Source of the DNA: an uncultured Dehalococcoidia bacterium
GTDB lineage: Bacteria; Chloroflexota; Dehalococcoidia; SM23-28-2
Direction of reading: 5' to 3'
DNA: 64,000 nucleotides
Assembly (NCBI GenBank): GCA_964512285.1
Contig: CAZEJO010000002.1
Span: 32,392-96,391, forward strand
Shown here piece after piece: positions 1 through 64,000 of the stretch (its first letter is position 1; each line of letters opens with the position of its first letter). The notes below the pieces were generated by a model. It saw nothing but the letters and a program-made list of their open reading frames with translations. It was not told the origin of the DNA and did not search any database. A program made the position numbers and the translations under genes.

Positions 1-726
1 ACGCATAGGTAGTGGCGGTCTCGGCGGTGTGGGACACCTGCGCTGTGACCTCGCCGGTGTAGGCATCCGCGAAGGCCTCGCTCAACCCCTGGCCGTAAGC
101 GTTGTTGACGTACATCGTGCAGACACTGGCAAAGCCCAGTTCCTCCACCAAGTCGGCCAGAACTACGCCCTGGGCTGCGTCGGAGATCGGCGTGCGGAAC
201 AGGTAGTCGTCGTCTTCAACGTCGGTCAGAGCCGGCGAGGTCGAACAGTTGGATATCTGGAGGATCTTGTTAGGTATGGTGACTGATTCGGCTACCGGCA
301 AGGTCACGCCGCTGGCCGCCGCACCCACGATGGCCTGCACGCCTGCGATGTCCACCAGCCGCCGCGCTTCGGCCACGCCCTGCTCCGGTGCCGTTCCCGT
401 GTCTCCGACGACTAACTCAATCGGCTGGTTCAGCACACCCCCGGCCTCATTGATGTGCTCGAGCGCGAGGTTAGACGTATTGATGTAGTCTGGCCCAAAG
501 GGGGCAAGCGGTCCCGTAAGCGGCCCCAACAGGCCAATCTTCAGGGGACCTCCCACCGTCGGAGTCACCGCCGGAGTTTCACCCGGAGTCACCTCTGGGC
601 TGGCCGCCGGCGTCGCAGTCCCTTCCTCCTCCTCGTCCTCGCAGGCGGGAAGAAGAACCAGAGACGCAGCAGCAAGCAGTATCGCTAGCCCGAGCAGCCA
701 GAATCGCGCTACTCGAAACGTCCGCA
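1..726 (-). CDS. ABC transporter substrate-binding lipoprotein, LivJ/LivK (branched-chain amino acid) family. N-terminal part only; the 3' end lies beyond the window start.
   Basis: Manual translation of the minus strand from ATG at 727..725 (RBS AAGGAGG upstream) is open through to position 1. Translation: MRTFRVARFWLLGLAILLAAASLVLLPACEDEEEEGTATP...LKIGLLGPLTGPLAPFGPDYINTSNLALEHINEAGGVLNQPIELVVGDTGTAPEQGVAEARRLVDIAGVQAIVGAAASGVT. It has a signal peptide, an LLPAC lipobox and typical LivJ motifs. It is absent from the ORF track because it has no stop inside the window. Confidence 0.7.
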
Positions 727-911
727 TATATGCCTCCTTATGATCGCGGGCCCCCGCTGACCCGCCGCTAACTCACTAACCCATGCACACGGGCACAGGC
801 GAAACATCCACTTCTATCCCGCGGATTCTACATCCTAATATCCTATCCGTCAAGCGTTTTTGCCCCGCGTTGACGAACCCTTGAGAACAATGCAACACTT
901 AATAGAGAAGG

Positions 912-1649
912 ATGCCCGCAGCAGCCCTAGCAGCCATCTTCGCCACCTCATTTGGTGTGGGTTTCACTGGCGCCTTGATGCCGGGACCGCTCACCACTGT
1001 GGCCGTCCGCGAGAGCATGCAGCGCGGCTTCTGGGCCGGACCGCTGCTGGCCGCCGGCCACAGCCTGATCGAGTTGGCGCTAGTAATCGGGCTGGCTCTG
1101 GGCCTCAGCCGCTTCCTGACTGAGGATCCAGTTAAGGCCGGCGTTGGCATTGCCGGGGGGCTATTCCTCCTCTGGATAGGATTACACATCCTGACCAGAC
1201 CACCCGAACAGCCAGTTCCCCTCAGCCATCCGCCCTCGCCGGGCAATCCCGGCTCCGTCGCCTACAGCAACTCCTGGCGGCAGCGCTGGCTGCTTCCCCT
1301 GACTGGCAGAGCAACCGCCAGCGAATCCCTGCCGAGAACGGCGGCGGTGCTGATGTCTGCCGCCATCCTGGTGAGCGTCTTCAACCCGGCCTGGGTGGCC
1401 TGGTGGGCCAGTGTGGGCTCTGCTTTCATCAGCCAATCACTGGAGCAAGGCGCTGCCGGGGTAGCCTCCTTCTACGTCGGCCACATCCTGTCGGACATAC
1501 TCTGGCTCACTCTGCTGGCCTTCGTCCTGGCCAGCGGCAGACGCATGATGAGCGGGCTTGTCTACCGGGGCATTCTCGTTGTCTGCGGCCTCTTTCTCCT
1601 GGGGTTGGGCGCCTACTTCCTGGCCTCGGGCCTGGTGCTCGTTACCTGA
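912..1649 (+). CDS. LysE/RhtB-type translocator family membrane protein (putative amino-acid exporter).
   Basis: N-terminal GALMPGPLTTVAV...GFWAGPLLAAGHSLIE resembles the LysE family TPGP signature. Multiple hydrophobic segments. An atypical ~60-aa Pro/Ser-rich insertion mid-protein. Confidence 0.45.
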   Translation: MPAAALAAIFATSFGVGFTGALMPGPLTTVAVRESMQRGFWAGPLLAAGHSLIELALVIGLALGLSRFLTEDPVKAGVGIAGGLFLLWIGLHILTRPPEQPVPLSHPPSPGNPGSVAYSNSWRQRWLLPLTGRATASESLPRTAAVLMSAAILVSVFNPAWVAWWASVGSAFISQSLEQGAAGVASFYVGHILSDILWLTLLAFVLASGRRMMSGLVYRGILVVCGLFLLGLGAYFLASGLVLVT

Positions 1650-1708
1650 CCATCGCATCGGCGAGATATGGCGCAATTGCTGCCAACCTGCTAGAGTAAG
1701 CTGTTACT

Positions 1709-2890
1709 ATGCTCAGCCTTGGCCCTGACGTTTACGTTCTCGTCTTCGTGCTGGCCGCGGCAGGAGCCTGGAGCCTGACAGCCCTTCTTCCCCTCCACCG
1801 CCTGGCGCGGCCGGCTGAAGCCCGCCTGGGCAGGCGACGGGTGGGAGGCCTGGCAGTTTTCGCTGCCTTCCTCCTAGCGCCCCTCCTGGTCTGTCTGGTC
1901 TCGTCTGACCTCTCCGACCTCCTGGCCTCCCATAAGCGCGAGACAGCCGGTCTGCTGGGTGCCGCCTTGATGATCCTCCTCCTGGGCCTCCTAGACGACT
2001 TCCGGGAGGTGAATTTCAAGATCAAGTTCCTTGTGCAGATAGCAGCCGCTTCCTTGGTGTTCGTCATCGGCTACCGCATCGAGGACGTGTCCCTGCCCTG
2101 GGGCGCCACCTTTTCCCTGGGATGGTCGGCTCCCCTGCTGACCATCCTCTGGCTGGTGTTCCTCACCAACGCCATGAACCTCATCGATGGCAAGGACGGG
2201 ATAGCAGCGGGTGTAGCGATCATCGTGGCCCTCCCCCTCGCTTTCATCGCCGCCGATGTGAACAACCCCCTGGTGGCCGCTCAGTTGGTGGCGGTAGCGG
2301 GAGCCTGCGCTGGCTTCCTCCCCCTCAACCTACCGCGGGCCTCGCGCCTGCTGGGCGACTCAGGAGCGTTGCTGCTGGGCTTCCTGCTGGCGGCCCTGGC
2401 CATCGAGGGCTCCATCGGTGTCACCGGCAGCATGTTCATCAGCGTGCCCATTGTCGCCCTGGGCTTCCCCATCCTCGACACACTGCTCGCTTTTGTCAGG
2501 CGGCTGGCAGACCTGCGGCACCCCTTCGTTGCTGATCTCGATCACATCCAGCATCGGCTGGAGCAGAGAGGCCAGAGCGACAGGGCGGTCGTCCTCTCCC
2601 TCTATGCCCTCTGCATCCTCTTCTCGGGAGCAGCGCTCACGATCCACTATCTCGAGGCAACCGTAGCCGAGTTCCTGGCCTTCTTTGCATTCGGCGCTGC
2701 TATTACTGCTGTCCTCTTCCGGCTGGACTACGCCAGCACTCTGTGGAACAGCGCCTCGCTGGCGTTCCTACGAGGCGCCCTCGCCTCCGCCGTCGGTCTC
2801 CGACGCCAGCCTCCACCGCCCGAGTCGGACGAGCCGAAGATGCCCTACGAGGATCGCCCCCTGCCCGCCAGCAAGCGTCGCCCGTTCTGA
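1709..2890 (+). CDS. Polyprenyl-phosphate N-acetylhexosamine-1-phosphate transferase (WecA/MraY/TagO family), initiating glycosyltransferase.
   Basis: Polytopic membrane protein with the conserved NAMNLIDGKDGIAAG motif of the MraY/WecA family. Sits in a glycan biosynthesis locus. Confidence 0.8.
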   Translation: MLSLGPDVYVLVFVLAAAGAWSLTALLPLHRLARPAEARLGRRRVGGLAVFAAFLLAPLLVCLVSSDLSDLLASHKRETAGLLGAALMILLLGLLDDFREVNFKIKFLVQIAAASLVFVIGYRIEDVSLPWGATFSLGWSAPLLTILWLVFLTNAMNLIDGKDGIAAGVAIIVALPLAFIAADVNNPLVAAQLVAVAGACAGFLPLNLPRASRLLGDSGALLLGFLLAALAIEGSIGVTGSMFISVPIVALGFPILDTLLAFVRRLADLRHPFVADLDHIQHRLEQRGQSDRAVVLSLYALCILFSGAALTIHYLEATVAEFLAFFAFGAAITAVLFRLDYASTLWNSASLAFLRGALASAVGLRRQPPPPESDEPKMPYEDRPLPASKRRPF

Positions 2891-3726
2891 AGCACCAGTT
2901 GATAGCCACAGCGGACGCCAATGCCCGCCAGGGTCAGCCCATCCAGCAGAGGATTGCTGCGCATGTGCTTGCGGTAATAGCGCCACATGCTGCGGTGCCA
3001 CTGGAGGATGCTCCTGTTAGGCAGAGTATCGCTGCTCCTGCCGATGTGGTGGGTTACCGCTGCCTGGGGGAAGTAGACCACCCGATAGCCGCCCTGATGA
3101 GCCCGATAGCAGATGTCTACGTCCTCGATGTACATGAAGAAGCCCTCGTCCAGAAGGCCGATGTCCGCCAGCATCTGGCGGCGGAGGAGCGTGCAGGCCC
3201 CCGACAGCCAGTCCATCTCCGCGATGCTGTCGTGGTTCCAATCGGACATCAGGTAGCGGCTGGAGAAGCGATTGCGGGGGAAGAGACGGGTGAGGATGGA
3301 CTGGCGATTGAACAAGCCGGTCAGATGGCTGGGGAAGCGCCGACAGGAGAGCTGCAACGAGCCGTCGCTGTTGAGCAGCTTGGGGCCGAGGATGCCCACC
3401 TGCGGCTGCTCGCGGCAGTAGGCGACCATCGGCGCGAAAGCGTTGTCGGCGATCTCCGTGTCAGGGTTCAGGAGCAGGATGAACTCGCCCTTGGCCTGGG
3501 CGATGCCCAGATTGCAGGCGGCGGCGAAGCCCACGTTGGCGGGGCAGCGGATGAGGCTCGCCTGGGAGAACTCCTTCTCCACCATCTGGACGCTGTCGTC
3601 CCAGGAGGCGTTGTCCACCACGATCACCTCATAGGCGATGCCGTCCGTGTGCTCGTACAACGAGCCCAGGCAGCGTCGCAGGTAATCTCTGGCGTTGAAG
3701 CTGACGATGACGACCGATAGGTCCAC
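2845..3726 (-). CDS. Glycosyltransferase family 2 (WbbL-like, candidate dTDP-rhamnosyltransferase acting on the GlcNAc-PP-lipid primer).
   Basis: N-terminus LSVVIVSFNARDYLRRCLGSL...VIVVDNASWDDS...NPDTEI gives the GT2 DxD architecture. Adjacent to wecA-like and rml genes. 3' end overlaps the convergent wecA-like gene by 46 bp. Confidence 0.7.
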   Translation of the reverse strand: MDLSVVIVSFNARDYLRRCLGSLYEHTDGIAYEVIVVDNASWDDSVQMVEKEFSQASLIRCPANVGFAAACNLGIAQAKGEFILLLNPDTEIADNAFAPMVAYCREQPQVGILGPKLLNSDGSLQLSCRRFPSHLTGLFNRQSILTRLFPRNRFSSRYLMSDWNHDSIAEMDWLSGACTLLRRQMLADIGLLDEGFFMYIEDVDICYRAHQGGYRVVYFPQAAVTHHIGRSSDTLPNRSILQWHRSMWRYYRKHMRSNPLLDGLTLAGIGVRCGYQLVLQNGRRLLAGRGRSS

Positions 3727-3729
3727 CGG

Positions 3730-4863
3730 CTAGCCCCTCGTTGAGCTCAGAGCCGCCTCATAGGCGGTTACCGTCCCGCGCGCCGTCCGCTGCCAGGAGA
3801 ACCGGCTGGCCCGCTCCAGGCCCTGTTTGCGCAGACGAGAGCGCAGGCGTTTGTCCCGCAGCGCCTTGGCCGATGTCTCGGCCAGGGCGCTCACATCACA
3901 AGCGTCCACCAGCAGAGCGGCGCCGTCCAGCACCTCGACCAGCGCCGGCGCCCTGGAGGCCACCACCGGCAGGCCGCAGGCCATCGCCTCCAGGGGCGGC
4001 AGACCGAAACCTTCGTACAGCGACGGGAAGACGAACAGGTCGGCCATGTTGTAGACCGCCGCCAGATCGTCCTCGGGCAGGTGGCCGACGAAGCGCACCT
4101 CATCCCTCAGGCCCAGGCCATCCACCAGCCGAAACAGCTTCTCGTACATCCAGCCCTTCTGCCCCGCGATGACCAGCCCCTGCTCCACGCCCTGCTGCTT
4201 GAGCCTGTGGAAAGCACGCACCAGCGTCGCCTGATTCTTGCCCGGCTCCAGCGTGCCTACGTTGAGGATGAAACTGGGCGGCAGCCCATATCTTTCACGA
4301 ACCGCCTCCATCCTAGCCGAATCCTCCAGCGGGTGAAAGCCAGGCGCCGGCGCCAGGGGCACCGCCCGTACACTTTCGGCTGGCAGCCCCAGATGACGCA
4401 CGACATCGCCCTTCACCGTCTCGGAGACAGCGATGGCGAGATCGGCCAGGCGGGCGCCAGCGCGGCTCGCTCCCTGAAAGTAAAGCCGACGCAGGACGGG
4501 ATAGCGACGGGGCAGGAGGAAAAACGTAACGTCGTGGAAGGTGATCACCCGCCGCCAGCCAGCGGACGCCAGCGGCGTCGTGTAGTGAGGCGAATGGAGG
4601 ACGTCCACGCCCAGGCGGCTAAGCTGCAGGGGCAGCATCGCCTGCTCCCAGAGCATCCTGGCCAGCCGCGAGGATAAGCGCACGGGCACCAAGCGGAAGC
4701 CATCCCTCTGCAGGCTGCGGCCATCGAACGTCTCGCGCTTGGCGAAGACAAAGTAGGTGTTCTCTCTGTCCACCTGGGCCAGGGCCTGCACCAGGTTGTA
4801 GATGTAGGTGCCCGCACCCGCTCTCTGGCGGGGAACCGAGGTGGCGTCGATAGCGATACGCAC
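3730..4863 (-). CDS. Glycosyltransferase family 4 (GT-B, retaining).
   Basis: C-terminal EX7E-type motif FVFPSLYEGFGLPPLEAMACGLPVVAS. Confidence 0.8.
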   Translation of the reverse strand: MRIAIDATSVPRQRAGAGTYIYNLVQALAQVDRENTYFVFAKRETFDGRSLQRDGFRLVPVRLSSRLARMLWEQAMLPLQLSRLGVDVLHSPHYTTPLASAGWRRVITFHDVTFFLLPRRYPVLRRLYFQGASRAGARLADLAIAVSETVKGDVVRHLGLPAESVRAVPLAPAPGFHPLEDSARMEAVRERYGLPPSFILNVGTLEPGKNQATLVRAFHRLKQQGVEQGLVIAGQKGWMYEKLFRLVDGLGLRDEVRFVGHLPEDDLAAVYNMADLFVFPSLYEGFGLPPLEAMACGLPVVASRAPALVEVLDGAALLVDACDVSALAETSAKALRDKRLRSRLRKQGLERASRFSWQRTARGTVTAYEAALSSTRG

Positions 4864-4876
4864 GCTCCAATTCCCC

Positions 4877-5803
4877 CTAACGAAAATGGGCCAGCTCGCG
4901 CGTGCGCCCCAGGCGGCCGCGGAAGAAGTCGGCGATGCCCATAAGCATGGCCCTCAGTTGCCGCCCCTGACCCCTGGCGAGATACGACACGAAGTAGCCA
5001 ACACGAGTCGCCAGGAAGTAGGCCAGGAATAGCGCAAAGCGCGGGCGAGAGGAATGCTTCCTCATGAGGTAGAGTCGATTGCGGCTGGCATAGTAGAGCT
5101 TGAAGGGCGATTCCACACCGCCGCTGGAGGCTGCCTTACGGTGGTGGATGACCGCCGCCGGATTGAGGCGAAGGCGATAGCCTGCTGCCTTGGCCCGCGC
5201 TACGAAGTCGAAATCCTCGTAGTACATGAAGAAGCGCTCGTCCATGAGGCCCGCGTCGCGGAAGACAGCCGCGGGCACCAGCAGGCAGCAGAGGCTAGCC
5301 ATGCTCACCTCTCGCGGCCGCTCGAACCCAGGCGGCTCCGGCTTGCCGTAGAGCCAACCCCGCCAGACGCCTCGCCGCCAGTCGAAGTCGCCCACCGTAT
5401 CGTCGAGCAAGCCCGGCTGGCCGTGGAGATAGGTCTTGGGAGCAACCATCGTCCGCTCGCCGGCGCTCTCCACCAGGCGATCCAGGAAGTCCTGGCTCAC
5501 CACCGTATCGTTGTTCAGAAAGAGAACGTAGTCGAAGCGCTGCTCCAGGCAGTGGAGGATGCCCACGTTGTGGCCACCGCTCACCCCCAGGTTCTCTCCG
5601 TTGCGTATCAGCGCCGCCTGCGGGCACAGCCGCGATATCTGCTCGGGCGAGCCGTCGTCAGAGGCGTTGTCCACCACCACTAGCCTGTAGTTAGGATAAG
5701 CGACCGCCCGCAACGAGGCCAGGAAGTCCTCGATGTAGGGCGCGCTATTGTAGTTGATGGTCAGGATGGCTACAGAGGGAAGACCCCTGTCCTGAGCAGC
5801 CAC
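4877..5803 (-). CDS. Glycosyltransferase family 2. The track ORF extends to 5983, but that extension overlaps rmlD by 170 bp. GTG at 5803 proposed as start.
   Basis: VAILTINYNSAPYIEDFLASL...YRLVVVDNASDDGS GT2 motifs. The upstream 60 aa are low-complexity and overlap the rmlD 3' end. Confidence 0.65.
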   Translation of the reverse strand: MAAQDRGLPSVAILTINYNSAPYIEDFLASLRAVAYPNYRLVVVDNASDDGSPEQISRLCPQAALIRNGENLGVSGGHNVGILHCLEQRFDYVLFLNNDTVVSQDFLDRLVESAGERTMVAPKTYLHGQPGLLDDTVGDFDWRRGVWRGWLYGKPEPPGFERPREVSMASLCCLLVPAAVFRDAGLMDERFFMYYEDFDFVARAKAAGYRLRLNPAAVIHHRKAASSGGVESPFKLYYASRNRLYLMRKHSSRPRFALFLAYFLATRVGYFVSYLARGQGRQLRAMLMGIADFFRGRLGRTRELAHFR

Positions 5804-5813
5804 GGGCAGCCCC

Positions 5814-6665
5814 CTAGCGACCCGCCCTGGCCGGGGTGGTGAGGAAGTACTCCTGAAGAGCCTCCTGCCAGGGCCGCAGGACGATGCCCAGGGCAGCCGC
5901 CGCCCGATTGGCCAGCTCCGAATAGGGCGGCTTGCGATAGGGCAGGCCGCCCTCGGCCTGGACGACCGGTCGCAGCGCGACATCGCGGCGGCCCGCCAGC
6001 TCCAGAACCCGCTCGGCCCACTGGTAGCGAGAGCAACTGCCGTTATTGGTCAGGTGATAGATGGCGTAGGTCGGCCGACCGATGAGCTCAGCGATGGCTT
6101 GAGCCAGGTCGCGGGCCCAGGTGGGCGAGGCGACTTCGTCGGTCACGAGGCGCAGCTCGCCTTCGTTGGCGACAGCGCGCAGAACCTTGGCTGAGAAGTT
6201 GTTGCCCCCGGCGGCGTACAGCCAGGCGGTACGCACGATGTAGAAGCGATCGAGGATGGATTGGACGTGTCGCTCTCCGGCGAGCTTCGACCGACCGTAG
6301 GCGTTGATCGGCTTGGGCTCGTCCGATTCCAGATAGGGCTCGCCCTTCTGGCCGTCGAAGACCTCGTTGGTGCTCACGTACAGCATGGCGACATCGCTCT
6401 CGCGACACGCCAGGGCCACCTGCCGGCTGCCCTCGCCGTTGACCCGCATGGCCAGCTCAGGGTCCGCCTCGCAGCCTGCGGTATCGGTGTAGGCGGCGGC
6501 GTGGACGACCACCTGCGGCCGAAACTGGCCGATGGCCCTACCGACCGCCGCCGCATCGGTGATGTCCAGTTCCGGCAGATCCTGGGCCAGCACCGTCTCC
6601 GCAGATAGCGCCTGCTGGAGCTCGCGGCCTAGCTGGCCACGGCCGCCGGTGATGAGGATGCGCAC
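5814..6665 (-). CDS. rmlD: dTDP-4-dehydrorhamnose reductase.
   Basis: MRILITGGRGQLGRELQQAL Rossmann N-terminus and RmlD-like length (283 aa), within an rml cluster. Confidence 0.85.
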   Translation of the reverse strand: MRILITGGRGQLGRELQQALSAETVLAQDLPELDITDAAAVGRAIGQFRPQVVVHAAAYTDTAGCEADPELAMRVNGEGSRQVALACRESDVAMLYVSTNEVFDGQKGEPYLESDEPKPINAYGRSKLAGERHVQSILDRFYIVRTAWLYAAGGNNFSAKVLRAVANEGELRLVTDEVASPTWARDLAQAIAELIGRPTYAIYHLTNNGSCSRYQWAERVLELAGRRDVALRPVVQAEGGLPYRKPPYSELANRAAAALGIVLRPWQEALQEYFLTTPARAGR

Positions 6666-6677
6666 GCCACCACCCCC

Positions 6678-7133
6678 TCAGCCCATCTTGATGGCCCAAT
6701 CGTACGGTATCTGGTCGGTATCCCAGGGGAGACGGTATTCATCCGGCTGCTGTGGGTCGTAAGGCTCAGTGGGGAAGTTGATGAGGAGGGAGGGCTCGAC
6801 GCCCACCGTCTTGTAGCCGTGCATGACCCCCATCGGTATCTTCACCAGAATGTTGTTCTGCTCTCCCAGGAAGAACTCATCCACCTGGCCCTGGGTGGAC
6901 GAACCCTCGCGGGCGTCGTATAGGGCCACCTTAGCCATGCCCTTCACCACCGCGATGTGGTCGTCCTGCTTCTTGTGATAGTGCCAGCCCCGCACCACGC
7001 CTGGATAGTTCAAAGACACGTAGGCCTGACCGAACTTGCCGAAGATATCATCGTCGCAGCGCAGAAGCTCCATCAATGCGCCCCGCTCATCCGCGTGCTT
7101 GGTGAGTTGCTTGATCTCCACGCCCTCGATCAC
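6678..7133 (-). CDS. rmlC: dTDP-4-dehydrorhamnose 3,5-epimerase-related cupin (RmlC-like).
   Basis: Cupin with GWHYHKKQDDH...VKIPMGVMHGY, positioned between rmlD and rmlB. Proposed GTG start at 7133 gives a GTGA overlap with the rmlB stop (translational coupling). The track ORF starts at 7172. Confidence 0.6.
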   Translation of the reverse strand: MIEGVEIKQLTKHADERGALMELLRCDDDIFGKFGQAYVSLNYPGVVRGWHYHKKQDDHIAVVKGMAKVALYDAREGSSTQGQVDEFFLGEQNNILVKIPMGVMHGYKTVGVEPSLLINFPTEPYDPQQPDEYRLPWDTDQIPYDWAIKMG

Positions 7134-8167
7134 AGTTCTCCCTCCTGACGAGCAGCTGCCTCCAGCCGCCAACCGTACTGGCGCTGGTAGTAGTCCTGAT
7201 AGTCACCCGAACGTGCCTTCTGCCACCACGACTCGTTGTCCCCGTACCAGGCGACTGTCCTGGCCAGGGCCTCATCGAAGCCGTAGCGAGGAGCCCAGCC
7301 CAGGGCCCTTATCTTCGACCAGTCCAAACTGTAGCGCTTGTCGTGCCCCGGGCGATCCTCCACGTGGCGGATCAGACTGCGCGGCTTGCCCACCAGATCG
7401 AGGATGGCCTCGGCCACATGGATGTTGTGCCGATAGTTGTCGGCAGCGACATTGTACACCTCCCCCGCCGTCCCTTTGTGCAGAAGCAGGTCGAGGGCCT
7501 CACAGTGATCCTCCACAAAGAGCCAATCGCGCACCTGACAGCCGTCGCCATACAGGGGCAGAGGCTCATCGCGCAGGGCATTGGTGACAAATAAGGGGAT
7601 CATCTTCTCCGGGTACTGACAAGGCCCCAATGTGTTAGCGCCGCGGCTGACAACGACCGGCAGGCCGTAGGAGGCGAAGAAGGCCAGGCAGAGCATATCA
7701 GCGGCCGCCTTGCTGGCGGCGTAGGGGTTGCGGGGCTGAAGAGGATCCGTTTCGCCAAACGAGTATCCTTCGGGCGCCTCGCCGTAGACCTCATCCGTGG
7801 AGACGTAGACGAAACGCTCGATGCCATGCTCGCGCGCAGCACAGAGAAGCACGTAGGTTCCATGAACATCGGTCCTGATGAAAGCATCCGCTCCCAGGAG
7901 CGAGCGGTCAACATGGGTCTCGGCGGCCAGGCTGACGATGGCGTCGGCCTCGCTCACCAACTCGTCCACAAGCTGGCGGTCGCAGATGTCGCCCTTGACG
8001 AAGCGATAGCGGGGGTCGCCCTCTACGTCGCGCAGGTTGTCGCGGTTGCCGGCGTAGGTAAGCTTGTCGACGTTGATGACCTCATACTCAGGGTACTCTC
8101 GCAGCAAGCGGCGCACGAAGTGACTGCCGATGAACCCTGCCCCACCAGTGACTAGAATCCTGCGCAT
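7130..8167 (-). CDS. rmlB: dTDP-glucose 4,6-dehydratase.
   Basis: MRRILVTGGAGFIGSHFVRRLL...YxxxK SDR-extended family; 345 aa. Confidence 0.9.
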   Translation of the reverse strand: MRRILVTGGAGFIGSHFVRRLLREYPEYEVINVDKLTYAGNRDNLRDVEGDPRYRFVKGDICDRQLVDELVSEADAIVSLAAETHVDRSLLGADAFIRTDVHGTYVLLCAAREHGIERFVYVSTDEVYGEAPEGYSFGETDPLQPRNPYAASKAAADMLCLAFFASYGLPVVVSRGANTLGPCQYPEKMIPLFVTNALRDEPLPLYGDGCQVRDWLFVEDHCEALDLLLHKGTAGEVYNVAADNYRHNIHVAEAILDLVGKPRSLIRHVEDRPGHDKRYSLDWSKIRALGWAPRYGFDEALARTVAWYGDNESWWQKARSGDYQDYYQRQYGWRLEAAARQEGEL

Positions 8168-8176
8168 GAGAAGCCT

Positions 8177-9259
8177 CTAGACCGCCGTAATCTGGCTGTG
8201 ATCGCCCAGGGTGAGGACGCAACGGCGGCCCTCCATCCCACCCTCCCCTCTCAGCTCCACATAGCGGCCGATGAGGCTGTCCTCGATGCGGTAGCCCACA
8301 CGCTCGATCAGCGTGTGCTCCATGACCACGCTGTTGGCGATGCGGCTGCCCTCCACCTGGCAGTGATGATAGATGGACGTGCGGGGCCCTATTTGCGAAT
8401 CGACGATCCGGCTCTCCTCGCCAATGGTCAGTGGGCCCTCCAGGACGCTGTTGATCACCTGGACACCGCGCTCGACGATAACCTTACCCCGCACCCGCGA
8501 GGCGCTGTCGATGCTGCCCTCACTCCGCGCTGGCAAAGCATCGAGAACGGTCGCGTTGGCCTCTAAAATATCGCCCATCTTGCCGGTGTCCATCCAGTAT
8601 CGGTCCAGCTCCTGGGCCTGGACAGACAGCCCTTTGTCGATCAGGTACTGGATGGTGTCTGTGATCTCCAGCTCGCCCCGCGCCGAAGGCCGCAGCTGCT
8701 GCACCGCCTCGAACACATGCTGGTCGAAGATGTAGACGCCGATGACCGCCAGGTCACTGGTCGGCTGGCTTGGCTTCTCCACCACCCGTGCCACCCGGCC
8801 ATCCACCAGCTCGGCCACGCCGAAGCTCTGAGGCGTGTCCACCCGTCTCAGAAGAAGCTGGCAGTTACTGGAATCGCTGCGAAAGCGCTCCACGAAGGGG
8901 GCCACACCGCCCAGCACCAGGTTGTCGCCCAGGTAGAGGACGAAGGGCTGGCCAACTAAGAAATCGGCGGCGATCTTCACAGCGTGGGCGATGCCCAGGG
9001 GGGCATCCTGCTGGATGTAGGTCACCCTGGCACCGAAGCGATTGCCGTCGCCCACCGCTTCCTCCACCTGCGCCCGCGTATCGCCCACTACGATGCCGAT
9101 GTCGGTGATGCCGCAGCCCACCAGGTCCTCGATGGCGTAGAAGAGGACGGGCTTGTTAGCGATAGGCACTAGCTGCTTGGCGCCGGAATAAGTGAAGGGG
9201 CGCAAACGTTCGCCTTTGCCGCCGCTGAGGATGAGGCCCTTGAGCTTGTCCTTTGCCAT
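8177..9259 (-). CDS. rmlA: Glucose-1-phosphate thymidylyltransferase, long form (~360 aa, with C-terminal left-handed beta-helix).
   Basis: LILSGGKGERLRPFTYSGAKQLVPIANKPVLFYAIEDL nucleotidyltransferase motif. The long form is typical of archaea and actinobacteria. Confidence 0.85.
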   Translation of the reverse strand: MAKDKLKGLILSGGKGERLRPFTYSGAKQLVPIANKPVLFYAIEDLVGCGITDIGIVVGDTRAQVEEAVGDGNRFGARVTYIQQDAPLGIAHAVKIAADFLVGQPFVLYLGDNLVLGGVAPFVERFRSDSSNCQLLLRRVDTPQSFGVAELVDGRVARVVEKPSQPTSDLAVIGVYIFDQHVFEAVQQLRPSARGELEITDTIQYLIDKGLSVQAQELDRYWMDTGKMGDILEANATVLDALPARSEGSIDSASRVRGKVIVERGVQVINSVLEGPLTIGEESRIVDSQIGPRTSIYHHCQVEGSRIANSVVMEHTLIERVGYRIEDSLIGRYVELRGEGGMEGRRCVLTLGDHSQITAV

Positions 9260-9412
9260 AGACCTCGGCCTGAACTAGGCTACGGGTAATTCTACCTTCC
9301 CCTAGTATCCGAACGCAAGCGAGCCTGGAGGCAGCCGGTCGTTCCTTGATTTGTGACTTCTGGCCTGCTAGTCTACGGTCTGGGATTGTGACGGTTTTGG
9401 GGGGGGAATTCT

Positions 9413-10222
9413 GTGCGAGCAGTGTCTGTGGCTGCGCCGCGCCGTTTCGATCTGTCCCAGCTGGCCCGCACCTGGGAGCTGTTGCTGCTCCTGACGGTGC
9501 GGGATGTGAAGCTGCGCTACGAGGGCACCATCCTGGGCTTCCTGTGGACCCTTGCCAAGCCCCTACTCCTAGCGCTGGTCTTCTCCTTCGCCCTGAGCCG
9601 CGTGCTGAGGATAGACGTGGGAGATGCTCCCTACGTCCTGTTCCTGCTGTCAGCTCTGTTCCCCTGGACCTGGTTCCAATCCTCGATCCAGTTCTCCGCC
9701 GGCTCCTTCTCCAATAACGCTGCCCTGCTCAAGAAAGTCTACTTCCCCCGTTTCGTCTTGCCTTTCTCGGCCGTTACCAGCCAGCTTATTCACTTCCTCC
9801 TCTCGATTCCGATACTGGCGCTGCTTCTTTTGGCTGCGGGTTATCGCCCCGGCCCGGAGTGGCTGCTCGGCGTGCCCGTGCTCATGGCCATCCAGCTTCT
9901 GATGCTAGCTGGAGCCGTCCTGTTGGTGGCCTCCTTCAACGTCTTCCTGCGCGACCTGGAGCACTTGGTGGAGGTCCTGATGCTCCTATGGTTGTACGTC
10001 ACCCCTATTCTGTACCCGCTCTCCCTGGTGAAGGAGAGGGTCGGGGCAATCATATATCTCAACCCGATGGCCTCGCTCATTCAGGCCTGGCGGGACCTGT
10101 TTCTGTACGACCAGCTTCCCGGCGTCGACATCTGGCCGGCCCTGGTGTTCGCCGTCATCGCTTTAGTGGCCGGCAGCATCGCATTCAAGACTCTCGAGGG
10201 ACAGTTTGAAATCGTCCTATAA
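9413..10222 (+). CDS. wzm: ABC-2 type polysaccharide export permease (Wzm/TagG/KpsM family).
   Basis: LLLLTVRDVKLRYEGTILGFLWTLAKPLL signature; 6 predicted TM helices; GTG start; followed by an overlapping ATPase gene. Confidence 0.8.
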   Translation: MRAVSVAAPRRFDLSQLARTWELLLLLTVRDVKLRYEGTILGFLWTLAKPLLLALVFSFALSRVLRIDVGDAPYVLFLLSALFPWTWFQSSIQFSAGSFSNNAALLKKVYFPRFVLPFSAVTSQLIHFLLSIPILALLLLAAGYRPGPEWLLGVPVLMAIQLLMLAGAVLLVASFNVFLRDLEHLVEVLMLLWLYVTPILYPLSLVKERVGAIIYLNPMASLIQAWRDLFLYDQLPGVDIWPALVFAVIALVAGSIAFKTLEGQFEIVL

Positions 10223-11003
10223 CGGACAAGCGGTCATCATCCTGGAGAACGTTTCCAAGCGCTACTTCCTCCACCCGCACCGCGTGAGGGAGTTGAAAAG
10301 GGCCATTTTGCATCTGCCGACCTTCTTGAAGACCAATCGGGCCAGGCAGCCCTTCTGGGCGCTCAGAGATGTCTCTCTTACCATCCGCCGGGGCGAGAGT
10401 GTGGGGATCATCGGCCCCAACGGCGCCGGCAAGAGCACCCTGCTGCGGATCGTCTCCCGCCTTGCGCCTCTAACGAAGGGAAAGCTCTCGGTGCGGGGGC
10501 GCGTCTCGCCCCTACTAGAGCTCGGAGCGGGTTTCCATGCTCAGATCAGCGGACGGGATAATGCCGTGCTCAACGCCGTTCTCCTGGGCCTGTCACGTAA
10601 GGAGGCCCAGGAGAAACTGCCGGAGATAGTGGAGTTCTCGGAGCTGGGGAATTTCATCGACCAGCCCATGCGCACCTACTCGTCCGGAATGTACGTGCGC
10701 CTTGGCTTCGCCGTGGCCGTCCACGTCAAGCCGGAGATCCTGCTCGTCGACGAAGTGCTAGCGGTGGGCGACGCTGACTTCCAGCGCAAGTGCTTCGACC
10801 ACATCGAGAAGCTGCGCCAGAGCAAGGCCACCATCGTCCTGGTGAGCCACGACCTGGAGAACGTGAAGCGATTCTGCGACCGGGCTGTCCTCCTCAACCA
10901 CGGGGCCATCGCCGCCGAGGGGGAGCCGCAGGAGGTGGTGGACGAATACCTGTCGAGCCACTTCGAGTTCTCAGCAGGAGCACAGGAAGCCGGCGATGAG
11001 TGA
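10206..11003 (+). CDS. wzt: Polysaccharide ABC exporter ATP-binding protein (Wzt/TagH), short form without a C-terminal carbohydrate-binding domain.
   Basis: Walker A GPNGAGKST, ABC signature YSSGM, Walker B LLVDEVLAVGD; only 265 aa. Confidence 0.85.
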   Translation: MKSSYNGQAVIILENVSKRYFLHPHRVRELKRAILHLPTFLKTNRARQPFWALRDVSLTIRRGESVGIIGPNGAGKSTLLRIVSRLAPLTKGKLSVRGRVSPLLELGAGFHAQISGRDNAVLNAVLLGLSRKEAQEKLPEIVEFSELGNFIDQPMRTYSSGMYVRLGFAVAVHVKPEILLVDEVLAVGDADFQRKCFDHIEKLRQSKATIVLVSHDLENVKRFCDRAVLLNHGAIAAEGEPQEVVDEYLSSHFEFSAGAQEAGDE

Positions 11004-12090
11004 AGTAGAACTACCCGACGCTGGTGAGCGGATGATACCCGCTTTCCACCACGAAGCCGTGGTCTATGCCGAACATATTGTCCGTTATCTGTTCGCTACT
11101 CGATTCGTCAGAGGCAAGCGAGTCCTGGATGTGGCCAGCGGAGTTGGCTACGGAGCCGATCTCCTGAGGTCGGCTGGGGCAGCCGAGGTTGTGGCCATAG
11201 ATCGGTCGCCGGAAGCAATGAAATACGGGCAGAAGCACCATTCCAAGTTCCAACCAGCCTACGTGGTGGGAGATGTCGAATCGCTACCTGTTCGGAGTAG
11301 CCAATTTGACGTCGTCGTATCCTTTGAGACAATCGAGCACGTCCCTGATTATCAGCGTTTCTTGGCCGAAGTGAAACGCGCTCTGCGCCAGGACGGCCTG
11401 TGCATCGTTTCCACTCCCAATAGAGACGTCTACGTGGAGGGAAACCCGTTTCATACAAAGGAGTTCACGTTCGCCGAGTTTGAGCAAGCGCTGGCGAGCC
11501 ATTTCCGATATGTGGAGACCTTCACGCAAGATGACTGGATAGCGAGCGCTGTCTTCTTTCCCGAAGAGATGGAAGGAGCCGATAAACCGTTGGGGAGGCA
11601 GCCAAGTCTCTTCAAGGCTGTTGGCAAATCGCCATCAGAAACGCTATACATGGTGAGTCTTTGCTCTGACGTGCCCTTACCCGAGGCCGGCCAAGAAGTG
11701 GTGCTGACGAGTCTCTATGAGATGCGTTACTATCTTCAAGAGATCGCTCAACGTGATGCGGAGATCGAAAGGCTCAAGGCCGATCTATCTGAGCGGGTGG
11801 CTATGCTAGCCCAGCGCGACGCTGACCTCGCCGAACGTGACGCGTCACTGGTGGAAAAGGACGCCACCATCAGGGAGTTGAGGGAAGCCTACCAGGACAT
11901 CTGGCGACAAATGGGAGCTCTTCAACGGTCCTTCGGCTATCGCCTCTTGGCGGGATACCGGCGGGCGATACGCCGGCTGTTCCCGCCGGACTCACTGAGG
12001 GGCCGTACGTATCGAAGGTCCGTACAAGGGTTGGAAGCCATTGTGCATCAACTCGCATATCTGCCCCGCCCACGGAGGCCACAGCGGTAG
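10996..12090 (+). CDS. Class I SAM-dependent methyltransferase with a C-terminal coiled coil and basic tail (candidate glycan chain-terminating methyltransferase, WbdD-like logic).
   Basis: Motif I VLDVASGVGYGADLL. Residues ~245-300 form a heptad-like repeat (AQRDAEIERLKADLSERVAMLAQRDADLAERDASLVEKDATIRELREAYQD). Arg-rich C-terminus. Start overlaps the wzt stop. Confidence 0.7.
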   Translation: MSEVELPDAGERMIPAFHHEAVVYAEHIVRYLFATRFVRGKRVLDVASGVGYGADLLRSAGAAEVVAIDRSPEAMKYGQKHHSKFQPAYVVGDVESLPVRSSQFDVVVSFETIEHVPDYQRFLAEVKRALRQDGLCIVSTPNRDVYVEGNPFHTKEFTFAEFEQALASHFRYVETFTQDDWIASAVFFPEEMEGADKPLGRQPSLFKAVGKSPSETLYMVSLCSDVPLPEAGQEVVLTSLYEMRYYLQEIAQRDAEIERLKADLSERVAMLAQRDADLAERDASLVEKDATIRELREAYQDIWRQMGALQRSFGYRLLAGYRRAIRRLFPPDSLRGRTYRRSVQGLEAIVHQLAYLPRPRRPQR

Positions 12091-12101
12091 CCTAGGGGGA
12101 T

Positions 12102-14360
12102 ATGTCTATGCCTCAGAAGCCGGCGACGAACTCCCAGGCCCCTAAAGGCCAGCCGAGAACAGATTCCCGCGATGTGAGTCGCGCGGAACTGACCCGGCTT
12201 CGACGAGGGGTGCGGCTTAGGCAAGAAGAGATCGAGAGCCTGCGGCGCCGCCTAAAAGACGTCGAGAGCTCGACGAGCTGGCGGCTGGTCCAGAGCATGC
12301 GGTCGTTGGTTTGGTTTTTCGCGCCCCCGGGTAGCCTCCGCTATCGGTTAGCGATCCGAGCAGTGCGATGGGCGTATTCGGCTCTGAGTACCCCGCCCAG
12401 CAGGCTAGTGAAGCAGCCGCTGCGCTGGGCAACGCGAGTAGTACGCGGCCGTCCAGCGCCTCAGCCGGAGGAATCGGTCTTCGTGGCACCGCGGGTGCAG
12501 AAGCTACGAGTAGGCTGCTACGGCGAGCATTCCTGGTCAGTGGGAGGAGGCGCGGTGCACGTGCTGAAGTTCCTGCTGGCCCTCTCCGACTTCTACGACG
12601 TGGACCTGCTGCTTCCTCCTGGGACACCTCTGCGAGACAAGCGATGGTACCGGCAGAATTTGAACATCGATATCGGAAACGTTGAGGTTAAGAGGTACAC
12701 TGCGGGCGCGGAGGACAACTACGATATCTGGTTCTCGGCAGCCAATGAGAGCATCGTGCTTGCCAGAACGCCGAAAAGCTTCAACATAGTGTTCTTCCCC
12801 TTCGTCGCTCAGGATGGTAGCGGCATCACGCACATCGCCAACAGCAATTACACCGCTTCCCACGTTAGAGAGCGTTACGGAACTCAGGACGTGATGGTGA
12901 TCTACCCCTCCATCGCTCCTGACGAGCTACCCCCCGGCATAAAGGAGCCCATGATCCTGCACGTCAGCCGTTTCACGCTCCCTTCCGCGTTTGCAGACAA
13001 GGCTCATCTAGCGATGATCCAGGCGTTTAAGCGGTTGTGTAGTCGAGGGTTCGAAGGATGGCGACTGGTTCTCGTGGGAGCTACTCTGGATGAGGGCGAG
13101 GCAGTATACGCTTCCCATCTTGCCCGCCATGCCGGCGGCTTTCCCATCGACATCAGGCCCAACCTATCGGCCGCAGAGCTACGTGACTTGTATTCGAGGG
13201 CTTCGATCTACTGGCATGCCACGGGATTGTCGCTGTCGGAACCGGCGGCTCAGGAACACTTCGGGCTGACTATTCTAGAGGGGATGGCTGCCGGAGCGGT
13301 CCCGATCGTCTTCAACTCCGGAGGACCGCCGGAGATTGTGACCCACGGAGAGCATGGTTTTCTCTTCAATTCAGTTGAGGAGCTTGTGAACCTAACGTGG
13401 GAAGTGGCGACCCAACCTGCCCTCTGGAAGAAGCTCTCTCAACGGGCCAACCGACGCTCCTACGACTTCAGCGATGAGGTGATGAAGGACAAGTTGCTAT
13501 CCACGGTAGCCAAGTCGGAAAAAGTATCCGTTATTATCGGTACTCACAACAATTGCCAATATTTGAGGGGGACACTAGACACTCTCTTTCGCCACACGCC
13601 ACCTGGATTTGAGCTCATCATAGTGAACAACGCTAGTGACGATGGAACGAACATCCTTCTGCAATCTCTCAACTATCCCCACCTGAAGATAATCAACAAC
13701 AAGGCAAATCGTGGCTTTGCCGCATTCAATAATCAGGGCCTGCGCCTCGCCACAAGGCCATACGTTCTCTTCCTCAACGACGATGTGGAGCTTACGCCGG
13801 GGTGGCTGGAGCCATTGATTGAGATGCTAGACCTGCACCCCAAAGTTGGTGCTGTGGGGTCACGTCTCCTGTACCCAGATGGTCGGGTTCAGCATGATGG
13901 GAAGATGTTTCTCGCAAAGGACCGCCTGCCCTACCATGTCAACATCGGTGGACGCCCTGGCGAGGACGAAAGACCGGTGGAGGTCGATACGCTGACGGCG
14001 GCTTGCCTCCTTGGACGCAGAGAACTGGTCGGGTTCTCCGAGGACTACCGGCGCGGATACTATGAGGATACCGACATGTGCCTCCGGATCAAAGAGCAAG
14101 GGTATGGCTTGGTCCTACATCGTGGAAGCGTTGTCATACACTACCACGGGATATCGATGGGCAAGAATCAGAGCGCCACAGAACGGGCTCAGGCCAGGAA
14201 CCAACGCCTCTTTTTGAAGCAATGGTCTGCCAAATTCCCGTCGTTAGTCTACATGGCTACGGAAAAGGAGCTTGCCAGCGGCAAGGTGCGCAGCCGGCGG
14301 ATACTGCCCGCTGATGTTTTCTCTCAGAGCTGGCCACTGTCCCACCGCTTGGGGCGCTGA
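12102..14360 (+). CDS. Multidomain glycosyltransferase: N-terminal coiled coil + GT4 + GT2 (candidate polymerase of the ABC-transporter pathway).
   Basis: aa 25-60 coiled coil (RAELTRLRRGVRLRQEEIESLRRRLKDVESS). GT4 motif EHFGLTILEGMAAGAVPIVFNSGGPPEIV. GT2 motif VSVIIGTHNNCQYL...LIIVNNASDDGT...DDVELTPGW. Confidence 0.75.
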   Translation: MSMPQKPATNSQAPKGQPRTDSRDVSRAELTRLRRGVRLRQEEIESLRRRLKDVESSTSWRLVQSMRSLVWFFAPPGSLRYRLAIRAVRWAYSALSTPPSRLVKQPLRWATRVVRGRPAPQPEESVFVAPRVQKLRVGCYGEHSWSVGGGAVHVLKFLLALSDFYDVDLLLPPGTPLRDKRWYRQNLNIDIGNVEVKRYTAGAEDNYDIWFSAANESIVLARTPKSFNIVFFPFVAQDGSGITHIANSNYTASHVRERYGTQDVMVIYPSIAPDELPPGIKEPMILHVSRFTLPSAFADKAHLAMIQAFKRLCSRGFEGWRLVLVGATLDEGEAVYASHLARHAGGFPIDIRPNLSAAELRDLYSRASIYWHATGLSLSEPAAQEHFGLTILEGMAAGAVPIVFNSGGPPEIVTHGEHGFLFNSVEELVNLTWEVATQPALWKKLSQRANRRSYDFSDEVMKDKLLSTVAKSEKVSVIIGTHNNCQYLRGTLDTLFRHTPPGFELIIVNNASDDGTNILLQSLNYPHLKIINNKANRGFAAFNNQGLRLATRPYVLFLNDDVELTPGWLEPLIEMLDLHPKVGAVGSRLLYPDGRVQHDGKMFLAKDRLPYHVNIGGRPGEDERPVEVDTLTAACLLGRRELVGFSEDYRRGYYEDTDMCLRIKEQGYGLVLHRGSVVIHYHGISMGKNQSATERAQARNQRLFLKQWSAKFPSLVYMATEKELASGKVRSRRILPADVFSQSWPLSHRLGR

Positions 14361-14426
14361 GAAGGAGCGGCCACTGCCACGCCGACCGCAGCGGCGTTCG
14401 GTCGCCAGGATTGACGGGAGGGTAGC

Positions 14427-15707
14427 GTGAGGCTCTGCTTCCTCATGTACCACGGCAGCATGTACTCTGGCGGGCAGGGCATCTATCTTCATTACCTGAC
14501 CCGCGAACTGGCCCGCTTGGGCCACGAGGTGCACGTCATCGCCGGCCCTCCCTATCCCGTCATGGCCGAGGGTGTTCAGGTACACCCCCTGGAGAGCTTT
14601 AGCTGGCTCCGCTACCTGGAAGCGCGGCAGGAGTTCCTGGCCAGGTCCAACCCCCTGAAGTTCTTCTATCCGCTAAACCTGTTCGAGCTCACCACCACCC
14701 GCGTCGGCATCTTGCCCCTGATGTTCACCTTCAGCCTGCGGGCGGTGGCCAAGTTCCAGGAGCTGCACCGGCATGAGCCCTTCGACCTGGTTCACGACAA
14801 CCAGGGCCTGGGCATCGGCCTGTTGCTGATGAAGAGCTTCGGCGTGCCGATCGTGGCCACCATCCACCAGCCCTTGTCAGTAGACATGCGCAACGCAGTC
14901 GCCCAAGCTGAGGGTTCGCTCGAGAAGATCCGTCGCGCGGCCTACTACTACCCCCTCTTCATGCAGGAATTCGTCGCCCGCCGCCTGGACGAGATCATCA
15001 CCGTATCGGAGGCATCAGCCAGCATGGTGGAGCTCGCCTTCGGCATCCCTAGAGCACGGATGAAGGTGATCTACAACGGCATTGATACGGAGGTGTTCCG
15101 TCCCTTGAAGGTGTCGAAGGAGCGCAATAGCATTATCTACGTAGGCAATTCGGAGGACCGCAACAAGGGCGCCGTCTATCTCCTCCAGGCGTTGCGCCAC
15201 CTACGCGACAGCACCGACTACCACCTGACCCTTGTCGATCGGCCGCGCCAGGAGCTGAAGCTAGTTCCCCGCCTGTTGCGCCGCCACGACCTGAGCACTC
15301 GCGTTCGCTTCACCGGGCGCGTTACCACGCCCCAACTGGTGCGCCACTACTGCCGCGCTCAGATGAGTGTCTGCCCCTCCCTGTACGAAGGGTTTGGCCT
15401 GCCCGCCGCCGAGGCCATGGCCTGCGGCCTGCCGGTGGTAGCCACCTCCGGCGGGGCGCTGCCCGAGGTGGTAGAGGACGGCGTCACCGGCATCCTCGTG
15501 CCGCCAGCCGATGCCCGTGCCCTGGCCGAGGCCATGGACAACCTCATGAGAGACGCCCAACTGCGGCAGCGAATGGGGCAGGCGGGCAGGGAGAGGATCC
15601 TGGAGAAGTTCAGTTGGCGGAAGGCTGCTTTGCAGACCGAGGCCGTCTACCAGCAGGTGTGCCAGCCGAGTCCGGCTGCGGCGTCAAAGCCTGTAACCGC
15701 ATCGTAG
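14427..15707 (+). CDS. Glycosyltransferase family 4.
   Basis: EGFGLPAAEAMACGLPVVATSGGALPEVVEDGVTGILVPP. Confidence 0.8.
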   Translation: MRLCFLMYHGSMYSGGQGIYLHYLTRELARLGHEVHVIAGPPYPVMAEGVQVHPLESFSWLRYLEARQEFLARSNPLKFFYPLNLFELTTTRVGILPLMFTFSLRAVAKFQELHRHEPFDLVHDNQGLGIGLLLMKSFGVPIVATIHQPLSVDMRNAVAQAEGSLEKIRRAAYYYPLFMQEFVARRLDEIITVSEASASMVELAFGIPRARMKVIYNGIDTEVFRPLKVSKERNSIIYVGNSEDRNKGAVYLLQALRHLRDSTDYHLTLVDRPRQELKLVPRLLRRHDLSTRVRFTGRVTTPQLVRHYCRAQMSVCPSLYEGFGLPAAEAMACGLPVVATSGGALPEVVEDGVTGILVPPADARALAEAMDNLMRDAQLRQRMGQAGRERILEKFSWRKAALQTEAVYQQVCQPSPAAASKPVTAS

Positions 15708-15926
15708 CAAGGCTCCAGCCGATCCAGAAGGCCACCGAGAGAACCCCCAGGCTACCCACCAGAAGAGGGGCAGCCAGCGCCCAGTAGCTGCGCCTTCGCA
15801 CTCCCTCCAGCAAGGTGGCTGCGATAGCCAGAGTCGTCCCGCAGATGACGACCCCGTACAGGCGCGACCTGTCCGGCCTCGAACTTAGCCCTACCATCTC
15901 CGCCATAGCACCCTGAGATAGAAAAA

Positions 15927-15975
15927 GCTAGCGTCCCCAGTAGAACTCGAACCCACAATCGCCTGGTCCGAAGTA
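15927..15975 (-). pseudogene. Degenerate copy of the 3' half of tRNA-Arg (T-arm + acceptor 3' strand), with no matching 5' half.
   Basis: 49 bp are ~90% identical to 19741..19790 (ctagcgYccccRgYagRactcgaacccacaaYcgcctggtccgaag). The minus-strand sequence folds as a T-arm GTGGG/TTCGAGT/TCTAC plus TGGGGAC, but no complementary acceptor 5' strand is present upstream. Confidence 0.45.
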
Positions 15976-15977
15976 GG

Positions 15978-16011
15978 GTTGCTAACCAAATTGGCTAGCA
16001 GAATGTTAGCA
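15978..16011. repeat. Inverted repeat (8-bp perfect arms TTGCTAAC/GTTAGCAA, 18-nt loop) directly abutting the tRNA fragment.
   Basis: Read directly from the sequence: ttgctaac caaattggctagcagaat gttagcaa. Confidence 0.5.
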
Positions 16012-16246
16012 ACTTCAAGGCGAAATCGCAAGGCGAAAACCTACCACCGTCCCCTCCACGAGCCACTCGATGGCGTCTGGTTGCAGAGAGGGCAACCTAT
16101 CTCCTTTTGCGCTATACTTGGGGGAACGACGAGCGCAGCATGGTGCGCCCCTACAGCGTGGAGCCACCTGGAGCGGCTAGAGGGGGCCATCGGCGCCCAC
16201 GGCTCCGGCGAGACGCAGGAAGAATAGCAGGACCTGGGAGAAGACA

Positions 16247-17041
16247 ATGAAGCTGACATCCTTGTTACGCCGCGTCCGGAGAGCTACTCAGCGTCCTTCC
16301 GTGCATCCAGATTCCCCCTTGGACATCGACATCAAGGCCGAGGCCTCAAAACTGCACTGGTACCACTGCATCAAGCTCGCGCCGGGCTACACAACTCCGG
16401 GGATAGCAGGTTGGTCAGCGGATACATCCGGCTGGGAAAAGAAGTATCTGTTTCCCTCTGCCAAGGAGCTGCGCGGCAAATCTTTGCTGGACATCGGCAC
16501 CATGAACGGGTTCTTCGCCTTTGAAGCGGAGAGGAGAGGCGCCTCCCCTGTGGTGGCTATAGATCGGGATCCTCCCGGCTTCCCTGACGCGAGGGAGGCC
16601 TTCAATTTCGCCGCCCGAGCTCTCGAGTCCCGCGTCACCTATCGGGTACGCTCCGTCTACGACCTCGAACCCACAGATTCCGGCACGTTCGATTTCGTCC
16701 TAATGTACGGAGTCCTGTACCACTTGAAGTTCCCGTTGTATGGCCTGTACCGAGCGGCTAGCGTATGCCGTGACGTCTTTCTCCTCGAGACTCACGTCAC
16801 TTTGAAGGATGATTACTCAAGGCCGATGATGCTCTTCTACCCCGGCAATGAGCTTAACGACGAGCCGACAAACTGGTGGGGACCAAACACACGCTGCGTC
16901 GATGCCTTCGTGGAGCATCTGGGATTCCGCATTGAGAAGCGCCTCACTCATCAACAGGATGTCGCTGGCCTCGCGCCAGCTCGCTACACCGTGTGCTGTC
17001 GCCGTGTCCGGCCGACCCCTCCGCCCTTCAGCGAACTCTAG
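16247..17041 (+). CDS. Class I SAM-dependent methyltransferase-like protein.
   Basis: WYHCIKLAPGYTTPG...GKSLLDIGTMNGFFAFEA (glycine-rich motif I) ... FDFVLMYGVLYHLKFP. The last 9 codons lie inside a 135-bp repeat shared with the next gene. Confidence 0.5.
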   Translation: MKLTSLLRRVRRATQRPSVHPDSPLDIDIKAEASKLHWYHCIKLAPGYTTPGIAGWSADTSGWEKKYLFPSAKELRGKSLLDIGTMNGFFAFEAERRGASPVVAIDRDPPGFPDAREAFNFAARALESRVTYRVRSVYDLEPTDSGTFDFVLMYGVLYHLKFPLYGLYRAASVCRDVFLLETHVTLKDDYSRPMMLFYPGNELNDEPTNWWGPNTRCVDAFVEHLGFRIEKRLTHQQDVAGLAPARYTVCCRRVRPTPPPFSEL

Positions 17042-17150
17042 CGCCTATGGCGCGTCCTGGTCTAAGTGAGAAGGCATTCCTGAGATCGGGGTGGAGTTGC
17101 CAGCCCCAATCCTTAAGCAAAAAAGCCGCCTTGCGGCGGCAGCGGTAGGC
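17015..17150 (+). repeat. ~135-bp direct repeat, copy 1 (second copy at 19588..19727, ~95% identical).
   Basis: ccggccgacccctccgcccttcagcgaactctagcgcctatggcgcgtcctggtctaagtgagaaRgcaYtcctgagatcggggtggagYtgccagccccaatccttaagcaaWaaagccgccttgcggcggcag. Confidence 0.75.
17119..17140 (-). terminator. Rho-independent terminator-like hairpin oriented for the minus strand (GCCGCC-GCAA-GGCGGC + TTTTTT) inside repeat copy 1.
   Basis: Plus-strand aaaaaagccgccttgcggcggc. The T-run exists only on the minus strand. Confidence 0.45.
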
Positions 17151-17498
17151 AGCCAGACCTTAGTGTCGGCCCGCCAGACAGAGAAGGAGTGCCGTTGGCC
17201 ACGCTGAGGACCCCCGGCAGAGTCATGACGGCCAAAGCGGGCCCCTGGCTGGCGGTAGCTCTACTCTTCTCTGTGGCCGCCAGCGTCCAGCCCACGCTTG
17301 CCCTCATCGTCGCTCGCTGCAACGGGCGCGACACCGGCCGGCCCTGGTTGCCACCCCTGGTCGCCGCTGCTCTCAGGGAGTAAACTCTTGCCCGGTGACT
17401 CACCACAATCCCAATCCGCTTACACACTTAAGGCACCTCTTCCCCAGACGCAGAATCGATTGACATGGCGGGCGCCGGATGCCCTAATAAGCGTTGTT

Positions 17499-19652
17499 AT
17501 GCACGGCACACTCTCCAGCGTAGACGAGGTGCGACAGGCTGCATGGCGCCGGGCGTTATCCAACTTCGCTGTGCGGCTATCTCCGCAGCACCCGCTGGTC
17601 GGCCTGGATGCGTTAGTCTTGGGTTTGCTGGCCGCCCTCTCTGCCTATATCACCTATCGGCTGTACGCCTTCACCTACGACGACGTCTACCTGGCCTTCA
17701 CCTACGCACGCAACTTGGTCGAGGGCCATGGGTTCGTCTTCAACGGCGAGGAGATCCTCAGCACCCCTGCGCCCTTGTTCGTCCTCTTGTTGGCCCTGGG
17801 CAATATTGTGGTGCCCGACGTCAGCATTCCGGGCGTCGCCAGCCTCATCAATGGGGCTTCCCTCTTTGCTATGGCCGCCACTCTGTATCTGCTGGGCAGT
17901 CATCTATCGGGGCGGACCGTAGGGTTCGCCGTCGCTGTCCTCTCCCTTTTCAATCCACTGATACTCCATTCTTTTGGCAGCGAGACCCCGTTTTTCCTGG
18001 CCCTGGTCCTGGGCGCCTTCTACACATACCTGACCGGTAGGACGTACCTGCCGGCCTTTCTGCTGGCGATGGCGGCTCTGTGCAGAACGGAGGCGGTTAT
18101 CCCCGGCGTCATCATCCTGGCCCACCTCCTCTATACCAGACGCCGCGCCGCCTTACCTTTTGTGTCTGCTGGCCTTTTGTCGGTGGCGCCCTGGCTGGTC
18201 TTCTCAGGAGTCTATTTCGGCTCTCCTCTCACCAGCTCCTTCGCCGCCAAGCAGGCCCAGGTGAAAGCGGGAGCCGGCTTCGCATCCTTCCTGGAAGGGG
18301 CCAGGGATTGGGTCCCTAACATCATGCTAGATGGCGACGAAAGGTACCTTCTGGCGGCGCCCCTGGTGGGGCTGGGTCTCCTGGTGCTGGCCACTGGGGA
18401 CCGTCGCTGGCTCCTGGTGCTGGCCTGGCCCCTGGCCCAGGCTCTCTTTTATACCCAGCTGGGGATCCACTTCTACTGGTGGTACGCCGCCGCGCCGGGC
18501 CTCGGCCTCAGCATCGTCGCCGGCTTGGCCGTAGGAGTGATCCCCATGGCCTTGAAGATTGTCATCCCCTACGCCCGTGAGAGGGGGGGCAGATTGTTGG
18601 TGCTGCGCGTCGCACAGCCTCAAGAACGGGAATCCTCTCTGCTTCTGCTGGTGTCCATCGCTGGAGCCATCCTGGTGGCGGGCACCGTCGTGGCCTTGGT
18701 CTGGACGGGCCACCATCATCTGACCAGCTTCAAGGACCGGCAGAAAGGCATCAACGATCTCTACACTGCCACCGGCAAATGGCTGCAGGATAACACCCCT
18801 CCGAACGCCTCGCTGGCCTATGCGGAGATCGGCCAGATCTCCTTCTACTCCGACCGCCGGACTATCGACATCCTGGCAGTAGTGACCCCCTCGCAGGTAG
18901 ACCACTTGGCCAAGGCCGATTATCTCTGGCCGTACCTGTGCTACGAACCGGACTACATCCTTTACAACCCCGCGCTTTCCATCTGGAACGGGCAGATCAA
19001 GACCGAGTCGTGGTTCAAGCACTCCTACCGAGAGGTGGCAGCTGTCCGGGTCGCCACGTATCCCTTCCCTATGCATGTGTACGAAAGGCAGCCGGCGGCT
19101 GCGATCCCGTTGCCGGTGGAGGAGGTTGACGTACACCAGACCAAGCTAGACTTGGGCTTTTCCCCCGGGCAGATTGGGGGCGGGAACGTCGTGGGCCAGA
19201 CGTTCCGCTCAAGGCACGACAACCTCTCGGCGGTGGAGGTGGTGTTCGGCAATGTGGGGCTGGGCAACGCGGCCACCATCGTCTTCCACCTTAAGGCGTC
19301 TCCGGTAGGCGAAGACCTGGTGCGGATGGAGGTGGCGGCGGCCGACCTGGAGCCCAATGCCTATTACGCCTTTCGCTTCCCTGCGATTGCCCAGACCAAA
19401 GGGAAGGAGTTCTACTTCTACTTGGAGGCCGTTGAAGCAGCCCCGGGAAACGGCGTCACCGTCTTCGCTCAGTCCGGGAACCCCTATTCCGACGGCAGCC
19501 TCTTTCAAAACCACGGAGCCCGCGAAGGCGACCTCGCTTTCAAGACGCGCTATCGGCTGCCCGATTCAGCCATCGACAACGAATGCCGGGCCAGCCGACC
19601 CCTCCGCCCTTCAGCGAACTCTAGCGCCTATGGCGCGTCCTGGTCTAAGTGA
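17499..19652 (+). CDS. GT-C fold integral membrane glycosyltransferase (PMT/ArnT-like; candidate oligosaccharyl- or glycan-transferase) with a C-terminal soluble domain.
   Basis: ~11-13 TM segments in aa 30-400. First-loop acidic motif YAFTYDDVYLAFTYARNLVEGHGF, as in GT-C families GT39/GT83. ~300-aa hydrophilic C-terminal domain. The track ORF begins at 17298, but the first in-frame ATG preceding the first TM helix is 17499; the true start is uncertain. The last 21 codons lie in repeat copy 2. Confidence 0.6.
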   Translation: MHGTLSSVDEVRQAAWRRALSNFAVRLSPQHPLVGLDALVLGLLAALSAYITYRLYAFTYDDVYLAFTYARNLVEGHGFVFNGEEILSTPAPLFVLLLALGNIVVPDVSIPGVASLINGASLFAMAATLYLLGSHLSGRTVGFAVAVLSLFNPLILHSFGSETPFFLALVLGAFYTYLTGRTYLPAFLLAMAALCRTEAVIPGVIILAHLLYTRRRAALPFVSAGLLSVAPWLVFSGVYFGSPLTSSFAAKQAQVKAGAGFASFLEGARDWVPNIMLDGDERYLLAAPLVGLGLLVLATGDRRWLLVLAWPLAQALFYTQLGIHFYWWYAAAPGLGLSIVAGLAVGVIPMALKIVIPYARERGGRLLVLRVAQPQERESSLLLLVSIAGAILVAGTVVALVWTGHHHLTSFKDRQKGINDLYTATGKWLQDNTPPNASLAYAEIGQISFYSDRRTIDILAVVTPSQVDHLAKADYLWPYLCYEPDYILYNPALSIWNGQIKTESWFKHSYREVAAVRVATYPFPMHVYERQPAAAIPLPVEEVDVHQTKLDLGFSPGQIGGGNVVGQTFRSRHDNLSAVEVVFGNVGLGNAATIVFHLKASPVGEDLVRMEVAAADLEPNAYYAFRFPAIAQTKGKEFYFYLEAVEAAPGNGVTVFAQSGNPYSDGSLFQNHGAREGDLAFKTRYRLPDSAIDNECRASRPLRPSANSSAYGASWSK

Positions 19653-19727
19653 GAAAGCACTCCTGAGATCGGGGTGGAGCTGCCAGCCCCAATCCTTAAG
19701 CAATAAAGCCGCCTTGCGGCGGCAGAT
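19588..19727 (+). repeat. ~135-bp direct repeat, copy 2.
   Basis: See copy 1. Lies immediately 5' of tRNA-Arg on the plus strand, i.e. downstream of the minus-strand tRNA. Confidence 0.75.
19701..19723 (-). terminator. Hairpin terminator downstream of minus-strand tRNA-Arg (GCCGCC-GCAA-GGCGGC + TTTATTG).
   Basis: Plus-strand caataaagccgccttgcggcggc, 22 bp downstream of the tRNA 3' end. Confidence 0.45.
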
Positions 19728-19744
19728 CCGTATCTGAAAGCTAG

Positions 19745-19818
19745 CGCCCCCGGCAGGACTCGAACCCACAACCGCCTGGTCCGAAGCCAGGCGCTCTATC
19801 CAATTGAGCTACGGGGGC
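19745..19818 (-). tRNA. tRNA-Arg (anticodon TCG).
   Basis: Minus-strand GCCCCCG-TA-GCTC-AATTGGATA-GAGC-G-CCTGG-CTTCGGA-CCAGG-CGGTT-GTGGG-TTCGAGT-CCTGC-CGGGGGC-G. Cloverleaf folded by hand: 7-bp acceptor, U33, G37. CCA not encoded. Confidence 0.85.
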
Positions 19819-19980
19819 ACCTTCGACCCATTGACTGAGCCAACCCAAGCTACGGAGTGTTCAACAAGCCCTAGAAAGTTTATCATAGGCCTCGTACGGC
19901 CTCAACCGCGCTTATCTGTCGACAAGCACGCTAGCTCACAACCGCCTGAGGGAGCCAACGTGGAGCAAGACGCCGAGGTC

Positions 19981-21306
19981 ATGATCAAGACGGTAGAGGA
20001 TCTCCTACGGGGCGAGGCCCTGGAGGAGGCCGTCGACCTGGTATCCTCCATCCACCCAGCCGACCAGGCCGAGCTCTTCTGGCACCTGGAGCCGGAGCTA
20101 CGGGAGGCCTTTCTGGCCCTTCTCTCTGCGGAGGGCCTCGCTCACCTGCTGGAGTACCTGGACGACGACCAGCGCGCGATAGTGGTGGAGAAGATGCCAC
20201 GGGCGTCTCTCGCCCGCGTCCTGGACAGGATCGACAACGACGTCGCCGCCGACATTCTCCGTACGCTGCCCCCAGCGGAGGGCGCGCGGGTGCTCTCCAC
20301 CATGAGCACGGCCTCAGAGGTGGCTCCCCTCCTGGAGCATGCCGACGAGAGCGCCGGCGGCATCATGACCCGCGGCTTCGTGTCCCTCCACGGCGAGATG
20401 ACTACCCAGGACGCCATCAAGTACCTGCGCCTGCGTAAGCCCAACGTGGAGGAAGCTTACTACCTGTACGTCCTGGATGCCGCCAATCGCCTGGAGGGCG
20501 TGCTAAGCCTGCGCGAGCTGGTGGTGGCCCCCGCCGCAACCCTCATCCACAAAGTCATGAGCCGAGATGTGATCGCCGTCGGGCCGGAGACAGACCAAGA
20601 GGAGGTAGCTCGTGTGGTTCAGCGCTATCGTCTGCGCGCCCTACCGGTGGTAGACGAAGAGCGCCACCTGCTGGGCATCACCACCATGGACGACGCCCTG
20701 AACGTCGTCTCTGAAGAGGCCACCGAGGACATGTACAGCATTATCGGCCTGCCCGCCGAAGAGAGCGTTTACGACCCCGTCACCGTGTCGGCTCGCAGAC
20801 GCCTGCCCTGGTTGCTACTGAACCTTGTCCTCGCCTTCATAGCCGCTGGCGTCGTCAGTCGCTTTGTAGACACCATCGAAGAGATAGCGGCCCTGGCCGT
20901 GTTTATGCCCATCGTGGCTGGTCAGGGCGGCAATGCTGGTATTCAGACCATCACCCTGGTGGTACGAGAGATCGCCCTGGGAGAAGTAGAGCTCAAAGAT
21001 GCCAAGCGCGTCCTGATCAAAGAGGTGTCCGTGGGCGTGCTGAAAGGAATCGTCCTGGGGCTATTCGTTGGCCTGATAGCCTGGGCATGGTGGAGCAACG
21101 CCTGGCTGGGTCTGGTTGTCGGGCTGGCTATACTGCTGAACCTGATCGTGGCTGGCTTCTGGGGAGCGATAATACCGCTGGGCCTACGCTGGCTCCGCCT
21201 CGATCCCGCTGTCGCCTCGGGGGTCTTCCTGACCGGCTTCACCGACGTGCTGGGCTTCTTCTTCCTGCTGGGCCTGGCGACCCTTCTGCTCTCCCATCTC
21301 ACCTAG
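19981..21306 (+). CDS. mgtE: Magnesium transporter MgtE.
   Basis: MgtE N-domain, tandem CBS region, and TM domain with the PIVAGQGGNAG motif. Proposed start MIKTVEDLL at 19981. The track ORF 5' extension (from 19804) overlaps tRNA-Arg and is rejected. Confidence 0.85.
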   Translation: MIKTVEDLLRGEALEEAVDLVSSIHPADQAELFWHLEPELREAFLALLSAEGLAHLLEYLDDDQRAIVVEKMPRASLARVLDRIDNDVAADILRTLPPAEGARVLSTMSTASEVAPLLEHADESAGGIMTRGFVSLHGEMTTQDAIKYLRLRKPNVEEAYYLYVLDAANRLEGVLSLRELVVAPAATLIHKVMSRDVIAVGPETDQEEVARVVQRYRLRALPVVDEERHLLGITTMDDALNVVSEEATEDMYSIIGLPAEESVYDPVTVSARRRLPWLLLNLVLAFIAAGVVSRFVDTIEEIAALAVFMPIVAGQGGNAGIQTITLVVREIALGEVELKDAKRVLIKEVSVGVLKGIVLGLFVGLIAWAWWSNAWLGLVVGLAILLNLIVAGFWGAIIPLGLRWLRLDPAVASGVFLTGFTDVLGFFFLLGLATLLLSHLT

Positions 21307-21744
21307 CTACTGAGGAAGGTTGAGGGAAATACCGATCGTGGCGTATTGCCCGTTCCCCCGAATGATGCCGATAGCTACCGTCCCCCATTCCCCACCGTCA
21401 CCCACACGGGAGAAATCGATGACAACGACCTCGTCCTCCCCATCGGAGACATCCACCACGTCCACATTGTCCACCTGCCAGGGATCCTCATCCAGCACCC
21501 TCTCATAGAAAGCCTGCACCTGGTCACGGCTGTGCTCCGTGTCAATACTCACCAGGAAGCCGCCCTCCTCGGGGGTGAAGGTCTCCGCACGGGTAATGGC
21601 TTCCTCGTAGATAGGGAAGTCCCGCGGGAAGCCCTCCGGCAGCTCGATGCCGCCAGGCCCTCCTTCCTCGCCGCCACCACAGGCACCAGCCAGCGCAAGG
21701 GCCGCAAGAAGGACAAGGGCAATAACGATACCTGCCCGACTCAT
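21307..21744 (-). CDS. Hypothetical lipoprotein.
   Basis: MSRAGIVIALVLLAALALAGACGGGEEGG gives a signal peptide + lipobox. Acidic mature domain. No recognisable family. Confidence 0.45.
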   Translation of the reverse strand: MSRAGIVIALVLLAALALAGACGGGEEGGPGGIELPEGFPRDFPIYEEAITRAETFTPEEGGFLVSIDTEHSRDQVQAFYERVLDEDPWQVDNVDVVDVSDGEDEVVVIDFSRVGDGGEWGTVAIGIIRGNGQYATIGISLNLPQ

Positions 21745-21828
21745 CTCGTCACCACCAGACTCCCACGAAAAGCACCGCATGCAACGGCACCTTCAGGTTA
21801 GCAGGTCAATGGAGAGCAGGCAAGAAAC

Positions 21829-21905
21829 TGGGGTGGACGGAGGGATTTGAACCCTCGATCTCCAGGGCCACAACCTGGCGCGTTGACCGCTACGCTACGC
21901 CCACC
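21829..21905 (-). tRNA. tRNA-His (anticodon GTG), with encoded G-1 and 3' CCA.
   Basis: Minus-strand G(-1)-GTGGGCG-TA-GCGT-AGCGGTCA-ACGC-G-CCAGG-TTGTGGC-CCTGG-AGATC-GAGGG-TTCAAAT-CCCTC-CGTCCAC-C-CCA. Extra 5' G pairing with C73 is the His identity element. Confidence 0.85.
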
Positions 21906-21924
21906 ACGACAGGACAGCAGAAAC

Positions 21925-21945
21925 ACTGGCATCGTCGCAATGCCA
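21925..21945. promoter_or_regulatory. Perfect 7-bp inverted repeat CTGGCAT-N7-ATGCCAG between tRNA-His and the hyp operon (candidate operator).
   Basis: Read directly from the sequence. Confidence 0.3.
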
Positions 21946-22013
21946 GCACATGGAGTGTATCACGTTTGCCCAGATACGGTCAAGAATAGCGTAGGCTGGT
22001 TCCTCTTCCCCGT

Positions 22014-22042
22014 ATCGACAAGCTAGGGAACAGCTTGTAGAA
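22014..22042 (+). promoter_or_regulatory. Sigma70-like promoter candidate for the hyp operon (TCGACA-N17-TAGAAT).
   Basis: Hexamers and spacing read from the sequence, ~65 bp upstream of the hypA-like start; RBS GAGGAGG at -9. Confidence 0.35.
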
Positions 22043-22107
22043 TCGGAGGGCCAACGTTTGCGGTAAAAGATTACGCCATAGTAAAATTAACTAGCGAGGA
22101 GGCCTTC

Positions 22108-22347
22108 ATGCACGAGCTAGCGGCAGCCCAGGATGTCGTCAAGACTGCCCTGGCGACAGCCGAAGCGGAGGGCGCCAAGAGAATAGTAGCCATTGTCCTC
22201 GAGATTGGTGACCTTTACGGGGTTGACCAGATGCGAGAACTCATCGCGATGGAGGCGAAGGGGACAATAGCCGAGGGGGCCCGCTTGGACATCGAATCCG
22301 TGGCTGGTCCTAACATCCGGGTTGAGAGCATAGAGGTAGAACAGTAG
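22108..22347 (+). CDS. hypA: HypA-like [NiFe]-hydrogenase nickel chaperone lacking the zinc-finger module (79 aa, no cysteines).
   Basis: N-terminal MHE Ni-binding motif (MHELAAAQ...KRIVAIVLEIGDLYGV) and C-terminal strand IRVESIEVEQ match HypA. The ~35-aa CxxC...CxxC insert is absent. First gene of the hypFCDE cluster. Confidence 0.6.
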   Translation: MHELAAAQDVVKTALATAEAEGAKRIVAIVLEIGDLYGVDQMRELIAMEAKGTIAEGARLDIESVAGPNIRVESIEVEQ

Positions 22348-22353
22348 GTTGCC

Positions 22354-24663
22354 GTGGCTATCAGGGCGCAGGTGGTGGTGCGAGGGATCGTTCAGGGGGT
22401 TGGCTTCCGTCCCTTCGTCTATCGCCTCGCCCAAGAGCACCAGCTTAGCGGCTGGGTCCTCAACTCCACTCAGGGCGTGGTCATCGAGGTGGAGGGGCCG
22501 CAGCAACGAATAGCTGGCTTTATCGCCGGGCTCAAGGCCGATCCCCCTCCCCAGGCCGTCATCGAAAGAGTAGAGACCAACCTCCTTCCGCCTGTTGGCT
22601 ACTCGTCCTTCATCGTCGAGGCCAGCCGCGAGGGCGATGAGTTCGTCCTGATCTCCCCCGACATTTGCATCTGCGCCGACTGCCTCAATGAGCTCCGGAA
22701 CTCCCACGACCGCCGTTGGGCCTATCCCTTCATAAACTGCACCAACTGCGGCCCCCGCTTCACCATCATCAGCGACATCCCCTACGACCGACCCAAGACG
22801 ACAATGAGCGCCTTCACCATGTGTCCTCGCTGCGATGAGGAGTACCACAACCCCGCTGACAGGCGCTTCCACGCTCAGCCCAACGCCTGCGCCCTGTGCG
22901 GCCCCCGGCTGGAGCTGGCGACGAATGGCACTCGCCCCGCTGAAGCGCCGCCGCGAGAAGAGCCCATCGAGAGCGTCCGTCGCCTGCTGACGGAGGGGGC
23001 GATTGTGGCGGCGAAAGGGCTGGGGGGCTTCCACCTGGCCTGCGATGCCACGAATGCGGGCGCGGTGGCAACCCTGCGCGAGCGCAAGCAGCGCGTGGAC
23101 AAGCCCTTCGCCGTCATGTCCCTGGACGTGGACACCGTCCGCCGCTACTGCGAGGTCAGTGAAGGCGAGGCTCAGCTCCTCGAGTCGCCGGCGCGGCCCA
23201 TCGTGCTCCTGCGACGCAAGCCGGGCTCGCCCATCGCCGCTGAGGCAGCCCCCGCCAACAATAACCTGGGGGTCATGCTGCCCTACACGCCCCTGCACTA
23301 CCTCCTGCTGAGCGATGGCGCGACACCCGCGCCTCTGGCCCTGGTGATGACCAGCGGCAACATGAGCGAGGAGCCTATCGCCATTGGCAACCAGGAGGCG
23401 CTGGAGCGCCTGAGCCCCCTGGCCGACTACTTCCTTCTCCACGACCGCGATATCTACGTCCGCTGCGACGACTCAGTCACCCGCCTCTTTCGAGGCAGAG
23501 AGGCGATGCTCCGCCGCTCCCGCGGCTACGCGCCCTTCCCCGTCCGCCTGAACCTGGAGCTGAAGGAGATCCTGGCCTGCGGAGCTGATCTCAAGAACAC
23601 CTTCTGCCTCACCAAGGGCACCTATGCCTTCCTCAGCCAGCACATCGGCGACATGGAGAACTACGAGACCTTCGCCGGCTATCAAGCGGCCATCGAGCAC
23701 TTCCAGCGGCTCTTTCGGGTGAACCCGCGGGCGGTGGCCTATGACCTTCACCCCGATTATCTGGCCACCCGCTACGCCCTGGAGCTCGCGGAGACCCAGG
23801 GCTTACGGCTGGTGCCCGTGCAGCACCACCACGCCCACGTTGTGAGCTGCATGGCCGAGAACGGCGTGGACGGAGAGGTCATCGGCGTGGCCCTCGACGG
23901 CACCGGCTACGGCACGGACGGCCACATCTGGGGCGGCGAGTTCCTCCTGGCCGACTGCCGCCGCTTTCGCCGCCTAGGTCACCTCAAGTATGTGCCCCTG
24001 CCCGGCGGCGATGCAGCCACCAAACGGCCCTACCGTATGGCAGTAAGCCATCTTCTGAGCGCCTTCGGTGAGGAGGCCCTGGACCTGCCGCTGGAGCTGT
24101 GGAAGCAAATCGAACCGCCGGAGCTGGCCCTGATACGCCGCATGATGGCGGCGAAAGTGAACTGCCCTCTCACCTCTAGCTGCGGCCGCCTGTTCGACGC
24201 CGTATCGGCCCTGCTGGGCGTGCGCGGCGTGGTCAACTACGAAGGGCAGGCGGCCATCGAGCTGGAGATGCTGACCGCCGAAGGCGTGGATGAAGTCTAC
24301 GACTGGAGCCCACCTTCAAGCTATCCTATAATTATTGATCCGGCGCCTGTGCTGCAGGGAGTGGTTTCGGACCTGAGGCGAGGGGTGGATCGAGCTGTGA
24401 TCTCGGCCAAGTTCCACAACACCATCGCCGACGTCATTGTCGGCGTGAGCCGGGTTGCCAGAGAAAGGACGGGCATCAACCGAGTGGCCCTTAGCGGCGG
24501 CGTATTCCAGAATATGTACCTTCTTGGCCGCACCCTGGACGGACTGGAGAGCCGGGGCTTCGAGGCCCTCATCCACCACCAGGTGCCCACCAACGACGGC
24601 GGCATCGCCCTCGGCCAGGCGGTGATCGCCAACGCCCGTCTGTCACGGAGGAAGAAGCGCTAG
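22354..24663 (+). CDS. hypF: Carbamoyltransferase HypF ([NiFe] hydrogenase maturation).
   Basis: Acylphosphatase domain (VRGIVQGVGFRPFVYRLA), two CxxC-X18-CxxC zinc fingers, YrdC and Kae1-like domains; 769 aa. Confidence 0.9.
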   Translation: MAIRAQVVVRGIVQGVGFRPFVYRLAQEHQLSGWVLNSTQGVVIEVEGPQQRIAGFIAGLKADPPPQAVIERVETNLLPPVGYSSFIVEASREGDEFVLISPDICICADCLNELRNSHDRRWAYPFINCTNCGPRFTIISDIPYDRPKTTMSAFTMCPRCDEEYHNPADRRFHAQPNACALCGPRLELATNGTRPAEAPPREEPIESVRRLLTEGAIVAAKGLGGFHLACDATNAGAVATLRERKQRVDKPFAVMSLDVDTVRRYCEVSEGEAQLLESPARPIVLLRRKPGSPIAAEAAPANNNLGVMLPYTPLHYLLLSDGATPAPLALVMTSGNMSEEPIAIGNQEALERLSPLADYFLLHDRDIYVRCDDSVTRLFRGREAMLRRSRGYAPFPVRLNLELKEILACGADLKNTFCLTKGTYAFLSQHIGDMENYETFAGYQAAIEHFQRLFRVNPRAVAYDLHPDYLATRYALELAETQGLRLVPVQHHHAHVVSCMAENGVDGEVIGVALDGTGYGTDGHIWGGEFLLADCRRFRRLGHLKYVPLPGGDAATKRPYRMAVSHLLSAFGEEALDLPLELWKQIEPPELALIRRMMAAKVNCPLTSSCGRLFDAVSALLGVRGVVNYEGQAAIELEMLTAEGVDEVYDWSPPSSYPIIIDPAPVLQGVVSDLRRGVDRAVISAKFHNTIADVIVGVSRVARERTGINRVALSGGVFQNMYLLGRTLDGLESRGFEALIHHQVPTNDGGIALGQAVIANARLSRRKKR

Positions 24664-24665
24664 CC

Positions 24666-24896
24666 ATGTGCCTGGCCATACCGGCGCGGGTTGTCCAGAT
24701 CGACGAAGGTCTAGGCCTGGTGGAGCTAGGGGGAGTCGTGCGTGAAGCGAGCTTCATGCTCCTGCCCGATGCCCAGGTGGGCGACTACGTTCTCCTCCAC
24801 GCTGGCTACGCCCTCCAGAAAGTGGACGAGGCGGAGGCCGAGGAGACCATCCGTCTGTTGACCGAGCTGGCCGAGGACGGGAGGGCAGAAGCATAG
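24666..24896 (+). CDS. hypC: Hydrogenase maturation factor HypC.
   Basis: N-terminal MCLAIP motif; 76 aa. Confidence 0.85.
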   Translation: MCLAIPARVVQIDEGLGLVELGGVVREASFMLLPDAQVGDYVLLHAGYALQKVDEAEAEETIRLLTELAEDGRAEA

Positions 24897-25984
24897 TGGT
24901 GCGCTACGTGCGCGAGTTCCACGATCCTGCCGCCGCCCGCGGGCTGGCGGCGACGATCGAGCGCATAACCAACCGCTCGGTGAACCTGATGGAGGTATGT
25001 GGCACTCATACCGTGACCATCTTCCGCCACGGCATTCGCCAGCTCCTGCCGCCGCCGCTGAGCATGCTCTCGGGGCCCGGCTGCCCAGTCTGCGTCACCA
25101 CCAACGCCGATATCGACAAGGCCATCGCCCTGGCCGAGCAGTCGAAGGTAACCCTGGCCACCTTCGGCGACATGATGAAGGTGCCGGGGAGCTACCAGAG
25201 CCTCCAGCAGGTCAAGGCCGATGGCAGCGACGTGCGGGTCGTCTATTCTCCTCGCGATGCCGTCTGCATGGCCCGCGACAACCCCCGCCAGCCCGTCATA
25301 TTCTTCGCCGTGGGGTTCGAGACCACCGTCCCCACCATCGCCGCCGCGCTCCTGGAGGCCGAAGCGCTGGGGCTCAAGAACTTCTACCTGATCTCCGTGC
25401 ACAAGCTCATCCCGCCCGCCATGCTCGCTCTACTGGAGGCGCGGGAGGTGCGCATCGACGGCTTCATCTGCCCCGGCCACGTGAGCGTGGTCATCGGCTC
25501 GCAGCCCTACGAGTTCATCCCCCAACAGTACGGCGTTCCCTGCGTGATCACCGGCTTCGAGCCGTTGGACGTCCTCCAGGGCATCGAGATGCTGCTGCGC
25601 CAGATCGCCGAGGGCAGAGCAGAGGTGGAGATCCAGTATCGCCGAGGGGTGCGGCCGGAGGGTAATCCCCTGGCGCGCGAGCTAGTATCGCGGGCGTTCG
25701 AGACCAGCGACGCCGACTGGCGCGGGCTGGGCTGCATCCCCAACAGCGGGCTGAAGCTGCGAGCGGAGTACAAGCGCTTCGACGCCGAGCAGGCCTTCGC
25801 CATCAACCCTCCGCCCACCAAGGAGCACAAGGGCTGCCTCTGCGGCGATATCCTGCGGGGAGTCAAGACGCCGCCGGAGTGCCCCCTGTTCGCCGAAACC
25901 TGCACCCCCGAGAGGCCGGTAGGCCCCTGCATGGTCTCCAGCGAGGGCACCTGCGCCGGCTGGTATCAATACGGGTCGCGCTAA
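24896..25984 (+). CDS. hypD: Hydrogenase maturation factor HypD.
   Basis: CGTH, GPGCPVC and FETT motifs; C-terminal CxxC cluster; 362 aa. Confidence 0.9.
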   Translation: MVRYVREFHDPAAARGLAATIERITNRSVNLMEVCGTHTVTIFRHGIRQLLPPPLSMLSGPGCPVCVTTNADIDKAIALAEQSKVTLATFGDMMKVPGSYQSLQQVKADGSDVRVVYSPRDAVCMARDNPRQPVIFFAVGFETTVPTIAAALLEAEALGLKNFYLISVHKLIPPAMLALLEAREVRIDGFICPGHVSVVIGSQPYEFIPQQYGVPCVITGFEPLDVLQGIEMLLRQIAEGRAEVEIQYRRGVRPEGNPLARELVSRAFETSDADWRGLGCIPNSGLKLRAEYKRFDAEQAFAINPPPTKEHKGCLCGDILRGVKTPPECPLFAETCTPERPVGPCMVSSEGTCAGWYQYGSR

Positions 25985-25992
25985 GGAAGGCT

Positions 25993-27033
25993 ATGGCAAA
26001 GAGAAACGTGGCAGGAACCAGCAAGATCCTCCTGGCTCATGGCAGCGGCGGCCGCCTCAGCCACGAGCTGGTGGCCAAGGAGTTCGTTCCGCCCTGGGCC
26101 AACCCCATCCTCGACCAGCTCAACGACTCGGCCGTGTTCGCCTTGAGCCCGGATGGCACCGGCCCCCGCCTAGCTTTCACCACCGACTCCTACGTGGTGA
26201 AGCCCCTCTTCTTCAAAGGGGGCGACATCGGCCGCCTGGCGGTCTGCGGCACAGTCAACGACCTGGCCATGGTGGGAGCGAAGCCCCTGTACCTTTCGGC
26301 CAGCTTCGTCATCGAGGAGGGGCTGTCCCTGGCCAACATGAGAGCAGTGGTGAAGTCGATGCGCCAGGCGGCGGCTGAGGCGGGCGTGCAGATCGTGACC
26401 GGCGATACGAAGGTGGTGGAGGGAGGCGCCGCCGACGGCCTCTTCGTCAACACCGCCGGCCTGGGCCTGGTGCCGCCTGGGGTAGAGATCGGCGGCAGCA
26501 GGGCCCGCGTGGGCGACGCGATCATCCTCTCGGGCAGTATCGGCGACCACGGCATCGCCGTGATCTCTCAGCGGGAGGGACTGGAGTTCGAGGCGCCGGT
26601 GGACAGCGACGTCGCCCCCCTGAACGGTCTGGTGGCAGCCATGCTGGCGGTCAGCACCAACGTCCGCGTTCTGCGCGACCCCACTCGTGGCGGCCTGGCA
26701 ACCTCCCTCAACGAGATAGCCCAGCAGTCCGGGGTTGGCATCCAGATCGATGAACCAACGATCCCAGTCAAGGATGGCGTATGGGGTGCCTGCGAGATGC
26801 TGGGCTTCGACCCCCTGTACGTGGCCAACGAAGGCAAGCTGGTCACTATCGTCGAGCCTAAAGACGCTGAAAGAATCCTGAGCGTTATGCGAAAGACAAA
26901 GTATGGTGAAGAGGCAGCGATCATCGGGGAGGTAGTCGCCGAGCCGCAGGGCAAGGTTCTGATGAAGACAACTATCGGCGGCACGCGCATCGTCCACATG
27001 CTGGTGGGCGAGATGCTGCCGCGTATCTGTTGA
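25993..27033 (+). CDS. hypE: Hydrogenase maturation factor HypE (carbamoyl dehydratase).
   Basis: PurM-like fold; MAKRNVAGTSKILLAHGSGG start (RBS AAGGAAGG). The track ORF N-extension overlaps hypD. C-terminal ...PRIC. Confidence 0.9.
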   Translation: MAKRNVAGTSKILLAHGSGGRLSHELVAKEFVPPWANPILDQLNDSAVFALSPDGTGPRLAFTTDSYVVKPLFFKGGDIGRLAVCGTVNDLAMVGAKPLYLSASFVIEEGLSLANMRAVVKSMRQAAAEAGVQIVTGDTKVVEGGAADGLFVNTAGLGLVPPGVEIGGSRARVGDAIILSGSIGDHGIAVISQREGLEFEAPVDSDVAPLNGLVAAMLAVSTNVRVLRDPTRGGLATSLNEIAQQSGVGIQIDEPTIPVKDGVWGACEMLGFDPLYVANEGKLVTIVEPKDAERILSVMRKTKYGEEAAIIGEVVAEPQGKVLMKTTIGGTRIVHMLVGEMLPRIC

Positions 27034-27042
27034 GGAGCGGCG

Positions 27043-28380
27043 ATGACAACGCGCGAGAGGGGGAACCGGGCCGATACGGCCAGGCAGGACACGGAAGAGC
27101 TAGCCGCCCTGCTGGACATGTCCATGGCCTTCGCCCAGGCTACCGACCTGGACAGGGTAATGGAGACCGTTCTTGCCCGCAGCACCGCTCTCTATGAGGC
27201 GGCCGATGCCGGCGCTCTCTTCCTCTACAACCCTGATGAGGACTGCCTGGTAGCCAGGGCCTCCATTGGCTACGAGACAGAGCCTCTCTCCCGAGTGCGA
27301 CTGAGGCCGGGAGAGGCCATCGTGGGCAAGGTCTTCAAGCACAGACGAAGCCTGCTGTGCGCCACTCCAGAGCAGATAGCGCTTAACATGGCCAACCTGC
27401 GCAAGGAGAACGAAGCTCACTTCGAAGGGGCCCGCTCCGGCATAAGCCAGCCCCGCAGCGCCATGTGCGCTCCCCTGATTGCTAAGGACTCTGTCCTGGG
27501 AGCCCTGATCCTAGTGAGCCTTCGCCGTCAGGAAGCCTCTTCTCGCCGCCAGAAAGCATTCTCTGCCACCGACCTTCACTTTCTCCAGGGAGTAGCCAAC
27601 CAGATCGCCATTGCTCTCGAGAACGCCCGTCTCTGGTCGGAGGTCTGCCGCGGTCAGGCCGTAACCGAAGCAAACCGCTTCAAAGATGAGTTTCTGGCCA
27701 GCATCTCCCACCAGCTTCTCACCCCCATCACCTCCATCAGAGCTGCCGCCGACCTGCTTAAGGCTTCGCCGACCAAGGAGAGCGAGGCAGCGGACAGCCT
27801 GATAAGCAGCATTGCCCGCAACACCCAGCGCCTTCAGGGTCTAGTGCAGGAACTGCTGGACCTAGCCCGTCTGCAAAGGGGCGAGGCCGTACTCTCACTC
27901 AAGCCCTGGGACCTGAAGACGATCGTAACGGAGAGCGCGGCAGCCATCGAACCCCTCGCCGGGGGGAAGGAACAGGCGCTGGAGGTGGAAATCCCCTCTT
28001 CTTCCTGCCCGGTGCTGGCCGACCGGGGGCGACTGGAGCAAGCGCTGATGAACCTGCTCTCCAACTCCAGCAAATTCACCCCTCGCCACGGTCACATCAG
28101 GACGACCCTCCAGGACAAGGACCGAGAGTATTTGGTGAGTGTCACCGACGATGGTCCCGGCATCCCCCAGGCTGAGCAGAATCAGATCTTCGAGCGCTTC
28201 TATTCGAACTCCCGCGCGCCAGGCGAAAAGACGGGCGCTGGCTTGGGCTTAGCCATCGCCAAGACAGTGGTGGAGCTACACGGAGGGAAAATCTGGGTGA
28301 AGAGCCAGGGCGGCCACGGCAGCACCTTCTTTTTCACCCTTCCCAAGGGGGACAGTCTTGCGGATTCTAGTCGTCGATGA
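27043..28380 (+). CDS. Cytoplasmic sensor histidine kinase with N-terminal GAF domain.
   Basis: GAF region, H-box ISHQLLTPITSIRAAADLL, HATPase_c (GAGLGLAI...GGHGSTFFFTLP). No TM segments. Confidence 0.8.
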   Translation: MTTRERGNRADTARQDTEELAALLDMSMAFAQATDLDRVMETVLARSTALYEAADAGALFLYNPDEDCLVARASIGYETEPLSRVRLRPGEAIVGKVFKHRRSLLCATPEQIALNMANLRKENEAHFEGARSGISQPRSAMCAPLIAKDSVLGALILVSLRRQEASSRRQKAFSATDLHFLQGVANQIAIALENARLWSEVCRGQAVTEANRFKDEFLASISHQLLTPITSIRAAADLLKASPTKESEAADSLISSIARNTQRLQGLVQELLDLARLQRGEAVLSLKPWDLKTIVTESAAAIEPLAGGKEQALEVEIPSSSCPVLADRGRLEQALMNLLSNSSKFTPRHGHIRTTLQDKDREYLVSVTDDGPGIPQAEQNQIFERFYSNSRAPGEKTGAGLGLAIAKTVVELHGGKIWVKSQGGHGSTFFFTLPKGDSLADSSRR

Positions 28381-29080
28381 CGAGCCCGATGTGGTAGAGG
28401 TCATCGAGCTTACCTTCAGGCTTCAGTGGCCGGGGAGCGAGGTGATAGCGGCCGCCGATGGCGAGTCGGCTCTGAAGGTCTTTCAAACAGGACAGCCGGA
28501 CGTGGTTGTCTTGGACGTAGGCCTCCCAGGGATGAGCGGCTTCGAGATCTGCCGCCGCCTGCGGGCGATCTCCGACGTGCCTATCCTCATGCTCACCGTC
28601 AGGGGCGAGGAACTGGATCGCCTCAAGGGCCTCGATCTGGGGGCCGACGATTACATCGTCAAGCCCTTCAGCCCACTGGAACTGGTGGCACGCACCCGAG
28701 CCGTGCTGCGCCGCTCCCAGATAGCGCCCATGCTAACCACCTCCCGCATCATCGTCGATGAGGAGCTTACCCTGGACTTGGACAACCGCGAGGTTATCCT
28801 CCGTGGCCAGCCAGTGAAGCTGACACCCACCGAGAGCCGCATTCTCTCTCAGCTTGTAGCCAACGCCGGCCACGTCGTCACTCAGAAGATGCTCCTAGCC
28901 AAGGTGTGGGGATGGGAAAGCGAGGATGATATGCTCATGCTCAAGGTGCATATCGCTCGCTTGCGCGAAAAATTGGACGACGATGCCTACAACCCCCGCT
29001 ACATCTTCACCGAACGAGGCCTAGGCTACCGTTTCGTCAGACCAGCCACGGTTCCCTTCCCTCCTCCTTCCTCCCCATGA
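28358..29080 (+). CDS. OmpR/PhoB-family response regulator (receiver + winged helix).
   Basis: MRILVVDDEPDV...DVGLPGMSGFEI receiver domain; C-terminal ...HIARLREKLDD...GYRF winged helix. Confidence 0.85.
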   Translation: MRILVVDDEPDVVEVIELTFRLQWPGSEVIAAADGESALKVFQTGQPDVVVLDVGLPGMSGFEICRRLRAISDVPILMLTVRGEELDRLKGLDLGADDYIVKPFSPLELVARTRAVLRRSQIAPMLTTSRIIVDEELTLDLDNREVILRGQPVKLTPTESRILSQLVANAGHVVTQKMLLAKVWGWESEDDMLMLKVHIARLREKLDDDAYNPRYIFTERGLGYRFVRPATVPFPPPSSP

Positions 29081-29103
29081 CGCCGTGCCCCTCGATTGAC
29101 AGA

Positions 29104-29144
29104 ATGTAACCTTTCTGTTACCTGGTGTAACCCGCTATGTTACC
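29104..29144 (+). promoter_or_regulatory. Four direct repeats TGTAACC / TGTTACC / TGTAACC / TGTTACC at 10-12 bp spacing (candidate OmpR-family regulator binding array) upstream of the hdr-mvh operon.
   Basis: Read from the sequence: aaTGTAACCtttcTGTTACCtggTGTAACCcgctaTGTTACC. Located 24-64 bp after the regulator stop and 85 bp before the hdrD-like start. Confidence 0.4.
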
Positions 29145-29228
29145 TCTTTCGTGTAGGATTTCCCAGGGGAACCTTAGCTGAAGGCTCAGCCGGCTCCTGT
29201 CGGCTAGAGCGGAAATGGACGGCGATAA

Positions 29229-30380
29229 ATGGTAAGACAAATTGCTAACCCCTACAAAGAGGCGGTGGACATCGTCAAGGAGATGGGGGGTGAGGCACTC
29301 AGGCTGTGCTATCAGTGCGGCCTGTGTACCGGTGCCTGCCCCTGGAATGCCTTGAAGAGCTTCCCAGTCCGCAAGCTAATCCACGAGGTGCAACTGGGGC
29401 TTGTCGACTTCGAGAGCGAGGACATGTGGACGTGCGTCACCTGTGGCAACTGCGTCCAGCAATGCCCCCGCGGCGTCGAGATCATCGACGTGATGAGGGC
29501 CATGCGCCGCACCATCGTTGGCATGGGCGTCGGGCCGGTTCCCGACTCCTTACGCGTCACCATGAAGAACCTCGCTGGCACCGGCAATCCCTGGGGTGAA
29601 CCCCCGGAGAAGCGAGCTGACTGGGCTCAAGCCCTGAATGTCAAGCCGTTCAGCAACGGCACTCAGCTTCTGTACTTCCCCTGCTGTACCACCGCCTATG
29701 ACTCGAGCGTCAGTCGCATAGGCAAGGCTACGGCGACCATTCTTCAGAAGGCAGGGATAGATTTCGGTATCCTGGGCTCCAAGGAGACCTGCTGCGGCGA
29801 GAGCGCGCGCAAGGCGGGCGACGAGGAGCTGTTCCAACGGCTGGTCCAAGAGAACACGGCCGCCTTCGCCGAAAACGGCGTCAAGAACATAGTCGTTTCC
29901 TCGCCCCACTGCTACTACACCTTCAAGAACGAATACCCCATGGCGCAGAACGGCGTCCAGGTCATGCATTCCACCCAGTTCCTGGCCGGACTCATCCGAG
30001 AGGGCAAGATAAAATTCAGCAAAGAGATAAAGAAGAAGGTCGCCTATCACGACCCCTGCTACCTGGGACGCCACAGCGGCGTCTTTGACGAGCCACGCGA
30101 GATCCTGAGCAGCATTCCCGGCCTGGAGCTGGTGGAGATGGCCAATCATCACGAGAATAGCATCTGCTGCGGTGGTGGCGGCGGCCAGGTATGGATGGAG
30201 ACCAAGCCGGGCGAGAGGCTGGCCGAGGTGCGCGCGGAGCAGGCTCTGGACGTGGGTGCTGAGGTGCTGGCTCTGGCCTGCCCCTACTGCATGCTTATGT
30301 TTGAAGGCTGCCTGACGCAGGACGTGCTGGATCGGCTGGAGTTAAGGGATATCACCGAGTTGGTTGCGGAGGCTATGTAG
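29229..30380 (+). CDS. HdrD-like iron-sulfur protein (HdrC-HdrB fusion: 2x[4Fe-4S] ferredoxin motifs + two CCG domains), soluble.
   Basis: CYQCGLCTGACP and CVTCGNCVQQCP motifs. CCG domains CCTTAYD...CCGESARK and DPCYLGRH...CCGGGGG...CPYCMLMFEGC. Confidence 0.75.
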   Translation: MVRQIANPYKEAVDIVKEMGGEALRLCYQCGLCTGACPWNALKSFPVRKLIHEVQLGLVDFESEDMWTCVTCGNCVQQCPRGVEIIDVMRAMRRTIVGMGVGPVPDSLRVTMKNLAGTGNPWGEPPEKRADWAQALNVKPFSNGTQLLYFPCCTTAYDSSVSRIGKATATILQKAGIDFGILGSKETCCGESARKAGDEELFQRLVQENTAAFAENGVKNIVVSSPHCYYTFKNEYPMAQNGVQVMHSTQFLAGLIREGKIKFSKEIKKKVAYHDPCYLGRHSGVFDEPREILSSIPGLELVEMANHHENSICCGGGGGQVWMETKPGERLAEVRAEQALDVGAEVLALACPYCMLMFEGCLTQDVLDRLELRDITELVAEAM

Positions 30381-30382
30381 CC

Positions 30383-32365
30383 ATGGAAGAACCAAGGATC
30401 GGCGTATTTGTCTGCCACTGCGGGAGCAACATTGCGGACACCGTAGATGTTGACGAGGTGAGGGAGTTCGCCAGCGGCCTGCCCGGGGTTGCGTCAGCCC
30501 TGGACTATAAGTTCATGTGCTCCGAGCCCGGACAGCTCCTAATCAAGGAGAACATAGAGAAGCTGCATCTCAATCGGGTGGTGGTGGCTTCCTGTTCCCC
30601 CCGCATGCACGAGATTACCTTTCGCAAGGCCGTGGCTGAGGCGGGGATGAACCCCTACCTCTTTCAGATGGCCAACATCCGCGAGCATGATTCCTGGGTC
30701 CACAAGGACGGCGCCACTGAGAAGGCCAAAGCCCTGATCCACGCCGCCGTCGAGAGGGCTAGCGTGCTGGAGCCTCTGGAGAGAAAGGAAGTGCCGGTAA
30801 CTCCCACTGTGTTGATAGTGGGTGCCGGCATTGCCGGCATCCAGGCGGCCCTGAACATCGCTGAATCCGATCACAAAGTCTACCTGGTGGAGCGAGAGCC
30901 CTCCGTCGGCGGCCGCATGATCCAGCTAGACAAGACCTTCCCCACTCTGGACTGCTCATCCTGCATTCTCACGCCCAAGATGGCTTCCGTCGGATCCCAT
31001 CCCAACATCGAGCTTATGACCTACAGCGAGGTGGAGGAGGTCTCCGGTTACATCGGCAACTTCAAGGTCAAGGTCAGGAAGAAGCCTCGCTACGTGGACT
31101 CAGAGCTCTGCAACGGCTGCGGCCTTTGTATGGAGAAGTGCCCCTGGAAGACGGACAGCGAGTTCGATATGGGGCTGGGCAAGCGCAAGGCGATCTACAC
31201 ACCCTTCCCCCAGGCGGTACCCAACGTGCCGGTCATCGACACGGAGACCTGCGTCTACTTCAAGAAGGGGACCTGTAGGGCCTGCGAGAAGCTCTGTCCC
31301 ACGGGAGCCATCGCCTTCGATCAGAAGGAGGAGATCGTCGAGCTAGAGGTGGGGGCGATAATCGTGGCCACCGGCTACGACCTTTTCGACCCCTCTCCTA
31401 TAACTCAATACGGCTACAAGCGCCTGGACAACGTTATCACTAGCCTGGAGTTCGAGAGGATGTGCAGCGCCACCGGCCCTACCGGCGGTGAGCTGGTGCT
31501 GAAGGATGGCAGCACTCCCCAGAGCGTGGCCATCATCCACTGCGTGGGCAGCCGCGACAAGAACTACTATGAGTACTGCTCGCGCGTCTGCTGCATGTAT
31601 GCCCTCAAATACTCCCACCTGATAAAGGAGAAGACCGAGGCAGACGTATATCAGCTCTACATCGATATGCGCTGCTACGGAAAGGGCTTCGAGGAGTTCT
31701 ATCAGCGCCTGTCCGACGAGGGCGTCAACTTCGTGCGGGGCAAGGTTGCCCAGGTCACCGACCAGGCGATAAACGATGAAGAGAAGGGCAAGCTGGTGCT
31801 GGTCAGTGAGGACACCCTCCTGGGCAGGATGGTGCGCATCCCGGTGGACATGGTCATTCTCTGTCCGGCCATGGTGCCGCGGGCCGATGTCGAGGAAGTG
31901 GCCAGGCGTTTCCTCATCAGCCGAGGCGCCGATGGGTTCTTCTTGGAGAAGCACCCCAAACTGGAGCCGGTGGCCACCGCCAGTGCTGGTGTGTTCGTGG
32001 TCGGCTGTGCCCAGGGGCCCAAGGACATCCCGGACACCGTGGCTCAGGCCTCGGCGGGGGCAGCAGAGGCCCTGTCACTAATCGACAGAGGAACAGTGGA
32101 GGTCGAGGCCGCCACTGCCGTAGTGAATGAGGAGATCTGCTCTGGCTGCAAGATCTGTCTGAACCTCTGCCCCTACAATGCCATCGCCTTCGATGAGGAG
32201 AAGAAGGTGGCCGAGATCAACGACATTCTCTGCAAGGGGTGCGGCGTTTGCGTTGCCGCCTGTCCTTCCGCCGCCATTACCGGCCGCCACTTCACCGACA
32301 AGCAGATCTTCGCCGAGATCGAGGGTCTGCTAGCGGACATCAAGCTACCCTTGGTGGCAGTTTAA
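30383..32365 (+). CDS. hdrA: Heterodisulfide reductase subunit A-like flavoprotein (HdrA).
   Basis: N-terminal VCHCGSNI motif, FAD-binding GAGIAGIQAAL, inserted and C-terminal 2x[4Fe-4S] ferredoxin motifs (CSGCKICLNLCP...CKGCGVCVAACP); 660 aa. Confidence 0.85.
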   Translation: MEEPRIGVFVCHCGSNIADTVDVDEVREFASGLPGVASALDYKFMCSEPGQLLIKENIEKLHLNRVVVASCSPRMHEITFRKAVAEAGMNPYLFQMANIREHDSWVHKDGATEKAKALIHAAVERASVLEPLERKEVPVTPTVLIVGAGIAGIQAALNIAESDHKVYLVEREPSVGGRMIQLDKTFPTLDCSSCILTPKMASVGSHPNIELMTYSEVEEVSGYIGNFKVKVRKKPRYVDSELCNGCGLCMEKCPWKTDSEFDMGLGKRKAIYTPFPQAVPNVPVIDTETCVYFKKGTCRACEKLCPTGAIAFDQKEEIVELEVGAIIVATGYDLFDPSPITQYGYKRLDNVITSLEFERMCSATGPTGGELVLKDGSTPQSVAIIHCVGSRDKNYYEYCSRVCCMYALKYSHLIKEKTEADVYQLYIDMRCYGKGFEEFYQRLSDEGVNFVRGKVAQVTDQAINDEEKGKLVLVSEDTLLGRMVRIPVDMVILCPAMVPRADVEEVARRFLISRGADGFFLEKHPKLEPVATASAGVFVVGCAQGPKDIPDTVAQASAGAAEALSLIDRGTVEVEAATAVVNEEICSGCKICLNLCPYNAIAFDEEKKVAEINDILCKGCGVCVAACPSAAITGRHFTDKQIFAEIEGLLADIKLPLVAV

Positions 32366-32381
32366 GGAGGCGCAGTTAGCC

Positions 32382-32858
32382 ATGGTATCGGGCAACTACG
32401 AGCCGACGATCGTAGGGTTCCTGTGTAACTGGTGCGCCTACCAAGGAGCGGACCTAGCCGGCACGGCGCGCATGGAGTACCCCCCTAACGTGCGCCCGGT
32501 GCGGGTGATGTGCACCGGCCGTATTGACCCTACCTTTATCCTGAAGGCCTTCGCCGAAGGAGCCGACGGCGTGCTGGTTGGTGGCTGCCACCCGGGCGAC
32601 TGCCACTATCTGGAGGGCAACTACAAGGCCATCCGCCGCATCACTATGGTGCGCAGGATGCTGGAACAGTTCGGAATCGAGCCCGAGCGCTTCCGCCTGG
32701 AGTGGGTCTCCGCCAGTGAAGGAGCCAAGTGGGCCAAGGTAGTGAAGGAGATGACCGAGCAGGTGAGAGCCTTGGGCCCACTCCAGTGGTGGGAGAACGT
32801 TAGGGAGGCCCAAGATGCTGAGTCTGTGGCCTTGGGCTCGGCGGAAGGCCGACGATAA
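32382..32858 (+). CDS. mvhD: MvhD (methyl-viologen-reducing hydrogenase delta subunit, [2Fe-2S]).
   Basis: GFLCNWCAYQGADLAG...VMCTGRIDP...GGCHPGDCHY signature. Confidence 0.85.
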   Translation: MVSGNYEPTIVGFLCNWCAYQGADLAGTARMEYPPNVRPVRVMCTGRIDPTFILKAFAEGADGVLVGGCHPGDCHYLEGNYKAIRRITMVRRMLEQFGIEPERFRLEWVSASEGAKWAKVVKEMTEQVRALGPLQWWENVREAQDAESVALGSAEGRR

Positions 32859-32904
32859 GGCTGAGACGAAGGCCGAGAGCTCGAGGGCATCAGGGAGGCC
32901 TAGC

Positions 32905-33909
32905 ATGGCAAAACCTAAGATGGCTCTGTATTGGGCAGCTAGCTGTGGTGGCTGTGAGATAGCTGTGGTGCGGCTGTACGAGAAGATTCTAGACGTGGCC
33001 AACACCTTCGAGATCGTTCTCTGGCCGTGCATTATGGACTTCAAGTACAAGGACGTAGAGGCGCTGCCGGAGAAGAGCATTCTGATAACTCTCTTCAATG
33101 GCGCCATCAGGAACTCCGAGCAGGAGCACATGGCCCACATGCTACGGGAGAAGTCCCAGATTCTGGTCGCCTACGGGGCCTGCTCCCACCTGGGCGGCAT
33201 CCCCGGCCTGGGCAACGTCACCAACCGCCAGGGGGTTTTCGAGAGCAGCTACCGCGAGACGCCCTCTACCGTTAACGAGGAAGGCACCTATCCTCAGCTA
33301 AGCTTCCAGGTGCCCGAGGGAGAGCTTACACTGCCCGAGTTCTACGACACTGTCCGCGCCCTCAACCAGGTAGTGCCGGTCGATTACTACATCCCCGGCT
33401 GCCCACCAACGAAGGAGCAGACGGAAGCAGTGATCCAACTGCTGGTACAGGTGGTGACAGAGGGGGCGGAACTGCCTCCAGCCGGCTCGGTGATCGGGGC
33501 ATCAGGCAAGACGGTGTGCGCTGACTGCCCTCGCACCAGGGAGGAAAAGTCGATCAAAGCCATACACCGCACCTACCAGATCATCCCCGACCCCGAGAAG
33601 TGCCTTCTGGACCAGGGCATCCTCTGTGCCGGGCCCGCCACCCGTGGCGGCTGTAGCGCGCCCTGTCCCCAGGTGAACATGCCCTGCATCGGCTGCTACG
33701 GGCCAGCGCCGGGAGCGGTGGATCAGGGAGCCAAGCTTCTGAGCGCAGTGACATCTAATATCGATTCCAAGGATCCGGAAGAGATCGAACGAATACTGGA
33801 CGGCATTCCCGACTCCATCGCCGCCTTCTACATGTTCGGCTTGCCCTCATCGCTTCTGCGCCGCCGGAAGCTGGAGCGCGAGGCAGCGACGGCCGAGGCC
33901 TCGCGGTAG
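32905..33909 (+). CDS. [NiFe]-hydrogenase small subunit, group 3 (MvhG-like).
   Basis: MAKPKMALYWAASCGGCEIAVV... (NuoB/20-kDa-like proximal cluster motif), CxxC distal cluster motifs. Proposed start at 32905 with RBS GGGAGG; the track ORF starts at 32815. Confidence 0.8.
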   Translation: MAKPKMALYWAASCGGCEIAVVRLYEKILDVANTFEIVLWPCIMDFKYKDVEALPEKSILITLFNGAIRNSEQEHMAHMLREKSQILVAYGACSHLGGIPGLGNVTNRQGVFESSYRETPSTVNEEGTYPQLSFQVPEGELTLPEFYDTVRALNQVVPVDYYIPGCPPTKEQTEAVIQLLVQVVTEGAELPPAGSVIGASGKTVCADCPRTREEKSIKAIHRTYQIIPDPEKCLLDQGILCAGPATRGGCSAPCPQVNMPCIGCYGPAPGAVDQGAKLLSAVTSNIDSKDPEEIERILDGIPDSIAAFYMFGLPSSLLRRRKLEREAATAEASR

Positions 33910-33968
33910 CGTCCAGGGCTTTCTGAGGCCGTAACGTGGAGTGACAGGGAGCGAGGAGCAAAGAAGAG

Positions 33969-35453
33969 ATGACAGAGGCTAAGGTGGAGACGCGGCGAAT
34001 AAGCATTGACCCCATCACCCGGCTGGAGGGGCACGGCCGCATCGAGATCTTCCTCAACGATGAGGGGGACGTGCAAAACGCCTACTTCCAGGTGCCGGAG
34101 CTGCGGGGATTCGAGAAGTTCTGCGAGGGGCGGCCGGTGGAAACCCTCCCCGTCATTACCGCCCGCATCTGCGGAGTGTGCCCCGAGGCCCACCACATGT
34201 GCTCCACCAAGGCCCTCGATGCAGTCTTCAAGGTGGATCCCCCCTCTGCGGCCAAGAAGCTGCGAGAGCTTCTGTATAGCGCCTTCTACGTGGCCGACCA
34301 CGCCACCCATTTCTACGCCTTAGGCGGCCCCGACTTTGTGGTGGGGCCGGACGCCCCCGCCGCCGAACGCAACATCGTCGGCGTCATCGGCAAGGTGGGC
34401 ATGGAGATCGGCGGCCAGGTGCTGAAGGCTCTGGCTGCTACCCACGAAGTGGTGGCCATGCTCGGCGGCAAGTACATCCACCCTACCTGCGGCGTGCCCG
34501 GCGGCATAAGCAAGGGCCTCACCGAAGAAGAGCGGGCCAAGGTCGAGGAGATCGCCAAGGCTGCGATAGAGTTCGGCAAGCTGACCATCAAGATCGTGGA
34601 CGACGTAGTGCTGGCCAACAAGGCCTACGTGGACATGATTCTGAGTGACACCTTCGCCCATCAGACCTACTACATGGGCCTGGTGGACGAAAACAACCAC
34701 GTGAACTTCTACGACGGCCATCTGCGGGTGGTCAACCAGCAGGGCAAGGAAGTGGCCAAGTTCCACCCGTCTCAGTACCTGGACTACATTGGCGAGCACG
34801 TGGAGCCGTGGTCGTATCTCAAGTTCCCCTTCCTCAAGAAGGTCGGCTGGAACGGCCTGACGGACGGGCCGAATAGCGGCATCTACCGGGTGGCTCCCCT
34901 GGCCCGCCTCAACGCCGCCGACGGTATGGCTACTCCCCTCGCTCAAGCGGAGTACGAGCGGTTCTACTCCACCCTGGGCGGCAAGCCCGTTCACGCTACG
35001 CTGGCCACCCACTGGGCGCGCGTTATCGAGCTGGTGTACGCCGCCGAGCGCCTGATGGAGCTGGCCACTGATCCGGAGATAACCAGCACCGACATCCGCA
35101 CCATTCCCACGGAGACTCCAGGCGAAGGCGTGGGAGTGGTGGAGGCACCGCGGGGAGTCCTCATTCACCACTACTGGGCAGACGAGAATGCCTTGGCGAA
35201 GAAGGTCAACCTGATCGTAGGAACGGGTCACAACAACGGTGCCATCGCTATGTCCATCAACAAGGCGGCTAAGGGCCTGATCAAAAAGGGCACAGTGGTC
35301 ACCGATGGTCTCCTCAACACCATCGAGATGGCATTCCGGGCCTACGACCCCTGCTTGGCCTGCGCCACCCACTCCTTGCCCGGCCAGATGCCCCTAGTCG
35401 TCAGCATCTACGACAGCCAAGGGAACCTCGTCCAGCGCCTCAGAAGGGACTAG
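33969..35453 (+). CDS. [NiFe]-hydrogenase large subunit, group 3 (MvhA-like).
   Basis: N-terminal RICGVC and C-terminal DPCLACATH Ni-Fe ligand motifs, with a 26-aa C-terminal extension for protease processing. Confidence 0.9.
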   Translation: MTEAKVETRRISIDPITRLEGHGRIEIFLNDEGDVQNAYFQVPELRGFEKFCEGRPVETLPVITARICGVCPEAHHMCSTKALDAVFKVDPPSAAKKLRELLYSAFYVADHATHFYALGGPDFVVGPDAPAAERNIVGVIGKVGMEIGGQVLKALAATHEVVAMLGGKYIHPTCGVPGGISKGLTEEERAKVEEIAKAAIEFGKLTIKIVDDVVLANKAYVDMILSDTFAHQTYYMGLVDENNHVNFYDGHLRVVNQQGKEVAKFHPSQYLDYIGEHVEPWSYLKFPFLKKVGWNGLTDGPNSGIYRVAPLARLNAADGMATPLAQAEYERFYSTLGGKPVHATLATHWARVIELVYAAERLMELATDPEITSTDIRTIPTETPGEGVGVVEAPRGVLIHHYWADENALAKKVNLIVGTGHNNGAIAMSINKAAKGLIKKGTVVTDGLLNTIEMAFRAYDPCLACATHSLPGQMPLVVSIYDSQGNLVQRLRRD

Positions 35454-35456
35454 TGA

Positions 35457-35921
35457 TTGCGGACCCTCATCCTGGGTCTTGGCAATCCTATTCTCTGCGA
35501 CGACGCCGTCGGCCTTCAGGCTGCCCGCCAGCTATATGAACTGATAGGTGAAGAGGATGTCGATCTGGTGGAGGCGGCGGTAGCGGGAATGCAGACCGTT
35601 CAGCTTCTCTCTGGCTACGACCGGGCGGTGGTCATCGATGTGGTGCCAGACGAGACGAGAGTGGGCGAGGTCTGGCGCCTCGACACCGACGAGCTGGAAG
35701 ACGTCTCCTCAACATCCAGTCATGGCATCGGCCTGGGGCAGGCCCTGCGCCTGGCCCGGCTGATGGGCCTGCCCGTCCCTGAGCAGATCCTCATCTATGC
35801 TATCGCTGCTGCCGATACCCAGACCTTCGGCGAGACCCTGACGCCTAAGCTCGCGAAAGCCCTCCCCACCATCGTCCGCAGGATCGCCGCCGACCTGGAC
35901 CGCCCCCCGGACCAGGGCTAA
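35457..35921 (+). CDS. Hydrogenase maturation endopeptidase (HycI/FrhD family).
   Basis: MRTLILGLGNPILCDDAVG motif; 154 aa; directly follows the large subunit. Confidence 0.8.
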   Translation: MRTLILGLGNPILCDDAVGLQAARQLYELIGEEDVDLVEAAVAGMQTVQLLSGYDRAVVIDVVPDETRVGEVWRLDTDELEDVSSTSSHGIGLGQALRLARLMGLPVPEQILIYAIAAADTQTFGETLTPKLAKALPTIVRRIAADLDRPPDQG

Positions 35922-36050
35922 TCGTTAACCGCCTCAGATTCGAGAACCCGGGGCAAAGCCAGCGTGGATTTCGAGGGTCTGCAGGCGCCAGGGTTGGCAA
36001 GGAGAGAGCCTGGCGGCACCCCAACAGCCCTAATCCGCAACTGCTTGGGC

Positions 36051-36059
36051 TGGTATAAT
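36051..36059 (+). promoter_or_regulatory. Extended -10 element TGgTATAAT upstream of the 36146 ORF.
   Basis: Read from the sequence; no good -35. Confidence 0.25.
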
Positions 36060-36145
36060 ACTGAAAGCAGCCATCGGGCGCAGCGGCACTTCTCGCGCGC
36101 CCTTCGTGCAGCAAGCGTTGCAGTCCATAAACAGAAGGCCAAACG

Positions 36146-36844
36146 ATGACGTGGGATGACGAGGTCGAAAAGCACCCGCACGATGTCTCCTCATTCGACT
36201 TCAGGGTCATCGAGGCGGACAAAGCATCGGCGAAAGACCTCGAAGCCATCTCCTCCCTCTTCGAGATGAACTATCGCCAGGCCAACCGCGCCTATCTGGA
36301 GAAGTCGCTCGGAACGCTGCGACACCTCGCCCTGGCCAAGCACGAGGGCACAACGGTCGGCTTCGCTCTCGGCGACTCCCGGAGCATGGACCTGCCGCGC
36401 CTACCCGGACAGGTGGTCAACCTCGCCGGCATCTGCTGCATCGCACCCCAATTCCGGCGGCGAGGCCTCTTCGCCGGCCTAGAGTACCGCATCTTCTTGG
36501 CCGTCGACATGCCAGCGCATTCACGCCGGCTGACTTGCGGACGCATGGCTCACCCCGCCGGCATGCGAGGGCTTACCCGTATCCCGACGGTGGTCCCCAA
36601 GCCGGGAGTGCGACCGACACCCTGGCAGCAGGAGGTTGGTCAAGCCATCGCCGATGCCTTCGGCAGTCACGCATTCGACCCGGAGACGTTCGTCTGCATC
36701 GGATCGGGCGAGCCCATCGGCTACCCGATCATCGAGTTCCAGGTGGAGCCGATAGAGTGGGAGGTGTTCAGGCAGGTCAACCGGGATCGAGGCGATTCAC
36801 TGCTGGCCATGGCCTGGACACCGGACGCCCCGCCGGGCTGGTAG
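36146..36844 (+). CDS. Hypothetical protein, weakly GNAT-acyltransferase-like.
   Basis: No strong motif. Central ...GTTVGFALGD...RRRGLFAGLEY has an acetyltransferase-like feel. Confidence 0.3.
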   Translation: MTWDDEVEKHPHDVSSFDFRVIEADKASAKDLEAISSLFEMNYRQANRAYLEKSLGTLRHLALAKHEGTTVGFALGDSRSMDLPRLPGQVVNLAGICCIAPQFRRRGLFAGLEYRIFLAVDMPAHSRRLTCGRMAHPAGMRGLTRIPTVVPKPGVRPTPWQQEVGQAIADAFGSHAFDPETFVCIGSGEPIGYPIIEFQVEPIEWEVFRQVNRDRGDSLLAMAWTPDAPPGW

Positions 36845-36920
36845 CCGGCTCGCTGGCTTCCCTGTCCCCTGTGCGGCGGCATCATCGCACTCACCCTCCC
36901 TTCTACGCCCCGCGTCATCC

Positions 36921-36949
36921 TTGACACCGTCGGGCTCGCGTGGTATGTT
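36921..36949 (+). promoter_or_regulatory. Sigma70-like promoter TTGACA-N17-TGgTATGTT upstream of arsR-CDF.
   Basis: Consensus -35 and extended -10 with 17-bp spacer, ~33 bp upstream of the ArsR start. An AT-rich imperfect dyad TTGTGCAATAATGCAGTAA follows (possible operator). Confidence 0.4.
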
Positions 36950-36981
36950 TATTTGAGCAGTTGTGCAATAATGCAGTAATT

Positions 36982-37353
36982 ATGTCCCAGGCTAGAACCT
37001 CGTCTGATGCCTCAGGAGCCGGCTATCTGGATGCTAAGGCTGCCGCCCGGGTCAAAGCAGCCCTGATCGACCCGGCCATCGCTTCCCGCCTGGCCGAGAC
37101 CTTCAAGGTCCTGGGCGACCCCAGCAGGGTCAGGATCGTCCACGCTCTCTCGCTCGAAGAGCTGTGCACCCACGATCTGGCCTCGGTTCTGGGCATGAGC
37201 GAGTCGGCCGTTTCCCATCAACTGGGCCTGCTGCGCCTGCTGAGGCTGGTGAGGTTTCGCAGAGAGGGTCGCATCGTCTACTACTCTCTGGATGACGAAC
37301 ACATCCGTCAGCTATTCGAGGACTCTCTCAGACACGTCAAGGAACAACGATGA
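36982..37353 (+). CDS. ArsR/SmtB-family metalloregulator.
   Basis: HTH ...LGDPSRVRIVHALSLEELCTHDLASVLGMSESAVSHQL. Translationally coupled to the CDF transporter (ATGA overlap). Confidence 0.75.
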   Translation: MSQARTSSDASGAGYLDAKAAARVKAALIDPAIASRLAETFKVLGDPSRVRIVHALSLEELCTHDLASVLGMSESAVSHQLGLLRLLRLVRFRREGRIVYYSLDDEHIRQLFEDSLRHVKEQR

Positions 37354-38282
37354 CCTGGCAGCATCAGGCTTCACGTCCCGCCAGCCAGCGAGCCCTCCTC
37401 CTCGCCTTCGCCATAACCCTGTCCTTTCTGGTGGCGGAGGTAGTGGGCGGTGTGCTAACCAACAGCCTGGCCCTTCTGTCCGACGCCGGCCATATGCTTT
37501 CCGATGTGGCCGCGCTGGGGCTGGGCATCTTCGCCATCTGGATAGCCATGCGGCCGGCCACCGCTACCCGAACGTATGGCTTCCACCGAGTGGAGGTGCT
37601 GGCCGCCCTGGCCAATGGGGTCATGCTTGTCGCCATAGCCATCTACATCTTCTGGCAGGCCGGCCATCGCCTCCAAGAACCGCCGGAGGTGAGGAGCCTG
37701 CCGATGTTGCTGGTAGCGATGGCTGGTCTGGGCGCCAACGTCGCCAGCGGCTCCCTTCTCTACCGCCATAGCAAAGACAGCCTCAACGTCAGGGGCGCCT
37801 TCTTGCACGTGCTGGCCGACGCCCTGGGATCGGCAGGCGCCATCTGCGCCGGGGTCATCATGCTGACCACGGGCTGGTATCGGGCCGATGCCATCGCTAG
37901 CGTCTTCATTGGCGCCCTCGTCCTGGTCAGCTCGTGGCGGCTGCTCAAAGAGTCACTGGGGGTGCTGCTGGAGGCGGTTCCGCCGCACATGAACGCCAAT
38001 GAGATCGAGGGTGCCCTGAAAGAGGTGGCCGGAGTGGTGGGCGTGCATGACCTGCACGTCTGGACGGTGACCTCCGGCTTCGTCGCTCTGACCTGCCACG
38101 CCGAGCTCAACGATAGCTGCGATATCCAGCAGGTGCTGGAGGAGCTCTGTCAGATGCTCCACGAGCGGCACGGTATCCGGCACGTGACCATCCAGCCCGA
38201 GGTCACCGGGCAGCACAGTAGGACAGCTCACCGCCCACTGCCACGCTGCCACAGCGCCTCCGACAGCGGCTGCGAGGAATGA
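37350..38282 (+). CDS. Cation diffusion facilitator (CzcD/ZitB-type) metal efflux transporter.
   Basis: HMLSDVAALGLGIFA and HVLADALGS motifs, 6 TM + C-terminal cytoplasmic domain; His-rich tail. Confidence 0.85.
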   Translation: MTWQHQASRPASQRALLLAFAITLSFLVAEVVGGVLTNSLALLSDAGHMLSDVAALGLGIFAIWIAMRPATATRTYGFHRVEVLAALANGVMLVAIAIYIFWQAGHRLQEPPEVRSLPMLLVAMAGLGANVASGSLLYRHSKDSLNVRGAFLHVLADALGSAGAICAGVIMLTTGWYRADAIASVFIGALVLVSSWRLLKESLGVLLEAVPPHMNANEIEGALKEVAGVVGVHDLHVWTVTSGFVALTCHAELNDSCDIQQVLEELCQMLHERHGIRHVTIQPEVTGQHSRTAHRPLPRCHSASDSGCEE

Positions 38283-38462
38283 GGCAAATAACCGCGCCCG
38301 AGAAGCTGATCAGCGTCGTCTAGTTACATAGTGGCCGGCAACTATGCAACGCTGCGCTAGGGCACTTGAAGAACTAAGCCCCTCACCGCATCTCGAACAG
38401 CCGCAGCGGGGCAACTTGCGGTGCGCCTGAGCATGACTGACGGCAGCTAGTGAGCTGAAAGG

Positions 38463-39806
38463 TCAGTCCTCGGGCACTTCAATGAAGCCTTCTCGCATCA
38501 ACATTTGGGTCTGCTCACGGGCCATCTTGATCCTTGCAAACGCACTTTCGCGGAGTTCTTGTTCAGTAAGCTTTATCCTTGCAAGTCCCTGTTCTATGGC
38601 CTTCAAGCCAACCGCTGCTGCTTCACGGGGGAAGACTTCCCATTCGTCCATCGTAGGAACAATATGTTCCTCATGGATCCCCTTGTCCTCAGCACATCTA
38701 GCAAGCTCACTGGCAGCGGCGATACACATCTCATCGGTTATGTTTGTAGCCCTAACATCCAGCGCCCCCCTGAATATGCCGGGAAATCCCAGCGAGTTGT
38801 TAATCTGATTGGGGAAATCGCTGCGGCCGGTAGCGATAATCTTCGCCCCAGCTTCTTTGGCTTCCCAGGGAAATATCTCCGGAACCGGGTTCGCGCAGGC
38901 AAATACAATCGGCTCAGGAGCCATTTTGGCTATCCATTCCTGCTTGATGACGCCCGGTCCGGACTGTGAAAGGGCGATCAGGACATCTGCGCCTGCCATT
39001 GCATCAGGTACACCACCCTTGAGATTGTCGACGTTGGTCACCTTGGCCAGTTCCCACTTCTCCGGGTACTTGACTTGCAGGTCTGTTCGCTCTCGATGCA
39101 GTGTGCCTTTGCTGTCGCAGATTATGATGTTTTCCGGGCGAATGCCCGCAGCAATGATTAGCCAAGCGGCTCGAACACCCGAAGCTCCTGCCCCGGCCAT
39201 CGCTACCCTTGCTTCGCTCATCTTCTTGTTGACCACTTTCAGGGCATTGATAAGGCCAGCCAAGACAACTGTAGCTGTTCCTTGCTGATCATCGTGCCAA
39301 ATCGGGATACGGGCCGTGCTGCGAAGCGTCTCAAGGATTCTGAAGCACTTCGGCTGAGCGATGTCCTCCAGGTTGATTCCACCGAAGCTGGGCTGGAGCA
39401 GGAGAACCGTCTCGATGATCTTGTCGGGGTCCTTCGTATCCAGGCAGATAGGAAAGGCGTCCACACCGCCCAGGTACCTGTAGAGCAGAGCCTTGCCCTC
39501 CATCACTGGTAGTGCTGCTTCAGGGCCAATGTCACCAAGGCCCAACACCCTTGTTCCGTCGGAAACCACCGCTACAAGGTTAGACTTATTGGTATGGTCA
39601 AAGACTCTGTCGGGATGATCACGAATGTCCAAGCAGGGTTCGGCTACGCCTGGTGTATACCAGATGGCAAAGTCATTAAAATCGCGAACACAACACCTAG
39701 GGAGGGTCTGCATCTTCCCCTTATAGAAGGGGTGGAGCCTCATGGCATCCTTTCCCGGCTGTTCCGCCTTTTCAAGCAGCTCCTGTACCTTATCCGTAAC
39801 CGCCAT
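38463..39806 (-). CDS. NAD(P)-dependent malic enzyme.
   Basis: [42 protein letters not shown] and AGAGASGV motifs; 447 aa. Confidence 0.85.
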
Positions 39807-40101
39807 ACCTCAGCTTCCTCCCCTCTGGGGACTCTGCATATAGCCAATCAGGCAATTCCAACAGCGCTCCGCGTCGCTCGGGGATAAGAGCGTAGCTGGT
39901 GGACACAAGCAGCTCATATCCCCGCATGCTATTTCGATACAACTCCTATCGCGCAGACCGCTCAGTCTACGTTTTCCCATTATAACAGATGTCAATCAAA
40001 ATGCCACCTATTAATAAAAACAACCTTTAGACCCAAAGGTTAACCATCATGTGCGAACACTAGCCTAGAAGTTCGTCAGTCGAGGTAGCAGCGATGCCGG
40101 C

Positions 40102-41028
40102 TCAGGCCATGGCCCGCAACAGCCGGATCCGCTCCTCGATAGGCGGGTGGGTGGAGAAGAGGTTGTTCAGGAAGCTCTTGTGCTCGCGGAGAGGATTGTT
40201 GATGTAGAGGTGGGCAGTCGCCTTGTTGGCCACCTCCAACTGATCCGGATCGGCGGATATCTTCTCCAAGGCACGGGCCAGACCGTCCGGATAGCGAGTG
40301 AGTAGCGCCGCCGAGGCGTCGGCCAGGAACTCCCGCTGGCGCGAGATGGCGAAGCGAATGAGCTGAGCCGCGATGGGGGTGAGGATGATGGCCACCAGGG
40401 CGATGGCGTAGATGATTACCACCCCGGCGCCGCCACCACGCCCTCGATTGCTGGATCGGCGTCCGGCACCGAACAGGGTAAGGCGCAGGGCAAAGTCCGC
40501 CATCAGCGCCGTCAGGCCCACCAAAACCACGACGATGGTCATCATCCGGATATCGTAGTTGCCGATGTGGGAGAGCTCATGGGCAATGACCCCCTCGAGT
40601 TCGAGTTTGTCAAGCTTCTGGAGGAGGCCACGGGTGACGGCGATGGCCGCATGGTCGGGGTCGCGGCCGGTGGCGAAGGCGTTGGGGGAGCCGTCCTCGA
40701 TAACGTACACCTTGGGCATTGGCAGACCAGCGCCGATGCACAGATTCTCCACCGTGCGGTACAGCTCGGGCTCATCGTCCTTCGTCACCTCACGTGCCTG
40801 GGAGATGGCCAGCGCCACCTGCGGCGAGCGGTAGTACATTATCAAGGCGATGATCAGAAAGGGGATGATGAGCAGAGGGGCGAAGGGATACGGCAGCCCC
40901 AAGACGATTCCGATGGCGATGGATACGCCTGCCAGCAGTGCCACGAAGACGAACAGCATCAGGAATGTGTCCCTGCGGTTGCGGTCGATGCGGTCGTAGA
41001 TGAGGAGGGGCTGTTCGGTCTCAGCCAA
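40102..41028 (-). CDS. htpX: Zinc metalloprotease HtpX (M48).
   Basis: HExxH (IAHELSHIGNYD), 4 TM helices; followed by lemA as is common. Confidence 0.85.
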   Translation of the reverse strand: MAETEQPLLIYDRIDRNRRDTFLMLFVFVALLAGVSIAIGIVLGLPYPFAPLLIIPFLIIALIMYYRSPQVALAISQAREVTKDDEPELYRTVENLCIGAGLPMPKVYVIEDGSPNAFATGRDPDHAAIAVTRGLLQKLDKLELEGVIAHELSHIGNYDIRMMTIVVVLVGLTALMADFALRLTLFGAGRRSSNRGRGGGAGVVIIYAIALVAIILTPIAAQLIRFAISRQREFLADASAALLTRYPDGLARALEKISADPDQLEVANKATAHLYINNPLREHKSFLNNLFSTHPPIEERIRLLRAMA

Positions 41029-41040
41029 CGTGGGAACTCG

Positions 41041-41682
41041 CTATTCTTCGCTCGACGAGGCTGGCGGTTCAGGTGGCGCCGGTGGGCTGGCCGGCGGCGG
41101 CTCGGCAGGCGCTGGCGGCCGTGCGAAGCTGACCTTAGGAACCTCCCGCGCTTCCTCCGGTGCCTCGAAGAACTCGAATCGCTTGAAGCCGAACATGTTG
41201 GCTACTACTACGTTGGGAACCGTCTGGATGCTGGTGTTGTAGGTCGACACGTTGCGGTTGTAGAACTGGCGGGCGTAGGCGATCTTCTCCTCGATGTCCG
41301 ACAGCTCGTTCTGCAGGTCCAGGAAGTTCTGGTTCGCCTTGAGCTCGGGGTAGTTCTCCGCCACAGCGAACAAGGAACGCAACGTCTGGGTAAGGAAGTT
41401 GTTGGCCTGCGCCGCCTCCGCTGCCGTTCCCGCCTGCTGCAACATCGCCCGGGCACGAGTCACGTTTTCGAAGGTCTCGCGCTCGTGGGCAGCATAGCCC
41501 TTGACCGTTTCGACCAGGTTGGGGATCAGGTCGGCACGCCGCTTCAACTGGACATCGATGCCCGACCAGGCCTCGCGTGTGCGGACCCGCGCTCGCACGA
41601 GCCCGTTGTACATGCCTACCAGCACGAGCACAGCGAGCACGACGATGCCGACGATGACTCCGATAGCGATTACCGCTGCCAT
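41041..41682 (-). CDS. lemA: LemA family protein.
   Basis: N-terminal TM segment followed by [44 protein letters not shown]...[12 protein letters not shown], characteristic of LemA. Confidence 0.8.
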
Positions 41683-41799
41683 GTTGTCCTCCCTCGACCG
41701 CCTGCCCACAATCGGGCAGTTCCAAGCCCTGTCAGCACCCCAATTCTAGCATGCCCCACCAGTGTGAGCTCCTAGTACCTCGGTCTGAATGTCTTATCA

Positions 41800-42819
41800 T
41801 CAAGCGCTGTAGGTCCTGATCGCCTGGTCGATGAAATCCGCGAAGAGGGGGCCGATGGTCCGGTTGGCCAGTTCGTTGGGGTGGGCATCGTACTCATCGG
41901 TTTGATAGTCGGTCCGGAGCACATTAGTGGATGGGTCGGCCAGCAGGTCGAAGAAGTTGAAGGTGAACACGTTCGGGTGGCCGCTCAGGTATTCATCCGA
42001 GGCCAGCCAGTTGCTGAAAGCGCGCGCCCTTGCTGCGGCCTCGGGTTCGGTGTATTCGGCTACCTGCGGCGGTGGGCTGACGACAATGAAGATCTTGTTA
42101 GGATACTGATCCATCCGGTCGCGGATAGAGAGGTAGTAGGACTTGTACTCAGCCAACTGATCGTCGCTCTGGATATCGCTTACCGGAAAGCAGGACTTGA
42201 AAGCGATGACGTCGTACTCCATCAGGTGGCTGAAAGTGTTATCCGACGGATCGTGCAACGGCTGGGCAAAGATATCAGCGAACCCATCAGGATCGGTATT
42301 GTCATCGGGAACATCGAAGTTGCGACCGGTCCAGGTGCCGTCGGCGAGAACCAGTCCATCATCGTTGTAGCCGTGATCGTAGAACTCGTAGCCCAGACCG
42401 GTGAGGCGCTGGCGTACGTCTCCCTCCTCAATGAGGCTGGCGCCAGTGGAGTGGTGCAGGAAGATGACGCGGCGGAAGTCGACTTCAGGCGCGAGCGTTG
42501 GCGTTGGCGTCGCCGCTGGCGTGAGCGTTGGTGCGAGCGTAGGGGTAGGCGTAGCCGCGGCAGTGGGAGTCTCGGCTGCGGCTGTGGGTGTCACTGCGGG
42601 GGGCGACGGCCTTGCCGCGGGCGTCGCAGTGGGGCTGGTGGTGGCGACCAGTGTCGCGCTTGGCGTTGCGGCTGGTTCGTCTTCACCGTCCTCGCAGGCC
42701 ACCGCCAGTACCAGCAGCAGCGCTGCTAAGGCCAGGAAGATCAGCCAGGATTCGCCTAGCTTCCGCACGACCGCGTCAGGCCCTTTTCTCCATCCCCTTG
42801 TTCTCGACATGCTGGACAA
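41800..42819 (-). CDS. Secreted/lipoprotein with Thr/Pro/Ala-rich linker and a C-terminal globular domain; function unknown.
   Basis: Signal peptide ...LLLVLAVACEDGED (lipobox), ~70-aa TPTA-repeat low-complexity linker, then a conserved-looking domain (VIFLHHSTGASLIEEGD...). Start uncertain. Confidence 0.4.
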   Translation of the reverse strand: MSSMSRTRGWRKGPDAVVRKLGESWLIFLALAALLLVLAVACEDGEDEPAATPSATLVATTSPTATPAARPSPPAVTPTAAAETPTAAATPTPTLAPTLTPAATPTPTLAPEVDFRRVIFLHHSTGASLIEEGDVRQRLTGLGYEFYDHGYNDDGLVLADGTWTGRNFDVPDDNTDPDGFADIFAQPLHDPSDNTFSHLMEYDVIAFKSCFPVSDIQSDDQLAEYKSYYLSIRDRMDQYPNKIFIVVSPPPQVAEYTEPEAAARARAFSNWLASDEYLSGHPNVFTFNFFDLLADPSTNVLRTDYQTDEYDAHPNELANRTIGPLFADFIDQAIRTYSA

Positions 42820-43040
42820 TCAGGATAGCCCTATGCTAACCGCAGGCACAAGGGTTGGCAAGGAGGAGAGCAGGCTTACTATCATCGCCCGGTTGCGGCT
42901 GTCCAACGTGGCAAGATACTTGACGCAATTCGGGAATCTGACTAGTCTGAGTCTCACGAGGGCTACTATCTTTCTTACGGCATCGACAGCCCGACGTGAG
43001 GAATTGCAGCTGGTCTGCTGCCAAATCTGCAGTGGAGGGT

Positions 43041-44012
43041 GTGAGAGTGTATAAGAGGGTGCTCGTTCCGTTGGACGGCTCCGAGCTTGCCGAAGTAGTT
43101 TTCTCTTACGCAAAAGAGCTTGCTGCAGGACTGGGGTTGGATTTGGTCTTGCTGCACGTTGCTAGCCCGCACGAACGCGACTTGATCCCCTTGCATCGAG
43201 CCTATGTGGAGCGGGCGGCTGGAATCTTGAGGCGTGAATCGGAAGAGCTTCAGAAGAAAGCTGGCATTCAACCAAAAGGCGGAGGAGTGTCGGCGGAAGG
43301 TGAACTCGCGGTGGGCCATGCTGCTGAGGAAATCCTTAGTTGCGCTCTGAAACACAATATCGACTTGATCCTCATGGCAACCCATGGCCGCTCTGGCATC
43401 AAACGCTGGGCCCTTGGGAGCGTCGCTGACAAGGTTCTCCGTGTGTCGAAGATCCCTGTTTGCCTTGTTCGAGTGTGCCTTCGCGAAGAGATTATTCATG
43501 ACAAATGGTCAGCTAGAACGATGCTAGTCCCACTAGATGGCTCAGAGTTGGCTGAATCGGTGATTCCCCATGTTGAAGCGCTGGCGAAGCAACAAGGTTC
43601 CAAGCCGGTGAATGTGGTTCTGCTCCGAGTTTGCGAACCGCCAATCGTCCCGTCAGATTACCCTCCTACAGCAGGCTTGACGTGGAAGGAACATGAAGCG
43701 CGCGAAATGGCCAGGCCCACGATCGTCTGTGAGGAATACCTGGCTGGAGTACAGAGGCGGCTTAAAGGTGCGGGACTTGAAACTCGGTCAGTGGTGCTGA
43801 AGGGCAAGCCCGCTGATGAGATTACGGATTATGCCAACAAGAATCCCGTTAGCCTGATCGTGATGTCAACCCACGGGCGCTCTGGGATCAGCCGCTGGGC
43901 CTATGGGAATGTTGCCGACAAGGTTCTGCTAGGAGTCTCCAGCCCGGTCTTTCTTATTAGGCCACCGTCAGACGACAAGACCTCGTCTGCATCTGCGGAC
44001 TTGCCATGCTGA
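43041..44012 (+). CDS. Universal stress protein, tandem UspA domains.
   Basis: Two repeats of ...LVPLDGSELAE...THGRSGI..WALGSVADKVL. Proposed GTG start at 43041 with GGAGGG RBS. Confidence 0.75.
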   Translation: MRVYKRVLVPLDGSELAEVVFSYAKELAAGLGLDLVLLHVASPHERDLIPLHRAYVERAAGILRRESEELQKKAGIQPKGGGVSAEGELAVGHAAEEILSCALKHNIDLILMATHGRSGIKRWALGSVADKVLRVSKIPVCLVRVCLREEIIHDKWSARTMLVPLDGSELAESVIPHVEALAKQQGSKPVNVVLLRVCEPPIVPSDYPPTAGLTWKEHEAREMARPTIVCEEYLAGVQRRLKGAGLETRSVVLKGKPADEITDYANKNPVSLIVMSTHGRSGISRWAYGNVADKVLLGVSSPVFLIRPPSDDKTSSASADLPC

Positions 44013-44028
44013 GGTATCTGGATCGGCC

Positions 44029-44538
44029 TTAAGATACTGAGTCGTTAGGGTCGCACCGAAGGTCTTCAAGCACACGCTCCACCACTTCACGCGCTGCCTT
44101 CTCAACCTCCGGGGAGAGCCCTAGGCCAGCCTCGAAGGTCTTCCCTTCAACGCCGTAGACAACAAGCCGCGGCGGAAGCCGGCCGAGCGCCCGCGCAAGT
44201 TCGATGGCCTCAGCAGTGCTAAAGGCGTGAGTGGAGCAATGGGAAAACTCTGTCGGGATGGGCTGCCTGTGGGCATCGAGCCGGTGAAGGATTCCCGGTT
44301 CTGCGCCGGAATGAACCGCATCGATCAGGATAACTGCATCAGCATCCTTCCACGACTCCATCAATGCCGTGCCCTCGCTGCTCTCCTCCAGAACCCGCAC
44401 ATGCTCAGGCGCCCGTTCTCTCAGGCATCGAGCAACGATGAGTCCCACCGCATCATCGTGCCGGTACCGATTGCCGAGGCCGATGACGAGCGTGCCCGAT
44501 CTGCCAGGCGGCATGGCGATTCCTTCAGTCCCGTTCAA
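44029..44538 (-). CDS. Hydrogenase maturation endopeptidase (HoxW/HyaD family), second copy.
   Basis: [16 protein letters not shown]...HSGAEPG motifs. A possible alternative start (44514) would avoid the 14-bp overlap with hydA. Confidence 0.75.
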
Positions 44539-45814
44539 TATGGAGCTTCAAGAAGTGCGCGGAGCAAGAGATGCACGGGTCGTAGTTGCGTATCACCTGC
44601 TCGCACTGCCACGTGAGCTGGTCAGACGGCAGATCCATGTGCTTCGGGACGAACTGCCAGAGGTCGCTTTCGACGCTCTTCTGATTCTGGGAGGTCGGCG
44701 CAACGATCTTCGCGTCGAGGATCACTCCCTGATCATCAACACGGTAGCGATGGTACAAACTGCCGCGCGGCGCCTCGGTGCAGCCGTAGCACGTGGCAGC
44801 GCGCGGCTGAACCTCCACAGCTGGTTTCTCCGGCATCTCGTATTCATCAATGATGCGCAGTGCCTCGTCATAGGCGTAAAGAGTCTCCACACTGCGCACA
44901 ATGATGCTCTTGAACTGATTGCGACAGACGGGCCCAAGCCCGGCATCGCGGGCGGCCTGTTGCGCCAGTGGAGAAAGCTTGTCGAAGTTCAGGTTGTAGC
45001 GCGCCAGGGGACCGACAAGGTAGCTGCCGCGTTCCTTGAGCACAGAGTGCAACGCATTGGTATACGGCACGTGCTCTTCGACGAAGTGGTCATCGTATTC
45101 GCTAAGGGCGATGTCCAACCCCTTGTTGGAAACAAGTCGGCCTTCGGTGATGGCGTATTCGTCTGGGTGGCGCAGGGCGACGAACTCGTAGTCCTGCTCA
45201 AAGTCCGGAAAGGGTAGCGTTGCCGTCCAGCGAACAGTCTCAAGAGCGGCATCGCGCCCCCACTTGAGTTTCTCTATGAAAGGGGCAAGCTCGCGCTTGG
45301 TCGGCGCTCTGTACAATCCACCCACGCGTATGTTGATCGGGTGAACCTCTCTGCCGCCAAGGAGTGCCATAAGCTCATTGCCCACCTTCTTCAACTGCAG
45401 CCCCTTCTGGACGACCTCGGCATGATCCTTCGCCATCTGGATGCCATCGTCGTAGCCGAGGAAGTCGGGGGCATGGAGCAAAAACACATGCAGGGCATGG
45501 CTCTCGATCCATTCACCGCAGTAGATCAGCCGGCGGAGGGCACGGATCTGGGGATCCACAGTCACCCCAAAGGCGCTCTCCATCGCATGGGCCGAGCTCA
45601 TCTGATAGGCGATAGGGCATATGCCGCAGATGCGGGCTGTGATGTCGGGTGCTTCGTTGTACTTGCGGCCGCGCAGGAAGGCCTCGAAGAGACGTGGTGG
45701 TTCCCAAATCTTGAACTTGACGTCCGTCACCGTGTTGTTGCTGATCTTCACATGCAGCGCGCCCTCGCCTTCGACGCGGGCGAGGTAGTTCACCTTTATC
45801 GTCCTACTTTTCAT
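44525..45814 (-). CDS. hydA: [NiFe]-hydrogenase large subunit, group 3b (sulfhydrogenase alpha-like).
   Basis: RICGICP and DPCISCSAH motifs; 429 aa with a short 9-aa C-terminal extension; gene order hydBGDA. Confidence 0.85.
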
Positions 45815-46583
45815 GAGCTACGCTCTCCTCACGAAATGCTTCAGCCCAGGCATTGAATGTACGGAACGCGCGCACTAGGTCCTGTTCCTCCACCCCTAGG
45901 TAGCTCCACCGCCTGCTCAACGAATCCGTATTCGGCGTCTCCATCGGCCCGAAGCACCCGTAACAGCCGCGATAATACGCCGGACAGATAGCGCCACAGC
46001 CGGCCTGGGTTACGGGTCCAAGGCAAGGCGTGCCGTGCGCAACCATCACGCAGACAGTTCCGCGTCTCTTGCACTCGATGCAGACGCTATACAGCGGTAA
46101 GTTTGGTTTGCGTCCATTGAGGAAAGCACTGACGACCTCAAGGAGTTGCTCCTTGTTGATGGGACAGCCGCGTAGCTCAAAATCAACCTGGACGTGGTCG
46201 GCGATGGGCGTTGATGTGGCCAGCGTCTCAATGTATTCCGGCGCGGCGTATACAATGGAGACGAACTCCTGCACGTCCTTGAAGTTACGCAGCGCTTGAA
46301 TGCCACCAGCGGTGGCACAGGCCCCGATGGTAACCAGACACTTCGACCGCCGGCGTATCTGTTGAATCAGCTCAACGTCGTGGGGCGTCGTAATGGAACC
46401 CTCAACCAACGAAAGGTCATAGGGGCCCCTTACCACGGCCCTCGACGCCTCAACAAAGTGGGCGATGTCGACCTGGCCTGCCACAGCGAGCAGTTCGTCT
46501 TCACAGTTGAGAAGGGTCAACTGACAGCCGCTGCAGGAGGCGAATTTCCAGACGGCAAGTTTCGGTTTGCGACTCGGAGGCAA
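45804..46583 (-). CDS. hydD: [NiFe]-hydrogenase small subunit (sulfhydrogenase delta-like).
   Basis: [17 protein letters not shown]...[10 protein letters not shown] (20-kDa NuoB-like fold). Confidence 0.8.
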
Positions 46584-46585
46584 TG

Positions 46586-47461
46586 CTAGACCTCCCGCTT
46601 TGCGAAAAATGGCTGAATCTCAGCGTAGCGGAACACAGGACCGTCTCTACAGACGAAAACGGAGCCAAACTGACAGTGCCCGCAGAAACCAACGCCGCAT
46701 CTCATGTTGCGCTCCATGGAGATGAAGATGTTTTCCGGCTCCACACCCCGGTGCTCTAGCTCGCGCACCGTGAAGCGCATCATCACCTCGGGGCCACAGA
46801 CCAGGGCCACTGTCTGGAAGGGGTCAAACTGGACTCTGGGTATGAGCGTTGTCACAACCCCCACATTGCCGCGGTAACTGGCTGGGGCGGTATCCACCGT
46901 GACATCCACTTCAAGGTCTAATTGGCTGCGCCACTGCTCAAGTTCACGTTTGTAGAGCATGTCCTGGAGCGTTCGCGCACCGTAGACGAGGACGATTCTG
47001 CCGTATTTCTCCCGGTTGGAGAGAAGATGGTACAGCGCTGGGCGCAGCGGCGCCAGCCCGATTCCGCCGGTCACGATCACCACGTCGCTTCCGACGGCTT
47101 CCTCAACGGGCCAGTGATTGCCAAACGGACCGCGCACCCCCAGTACCTCCCCACGCTTCAGCTTGCATAGCGCCTGCGTCACTGTCCCGACCGCGCGCAC
47201 CGTGTGCACGAGCGTCTGAGGTTTGCTGGGGTCGCCACTGATGGAGATCGGCACCTCGCCTACTCCGAACGCATAGAGCATGTTGAACTGCCCGGCGGCA
47301 AATGAGAACTCGCCAGCGCCGTTTGCCGGCTCAAGTTCAAGGGTGAACGTATCGTATGTTTCCTTCCGCACCCTTTGAAGGCAAAAGGGGCTTGGCAGCA
47401 TCGGATCGGAGAGGCCAGCCATTATCGCCTGCTTTTCAAGAGCGAACGCCATCATAGACAT
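46586..47461 (-). CDS. hydG: Sulfhydrogenase gamma-like FAD/NAD(P)-binding [2Fe-2S] oxidoreductase (PyrK-like).
   Basis: FAD/NAD-binding region ...[15 protein letters not shown]...; C-terminal [12 protein letters not shown] cluster motif. Start uncertain: the track ORF begins at 47512, while alternative starts at 47461/47422 reduce the overlap with the upstream cNMP gene. Confidence 0.75.
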
Positions 47462-47906
47462 CCAGAAGCTGCAATCGCGTTGCCTGAAGCCGTTTCTCGA
47501 TGACGTGGGCAATACGCTTCATGAGTTCGTAGCCGAGTTCGTGATCTTCTTCGCATTTGCCGCGAAGGCATGTCCCATCGAGAGCAACAGCCCGTGTCAA
47601 TTCAACCGCTCGGGCTTCGAAACGCCAGCGGTACGGCTCAATGAGCCACGACCAGCCCAGAATATCGCCTTCTCCAAGGGTCTGAATGATGACAGCGCCG
47701 CGATTGGGAGCGAACGTCTCCACTGCCACCGTGCCGTGCCGAATGAGATAGAACAGGTTAGCGGGCTCGCCCTCTCGGAAGATAACCTCCCCTGCTTTGA
47801 ACCGTACATTCGATGCACACCCGGTGAGCAGTTGAAGGTGGGACCTTTCCAGATCCTTGAAGAACGGGTGCTCCCCCAGGATACGTTCAGCATTCTCTAT
47901 AGTCAT
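47436..47906 (-). CDS. Stand-alone cyclic-nucleotide-binding (CAP/Crp effector) domain protein, no HTH.
   Basis: [48 protein letters not shown]...[11 protein letters not shown] gives a cNMP-binding beta-barrel. 156 aa, so too short for a DNA-binding domain. Embedded between hydB and hydG. Confidence 0.6.
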
Positions 47907-47925
47907 CGGTCCTTCCCCTTTTTTG

Positions 47926-49065
47926 TTAGCTCTTACCTACGCTCAGCCGGATCGCGTTCACTTCCTCTGTTATGTCGATTCCAACCGGGCACCAGGTGAT
48001 GCAACGCCCGCAACCCACACAACCCGATGTGCCAAATTGGTCGATCCACGTAGCCAATTTGTGCGTCAGCCACTGGCGATAACGGGCCATCGCTGAGGAA
48101 CGGACGCTGCCGCCGTGGATGTACGAGAAGTCCATAGTGAAGCAGGAGTCCCACTTGCGCCAGCGTTCGGCGTGCTCGCCAGTCAGATCGGTGACATCTT
48201 CCACAGTGGTGCAGAAACAGGTCGGACAGACCATCGTGCAGTTGCCGCATGTTAGGCAGCGCTTGGCGACTTCGTCCCAGTGTGGGCTTTCATAGCTGCG
48301 GTACAGCAAGTTCTCGATGTCCCGCGTGTACATCTTCCGGCCCATTTCGCTGGCGGTTTTCGCCACGATACGTTCGGCTGCCGTCTTTTGCTCTTCACTT
48401 GCCGCTTCATGGGGAACCTCACGGAGAACCTCTGCGCCCAGCTCCGTGCCAACCTCCGCTACGAAGTAGTGGCGGCCTGCCTCCAGCACTTCCGTCAGTG
48501 CAAGATCAAACCCGAACTTCGCCTCCGGCCCGGTATTCATGGAAGCGCAAAAACAGGTGCCGCCAGCATGACCACAGTTAACCGCAACTATGAAGAGACC
48601 TTGGCGCCGTGCTTGGTAGAAGGGGTCCCTGTATTCTCCGCTCAAGAAGATTTTGTCCTGAATGGCGATGGCGTGGATCTCACACGGCCGGACGCCGATA
48701 AACGCAGACTTAGGTACTTCCTCATCCTCTTCCATGATCTGGAACCCGTTACCGCCGGGCTTGGCTCGCCACAGGCGCACGATCGGCGGGTGGAGAAACT
48801 TCTTCCAGGAGTCGGGTCCGACGGTGTAGCCAAAGAGTGCCTCATCGTTGCGTCTCTTGAGACGGTAGGTACCACCGTCCTGCTCGTCTGTCCATCCGAC
48901 AGGCAGATCCGCAACGGAGGTTAGATCGTCGTACACGATAGCACGGTCGCGAACTGTTGGCCCCCTGACCCGATAGCCTCTCTTCTCCAGAGTATCAAGC
49001 AACTGCTGGAGATGATCACGCTCCAAAGCGGCCAACTCCCTGCCCTGTGGAGAGAGCCCTGTCAT
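47926..49065 (-). CDS. hydB: Sulfhydrogenase beta-like / AsrA-like iron-sulfur subunit.
   Basis: Two C-rich [4Fe-4S] motifs ([28 protein letters not shown]). Proposed start MTGLS at 49065 with AAGAGGTG RBS; the track ORF starts at 49140. Confidence 0.75.
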
Positions 49066-49234
49066 ACTGACGCACCTCTTATCCTGAAGATGAGGCCTGC
49101 ACCTGTGGCAGAGAGCAAGAGCATGGCCCGCAAAAGCCAAGAATGTAGACTACGGACAATTCCTAGCGCCGGTCCCAATAGCTGCATAGCCATCTACAAC
49201 CCTCGCACACCCAGAGGAGAAAAGCGAGGATTCA

Positions 49235-49927
49235 TCACGGCGTATCCTCCAGTCTGAACCAGCCTCTTCTTAGCCCGTAAAGTATAGCCTCCGTACGCGA
49301 ACCAACGCCCAGTTTGTGGAAGATGCTCCCGAGGTGGGCTTGAACCGTGCGCACGCTGAGGCAGAGCCCGTTGGCAATATCCTTGTTGGCCATTCCCTTG
49401 GCGACCAGACGCAGCACTTCCATCTCACGCTCCGTAAGAGACTCGTCCGGCTGCTCCTCGCCAGGCTTGCCCTGGAGCGTCCTGAAGCGATCTATGACCC
49501 TGCGGGCGATCGCCGGATGAAGCACAGACTCGCCGGCGTGCACAGCTCGGATGGCCCCGATCAGTTCGCGAGCACGCACGTTCTTCAGCAAGTAGCCCGC
49601 CGCCCCTGCCTCCAAGAGAGCGAAGATATACTGGTCGCTGTCATAGGCGCTGAGTACGAGAACAGCGATGGCTGGACAGTGAGCTTTGATCTGTCTGGTG
49701 GCTTCGATCCCGTTAAGCTTGGGCATGGCGATGTCCATCAGTACTACGTCCGGTCGCAGCTCCACGGCTAGCTTGGCGGCCTCCTCGCCATCGTCAGCCT
49801 CGCCAATCACCTCCATGTCCCGTTCGCGCTGAATGAGTTCGCGGGTGCCCTCTCGCACTACGACGTGATCGTCAGCAAGCAGAACCCTGATCTCATCCAT
49901 GGGGCGCTCCTCCAGCACCTTAGCCAC
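49235..49927 (-). CDS. NarL/FixJ (LuxR-type HTH) response regulator.
   Basis: [20 protein letters not shown] receiver domain + C-terminal LuxR HTH ([36 protein letters not shown]). Paralog of 55973..56662. Confidence 0.8.
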   Translation of the reverse strand: MAKVLEERPMDEIRVLLADDHVVVREGTRELIQRERDMEVIGEADDGEEAAKLAVELRPDVVLMDIAMPKLNGIEATRQIKAHCPAIAVLVLSAYDSDQYIFALLEAGAAGYLLKNVRARELIGAIRAVHAGESVLHPAIARRVIDRFRTLQGKPGEEQPDESLTEREMEVLRLVAKGMANKDIANGLCLSVRTVQAHLGSIFHKLGVGSRTEAILYGLRRGWFRLEDTP

Positions 49928-50348
49928 TGATCATCATAACCCTCCCTAGGAATTCCTTCAATTAGCAGAACGGCGTAGGCAGAATGGCGTACGCCACTGC
50001 TGAAGGACTGATCGTGGTTGTTTCTGAGCCACTCGAGGGCGGGGCTGCTTTTTGCCCGAGTTGCTGGCGCTGGCGACCATCTTCACCATAGAGGAAGCCG
50101 CGAATTGCCGGTGCTCCGGCCAGCTTCCGCGCTGGCCGCTGCTCTGGAGACAAGCCCTCCGGAGATGGGCGAGCTCAGGCTTGGAGCGCTCACTGCTCGC
50201 GCAAGATGGCAATCGGCCAGTGTTTTGGCTGATGGATGCTGATTCTGTTCTCATGCTTTCCTCGTAGGGCATTTGCTGATTGGAGCTAGGCTTTTCTCCC
50301 GATGAAAGGGGCCGCGCTGGCGTCTACCATGGACTCAGGAGGTGCGAA

Positions 50349-50708
50349 ATGACTACTGCATATCTGCTGGTCAAGGCCAAAGAGGAAGCCCGACAGAACG
50401 GCCTCAGGAGCCAGATGGAGGAGCTGCTGGCGTTGCCCGAGGTCGAATCTGTCCAACCAGTCGAGGGCCTGTACGACTGCGTGGCCCAGGTGGACACTCC
50501 CATGACCACCATCTTCGTGACCCACAAAGTCATGAAGATGGGTTGGGTGGCCAGGGTCCACCTGCTGAGAGTGGCCAAGCAGGTCCTGACAACCGCGGAG
50601 ACCGAACAGGAACGCGCAGCCAGGCTGGCCAAGCAGCGCGAGATCATCGGGCGCCACTGGAGCCATGGACGAACATCCTCGGACGGGCCCGCTGAACGTG
50701 CCGCTTGA
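50349..50708 (+). CDS. Small protein with a stand-alone AsnC/Lrp-type RAM (ligand-binding) domain and one C-terminal ARLAKQREII repeat.
   Basis: MTTAYLLVKAKEE...LALPEVESVQPVEGLYDCVAQVD matches the AsnC C-terminal domain signature. Paralog of 59198..59713. RBS GGAGG. Confidence 0.55.
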   Translation: MTTAYLLVKAKEEARQNGLRSQMEELLALPEVESVQPVEGLYDCVAQVDTPMTTIFVTHKVMKMGWVARVHLLRVAKQVLTTAETEQERAARLAKQREIIGRHWSHGRTSSDGPAERAA

Positions 50709-50931
50709 CGATTCGCTCAGCAAACCTACTGTGCAGCCCAGCAGGCAAACAAACGGCTGCAGACAGAACCTCGAACACCGGAGGTGACGCCTATGCTCAC
50801 GTCACCCCCAGGAGGACCCAGACGATGGCACTGGCCGGGTGCAGAAAAGGGGCCCTAGGGTACAGCGGATGACCGAGGTGTTTACGCCCGAGGGTCAGCC
50901 ATGTGGGGCACAGCGATGGGAGTGGGAATGG

Positions 50932-52293
50932 TCAGGAGTTCCCCTCCGTGGGTCTTCCTTCGCTGACATCTCGAGCGATAACTTGAAAGGCCTTGGGGTG
51001 ACCATCCCTGGTGATCAGGATTGCGCTCAGCCTGAGATGAACCTCCGACCCGTCCTCTTTTTTCAACCCCTGCTCATAAGACCCGCCCAAAGCTTCGCCC
51101 CGCAGTAGCTTGCGTCTCGCCTCTCTGGCCCGCTTGAGGTCCTCTTTGGAAAGGAAGTCCTTGACATTCATACCGATGAGCTTTTCTCGGGAATAGCCGG
51201 TAAGTTCGACACAGGCCCTGTTGACAGCGATGATCTCGCCCTCTAAGTCATGAAATAGGATCGCCTCTGTAGCGTTCTCAAGCAGGCCGCGATAGTTCTC
51301 TTCCGACCGTTGAAGCCAAGCCGCGATTCCTCGCTCCTTCTCATAGAGACGAGCATTCTCAACTGCGATGCCGATGACTCTGCCGCTGGCGCAAAGCAGA
51401 TCTGTTTCCTCGCGGGCAAACCCTCTGGCGTGACGTGTGGCCACGCAAAGCGTCCCCAAGACCTTCCCCTTCGACTCCAAAGGGGCGATAAACTCCGCTA
51501 CAATCTTTTCCTGGGCAATCATCGGCTTCGTAAGCCTGGGATCATGGGAAGCATCTTCTACCACCAGTGGCTCGCCGGTCTGGGCCACTAGTCCATTGAA
51601 GCCCTCGCCAACCTTCATTCTCTTCAGGCTGGCAGCGGTTATTTCAGATATTCCCTGATAAGTTTCGAGCACGAGCTCGTGGCCCCCTTCATCAACCAGG
51701 GATATCAAAACGGCATCCACGTTCGCCACTTCCATTACCTTGCCGGCGGCCAGGTTCAGGATGTCCCGCAGCTCCAGGGACTGGCTGACGATATTGGAGA
51801 TGCCATTGACGGCGGCGAGCTGCCTCTCACTCATCTGGATGACTTCTAGCTGCGCCTGAAGCTGCTGCTGGGCCGCTTGCAGTCTCGAAAGCACCTCTTC
51901 GCGGCGCCCTCTTTCGGCCCGGAGTCGCTCAAAGCCAACGTTGATCACGGCACCCGCAGCGATAACGCCACCCACCTCCACCAGGGCATCGGAGCGATAG
52001 TCGGAGATAGCGAGGGCCCTTGGCAGCATGATGGCGAGAGCCAATGCCGAGGCAGCTAGCCCCGCCCTCATCCCGAACAGGAAGCCGACATAGGTGATGG
52101 GTAGCAGCATGAAGACGCGCTCGATTGCGTGCCGCTCTAGACCCAGCACAGAGCCCGGGTCCTCTATGTGCAGGAAGGGGAGCAACTCATCCGGGTAGTG
52201 CATGGGGATAGCCACTAGGAACATGACCACCGCAACCCAGAGTTCCACGCTCCCCATGGCTTCTGATATCCGGCCTGTGGCCTGCCGCTTCAT
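50932..52293 (-). CDS. Membrane-anchored GAF-PAS sensor protein lacking a kinase domain (truncated paralog of 56719..58725).
   Basis: N-terminal 3-4 TM helices (VELWVAVVMFLVAIPMHYPDELLPFL...), coiled linker, GAF and PAS domains. It ends where the paralog continues into the HisKA_3/HATPase domains. Proposed start MKRQATG at 52293 (RBS GGAGG). The track ORF N-extension is a regulator remnant. Confidence 0.65.
   Translation of the reverse strand: MKRQATGRISEAMGSVELWVAVVMFLVAIPMHYPDELLPFLHIEDPGSVLGLERHAIERVFMLLPITYVGFLFGMRAGLAASALALAIMLPRALAISDYRSDALVEVGGVIAAGAVINVGFERLRAERGRREEVLSRLQAAQQQLQAQLEVIQMSERQLAAVNGISNIVSQSLELRDILNLAAGKVMEVANVDAVLISLVDEGGHELVLETYQGISEITAASLKRMKVGEGFNGLVAQTGEPLVVEDASHDPRLTKPMIAQEKIVAEFIAPLESKGKVLGTLCVATRHARGFAREETDLLCASGRVIGIAVENARLYEKERGIAAWLQRSEENYRGLLENATEAILFHDLEGEIIAVNRACVELTGYSREKLIGMNVKDFLSKEDLKRAREARRKLLRGEALGGSYEQGLKKEDGSEVHLRLSAILITRDGHPKAFQVIARDVSEGRPTEGNS
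51803..52227. repeat. ~430-bp tract nearly identical (about 99% over the first 290 bp, about 95% beyond) to 58235..58659, within the paralogous sensor genes.
   Basis: Direct comparison of the two regions; the identical 183-bp antisense ORFs 51877..52059 and 58309..58491 in the track are a by-product. Confidence 0.85.
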
Positions 52294-52521
52294 GTCCGCC
52301 TCCTCTGGGGATGGGGCCCAGCTGAGGGGTTCCTCAAACTCGTCCTGCAGGCTGAACCAGCCTCCTCCTAGTCCACGAAGTACGGCCTCGCTGCGCGCAC
52401 CTCCAGAACGTCCCCCGTTGCCTATGATAGTCCCCTTTGGTGATCGCTTCAATCGCAGGAATCGCCTAGGGAGAATAGCGGATGCCCCCTTCGGAAAACG
52501 CTGGGCACTCCAGTTTGTCAT
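52294..52521 (-). pseudogene. Remnant C-terminal fragment of a LuxR-type response regulator fused in-frame upstream of the sensor gene.
   Basis: ...SEAVLRGLGGGWFSLQDEFEEP resembles regulator C-termini ([15 protein letters not shown] at 55973; ILYGLRRGWFRLED at 49235). Analogous to the remnant at 58750..58947. Confidence 0.4.
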
Positions 52522-52669
52522 AGGCGTTTGCCCTGGGCAGACCTACGTGCTTTATCGAGGGCGAAATTAGGCCATGCCTCAGATGGCAGATGACGGGCAG
52601 AGCTGTACCTTGAAGCTGGATCGAGGAGGTTAGCCCGAAGAAAGTTCTACGAGAGAGGAGGTTAGCGAG

Positions 52670-52996
52670 ATGACAACGATCGCTTCCAAGGGGTTCGTTT
52701 CCATCTCCGAGGAGTCGGTTCAAGCAGCCCCGGAGTCAGAGACAGCTTGGATCGCCAGGCTGAAGCGGCAGCGGGAGATCATCAAGGCTTACCGTGCCGG
52801 CCTTCCGCGTCCGCCGGGTCCGGAGCCACAGCTTCATTTTGGCCATGCTGGCCCTCCTGGCTGGGAGGAAGCTTGGTTTGCCAGGCTGAAGAGGCAGCGG
52901 CAGATCATCAAGGCTCACTACGAGAAGCGCCGCGCGGCGACGGAGGCTGTCCCTCTTCCAGTGAGGGAACGGCAGGACCTCGCCAAGGCCGCCTAA
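52670..52996 (+). CDS. Small protein consisting only of the tandem AWxARLKRQREIIKAY / AWFARLKRQRQIIKAHY repeats, with a -LAKAA C-terminus (RAM domain absent).
   Basis: C-terminal 75 aa align with the C-terminal half of the 59198..59713 protein (same repeats, same DxAKAA end). RBS GAGAGGAGG. Confidence 0.45.
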   Translation: MTTIASKGFVSISEESVQAAPESETAWIARLKRQREIIKAYRAGLPRPPGPEPQLHFGHAGPPGWEEAWFARLKRQRQIIKAHYEKRRAATEAVPLPVRERQDLAKAA

Positions 52997-53062
52997 AGCT
53001 CATTCGAATGGCCGGGGGCGTGCTACGCAGAAGGCAAGACAGCTGATTACGCAAGGAGCCGA

Positions 53063-54379
53063 TTGAAAGCCATGCAAGGTTCTCGCCTAGGTCCGACGCG
53101 ACATCATCTCTGCTCCTTTTGTGGCAAGAGCGAGGAGCAGGTACGCCACCTTATTGATGGCCCCGGCTCTGTCTACATATGCGACGAGTGCGTCCAGCTT
53201 TGCCAACAGATTCTACAGGAGAAGATGATTCAGCGACCCAGCGCTAGGGTGGCCCTGCAACGGGTGCCGCCCCCTAAGATCATCTATGATCAGCTCGGTG
53301 AGTACGTGGTGGGCCAGGAGCAGGCCAAGAAGGTGCTGTCGGTGGCCGTCTATAGACACTACAAGCGCATCTCCAACAGCGAACGACTCGAGGACATCGA
53401 ACTGGAGAAAAGCAATATCCTGCTTCTGGGCCCCACCGGCTGCGGCAAGACCCTTCTCGCCCGCACCCTGGCCAAGATTCTCGATGCCCCCTTCACCATC
53501 GCCGATGCCACTACCTTGACCGAGGCGGGCTATGTGGGCGAGGACGTGGAGAACATTCTCCTGCCCCTTATCCGGGCGGCAGACTACGATATCACGCGCG
53601 CCGAGCGGGGAATCGTCTACATCGACGAGATCGACAAGATCGCCCGCAAGAGCGGCTACAACCCCTCCATCACCCGCGACGTGTCAGGAGAGGGAGTCCA
53701 GCAGGCGCTGCTGAAGATCATCGAGGGGTATGTGGCCAATGTGCCGCCTCAGGGTGGTCGGAAGCATCCTCAACAGGACTTCATCCAGATCAACACGGCC
53801 AACATCCTCTTCATATGCGGTGGCGCCTTCCTAGAACTGGATGCAATCATCGATAGGCGCGTGGGCGCAAGCAGACGCTCCCTGGGCTTCCGGGCGGGCC
53901 TCGCTCAAGAGGACTCGACTAAGACCCGCGATGAGATCCTCACTCATGTGGCGCCTGATGACCTCTTGGAGTACGGCCTTATCCCCGAGTTCGTGGGACG
54001 CCTGCCGGTGATTGCGCCTCTGCAATCGCTGGACAAGCAGGCCATGATGGCTATCCTTACCGAGCCCAAGAACGCCCTGGTGAAGCAGTTCCAGCGCTTC
54101 TTCGCTCTGGACGGGGTAGAGCTAGTATTCACCGAGGATGCGCTGGAGGCGGCGGCTGAGGAGGCCATGCGGCACAAGATGGGCGCCCGCGGCCTGCGCA
54201 CGGTGGTGGAGGACACCCTGTTGGACGTGACGTACGAGATCCCCTCCCACCCCAACATCAAGAAGTGTGTGGTCAATGCTGAAGCCATACTGGGTCACCG
54301 GAAGCCTATCCTACTTAGCGCTGACGGCCAGGCGGTGGAGCCGTCGGAGGAAGAGGAAGCCCGCGCCGAGACAGCCTAG
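53063..54379 (+). CDS. clpX: ATP-dependent Clp protease ATP-binding subunit ClpX.
   Basis: N-terminal zinc-binding CSFCGK...CDEC, Walker [15 protein letters not shown], pore loop GYVGEDVEN, sensor motifs; 438 aa. Confidence 0.9.
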
Positions 54380-54623
54380 GCTGGCTCCCCTAGCCATTTA
54401 GCCACCCGCCCTACCACGTAGCTCTGACTCCGCTCAGATCTTGAGGGGATAACCCTACGGCACAGTCGTCAAGTGCTGATTCCAGTAGCTCATAGACCAC
54501 ATCCCTTGCCCCCAGCAATTGTATGCTCGACCGCTGAGCGAACCCCGACAGCCTGTCTGAGAAGCAAGAGGCCGCCCATTCGGCGGCCTTCGCCTTGCAT
54601 GCGTTGTGACTGTTAGTCAGAGA

Positions 54624-54901
54624 TGGAGCGGGAGACGGGGATCGAACCCGCGACAACCTGCTTCGAAGGAAGAAGGTCATCTGATTGGGCAGCGCTAATT
54701 GCTAAGCCCCCAGATTCGAAGATCGGGGTGAAAACGGGGCAAAAGCAGGGTGCAAATGAGCTCTCACCGAAACGGGCGGCAGGTCCTGACCCTGCTCCAT
54801 CGGCAATCGAGCGACCCCATACAGCCCTCGAAGGGATGTCAGGTGCCTTTCGCCGGCTTCCTCGGTTTCGCGTCGAACAATCTAAGCACCCGCGGCTGCC
54901 A
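54624..54901 (-). ncRNA. ssrA: tmRNA-like (ssrA) gene, ~278 nt; atypical, and the tag reading frame is unresolved.
   Basis: Minus strand 5' GCGGGUGCUUAGAUUGUUCGACGCGAAACCGAGG... resembles the tmRNA 5' end / helix 2 (E. coli GGGGCUGAUUCUGGAUUCGACGGGAUUUGCGAAACCCAAGG). 3' end ...GCGGG-UUCGAUC-CCCGU-CUCCCGC-U-CCA is a tRNA-like T-arm + acceptor with encoded CCA. Located next to clpX. Short length, a U-U mismatch, G3-C rather than G3-U in the proposed acceptor, and no clean ...LAA* tag frame lower confidence. Confidence 0.5.
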
Positions 54902-55025
54902 GGCCCATAATGAGGGCGGCTCGCCCTCGCCGCAGGCACGTGGCACGCCAGGAGGCGGTGGCTGGTAGGCCTTGCCGACGCCCTGCATGCGGTTACCCCG
55001 CCGGACATGGTAGTATCTCTCTGAG

Positions 55026-55226
55026 ATGCCGATCTACGAGTACGTCTGCTCCTCATGCGGCTACCGCTTCGAGAAGCTGGTGCGGAGCATTGGTTCCGGA
55101 CAGCCGAAGACGCGTTGCCCCCAGTGTCACAAGGACAACGCGCAACGGGCCGTCTCATCCTTCGCCGTAGGCGGCGGGGCATCGCCGGGCTTGCCAGTCG
55201 AACCTGGCCCAGTTGGCGGCGGTTGA
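55026..55226 (+). CDS. FmdB-family zinc-ribbon regulatory protein.
   Basis: [16 protein letters not shown]...TRCPQCH CxxC...CxxC zinc ribbon typical of the FmdB family; 66 aa. Confidence 0.7.
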
Positions 55227-55386
55227 AGCCTGACCCGATGCTGATCCCGTGGGGATCGGGTCGCTGGCCAACGCCATGGTGTGCTTCGTGGTGGCGATGG
55301 GTGCGGGTAACAGTGCCAGCCAGGGTGATGCCCAAAGATCTCATAAAGCTTCTGACACTGAAAGGTGCCAAGTGGCGCAGATAGAT

Positions 55387-55659
55387 GTGCGAACGACGCC
55401 TGAGGGTGAAGGCTGGGCCTTCCAGGTGACTGTGTCAGGGGGCGGCGGCCAAACTAGCCACCGCGTCACTATGAGCCGCAACACCTACCAGCAGCTAACC
55501 GGCGAGGTGTGCACTCCAGAGGAACTTGTGCGGAGATCGTTTGAGTTCCTCCTAGAACGCGAGCCTAGGGAATCCATCCTCCGCGAGTTCGAGATCACGG
55601 TCATTTCGCGGTACTTCCCAGACTACGAACGCGAGATCAGCAAACGCATTCGCCCTTGA
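55387..55659 (+). CDS. Hypothetical small protein.
   Basis: Open frame with GTG start; no recognisable motif; weak RBS. Confidence 0.3.
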   Translation: MRTTPEGEGWAFQVTVSGGGGQTSHRVTMSRNTYQQLTGEVCTPEELVRRSFEFLLEREPRESILREFEITVISRYFPDYEREISKRIRP

Positions 55660-55972
55660 CGCTGGTCGAGGCTCCTGCCTCACGGGGCCGCACACTATGT
55701 CTTCTCTGTTATTGATAGGCTGAGCGAAGCGAGCACGGAAAGTACTAGTCCGTGTCTGTGAACTCGAAAGCCTCGAGGCGACGTACTGCGAGGAGGAGAG
55801 CGAGGACAGCGGTGAGTGGTCTTGCGACTTGCCCTGACAGGGCCAAACCTGCAAAGCGTGGCGCTAGGCCTCATCACCTAGAGTGCCACGCAGCGATTCC
55901 TCAAGACAATGGGAACGGATCTGCCCAGCCGATCCCCCTGTTTAACCGTCAGATGACGTAGTAGACTAGTAG

Positions 55973-56662
55973 TTGGAGACAAGGGAGGACTCGATGGAGA
56001 AGATTCGCGTTCTGCTGGCCGAGGACCATGTAGTGGTGCGTGAGGGCACGCGCGAACTGATACAGCAAGAGCAGGATATGGAAGTGGTGGGCGAGGCCGG
56101 GGACGGGGAAGAAGCCATAGAACTGGCCGCCGAGCTTCGCCCAGACGTGGTGATAATGGATATCGCCATGCCCAAGGTCAACGGCATCGAGGCAACCAAG
56201 CGGATCAAGGAACTCTACCCGGCCACCGCCGTATTGATACTGACCGCCTACGATAATGAGCAGTACATCTTTGCCCTTCTTGAGGCGGGGGCGGCAGGGT
56301 ACTTGCTGAAGAATGTGCGCCGCAGCGAGCTCATTGATGCCGTGCGCGCAGTGCGCGCGGGCGAGTCAGTCCTTCATCCCGTGGTAACCCAAAAGGTCCT
56401 AGAGCGGCTCCGGAGCGGTGAAGGTAGGCCAGGTGAAAAGGGAGGGAGTGGATACATCCTCAGTGAACGGGAGATGGAGGTCCTCCGCCTGGCGAGCAAA
56501 GGCATCAGCAACAAGGACATTGCCAGAGAACTTGTGGTTAGCGTGCGGACGGTTCAGGCTCACCTGGGTAATATTTTCAACAAGCTGGGGGTGGGTTCGC
56601 GAACGGAGGCTGTGCTGCACGCGTTGAGACGAGGCTGGTTCAGCCTGGACAAGGAGATCTAA
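55973..56662 (+). CDS. NarL/FixJ (LuxR-type) response regulator, paralog of 49235..49927.
   Basis: [41 protein letters not shown] receiver domain; C-terminal Lux[40 protein letters not shown]. Confidence 0.8.
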
Positions 56663-56718
56663 GAAGCTCCCCGGTCATGGCTGGTCTGCCTAAACTGGCT
56701 TGAGTGATCCCCTTCCGC

Positions 56719-58725
56719 CTAAGCTGGCACCTCGACAGTTACCGTTGTGCCTTTGTCCAATTCCGACTCTAGTGTCAGCTTGCCACCGACAAGGCGAACT
56801 CGCTCTTCCATCCCGGCCAGGCCAAGCTTGCCAACGTTGGTCAGGTCTGCCGTGTTTCGAGGAGCCTTGAAGCCCTTGCCATTGTCTCTGACGCTGAGGG
56901 TGGTCTTGCCGTGATCGAATTCCAGCGTAACCCAAGCCCGCGAGGCCTCGGAGTGTTTCCAAACGTTCCTTAGCGCTTCCTGAGCGACGCGGAAAAGGAC
57001 CAGCTCCACCTCGGGGGAGAAGCGGCGCTCCGCGCCCATCACCGCCATGCCGATAGTTATGTCGAAATGCTTTTCCAGGTCAGAGATGAGCCACTCTAGG
57101 GCAGGCAACAGGCCCAGATCATCTAGTACGGACGGACGCAGGTCCTGGCTGAAGCGACGCACACCTTCCAGTATCTTGTCGACCCGTGCCTGTATCTCCT
57201 CCAGAAGCTTGAGGTCTTGCTTTGACAGTTTCCTCGGTACGGAAGTCAAACCGTCCAGCTGACGGGACAGGGCCACCAGTTCTTGAGCTGTCTCGTCATG
57301 AAGCTCACGGGCGATGCGCTTGCGCTCTTCTTCTTGGGCTTTGGTGACCTGGTGAAGGAAAAAGCGCAGGTTCGCCTGCATCCGCTTTTCCTCGGTGATA
57401 TCGCGGGCGATAAGCTGATAGGCTCTGGACTGACCATCGCCAGTAATCAGGCTTGCGCTCAGACTGAGACTGGCCTGCGAGCCGTCCTTTCTTCTGATTT
57501 CGCCTTCATAACGCCTGTTTACCATCCCGCCTATGAGCAGCTTGCGCCGAACCTCCCTTGTCCGCTGAAGAGCCTCCCCGGAGAGAAAATCCTCGACGTT
57601 CATGCCAACGAGTTCTTCTCGCGAATAGCCGGTCAGCTTGACACAGGCCTCATTGGCCATGATGATCTCGCCATCTAGATTCTGAACCCAGATGGCATCC
57701 TCGGCGCTTTCAAACAGGTCGCGATAGTTCTTCTCCGATATTCGCAGCTGTTCGGCCATCAACCGCTCTTCCTGATAGAGGCGGGCATTCTCCACGGCGA
57801 TGGCGACAACGTTTCCGCCAGCACAAAGGAGATCTATCTCCTCAGCAGGAAAGCGTCTGGGATGACGTGCGGCCACGCAGAGAGTGCCCAACACCCTCCC
57901 TTTGGACTTGAGAGGGACGATAAGCTGAGCTTGAATCCCCTCCTGACTCACTGCCGCCCTCGTCAGTCTAGGGTCTTGAGAGGCATCTTCTACCACTAGT
58001 GGCTCGCCGGTCTGAGCCACTAGTCCATTGAAACCCTCGCCCACCTTCATCCTCTTCACGCTGGCAGCGGATATCTCAGATATGCCTCGATAGGTTTCCA
58101 GGACAAGCTCATCGGTCGCCTCATCGATCAGGAATACCAAGATGGTCTCTAGGTTCGCCACTTCCATCACCTTGTCGGCGGCCAGATTCAGGATATCTGG
58201 CAGCTCCAGAGACTGGCTCACTATGCTAGAGATGGCATTGACGGCGGCGAGCTGCCTCTCACTCATCTGGATGACTTCTAGCTGCGCCTGAAGCTGCTGC
58301 TGGGCCGCTTGCAGTCTCGAAAGCACCTCTTCGCGGCGCCCTCTTTCGGCCCGGAGTCGCTCAAAGCCAACGTTGATCACGGCACCCGCAGCGATAACGC
58401 CACCCACCTCCACCAGGGCATCGGAGCGATAGTCGGAGATAGCGAGGGCCCTTGGCAGCATGATGGCGAGAGCCAATGCCGAGGCAGCTAGCCCCGCCCT
58501 CATCCCGAACAGGAAGCCGACGTAGGTGATGGGTAGCAGCATGAAGACGCGCTCGATTGCGTGCCGCTCCAGGCCCAGCACAGAACCCGGGTCCTCTATG
58601 TGCAGGAAGGGGAGCAACTCATCCGGGTAATGCATGGGGATAGCCACTAAGAACATGGCTACCGCAAGCAAGAGTTCGAAGCTGCGGATACCCTGTGCCA
58701 CCTGGTCTGTGGACTGCCGTCTCAT
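56719..58725 (-). CDS. Membrane-anchored GAF-PAS sensor histidine kinase (HisKA_3/NarX-type + HATPase_c).
   Basis: N-terminal TM helices nearly identical to the 50932 paralog, then GAF, PAS, H-box ARELHDETAQELVAL (HisKA_3) and HATPase (GKGF...GLAGMEERV...GGKLT). Confidence 0.8.
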   Translation of the reverse strand: MRRQSTDQVAQGIRSFELLLAVAMFLVAIPMHYPDELLPFLHIEDPGSVLGLERHAIERVFMLLPITYVGFLFGMRAGLAASALALAIMLPRALAISDYRSDALVEVGGVIAAGAVINVGFERLRAERGRREEVLSRLQAAQQQLQAQLEVIQMSERQLAAVNAISSIVSQSLELPDILNLAADKVMEVANLETILVFLIDEATDELVLETYRGISEISAASVKRMKVGEGFNGLVAQTGEPLVVEDASQDPRLTRAAVSQEGIQAQLIVPLKSKGRVLGTLCVAARHPRRFPAEEIDLLCAGGNVVAIAVENARLYQEERLMAEQLRISEKNYRDLFESAEDAIWVQNLDGEIIMANEACVKLTGYSREELVGMNVEDFLSGEALQRTREVRRKLLIGGMVNRRYEGEIRRKDGSQASLSLSASLITGDGQSRAYQLIARDITEEKRMQANLRFFLHQVTKAQEEERKRIARELHDETAQELVALSRQLDGLTSVPRKLSKQDLKLLEEIQARVDKILEGVRRFSQDLRPSVLDDLGLLPALEWLISDLEKHFDITIGMAVMGAERRFSPEVELVLFRVAQEALRNVWKHSEASRAWVTLEFDHGKTTLSVRDNGKGFKAPRNTADLTNVGKLGLAGMEERVRLVGGKLTLESELDKGTTVTVEVPA
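58235..58659. repeat. Second copy of the near-identical ~430-bp tract (see 51803..52227).
   Basis: Direct comparison of the two regions. Confidence 0.85.
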
Positions 58726-58749
58726 CTCGGCCTCTTCTGCGGATGGGGC

Positions 58750-58947
58750 CTAGGCGGAGGGTTCTTCAAGCTCGTCGTGCAAGTCGAGCCATCCCGTCTT
58801 GAGCCCATAGAGCACAGACTCGCCAATCGCATCCATGTCCCGTTCGCGCCGAATGAGTTCGCGGGTGCCTTCCCGCACCACAATACTATCCTCAGCAAGC
58901 AGAACGCTGATCTTCTCCATGGCGCCTTCCTCCAGCACCTCAGCCAC
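58750..58947 (-). pseudogene. In-frame internal-deletion remnant of a LuxR-type response regulator (N-terminal 43 aa joined to the C-terminal ~20 aa).
   Basis: [43 protein letters not shown] | SVLYGLKTGWLDLHDELEEP. Compare with the intact regulator at 49235: [43 protein letters not shown]...EAILYGLRRGWFRLEDTP. Confidence 0.55.
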
Positions 58948-59197
58948 TGACCATCATAACCCTCTCTAGAGATCGCTTCAATTGGCAGGACAGCGTAGGC
59001 AGAATCGCCTACATCCCTGCCAAAGAGACGTAGGTGACCCCGCTTCTCATAGGCATTTGCTCAGAAGAGAGACAGGTGCTTTCTCCGAGAGGAGATTAGG
59101 CCTTCGCTCGGATGGCAGGTGGTTGGCACAAGTATAGGCTGAAATTGGATCGAGGAGATTGGCCCGGAGAAGGTCCAGCAGACAGGAGGTTAGGAAG

Positions 59198-59713
59198 ATG
59201 GCAACGACGGCTTACTTGCTGATTAGAGCGTCGGAAGCTATCCGGAACAACGGGTATCTCAAGGCGCTCGAAGACTTATGGGCACTCCCTGAGGTCGAGT
59301 ACGTGGAGCCAGTATCGGGCCTGTATGACTGTGTGGCGAGGGTAGAGGCACCGATAAGGCTCATCTTTCTGGTCCACAAGATCATGGCGAAGAGCTGGAT
59401 CGAGCGTGTGCACGTCCTCAGGGTTGACCAGCCAGTCGCAACAGCCCTGGAGTCCGAGGAAGCTCGGACGGCGAGACTGATGCGGCAGCGCGAGATCATC
59501 AAGGCTTACCTTGCTGGCCTTCCGCGTCCGACCGGACCAGAGCCAGAGCTCCATGCTGGTCATGCTGGTCCTCCTGGCTGGGAGAAGGCCTGGATGACCA
59601 GACTGAAGCGGCAGCGCGAGATCATCAAGGCTCACTACCGGGAGCGCCGCGCGGCGTCGCAGGCTGACACTCCTCCAGCGGAGGAAGGGCAGGACATCGC
59701 CAAAGCCGCCTAA
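59198..59713 (+). CDS. Small protein: stand-alone AsnC/Lrp-type RAM domain + tandem ARLMRQREIIKAY / TRLKRQREIIKAHY repeats, with a -IAKAA C-terminus.
   Basis: MATTAYLLIRASE...LWALPEVEYVEPVSGLYDCVARVEAP is a RAM-domain signature. The C-terminal half duplicates the 52670 protein. RBS AGGAGG. Confidence 0.55.
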   Translation: MATTAYLLIRASEAIRNNGYLKALEDLWALPEVEYVEPVSGLYDCVARVEAPIRLIFLVHKIMAKSWIERVHVLRVDQPVATALESEEARTARLMRQREIIKAYLAGLPRPTGPEPELHAGHAGPPGWEKAWMTRLKRQREIIKAHYRERRAASQADTPPAEEGQDIAKAA

Positions 59714-59723
59714 AGCTCATTCG

Positions 59724-60290
59724 ATGGAGGCGATGGAGATGAGGGTAAGAAGCTTCGAAACAGCGCTCCGGACTAAAGTGGAGACGGAAGGAGGCGGCAG
59801 CATGACACCTGTTCATCCGCCACGGAGGATGAGAGCGGTGGGTTACGTGAGACAAGGCTTCGGGGAGATGGACAGGAAGCGGACCAGCCCCGAGGAGCAA
59901 AAAGCAAGGATAGCTGGCTGCGCCGATGCCCATGGCTGGCACCTCGTCCAGACCTATGAAGACATTGGCTGGTCAGGAGGCGACCTGAGCAGACCGGGCC
60001 TACCTGAGCTGCTCTCCAGGTCAGACTTCGAGATCCTGATAGTAGATAGGACGGATCGCCTGACGGGCAAGAAGAAGGACCTGGACTTCTTACTCGCCCT
60101 GCTCGAGAAGCGCGGCATCACTTGTGTGCCTGCCACCTGGTCGTGGGAGCCTCTGGCTCAGTACATGAGATGCTGGTACCGCCTGAAGGCCGATCCTGTA
60201 TATGCCTTGCTCGACTCATCGCCTGTAGTAACTGACTCGGCCCTGGCCAAAGACGATGCGTCTGCAGGTGCAGCGAAGGCCGCAGCCTAA
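59724..60290 (+). CDS. Serine-recombinase (resolvase/invertase) catalytic-domain-like protein, probably degenerate; no DNA-binding domain.
   Basis: RAVGYVRQ...TSPEEQKARIAGCADAHGWHLVQTYEDIGWSGGDLSRPGLPELL...FEILIVDRTDRLTG parallels the resolvase N-domain (YARVSTxxQ...cadahGw.lv..y.D.g.SG....RPgl..ll........d.liV...DRL.R). The catalytic Ser region is disrupted by an insertion. 188 aa. Confidence 0.35.
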   Translation: MEAMEMRVRSFETALRTKVETEGGGSMTPVHPPRRMRAVGYVRQGFGEMDRKRTSPEEQKARIAGCADAHGWHLVQTYEDIGWSGGDLSRPGLPELLSRSDFEILIVDRTDRLTGKKKDLDFLLALLEKRGITCVPATWSWEPLAQYMRCWYRLKADPVYALLDSSPVVTDSALAKDDASAGAAKAAA

Positions 60291-60356
60291 GGAGCCTAGC
60301 CCTTCACAGAAGATGCCGAGGACTCGGTGAATGGACTGTAGGGTGCAGAGGAGAAG

Positions 60357-62510
60357 GTGATGGCTTCCAGGGAGATTTTCTGGAACATTCAATTCGGCGA
60401 GATCGTCTATCTGCTTGCGTTCATAGTAGTAGCTATTGCCGCCTACGCAGTGTACCGACGTGTTCGGCTCTGGCGGCTCGGCAGCAAGGACGACAGGCTA
60501 AGCAACCTACCGAACAGGATATGGACGGTCTTCGTCAAGACGATGGCCGATGGCCTATGGCACAAACGCATTGTACGCGCTCGCTATGCAGGGATAATGC
60601 ACCTGCTCATCTTCGGCGGGTTTGCTCTCCTTCTGATCGGACCGCTCCTGGACTTCACCAGCGATCACTTCGTCCACTTCCTAAAAGGGAATGTCTACTT
60701 AGGGGTCTCTCTAATGCTAGACGTGGGCGGGCTGCTAGTCCTTGCCGGACTCGGCATGGCCGCCTACCGCAGGTATGTCATCAAGCCAGCGAAACTGGAT
60801 AACCTGCTAGACGATGCCCTTACCCTGACGCTGCTCGCCGTAATCATCATCACCGGTTACGCCGTGGAGGGGCTGCGAATCGCCACAACCGAACTGGACA
60901 CCCACTCTGACTGGGCAGTGTGGTCGCCTGTAGGATTCGTCTTCGCCAAAGCGTTCAGCGGCCTTGGAGAGGACGTGAACTTGAGCTTGCACAAGGGGCT
61001 GTGGTGGGGCCACATGCTGATATCCCTTGGGACCATCGGCTACGTCTTCCTCAGCTTCTCGAGACTGGCCCACATCTTTGTCGCCCCGCTGAACATGTTC
61101 CTACGGTCTACGGACGGCAAGGGCGTCCTCAAACCTATCGAGATTAGCGAGGAGACCGTTGAGACCCTTGGAGCAGCAAAGCTCCAAGACCTGACCTGGA
61201 AGGATCTGCTCGACCTCGACGCTTGTACGCGGTGTGGCCGGTGTCAGGAGGTCTGCCCCGCCTATCTCAGTGGCAAGCCGCTTTCGCCCAAGAAACTAAT
61301 GCAGAAGCTGAAGACTCACTTGGTCGAGCAGGGACCCGCCCTACTCCGAGGCAAGAGCAACGGACAGCCTGAAGCAGACGATGGTTGTCCCGCCCTAATT
61401 GGTGACGTGGTAACCGAAGATGAGTTATGGGCATGCACCACATGCGGTGCCTGCGAGGAGGCGTGCCCTGTCTTCCTAGATCCCATCGGCAAGATCATTG
61501 CCATGCGTCGGAACCTGGTGCTGGAACAAGGCAAGATCTCCGGCACTGTCATGGCGAGTCTCAGATCAACTCAAGACAGGGGCTGTCCCTGGAAGGGGGC
61601 ATCAGCCTCACGAACGGATTGGGCTTCCGGCTTGCCTGTGAAAACTCTTTCCGACAATGGTCATGTCAAGCTCCTATTCTGGGTAGGATGCACCGAAGCC
61701 GTCGTCGAGCAGACTATGAACATACCCATCGCCATGACAAAGATCCTGGATGCGGCAGGGGTAGACATCGGCTTCCTTGGCTATGAGGAATCGTGCTGCG
61801 GCCACTTCGCACGCCGTCTCGGTGACGAGTACCTGTTCCAGTGCCTAGCGAAGCAAAACATCGAGACTCTAAAGCGCTACAACGTGGAGAAGATCGTTAC
61901 CGCCTGCCCGCATTGCTACCACACCCTGAAGTATGAATACCCGCAGTTCGGGGGAAAGTTTGAGGTGGTTCACCACACGGAGCTGCTCCTTGAGCTGATC
62001 AATGAGGGCAAGCTGAAATTCAACAGGGAACTCAACAAGACGGTGGCCTATCAGGACCCCTGCTATCTCGGCCGATACCATAACATGTACGAGGCCCCGA
62101 GGAAGATCCTCGCAGCCATCCCGGGTATCAAAGTAGTGGAAATGTCCCGCTCTCGCTCTGAGAGCCTATGCTGCGGCGCCGGCGGAGGCCGCATGTGGAT
62201 CGAGGAAGAACCCGATCAGAGAGTGAACCGATTGCGCAGCCAAGATGCGATCGCAACAGGGGCGGACATAGTCGTTACAGCCTGCCCCTATTGCCTCCAG
62301 ATGCTCCAGGATGGAATAGGTGGACTGGAACTGGAGAAGCCTGTGGAGGTGCTCGACCTGGTGCAGTTGTTAGAGGACTTAGTGACGGTTCCGGTGGAGC
62401 CTGCGCCTGCCTTGGAAGTTGACGCCGCCACTGATGGCCAGCAGTCGAGTGCCGCTGGCAGCAGCCAAGGCGATCAAGAGAGCGTAGGGGTCGAAAGGTC
62501 GGGGAGTTGA
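60357..62510 (+). CDS. Membrane-bound heterodisulfide-reductase-like fusion: N-terminal NarI/HdrE/DsrM-type di-haem cytochrome b domain + C-terminal HdrD-like domain (2x[4Fe-4S] + two CCG domains).
   Basis: aa 1-250 has 5-6 TM helices with conserved His (IMHLLIFGGF, WWGHMLISLG, FSRLAHIFVAPLNMF). It also has CTRCGRCQEVCP and CTTCGACEEACP ferredoxin motifs. CCG domains VGCTEAV...CCGHFARR and DPCYLGRYH...CCGAGGG...CPYCLQMLQDG. 717 aa. Confidence 0.7.
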   Translation: MMASREIFWNIQFGEIVYLLAFIVVAIAAYAVYRRVRLWRLGSKDDRLSNLPNRIWTVFVKTMADGLWHKRIVRARYAGIMHLLIFGGFALLLIGPLLDFTSDHFVHFLKGNVYLGVSLMLDVGGLLVLAGLGMAAYRRYVIKPAKLDNLLDDALTLTLLAVIIITGYAVEGLRIATTELDTHSDWAVWSPVGFVFAKAFSGLGEDVNLSLHKGLWWGHMLISLGTIGYVFLSFSRLAHIFVAPLNMFLRSTDGKGVLKPIEISEETVETLGAAKLQDLTWKDLLDLDACTRCGRCQEVCPAYLSGKPLSPKKLMQKLKTHLVEQGPALLRGKSNGQPEADDGCPALIGDVVTEDELWACTTCGACEEACPVFLDPIGKIIAMRRNLVLEQGKISGTVMASLRSTQDRGCPWKGASASRTDWASGLPVKTLSDNGHVKLLFWVGCTEAVVEQTMNIPIAMTKILDAAGVDIGFLGYEESCCGHFARRLGDEYLFQCLAKQNIETLKRYNVEKIVTACPHCYHTLKYEYPQFGGKFEVVHHTELLLELINEGKLKFNRELNKTVAYQDPCYLGRYHNMYEAPRKILAAIPGIKVVEMSRSRSESLCCGAGGGRMWIEEEPDQRVNRLRSQDAIATGADIVVTACPYCLQMLQDGIGGLELEKPVEVLDLVQLLEDLVTVPVEPAPALEVDAATDGQQSSAAGSSQGDQESVGVERSGS

Positions 62511-63616
62511 CCATGACGAAGGAAGAGAGTTGGGTCTCAAGCAGATACTCGCCGGACGATGCTGAGGATTGCCTAGGGCTTCTGGCCAAGATCTGGGGCG
62601 ACAGCGAGCTCGCGTCCCCAGCCTATCATGACTGGCAGTGCCAGCGAAGCCCGGCGGGCGCAGGTATCGCCACCCTGGCGCGAGGAGTGGAAACGGGCCG
62701 ACTTGTTGGCCAGGCAGTAACGATACCTGTCAGTGTAAGGCTTTCCGGCAAGGCACGCACCGCTGGGCTTTCCTTGAACCCAGTGGTGGATCCCGGCTAC
62801 GAAAACGGTGACATCTTCGTCGGTCTAATGAGGGATGCCTGTGCCTTCTCAGCGGAGGCGGGTATCGCCTATTCCTATGGCTTCCCTGACCAACTATCCT
62901 ATTCGAAGTTTGTGAACAAGGCTGGGTTCAGGGATATCGGCTCGGTTCCCCTCCTCATCAGGCCGCTGAACCCAGAGCGCCTGGCTTCGAAGGCAACACA
63001 CAGCCTCGTTCTAGGAAAGACGGCCTCCGTTGCCAGGAAGATCTGGCGCACTCCTGCACCCGCTCCGCGACAAGAGGTTCCACCCGATCTGGAGATATCG
63101 GAGGTTGGCTCCTTCGACGACTCCTTTGCCGTCTTCTGGGACAGAATCCAGCACCGATTCCCCGTCATGGTGGTCAGGGATCCCGCCTACCTCAATTGGC
63201 GGTTCAGCGACGCGCCGACAAGACAGTACATGACCTTCGTCGGCAGATCGGACGGGAAGATCCGAGGATTTGCCGTCCTTCGCATTGCGCCGCTGGGCCC
63301 ATTCTCGGCAGGCCTGATCGTGGATCTGATGGTGGAGACCAGCGCAGAGGGCCGCCTGGTGGGCCGCCTCCTGATCGACCGAGCGTACTCGTATTCAAGA
63401 GACCACGATTTGGACCTCGTCGCCAGCCTGGCCCTGCGCCACACCGATGAATTTCGACTTCTCCGGTCAAAGGGCTTCTGGGTATGTCCAAAATTCCTGC
63501 AGCCTCAGCCCTACCGCCTCGTTGTTCGCTGCCACGATGAGGAGGCCAGCCCCAGCCGCCTGGCCTATGACCTACGGAACTGGTTCGTCACGATGGGGGA
63601 CTACGATGCAGTGTAG
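62507..63616 (+). CDS. GNAT-like acyltransferase family protein (FemAB/BioF2-like duplicated GNAT fold), function unknown.
   Basis: Two GNAT-like halves (GFRDIGSVPLLIRPL...; KIRGFAVLRIAPLGPFSAGLIVDLMV...). Start overlaps the preceding gene (ATGA). Confidence 0.4.
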   Translation: MTMTKEESWVSSRYSPDDAEDCLGLLAKIWGDSELASPAYHDWQCQRSPAGAGIATLARGVETGRLVGQAVTIPVSVRLSGKARTAGLSLNPVVDPGYENGDIFVGLMRDACAFSAEAGIAYSYGFPDQLSYSKFVNKAGFRDIGSVPLLIRPLNPERLASKATHSLVLGKTASVARKIWRTPAPAPRQEVPPDLEISEVGSFDDSFAVFWDRIQHRFPVMVVRDPAYLNWRFSDAPTRQYMTFVGRSDGKIRGFAVLRIAPLGPFSAGLIVDLMVETSAEGRLVGRLLIDRAYSYSRDHDLDLVASLALRHTDEFRLLRSKGFWVCPKFLQPQPYRLVVRCHDEEASPSRLAYDLRNWFVTMGDYDAV

Positions 63617-63716
63617 GCAGGGCAAATTAGGTTGTTCCCTCCTAGCTAGGAGGACGGTGGAGCAAGATCGAGAAAAGAGCAAATCGGCATTACCGAGGCG
63701 AAGAAGGGGGACAGCC

Positions 63717-64000
63717 ATGCAGGACATGGGAGATTATCAAGTACTGGCGCACGTAGAGACACCAGAGTTCAGCATGCTCCTCTTCAGTCTTGGGGAGAGA
63801 GACTATGTCGCTCCCCACTATCACGACCATAGCAAGCAGCTCTACGCCATCCTCGAGGGAGTGGTCGAGGTCACGCTAGACGATCGCACTTTTCGTCTCC
63901 GCCCCTATGGGACGACACACATCGAGAAGCAGACCGTCCACAACGTTCGGTCTGTGGACGGGCGAGCGCTCGTCGTCAGCATACACACTCCTCCGTTGAA
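63717..64000 (+). CDS. Cupin-domain protein, partial (3' end beyond the window).
   Basis: ...YVAPHYHDHSKQLYAILEGVVEVTLDDRTFRL...TTHIEKQTVHNV gives two-His cupin motifs. No stop before the window end. Confidence 0.5.
   Translation, partial: MQDMGDYQVLAHVETPEFSMLLFSLGERDYVAPHYHDHSKQLYAILEGVVEVTLDDRTFRLRPYGTTHIEKQTVHNVRSVDGRALVVSIHTPPL

Follow-up and report, generated by a model that had tools for sequence, protein, structure and literature searches.

A Dehalococcoidia family of small RAM-domain proteins with Arg-rich tail helices and its possible link to Hdr-like complexes

RAM is the small-ligand-binding, oligomerizing module of Lrp/AsnC proteins. Domains of this type are best known as parts of transcription factors (PMC2995911). 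The closest described counterparts of the proteins reported here are the stand-alone RAM proteins P. horikoshii DM1 (2e1a), S. tokodaii STS042 (2zbc) and T. thermophilus TTHA0845 (2djw). Three paralogous genes, hereafter A, B and C, lie in a 64,000-nt stretch of Dehalococcoidia DNA (the window), and A and C share with these proteins a RAM fold without a DNA-binding domain. However, the known stand-alone proteins are RAM only (75-85 aa; about 75-90 aa for the class), whereas in A, C and their relatives RAM is followed by another 40-170 residues with 1-4 Arg-rich helices, B has no RAM at all, and A and C score under the Pfam cut-off. Furthermore, the present family is bacterial and occurs within hdr-like operons instead of amino-acid metabolism loci, and the proposed partner of A and C would be an enzyme subunit, as in the RAM::HdrC fusions of sister lineages, instead of full-length Lrp.

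Lrp/AsnC (feast/famine, FFRP) regulators have the RAM effector/oligomerization domain in common with A and C but place it behind an N-terminal winged HTH, while A and C are extended at the C-terminus, by a segment of another type; assignment to the Lrp/AsnC family was rejected on the absence of the N-terminal HTH. Siroheme decarboxylase AhbA/B and NirDL keep an HTH-like domain and are catalytic themselves; in sequence they are related to A and C by nothing more than the fold. The small subunit of acetohydroxyacid synthase (IlvN/IlvH), of the ACT fold, belongs to another superfamily branch and another enzyme, and an allosteric role of A and C would resemble it by analogy only. As for the tails, lambda N and HIV Rev bind RNA through short Arg-rich-motif helices with Arg/Lys spread round the helix, as in A, B and C; there is no sequence homology and the leader of our genes has no conserved RNA hairpin, which leaves a resemblance only.

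The window holds A, B and C (Table 1) and no further copy, as judged by tblastn of C against its whole length. The three ORFs proposed from the sequence were recovered, each with a GGAGG-type ribosome-binding site, and so were their domain counts: an N-domain followed by one helix motif in A and by two in C, and two motifs without an N-domain in B. All 141 homologs of C are annotated 'hypothetical' and come from Dehalococcoidia/Chloroflexota only, and no match above cut-off was found in Pfam, NCBIfam or PHROGs. A, B and C are thus a genuine small-protein family, nameless in every source and indeed undescribed, as had been surmised. The ribosome-binding sites and the dN/dS values support coding; the genes are translated and under purifying selection. 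Values are 0.07-0.20 for the RAM domain, 0.02-0.19 for the first tail helix, 0.4-0.97 for the Pro-rich linker, 0.34 for A and its ortholog and 0.36-0.40 among B orthologs; the first tail helix is constrained as strongly as RAM itself.

Table 1. Features of the locus, with positions counted along the 64,000-nt window
Feature	Position	Strand	Basis and remarks
Response regulator REC-GerE (NarL/LuxR-type), intact	49235..49927	-	Pfam; divergent from A
A upstream region, homologous to that of C	49928..50348	.	Palindrome with 1 mismatch, 49975-49992
Paralog A, 119 aa	50349..50708	+	ORF, GGAGG-type RBS
A, RAM domain	50349-50579	+	ORF translation
A, single helix motif ERAARLAKQREIIGRH	about 50598-50660	+	ORF translation
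Truncated sensor paralog, TM-GAF-PAS without HisKA_3/HATPase	50932..52293	-	Pfam; repeats D1, D3, D5
Response-regulator C-terminus remnant	52343-52401		In frame, upstream of truncated sensor; repeats, ORF translation
B upstream region, homologous to that of C	about 52402..52669	.	Palindrome degenerate
Paralog B, 108 aa	52670..52996	+	ORF, GGAGG-type RBS
B, helix motifs	about 52739-52798 and 52865-52939	+	Alignment
clpX	53063..54379	+	Directly downstream of B; ORF translation; L019 neighbor with zf-C4_ClpX/AAA_2
Second intact REC-GerE response regulator	55973..56662	+	Pfam; inverted repeats I1, I2
Membrane histidine kinase, TM-GAF-PAS-HisKA_3-HATPase_c, 668 aa	56719..58725	-	Pfam
LuxR-type response regulator remnant, 65 aa	58750..58947	-	Between kinase and C; repeat D4 vs response regulator 49235-49927
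C upstream region, ~230-250 nt	58948..59197	.	Alignment of 19 upstream regions
Paralog C, 171 aa	59198..59713	+	ORF, GGAGG-type RBS
C, RAM domain (residues 1-78)	59198-59431	+	AF2 model, fold matches
C, Arg-rich helix 1 (residues 87-106)	59456-59515	+	AF2 model
C, Pro-rich linker	59516-59581	+	Between helices 1 and 2
C, Arg-rich helix 2 (residues 129-156)	59582-59665	+	AF2 model
Resolvase-N-domain-only protein, 188 aa	59724..60290	+	Pfam Resolvase, E 1.7e-11; PHROG integrase
Membrane protein, 717 aa: NarI-like TM, HdrC-like 4Fe-4S dicluster, two HdrB-like CCG	60357..62510	+	Pfam
GNAT protein	62507-63616		After 717-aa gene

The N-domain of A and C begins at residue 1-4 and has the RAM fold according to fold searches, which align the ~76 RAM residues only, and to an AF2 model of C (pLDDT 84.6) whose strands and helices fall on the assigned RAM and helix residues. 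These matches bear out the earlier assignment to the AsnC/Lrp effector domain, even though PF01037 (AsnC_trans_reg) gives 14.4 bits for A and 15.8 bits for C against a gathering cut-off of 25 bits; distant relatives pass it (P0135, 30.1 bits; P0189, 26.0 bits). As predicted, no HTH was found in A or C by Pfam or NCBIfam profiles, nor in the model of C. The G-x-Y-D signature and the fold are the features checked in the A/C family with regard to ligand-dependent assembly.

Family members have 1-4 tail helix units joined by Pro-rich linkers, some of the units with a conserved Trp. The tandem repeats are real: in B, ETAWIARLKRQREIIKAY and EEAWFARLKRQRQIIKAH are identical at 15 of 18 residues and 42 of 48 nt, far beyond chance. 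The unit is also novel, Pfam (for B) and NCBIfam returning nothing, PHROGs a best E of 0.019 and the PDB profile search a best E of 0.12. The repeats had been called strongly basic and amphipathic, of which the first holds (pI about 11.4-11.6, 5-9 Arg/Lys each) and the second does not, as Arg/Lys are distributed on all sides, invariant Arg/Gln residues occupy every helix face in the alignment, the hydrophobic moment (0.06-0.37) is not above that of shuffled sequences and mean hydrophobicity is low. Whole-protein pI is 10.3 for B and near neutral for C (8.7) and A (7.9), acidic stretches flanking each helix. P0129, P0128, P0143 and P0156 bridge the tail motif, and distant stand-alone RAM relatives have a similar tail helix.

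The three paralogs differ in how much of this architecture they keep. C ends in an acidic tail whose last residues are DIAKAA. A, which ends in ERAA, has an identical protein in the database (P0123) and a 118-aa ortholog ending in GERAA (L006, 4594-4950), and represents a conserved one-helix subfamily and not a decayed copy. The alignment shows that B has kept the initial ~5 codons, the final part of the last RAM strand, a pair of helix motifs and a DLAKAA end, and B is best explained as a RAM-less derivative by in-frame internal deletion; it belongs to a conserved lineage (P0117-P0120, P0122, P0145 and P0160). Since B is conserved though devoid of RAM, the helices must serve a function that does not depend on RAM pairing.

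Two-component genes surround the paralogs, in varied states of preservation. The truncated sensor is convergent with A and divergent from B, and the second intact response regulator is convergent with the kinase, which is the sensor of the ancestral histidine kinase-response regulator (HK-RR) operon divergent from C; this arrangement of a kinase divergent from a RAM gene recurs in L007, L008, L010, L013, L020, L022 and L026. The 65-aa remnant next to C joins a receiver N-terminus to an HTH C-terminus, and its counterpart is called as a 62-aa gene in L020 and L021. The view that each paralog is divergently paired with a membrane sensor is therefore correct for B and C, with a response-regulator remnant in between, but not for A, which faces a response regulator. 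The family is not always sensor-adjacent either, as L002, L005, L011 and L012 lack an adjacent intact two-component system, the gene lying for instance after satP or other genes. Downstream, the resolvase-like gene begins 10 nt past C, a position kept in L020 and L021, and its product ends in AAKAAA. The 717-aa protein groups with HdrC-like proteins by BLASTP, is syntenic in L020, L021 and L005, and is the product of the Hdr-type gene downstream of C. A fourth copy with an hdrC-like gene is expected just past the window end because of the synteny with L020.

Among relatives, the commonest immediate downstream neighbor is an hdrC-hdrB-hdrA-like operon. A family gene lies directly 5' of an HdrC-like gene, with a gap of 12 nt, in L001, L002, L003 and L004. 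In L007, L008, L010 and L013, HK-RR is divergent from a RAM-plus-repeats gene followed by an hdrC-like gene, with hdrB next on contigs that reach further and with hdrA in both L008 and L013, while in L002, L005 and L020b the order is acs-satP, RAM plus repeats, then hdrC-like (hdrB/hdrA where the contig continues). Wider relatives show HK-RR divergent from RAM, RAM, RAM::HdrC, HdrB and HdrA (L022 and L026, the latter also with FlpD), or RAM, RAM::HdrC, HdrB and HdrA without an adjoining two-component system (L024 and L025); L009, L012 and L014-L016 are unrelated contexts. In sister lineages RAM is fused to the HdrC N-terminus, in at least 58 protein clusters among the best 120 matches (identity down to about 55%), and one or two stand-alone RAM paralogs lie just upstream of the fusion gene. 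Several of these clusters carry a precomputed PF01037, and the partner is HdrC by TIGR03290 (E 8e-25); an AF2 model of the fusion (pTM 0.48) gives no confident domain packing. The RAM of C is nearest to the first stand-alone paralog (R1), whose tail helix is LSVDELIKLKRLI. The ancestral cluster is HK-RR divergent from RAM gene(s)-hdrC-hdrB-hdrA, and it is to this conserved set of genes for Hdr-like redox enzymes that the family belongs, rather than to the adjoining sensors as such. A, B and C were rejected as HdrC themselves, the two CxxCxxCxxxCP 4Fe-4S motifs being absent from all three and present in downstream or fused partners.

We tentatively read A, B and C as detached RAM subunits with an accessory or regulatory role in Hdr-like complexes, their ancestral tail helix having expanded. 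They would be a Dehalococcoidia-specific branch of small RAM-domain proteins that occur more widely in Chloroflexota and are encoded at the head of hdrC-hdrB-hdrA-like operons, by the first gene or genes. The whole is possible rather than probable. The stand-alone RAM proteins would pair via RAM among themselves and, in lineages that have it, with RAM::HdrC, and would act as accessory or allosteric subunits coupling a metabolite signal to the redox complex. The Arg-rich tail helix would be a second contact element of ancestral origin, which this lineage multiplied to 1-4 copies with Pro-rich, nearly neutral linkers in between, and B, with helices alone, may be a competitor or have a separate clpX-tied role. 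A point against this assignment is that none of the window paralogs directly precedes hdrCBA, the next gene being the truncated sensor after A, clpX after B and the resolvase-like gene after C. More specifically, RAM, either fused to HdrC or in a free protein with Arg-rich docking helices, might be the small-molecule-sensing allosteric subunit of a flavin-based Hdr-like electron-transfer complex of Chloroflexota, the multiplied helices setting sensor stoichiometry or tethering, a proposal that we consider doubtful. We know of no earlier case of direct metabolite control within an Hdr-type enzyme; this would be the first, if true.

Helices that are non-amphipathic, with Arg/Lys all round, would be no less suited to binding nucleic acid than to docking on a protein, and the main alternative is a regulator whose RAM senses a metabolite and oligomerizes and whose Arg-rich helices replace the HTH and bind upstream DNA or an mRNA leader. 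A region of ~230 nt with a palindrome is common to every paralog: upstream of C it holds a perfect GTAGGC-N6-GCCTAC (58995-59012) and further TAGGC boxes, and a promoter scan predicts minus-strand sites upstream of C (sigma-70-like, 58981>58953), A (49961>49933) and B (52452>52424). The boxes and palindrome would be the targets, allowing auto-regulation and co-regulation of hdr with the two-component system, and the strong charge of the helices, the conservation of RAM-less, basic B and the usual setting of RAM in transcription factors (PMC2995911) all agree with such a role. The palindrome is instead a typical candidate site for the adjacent LuxR-type regulator, however, the leader has no conserved RNA structure or covariation, no known DNA- or RNA-binding fold or family was matched, and C and A are near neutral with acidic stretches beside the helices. 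A RAM clade fused to an enzyme subunit in so many clusters is also hard to fit with a pure transcription factor, and we regard this alternative as unlikely.

The sequence-only reading had instead suggested a ligand-sensing adaptor acting on the sensor kinase or LuxR-type regulator, its level set by ClpXP through an Ala-Ala end. An HK-RR pair is the conserved divergent neighbor at many loci, but this more plausibly reflects control of RAM-hdr operon transcription, probably exerted by the two-component system via the GTAGGC-N6-GCCTAC region. The case for a partnership with sensors or regulators is weakened by the abundance of RAM::HdrC clusters and hdr operons against one RAM-receiver fusion (P0149) among 3254 matches, and by the loci without an intact system; in the window, what is left of the regulator beside two of the three copies is a remnant, and one sensor is truncated. 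Regarding the degron, which stays speculative, a B-type gene is directly 5' of clpX in both the window and L019, the latter with two tandem B-type copies; B lies 66 nt upstream of clpX, with no terminator-like site in between by terminator scan. In its sub-lineage, purifying selection maintains the D[LI]A[KEQ]AA end, and the resolvase-like neighbor has a similar end. On the other hand, the '-AKAA' end described for the family is true of B and C, not of A, and AA termini are restricted to one sub-lineage (24 of 120 relatives, 15 with D[LI]A[KEQ]AA). The antepenultimate residue, K in B and C, R in A and K/E/Q in the motif, differs from the Leu at that position in the E. coli ssrA degron, which ends LAA, a requirement that derives from the E. 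coli system. The ssrA gene thought to be a neighbor was not detectable in the window by ARAGORN or by Rfam at gathering score or E<=1. Altogether, we find such an adaptor quite improbable. A membrane tether, in which the basic helices, joined by flexible Pro-rich linkers, would rest against the anionic membrane and bring a soluble Hdr-like complex to the membrane-bound 717-aa HdrC/B-like protein, is highly improbable, although C stands upstream of this membrane-anchored Hdr-type protein: the helices have no significant hydrophobic moment, their mean hydrophobicity is low, and invariant Arg/Gln residues occur on all helix faces.

If A, B and C were ordinary operon-specific regulators, their interest would be modest and local. 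In many anaerobes, among them the abundant, mostly uncultured subsurface Dehalococcoidia, Hdr-like complexes have a central part in energy conservation, and the control of their activity is, to our knowledge, largely unknown. The conserved RAM-HdrC link, fusion in some lineages and adjacency in others, gives a concrete, testable handle on this control and adds to the uses known for RAM outside transcription factors. It also places about 140 unnamed small proteins in a context, together with at least 58 'HdrC' clusters whose N-terminal domain had gone unremarked, and it newly defines an Arg-rich helical repeat whose partner, be it protein, DNA or RNA, can now be sought.

The sequence-only reading had placed the three small paralogous genes A, B and C correctly, each behind a ribosome-binding site of the GGAGG type, and a tblastn search of the whole window with C returned these three copies only. 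The N-domain of A and C has the consensus ALPEVExVxPVxGLYDCVAxV and the Arg/Lys-rich helix motif reads A-R-L-x-R/K-Q-R-E-I-I; in B, the two 18-residue repeat cores agree at 15 positions of the protein and at 42 of 48 nt, far above chance. Substitutions in the family are governed by the plus-strand codon phase, so that the antisense ORFs (e.g. 50286-50723 and 59276-59635, minus strand) are shadows. The dN/dS ratio is 0.07-0.20 in the RAM (Lrp/AsnC-type ligand-binding) domain, 0.02-0.19 in the first helix, about 0.2-0.5 in the second helix and 0.4-0.97 in the Pro-rich linker. A is not a frameshifted pseudogene of C, as demonstrated by a conserved A-type ortholog (one helix, ERAA end) at locus L006, 4594-4950, with a dN/dS of 0.34. 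B-type proteins, which have no RAM domain, comprise P0117-P0120, P0122, P0145 and P0160 as well as a tandem pair in L019 (dN/dS 0.36-0.40), and B itself is an in-frame internal-deletion derivative, the deletion sparing a few initial codons, the tail of the final RAM strand and all that follows. All three types are conserved lineages and, as judged from sequence, the three genes are real and translated.

Coordinates of the genes and associated features in the window
Feature	Position	Strand	Length	Description
Gene A	50349-50708	+	119 aa	N-domain of ~78 residues and one helix motif; ends ERAA
Gene B	52670-52996	+	108 aa	Two helix motifs, no N-domain
Gene C	59198-59713	+	171 aa	N-domain of ~78 residues and two helix motifs
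Conserved upstream region of A	49928-50348
Conserved upstream region of B	52402-52669
Conserved upstream region of C	58948-59197
Palindrome GTAGGC-N6-GCCTAC	58995-59012			Perfect
Palindrome GTAGGC-N6-GCCTAC	49975-49992			One mismatch
Response regulator remnant	58750-58947	-	65 aa	N-terminal piece of the receiver linked to C-terminal piece of the HTH; L020 and L021 have it as a called gene of 62 aa
Response regulator C-terminal remnant, shorter	about 52343-52401	-		Continuous, in frame, with the next ORF
Sensor paralog	50932-52293	-		Catalytic half (HisKA_3/HATPase) missing
Resolvase-N-domain-only protein	59724-60290	+	188 aa	Starts 10 nt after C; ends AAKAAA
Second Hdr-like pair	29229-32365	+		383-aa and 660-aa proteins
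Fer4_22 set, first copy	44029-49140	-		Includes the Fer4_22 4Fe-4S protein (47926-49140)
Fer4_22 set, second copy	32815-35921	+
tRNA-like 3' end	about 54624-54665	-		GGTTCGATCCCCGTCTCCCGCTCCA

The window proteins fall under the cut-off of the Pfam RAM domain (E 0.013-0.035), which is passed by more distant relatives, and a profile built from 71 family sequences finds 2zbc, 2e1a and 2cvi, which are stand-alone RAM proteins, with E-values of 3e-5 to 1e-4. The AlphaFold2 model of C (pLDDT 84.6) displays a beta-alpha-beta-beta-alpha-beta arrangement at residues 4-76, followed by helices at 87-105 and 128-156. Together, these lines of evidence establish that the N-domain of A and C has the RAM fold. 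No HTH is present in the window proteins, and the earlier proposal of a RAM domain devoid of HTH is borne out by the profile matches, the modelled fold and this absence. Because Lrp/AsnC regulators possess an HTH, the proteins are not members of that group; they share the defining fold with stand-alone RAM proteins but not the RAM-only architecture.

At E<=1e-3, a search of 5.8 billion sequences with C brings up 141 relatives, none named and none with a Pfam domain, all originating from Dehalococcoidia/Chloroflexota MAGs and metagenomes; when each species was represented by a single genome, 12 family loci were located, spread over seven MAGs of Dehalococcoidia and one of Chloroflexota. HMMER searches of 1.84 billion cluster representatives retrieved, for the RAM domain taken by itself, about 80 clusters of relatives, mostly of 80-130 aa, and in an all-against-library search the repeat region was confined to this family. 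Two helix motifs are found in 94 of 120 relatives, one in 17, three in 4 and four in another 4. That the repeats are a known, phage or ribosomal family, the outcome that could have undone the sequence-only reading, is ruled out by the lack of any match to the tail unit, by sequence or fold, in Pfam, NCBIfam, PHROGs or PDB, and the unit belongs to no described family. Since some distant RAM relatives end in a similar helix (e.g. EALRLKRQRELIKG and LSVDELIKLKRLI), in two copies in P0143 and P0156, the tail helix is most readily seen as ancestral and multiplied in the window lineage. The tail helices had been described as basic and amphipathic; they are indeed basic, with a pI of about 11.4-11.6, but their hydrophobic moments (0.06-0.37) do not exceed those of shuffled versions, and amphipathic or membrane-binding helices were rejected on this ground.

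The region of the three genes consists of diverged segmental duplications of one module, at about 70-83% nucleotide identity. When intact, the module has a membrane histidine kinase (TM-GAF-PAS-HisKA_3-HATPase) and a LuxR-type response regulator on one strand, from which the RAM gene diverges on the opposite strand. Of the three response regulators adjoining the genes in the window, two are reduced to remnants; these and the truncated sensor paralog have arisen by decay of a duplicated two-component module. The claim that each gene is divergently paired with a sensor fails for A, whose divergent neighbour is a response regulator and whose convergent neighbour is the truncated sensor. Furthermore, all paralogs, including those of loci L002-L020, have in common an upstream region of ~230 nt that starts at the beginning of the response regulator gene on the opposite strand, is present whatever gene precedes and is nearly as conserved as the coding sequence. 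Besides the palindrome, it holds several more TAGGC boxes, a TTGGCA(C/G)-N-TAG(G/C)C stretch and a sigma-70-like promoter on the minus strand (TTGAAG-17-TAT(G/C)AT) kept in all three window copies. A structured leader or riboswitch is ruled out, RNAalifold on 13 leaders yielding no conserved RNA structure (-8.75 kcal/mol, covariation term -0.12), and the region is probably, and most simply, a divergent promoter with a putative operator for the LuxR-type regulator.

Downstream of C lie the resolvase-like gene, kept at the same position in L020 and L021, and then a gene for a membrane protein of 717 aa that combines HdrC-like with HdrB-like (CCG) domains, related to heterodisulfide reductase (Hdr). 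By eye, the Y-x-R-x-S nucleophile position of the resolvase-like protein reads YVRQG, the serine being apparently missing. Around C, the window and L020 share their gene order; L020 continues with cupin, acs and satP and then with a fourth member of the family and an hdrC-like gene, an order that this synteny shows, by extrapolation, beyond the window end. The second Hdr-like pair has no RAM gene upstream; its 383-aa protein, 33% identical over 118 aa of its N-terminal part to the HdrC-like protein of L008, may be an HdrC/HdrB fusion by comparison with a 384-aa Fer4+CCG protein of L026, and its 660-aa HdrA-like protein shares 71% identity with its counterpart encoded 3' of the RAM gene in L008. 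A duplicated set made of the Fer4_22 protein and clusters C13, C14, C24 and C28 also adjoins family members in L006, and its minus-strand copy lies downstream of the response regulator facing A.

The association with Hdr-like genes extends to other genomes. In L007, L008, L010 and L013, the kinase and regulator genes diverge from a gene encoding RAM plus repeats that is followed by hdrC and, where the contig continues, hdrB and hdrA, while in L001/L005, L002 and L020b the order is acs-satP, RAM plus repeats and, after a 12-nt gap, hdrCBA. In the distant relative P0153, the RAM domain is fused to HdrC (TIGR03290, E 8e-25); with P0153 as query, the RAM signature and the HdrC cysteine motifs occur in at least 58 of the best 120 clusters, at identities down to about 55%, and about 14 more of these 120 share the N-terminal extension. 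Such fusions stand in the order RAM, RAM, RAM::HdrC, HdrB, HdrA, divergent from kinase and regulator, in L022 and L026 (with FlpD added in L026), and in the order RAM, RAM::HdrC, HdrB, HdrA in L024/L025. The HdrC of the window lineage starts exactly where the RAM domain would attach, and the RAM domain of C is nearest to that of the stand-alone paralog that comes first and bears the tail helix. The AlphaFold2 model of a natural RAM::HdrC fusion reached a pTM of 0.48, with low confidence in the C-terminal half, and shows no confident docking of the domains. Full-text literature searches returned no paper joining HdrC with "RAM domain", nor heterodisulfide reductase and Dehalococcoidia with AsnC. 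A RAM-receiver fusion, found once among 3254 matches, was discarded as a singleton and not used as evidence for a two-component link.

The fusions P0200-P0273 (loci L017 and L022-L026; 255-290 aa) are widespread in Chloroflexota, annotated merely as "HdrC" or "4Fe-4S dicluster domain-containing protein"; upstream of them lie stand-alone RAM paralogs, one or two in number. The N-terminal extensions of the HdrC-like proteins encoded 3' of the family vary, from a Cys-rich region of ~170 aa (L002, 2874-3980; L005, 8477-9595) to a TM helix with a CWQIKGC...CPAYP motif (L013, 7494-8492), the latter piece being a separate 137-aa ORF in L014 (8524-8937).

We tentatively favor, as the leading possibility though still a doubtful one, that A, B and C serve Hdr-like complexes as detached RAM subunits with an accessory or regulatory role. 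RAM domains form dimers and take up small ligands where two dimers meet, and stand-alone RAM proteins can enter hetero-oligomers with other RAM-containing proteins (PMC2995911). Given the pattern of fusion and adjacency, the partner would be an Hdr-like enzyme rather than a transcription factor; a second contact would come from the first tail helix, which is under strong constraint, and the Pro-rich linkers would act as nearly neutral spacers. Steps past fold, synteny and fusion are what we infer, and any role of the tail, like the interaction with Hdr proteins, is a proposal. The main rival, itself unlikely, is a nucleic-acid-binding regulator whose Arg-rich helices stand in for the HTH. In its favor are the Arg/Lys residues all round the helices and the fact that the RAM-less B form is conserved; against it speak the HdrC fusions, an overall charge close to neutral in A and C, and the absence of any known nucleic-acid-binding fold or leader structure.

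Distinctly less probable is the sensor adaptor subject to ClpXP put forward in the sequence-only reading, for which there is little support; the exception is that B-type genes immediately precede clpX, in the window as well as in L019. The AKAA ends on which it drew are present in B and C but not in A, and among 120 relatives an AA terminus occurs in only 24 and D[LI]A[KEQ]AA in 15. As for the ssrA gene reported next to clpX, none was detected by ARAGORN at default or 90% thresholds, nor by Rfam at gathering score or at E<=1 over 54300-55500. A tRNA-like 3' end, seen by eye with no matching 5' half and called by neither program, may be what had been taken for ssrA, or an integration-site remnant. 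In L019, a related metagenome contig, the B-type gene upstream of clpX is in tandem duplicate (114-791), with a dN/dS of 0.14 between copies. Because B-type genes adjoin clpX, with no terminator-like site between B and clpX in the window, the AKAA sub-lineage is open to a possible ClpX connection. A membrane-tether role is highly improbable for helices that lack amphipathicity.

RAM proteins are a known kind; new in this variant are the multiplied tail and the tie to Hdr-like enzymes. That HdrC should carry a ligand-sensing domain would be unexpected to a specialist of Hdr and electron-bifurcating enzymes, and it is directly testable.

Follow-up and report, generated by a model that had tools for sequence, protein, structure and literature searches.

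A single-chain cytochrome b and HdrD-like protein of an uncultured Dehalococcoidia bacterium, probably a member of the EtfD/EMO family

Within the window, which is the whole 64,000-nucleotide stretch of DNA analysed from an uncultured Dehalococcoidia bacterium, an ORF at 60357..62510 on the plus strand encodes a protein of 717 aa when read from the GTG start given in the ORF list. The ATG at 60360, which has AGGAG six nt ahead of it, is the likelier start and gives a protein of 716 aa, and the database protein P0001 is identical to this 716-aa version. The gene, the domains it encodes and its neighbours were as follows.

55973..56662, plus strand: LuxR-type response regulator, full length (ORF; 63% identity to the regulator of locus L001)
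56719..58725, minus strand: GAF-PAS-HisKA_3 histidine kinase (ORF; the same kinase stands beside the orthologues in L001, L002, L004, L090 and L094)
58750-58947, minus strand: second copy of the LuxR-type regulator, a 65-aa N-terminal remnant (68% identity across 38 aa to the full-length copy)
59724..60290, plus strand: serine-recombinase catalytic domain with neither the Ser nucleophile nor a DNA-binding domain (Pfam Resolvase; TP901-1 integrase matches in sequence and fold)
60357..62510, plus strand: probable EtfD/EMO-family gene (ORF list, identity to P0001, AGGAG before the ATG, phmmer match to 9OJN, Foldseek)
60357..61142, plus strand: NarI/HdrE-like five-helix haem-b membrane domain, aa 1-262 (hydropathy, AF2 helices, Pfam Nitrate_red_gam, hhalign against NarI)
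61179..61571, plus strand: HdrC-like segment with two ferredoxin motifs (Pfam Fer4_8 and related models; HdrC matches in the PDB; ligands map to EtfD clusters D4 and D3)
61644..62384, plus strand: HdrB-like non-cubane-cluster domain with two CCG motifs, aa ~430-676 (Pfam CCG, invariant columns, mapping to EtfD clusters D1/D2)
62391..62507, plus strand: low-complexity C-terminal tail, predicted to be disordered, aa 679-717 (pLDDT <50 at residues 679-717)
62507..63616, plus strand: double-GNAT acetyltransferase directly downstream, with its likely start at ATG 62513 (Pfam Acetyltransf_9 and Acetyltransf_1)

[quoted passage not shown] This bears out what an earlier note had proposed, namely a cytochrome b domain of HdrE/NarI type joined within a single polypeptide to an HdrD-like (HdrC-like plus HdrB-like) module. 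The two ferredoxin-type clusters and two CCG domains claimed there were also found: the ferredoxin motifs CX2CX2CX3C lie at C290/C293/C296/C300 and C360/C363/C366/C370, and Pfam CCG matched in two stretches (1.1e-34). All ten HdrB-type cysteines of the two CX(n)CCG...CxxC motifs are kept, as C445...C480-C481-G...C517-P-H519-C520 in CCG-1 and C569...C605-C606-G...C643-P-Y-C646 in CCG-2. The fused architecture is common: a cutoff of E<=1e-30 gave 2,475 cluster representatives.

In the membrane domain, five segments (residues ~14-39, 76-104, 111-142, 150-177 and 205-248) were hydrophobic or helical in the AF2 model, so that of the five to six helices suggested earlier five stand and a sixth does not. 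The loop after TM1 is strongly positive, and the topology is therefore taken to be N-out/C-in. Pfam Nitrate_red_gam matched just over its threshold (24.6 vs 22.9 bits), the NCBIfam QmoC model matched residues 5-178 weakly, and a profile-profile comparison by hhalign with E. coli NarI gave 93.7% probability (E = 2e-7), placing H219 on NarI H187 and H239 on NarI H205. The TM profile of the family matched the TM region of Mycobacterium smegmatis EtfD (MsEtfD) at E = 9.7e-7; a phmmer search of the PDB with the TM domain alone gave no match even at E<=10. Three of the four NarI haem ligands are thus represented, by H82 in TM2 and by H219 and H239 in TM5, and both the NarI alignment and the residue mapping left NarI H66 with no counterpart. 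The three histidines were invariant in an alignment of 50 homologues and align with H78/H241 and H223 of MsEtfD and with H87/H251 and H233 of the Syntrophus aciditrophicus EMO (SaEMO). By this mapping the proximal haem is predicted to be ligated by H82 and H239, with R139 and R295 as partners of the haem propionates, and H219 represents the distal His. The conserved histidines in TM2 and TM5 and the paired ligands of a proximal haem therefore hold, whereas the description of the domain as di-haem goes further than the sequence can show. The distal site has a single His, which is true of all EMOs. NarI, DsrM and QmoC share the five-helix cytochrome b fold; unlike NarI, the domain is fused to its Fe-S module and does not dock onto a separate subunit.

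Over its full length the protein resembled one characterized family. A phmmer search gave MsEtfD (PDB 9OJN) at E = 2.9e-100 (340 bits, two stretches over residues 18-695); identity was 34% across the whole protein and 24% within the TM domain. The AF2 model (pLDDT 69.7) matched 9OJN in Foldseek at E = 3.3e-33 (TMq 0.76, TMt 0.74, 738 columns), and the matches after it (LutA, HdrB and NarI) spanned single domains only. The haem, cubane and non-cubane ligands named in the EtfD paper are all conserved in the protein and were invariant in the 50 homologues. In a neighbour-joining (NJ) tree that contained no HdrD, HdrE, DsrK, TfrB or SaEMO sequences, the protein fell among ETF-linked EMO-like sequences and MsEtfD. 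We assign the gene product to the EtfD/EMO family, as an ETF:(methyl)menaquinone oxidoreductase, with a probability of about 0.7. It would be a fresh member of an already described family; the protein has the look of a heterodisulfide reductase without, in all likelihood, being one. Members of the EtfD/EMO family carry electrons from fatty-acid oxidation via ETF to the membrane quinone; structures and biochemistry exist for both EtfD and EMO, knocking out etfD stops growth on fatty acids, and the Syntrophus EMO is reversible (enoyl-CoA respiration).

The closest comparison is with MsEtfD itself (Rv0338c / MSMEG homologue), which likewise has, in one chain, five TM helices, a haem b ligated by one His from TM2 and one from TM5, two cubanes and two CCG domains with a capping His in CPHC. 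The two proteins differ in the membrane domain, where the two TM5 histidines are 20 residues apart as against 18 in MsEtfD and where His69 is Gln in MsEtfD, and at the C-terminus, where the disordered tail has 39 residues as against ~265. MsEtfD also comes from an aerobic actinobacterium, whereas the present protein comes from anaerobic Dehalococcoidia. At the second Cys of CCG-1 the present protein keeps C481 where MsEtfD has Thr539, which leads to the prediction of a full non-cubane [4Fe-4S] cluster in place of the linear [3Fe-4S] cluster of MsEtfD. SaEMO (Kosian et al. 2026 preprint; Agne et al.) has the same three-domain plan at 706 aa as against 717, with an intact CCG-1, the capping His and all three TM histidines; unlike the present protein, which has Cys520, it has Gly after the capping His (CPHG, [4Fe:5S] cluster). 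The complete set of ten cysteines together with the His would make this non-cubane site, as predicted from the sequence, a third ligand variant after [3Fe-4S] and [4Fe:5S]. FadF of Bacillus subtilis and DgcB of Pseudomonas aeruginosa are further EtfD homologues, associated with ETF-dependent catabolism of fatty acids and dimethylglycine, respectively; according to the EtfD paper they are without the distal cluster D1 cysteines, all of which are present here. In the NJ tree the protein lay in a large group with Syntrophus-, Thermodesulfobacteriota- and Eubacteriales-type sequences. A homologue from a Syntrophus sp. MAG (L068) was tried as a proxy for SaEMO at E22, H109, A101 and E187 and was set aside, as the offsets were inconsistent (6, 5, 5 and 20) and it has CPHC instead of CPHG; L068 is not a strict SaEMO orthologue.

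The likeness to Methanosarcina HdrDE has to be weighed against this. HdrDE also combines a NarI-like haem-b subunit with an HdrC/HdrB-like HdrD carrying ten CCG-domain cysteines, and the published EtfD and EMO structures superimpose on HdrDE models; the two differ in that HdrDE consists of two polypeptides and uses methanophenazine, not menaquinone. The earlier note had read the protein as a quinone-linked disulfide reductase of the HdrED/DsrMK type, that is, as a fused HdrED whose non-cubane clusters would use quinol to cleave some (hetero)disulfide. The architecture equals HdrE plus HdrD, the ten HdrB-type cysteines are complete where MsEtfD and SaEMO each lack one, and the top NCBIfam match was the thiol:fumarate reductase TfrB (174 bits). 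That score is under half of the TfrB cutoff of 385, though, and the other Hdr-type models also stayed below their cutoffs (CoB_CoM_SS_B 32.5 vs 345; CoB_CoM_SS_C 38.7 vs 160; hetero_SS_HdrB 20.9 vs 450); similarity to HdrB amounted to ~28 bits against 340 bits to EtfD. His519, within the first CxxC of the CCG domain, corresponds to MsEtfD H583 and SaEMO H534. In both solved EMO/EtfD structures this His sits where CoM would bind at the proximal non-cubane cluster and renders the cluster non-catalytic. HdrB has Gly at this position (C-N-G-C as against CPHC), and the catalytic cluster site of HdrDE is open and binds CoM/CoB, whereas the site in the present protein is predicted to be His-capped. 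The C517-P-H519-C520 motif was invariant in 50/50 homologues; CPHC was present in 86/86 of a wider set, partly by construction, as one of the two search patterns contained it. EMO and HdrDE moreover form separate phylogenetic clusters (Kosian et al.), and genes for CoM/CoB, DsrC or other thiol carriers are not conserved near the gene in the eight loci of the clade. Given that full-length homology is to EtfD/EMO and not to DsrK, HmcF, TmcB, GlpC, GlcF or LdhH, that an invariant His sits at the CoM site, that genes for ETF (etfAB) and acyl-CoA dehydrogenase show strong linkage to the family (see below) and that no thiol/disulfide carrier gene is conserved nearby, a disulfide-reductase function is not supported, and we give it little credence.

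Two further readings start from the same domains. As in DsrMK, a NarI-like cytochrome b is combined with a CCG protein, which could suggest a DsrMK-, HmcEF- or TmcBC-type module of sulfur metabolism acting on DsrC or TusA, and such proteins had been named earlier as candidate substrates. TusA and DsrE genes were seen in one relative, 7 kb upstream in L001, and were not conserved in the other seven loci of the clade; no dsrAB, dsrC or dsrJOP was present in the 64-kb window and no dsr genes in the conserved context. The model scores (DsrK 59.9 vs 400; HmcF 71.8 vs 750; TmcB 81.2 vs 735) also lay far under the cutoffs, and a sulfur-metabolism module has hardly any probability. Alternatively, the protein could be the membrane anchor or electron-exit module of a GlpC-, GlcF-, LutA- or LdhH-like dehydrogenase for glycerol-3-phosphate, glycolate or lactate, as LutA was the second structural match for the CCG domain and the models for LdhH, GlpC and GlcF gave weak matches. 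These matches were again far under the curated cutoffs (115 vs 800, 82.9 vs 278 and 56.1 vs 333 bits, respectively), none of those proteins has a fused NarI-like domain among the structural matches, and no FAD-dependent dehydrogenase subunit for the three substrates adjoins the gene in the inspected loci. Grouping of the CCG domains with glycerol-3-phosphate or lactate dehydrogenase subunits, the outcome that the earlier note had set against its own view, was not seen, and an anchoring role of this kind is very improbable.

The EtfD/EMO assignment is further supported by gene linkage across the family, where etfB-etfA lay inside the 10-kb flanks in 19/80 loci from many phyla, mostly within 1 kb. 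The P0100 gene, 53% identical to the present one, lies convergently to a group made up of Fer4-etfA, etfB and a gene for an acyl-CoA dehydrogenase, and a sister clade of Chloroflexota (L007/L008) has etfAB and an acyl-CoA dehydrogenase gene alongside. In the NJ tree the clade of the present gene was sister to the clade with the ETF-linked P0100 gene, and the next outgroup (L013) was ETF-linked too. We infer ETF to be the partner in this Dehalococcoidia clade as well, and the quinone type, haem number and physiological direction are likewise inferred.

Based on homology to the two solved structures, electrons would hop singly through five stations. Reduced ETF would dock on the cytoplasmic CCG (non-cubane-cluster) domain and deliver electrons to the two non-cubane Fe-S clusters (C445/480/481/517/520 and C569/605/606/643/646, with the His519 cap), which would act as an electron wire with no disulfide cleavage taking place there. 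From these the electrons would pass to a first cubane [4Fe-4S] cluster (C300/360/363/366), a second cubane [4Fe-4S] cluster (C290/293/296/370) and the proximal haem b, ligated by His82/His239 with its propionates held by Arg139/Arg295, and finally, possibly over the distal haem site at His219, to menaquinone in the membrane.

The assignment matters for how such genomes are read. The public names of these proteins include "(Fe-S)-binding protein" and "Fe-S oxidoreductase/nitrate reductase gamma subunit", and taken literally they encourage the inclusion of thiol/disulfide or sulfur respiration in metabolic reconstructions of uncultured Dehalococcoidia. Membership of the EtfD/EMO family predicts instead the oxidation of acyl-CoA (or another ETF-dependent oxidation) coupled to the menaquinone pool, and in an anaerobe with cytoplasmic hydrogenases this coupling could mean a reversible, Syntrophus-like redox loop.

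The neighbourhood within the clade differs from that of the wider family. In the eight loci at >=56% identity, etfA, etfB and an acyl-CoA dehydrogenase gene were found within 10 kb in 0/8, and the 64-kb window showed no genes for ETF, acyl-CoA dehydrogenase or MK biosynthesis. Genes of acyl-CoA metabolism did occur within 10 kb in the close clade, namely enoyl-CoA hydratase in L002 and L004 and AMP-binding ligases in L004, L090 and L094; the near-identical strain P0122 (L090) was used for the neighbourhood comparison. The recombinase-domain gene, in which 'YVRQG/D' replaces 'YxRVS', stood directly upstream of the EMO orthologue in 8/8 loci, down to 56% identity. The GAF-PAS two-component system and a GNAT gene were usually near the EMO gene. 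The downstream GNAT, 50-73% identical to those of L001, L002, L004 and L094, is the orthologue of the one in the conserved block of relatives. Neither the recombinase-domain protein nor the two-component system nor the GNAT points to ETF. Proteins of ~160 aa encoded upstream in the clade at 50-53% identity were considered as members of the resolvase-like family and rejected, being Zn-ribbon membrane proteins. A scan for promoters and terminators at 58.7-64 kb gave nothing above shuffled expectation, so that operon structure rests on spacing; a tRNA scan at the synteny break (53-64 kb) found none.

Given this context, the EMO-type scaffold may have a partner other than ETF in this clade, keeping the same wire to quinone but with another flavoprotein or redox protein as cytoplasmic donor or acceptor. 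The ratio of 0/8 against 19/80 for etfAB within 10 kb and the strictly conserved pairing with the dead-recombinase protein both speak for it, as does the fact that known homologues serve varied catabolic routes, DgcB in dimethylglycine catabolism being one. Dehalococcoidia also appeared in several EMO-like subclades of the NJ tree, and the protein could thus be a paralogue with a different partner. Against this, an acceptor and its ETF are often encoded at separate places, a functional tie to ETF exists for MsEtfD itself, and ETF linkage is found in the sister clade. The recombinase-domain protein might be involved with the partner, but the serine-recombinase fold has no known redox cofactor. 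We consider a non-ETF partner unlikely, and ETF remains the preferred donor.

A last point concerns the HdrA/Mvh cluster 30 kb upstream, since its soluble HdrD-like protein is a paralogue of the soluble half of the EtfD/EMO-type protein (36% identity). The paralogue is also EtfD-like, has the same His (SPHC) and is encoded with HdrA-MvhDGA. It adds to the case for a non-ETF partner, which might be shared between the two proteins. As it works with HdrA/Mvh and has no membrane domain, an EMO-type CCG domain alone is no proof of an ETF partner. The cluster is, though, separated from the gene by unrelated genes, and the pairing that the earlier note had drawn between the two systems has no positional or comparative support. 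In its fullest form, which is quite unlikely, the idea would be that the EMO-type enzyme lost its coupling to etfAB and became part of a module peculiar to this lineage (dead recombinase-domain protein, GAF-PAS two-component system, double GNAT), where it would exchange electrons with a partner that is not a classical ETF; this might be the same partner that the HdrA-MvhDGA hydrogenase complex serves through its soluble CCG protein. If true, one flavoprotein or acceptor would be the meeting point of the quinone pool and of flavin-based bifurcation driven by H2, and the earlier suggestion of two routes to one acceptor would be rescued with an acceptor that is not a disulfide. Three points, which hold little surprise and open no long-standing question, are of modest interest to specialists: the third ligand set (all Cys plus His) predicted for the distal non-cubane cluster, which varies within the family; the constant pairing of the EMO gene with a degenerate recombinase-domain protein in this lineage; and an EMO-type soluble CCG subunit inside an HdrA/Mvh cluster.

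The gene under study, at the following position, shows a membrane domain joined to an Fe-S part.

60357..62510, + strand: target ORF, 717 aa from GTG

The second codon is an ATG with AGGAG ahead of it at the usual distance, and P0001, a database copy 100% identical to the target, begins at this ATG with a length of 716 aa; residue numbers used here are those of the 717-residue version. Hydropathy and AF2 secondary structure placed five TM helices at about residues 14-39, 76-104, 111-142, 150-177 and 205-248, with short connecting helices after TM1 and TM4. The loop behind TM1 is strongly basic (RVRLWRLGSKDDR), and the N-terminus is therefore predicted to lie outside and the Fe-S part in the cytoplasm. 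Pfam analysis indicated two CCG domains (1.1e-34), a dicluster ferredoxin domain (residues 284-374) and, slightly over the gathering score, Nitrate_red_gam (residues 123-251). Two CX2CX2CX3C motifs (C290-C300 and C360-C370) are present, and both CCG motifs are complete, the first as C445...C480-C481-G...C517-P-H519-C520 and the second as C569...C605-C606-G...C643-P-Y-C646; only 39 residues form a disordered C-terminal tail. An earlier note had read this ORF as a fused HdrED/DsrMK-type enzyme; its position and length were confirmed, and the TM helices, Pfam domains and cysteine pattern bear out the architecture it described.

A search of solved structures showed that chain A of 9OJN matches the entire target, membrane domain included (E=2.9e-100), with HdrB and HdrC chains reaching 25-28 bits only. 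9OJN, solved by cryo-EM, is Mycobacterium smegmatis EtfD (MsEtfD; Courbon et al., EMBO J 2026, PMC13083937), a membrane enzyme that passes electrons from the electron-transferring flavoprotein (ETF, genes etfAB) of beta-oxidation to menaquinone (PMC13083937). In Syntrophus aciditrophicus the family is named EMO, ETF:methylmenaquinone oxidoreductase, for which Kosian et al. (2026, bioRxiv 10.64898/2026.08.18.745454) described a structure at 2.0 A and a complex of EMO with ETF, and according to Agne et al., as cited in that report, EMO is found in all MK- or MMK-containing fatty-acid degraders. The family is thus already known from genetics (etfD; Beites et al. 2021, PMC8593149), EMO biochemistry and two structures, and the target is a new, uncharacterised member that current automatic names mis-describe. 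The AF2 model of the target (50 homologues used, pLDDT 69.7, pTM 0.66) and 9OJN could be superposed across 738 columns (TM-scores 0.76 and 0.74, E=3.3e-33), the remaining structural matches being single domains, LutA and HdrB for the CCG part and NarI for the membrane part. By its sequence profile the membrane domain is significantly EtfD-like on its own, as residues 1-262 matched the MsEtfD TM region at E=9.7e-7, calculated for a database as large as the PDB, and 200 shuffled controls gave no score. Taken as a whole, we give the EtfD/EMO explanation a probability of about 0.7.

For ligand mapping, the MsEtfD sequence was rebuilt from the HMMER alignment, agreed with the paper in the identity and number of all 27 residues cited there, and was aligned by MAFFT together with the target and 86 family members. 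The results showed that every cofactor ligand is conserved in the target.

Cofactor ligands of the target and the corresponding residues of MsEtfD
Proximal haem b, axial His: target H82, H239; MsEtfD H78, H241
Distal His: target H219; MsEtfD H223
Haem propionate partners: target R139, R295; MsEtfD R137, R306
Cubane cluster D4: target C290, C293, C296, C370; MsEtfD C301, C304, C307, C422
Cubane cluster D3: target C300, C360, C363, C366; MsEtfD C311, C412, C415, C418
Cluster D1: target C445, C480, C517, C520; MsEtfD C503, C538, C581, C584
Cluster D2: target C569, C605, C606, C643, C646 and H519; MsEtfD C637, C672, C673, C709, C712 and H583

In both characterised enzymes a His (Ms H583, PMC13083937; Sa H534, bioRxiv 10.64898/2026.08.18.745454) fills, at the proximal non-cubane cluster, the CoM-binding position of heterodisulfide reductase, and because of this capping His the authors of both reports regard the clusters as electron carriers and not as a catalytic site. 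The HdrB motif at the position of His519 is C-N-G-C; His519 is invariant in the 50 closest homologues and in a wider set for which one of two search patterns contained CPHC. This His cap argues against a quinol:disulfide reductase, the function that the earlier note had proposed, as do scores far under every Hdr, TfrB and DsrK threshold and the lack of a conserved thiol-carrier gene nearby; only the architecture and the full Cys complement speak for it. Assignments as DsrMK-, Hmc- or Tmc-type and as GlpC-, GlcF-, LdhH- or LutA-type likewise fell below curated thresholds and failed the context test.

The target departs from both structures at the distal non-cubane cluster. In MsEtfD this cluster is a linear [3Fe-4S] because the second Cys of CCG-1 is Thr (PMC13083937), and in the S. 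aciditrophicus enzyme (SaEMO) it is [4Fe:5S] owing to a Gly in place of the last Cys in the first CxxC (bioRxiv 10.64898/2026.08.18.745454). Unlike either, the target has both variable cysteines, C481 and C520, and therefore all ten Cys of the HdrB-type set as well as the capping His. Among the 86 homologues the C481 column holds Thr in 38, Cys in 33, Asn in 10, Ser in 4 and His in 1, and CPHG, with Gly at the C520 column, occurs in two (loci L013 and L051). Since structures cover the Thr and Gly types only, the ligand set of the target represents a third kind, common yet structurally uncharacterised. In the membrane domain, profile-based alignment with E. coli NarI (probability 93.7%, E=2e-7) paired H219 with NarI H187 (distal haem) and H239 with H205 (proximal haem) and gave no counterpart of NarI H66, the second distal-haem ligand; this three-His pattern is reported for all EMO-like TM domains, and MsEtfD is without a distal haem despite keeping the distal His (Kosian et al., bioRxiv 10.64898/2026.08.18.745454). 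The two His of TM5 lie 20 residues apart in the target (H219-H239, 61011-61073), compared to 18 in MsEtfD. The 20-residue spacing is found in 24 sequences, comprising the target clade and a clade of 50-53% identity, and the other 64 share the 18-residue spacing with E. coli NarI; in the AF2 prediction the helix is interrupted at residues 233-235. In addition, the invariant His69 of the cytoplasmic connecting helix is Gln in MsEtfD.

ETF as the partner in the target's own clade is the weakest link of the EtfD/EMO explanation. Pfam scans and tblastn found no ETF or acyl-CoA dehydrogenase gene in the 64-kb window, and etfAB was absent within 10 kb in all eight close-clade loci (Dehalococcoidia MAGs, 56-90% identity). 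There the gene sits in a conserved block, with a 150-190-aa protein directly upstream on the same strand in every locus, and usually a GAF-PAS-HisKA_3 kinase, a LuxR-type regulator and an orthologous double GNAT nearby. The missing ETF linkage (0/8) and the strictly conserved upstream gene both speak for the same electron wire serving another cytoplasmic partner in this clade, the rival we take most seriously and consider improbable. Acyl-CoA-related genes recur in these loci (enoyl-CoA hydratase, AMP-forming ligases including acetyl-CoA synthetase, SatP acetate channel), which fits loosely with acyl-CoA metabolism. Near the orthologues in L002, L004 and L094 there are AMP-forming ligases or enoyl-CoA hydratases, and in L090, the locus of a near-identical strain (P0122), the GNAT is followed at 13358-16529, past the window's right end, by a cupin, an acetyl-CoA synthetase (ACAS_N/AMP-binding) and a SatP-type (Gpr1_Fun34_YaaH) acetate channel.

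Outside the close clade the EtfD/EMO assignment gains ETF linkage. In L007/L008 (Chloroflexota, ~53% identity) the gene is convergent with genes for a ferredoxin-domain EtfA, EtfB and an acyl-CoA dehydrogenase. A wider sample, with 80 loci taken from species representatives in GTDB (36-53% identity) and spanning Chloroflexota, Thermodesulfobacteriota, Geobacter relatives, Chlorobaculum, Methylomirabilota, Acidobacteriota, Bacteriovorax and others, showed etfB-etfA within the flank in 19, mostly at <=1 kb and in several as an etfB-etfA-gene operon. Genomes hold only a few etfAB pairs per several Mb by our estimate, so that 19 pairs per ~1.17 Mb of flank would exceed the expectation by well over tenfold. 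The NJ tree has the clade holding L007 as sister of the target clade and L013 (CPHG, ETF-linked) as the next outgroup; L013 and the target groups sit together with sequences from Eubacteriales, from Thermodesulfobacteriota (L030, ETF-linked) and from a Syntrophus MAG. At E<=1e-30 there were 2,475 representatives of 50%-identity clusters, and the best 150 were all full-length matches; fusions of this kind are therefore common. One lineage of Chloroflexota (P0108, 52% identity) has, directly after the EMO-like gene, a separate protein of 336 aa with CCG domains only (L005 12139-13149, L006 3670-4680), itself followed in L006 by a molybdopterin oxidoreductase.

A reason for caution about ETF as the partner comes from a paralogue in the same window.

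29229-35921, + strand: HdrA/Mvh-type cluster
44525-49140, - strand, and 22354-27033, + strand: second cytoplasmic [NiFe] hydrogenase, sulfhydrogenase type, listed jointly with maturation genes

The first cluster runs from a soluble Fer4 + 2xCCG protein (29229-30380) through an HdrA2-like protein (860 bits, under the cutoff of 1100), MvhD and the small and large subunits of a Vhu/Mvh-type [NiFe] hydrogenase to a maturation protease. The soluble protein is paralogous to the soluble half of the target (36% identity, E=1e-87), its CCG domain scores 229 bits to EtfD (9OJN) versus 26-30 bits to HdrB, and its S-P-H-C motif keeps the capping His and has lost the first Cys of CxxC. This 'HdrD-like' subunit is EtfD/EMO-type, not HdrB-type, and indicates that HdrA, too, has an EMO-type CCG module as a partner. 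The functional tie between target and cluster drawn in the earlier note found no positional or comparative support, the two being 30 kb apart with unrelated genes and the second hydrogenase between. The latter comprises ShyA-like large, small, NAD-binding/FeS and Fer4_22 subunits, and with hypF, hypD and hypE also in the window, the two gene sets indicate at least two group-3 hydrogenases in 25 kb.

By homology, reduced ETF would dock on the CCG domain via EtfB and swing its FAD to within ~12 A of the two non-cubane clusters, from which single electrons would pass to the two cubanes, the proximal haem and menaquinone. For the last step, the MsEtfD model has menaquinone reduced directly beside the proximal haem (PMC13083937), and for SaEMO a route over the distal haem(s) to a periplasm-side site, coupled to proton-motive force, is proposed (bioRxiv 10.64898/2026.08.18.745454); in Syntrophus the reaction is reversible and supports enoyl-CoA respiration. 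We lean slightly to the energy-coupled, SaEMO-like variant for the target, because the host is an anaerobe-type Dehalococcoidia, two cytoplasmic [NiFe] hydrogenases lie within the window, and the target clusters with Syntrophus-type sequences rather than actinobacterial ones.

The genes directly around the target are as follows.

55973-56662, + strand: full-length LuxR-type response regulator, on the other side of the kinase and opposite strand
58750-58947, - strand: LuxR-type response regulator remnant (N-terminal 65 aa), directly upstream of the kinase
59159-59713, + strand: ORF of 184 aa with internal repeat ARLMRQREIIKAY / TRLKRQREIIKAH
59724-60290, + strand: recombinase-domain protein, 188 aa (Pfam Resolvase; serine-recombinase catalytic domain alone)

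The recombinase-domain protein matches the TP901-1 integrase catalytic domain in sequence (E=2.5e-7) and fold (TMt 0.70), carries 'YVRQG/D' in place of the 'YxRVS' nucleophile motif, and has no DNA-binding domain within its 188 aa. Its gene is directly upstream of the EMO-like gene in 8/8 loci, down to 56% identity, and the family (118 clusters, all >=55% identical, 150-225 aa) seems confined to this Dehalococcoidia lineage; ten or more of its members come from contigs equal in length to those of EMO-like hits. This conserved dead-recombinase partner, the all-Cys-plus-His cluster variant and the EMO-type subunit in the HdrA/Mvh cluster are minor points for the specialist. In the 50-53% clade a conserved ~160-aa protein stands directly upstream (L005 9491-9970, L007 4325-4810, L009 6231-6734); it combines a double CxxC zinc-ribbon at the N-terminus with hydrophobic segments, gave no Pfam match and is unrelated to the recombinase-domain protein. 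The 184-aa ORF, also without a Pfam match, ends 10 nt ahead of the recombinase-domain gene and is present in L090 and absent from other relatives. No tRNA genes were found in 53-64 kb of the window. Relatives have a full regulator at the site of the 65-aa remnant and the GNAT upstream of the kinase, whereas in the window and L090 the GNAT is directly downstream of the EMO-like gene, an arrangement that is a local rearrangement specific to the target species. Synteny between window (~54400-55970) and L090 (1-5635) breaks even with EMO-like proteins of the same 90%-identity cluster: ahead of the response regulator lies ClpX (53063-54379) in the window and a 1987-aa alpha-2-macroglobulin-like gene in L090.
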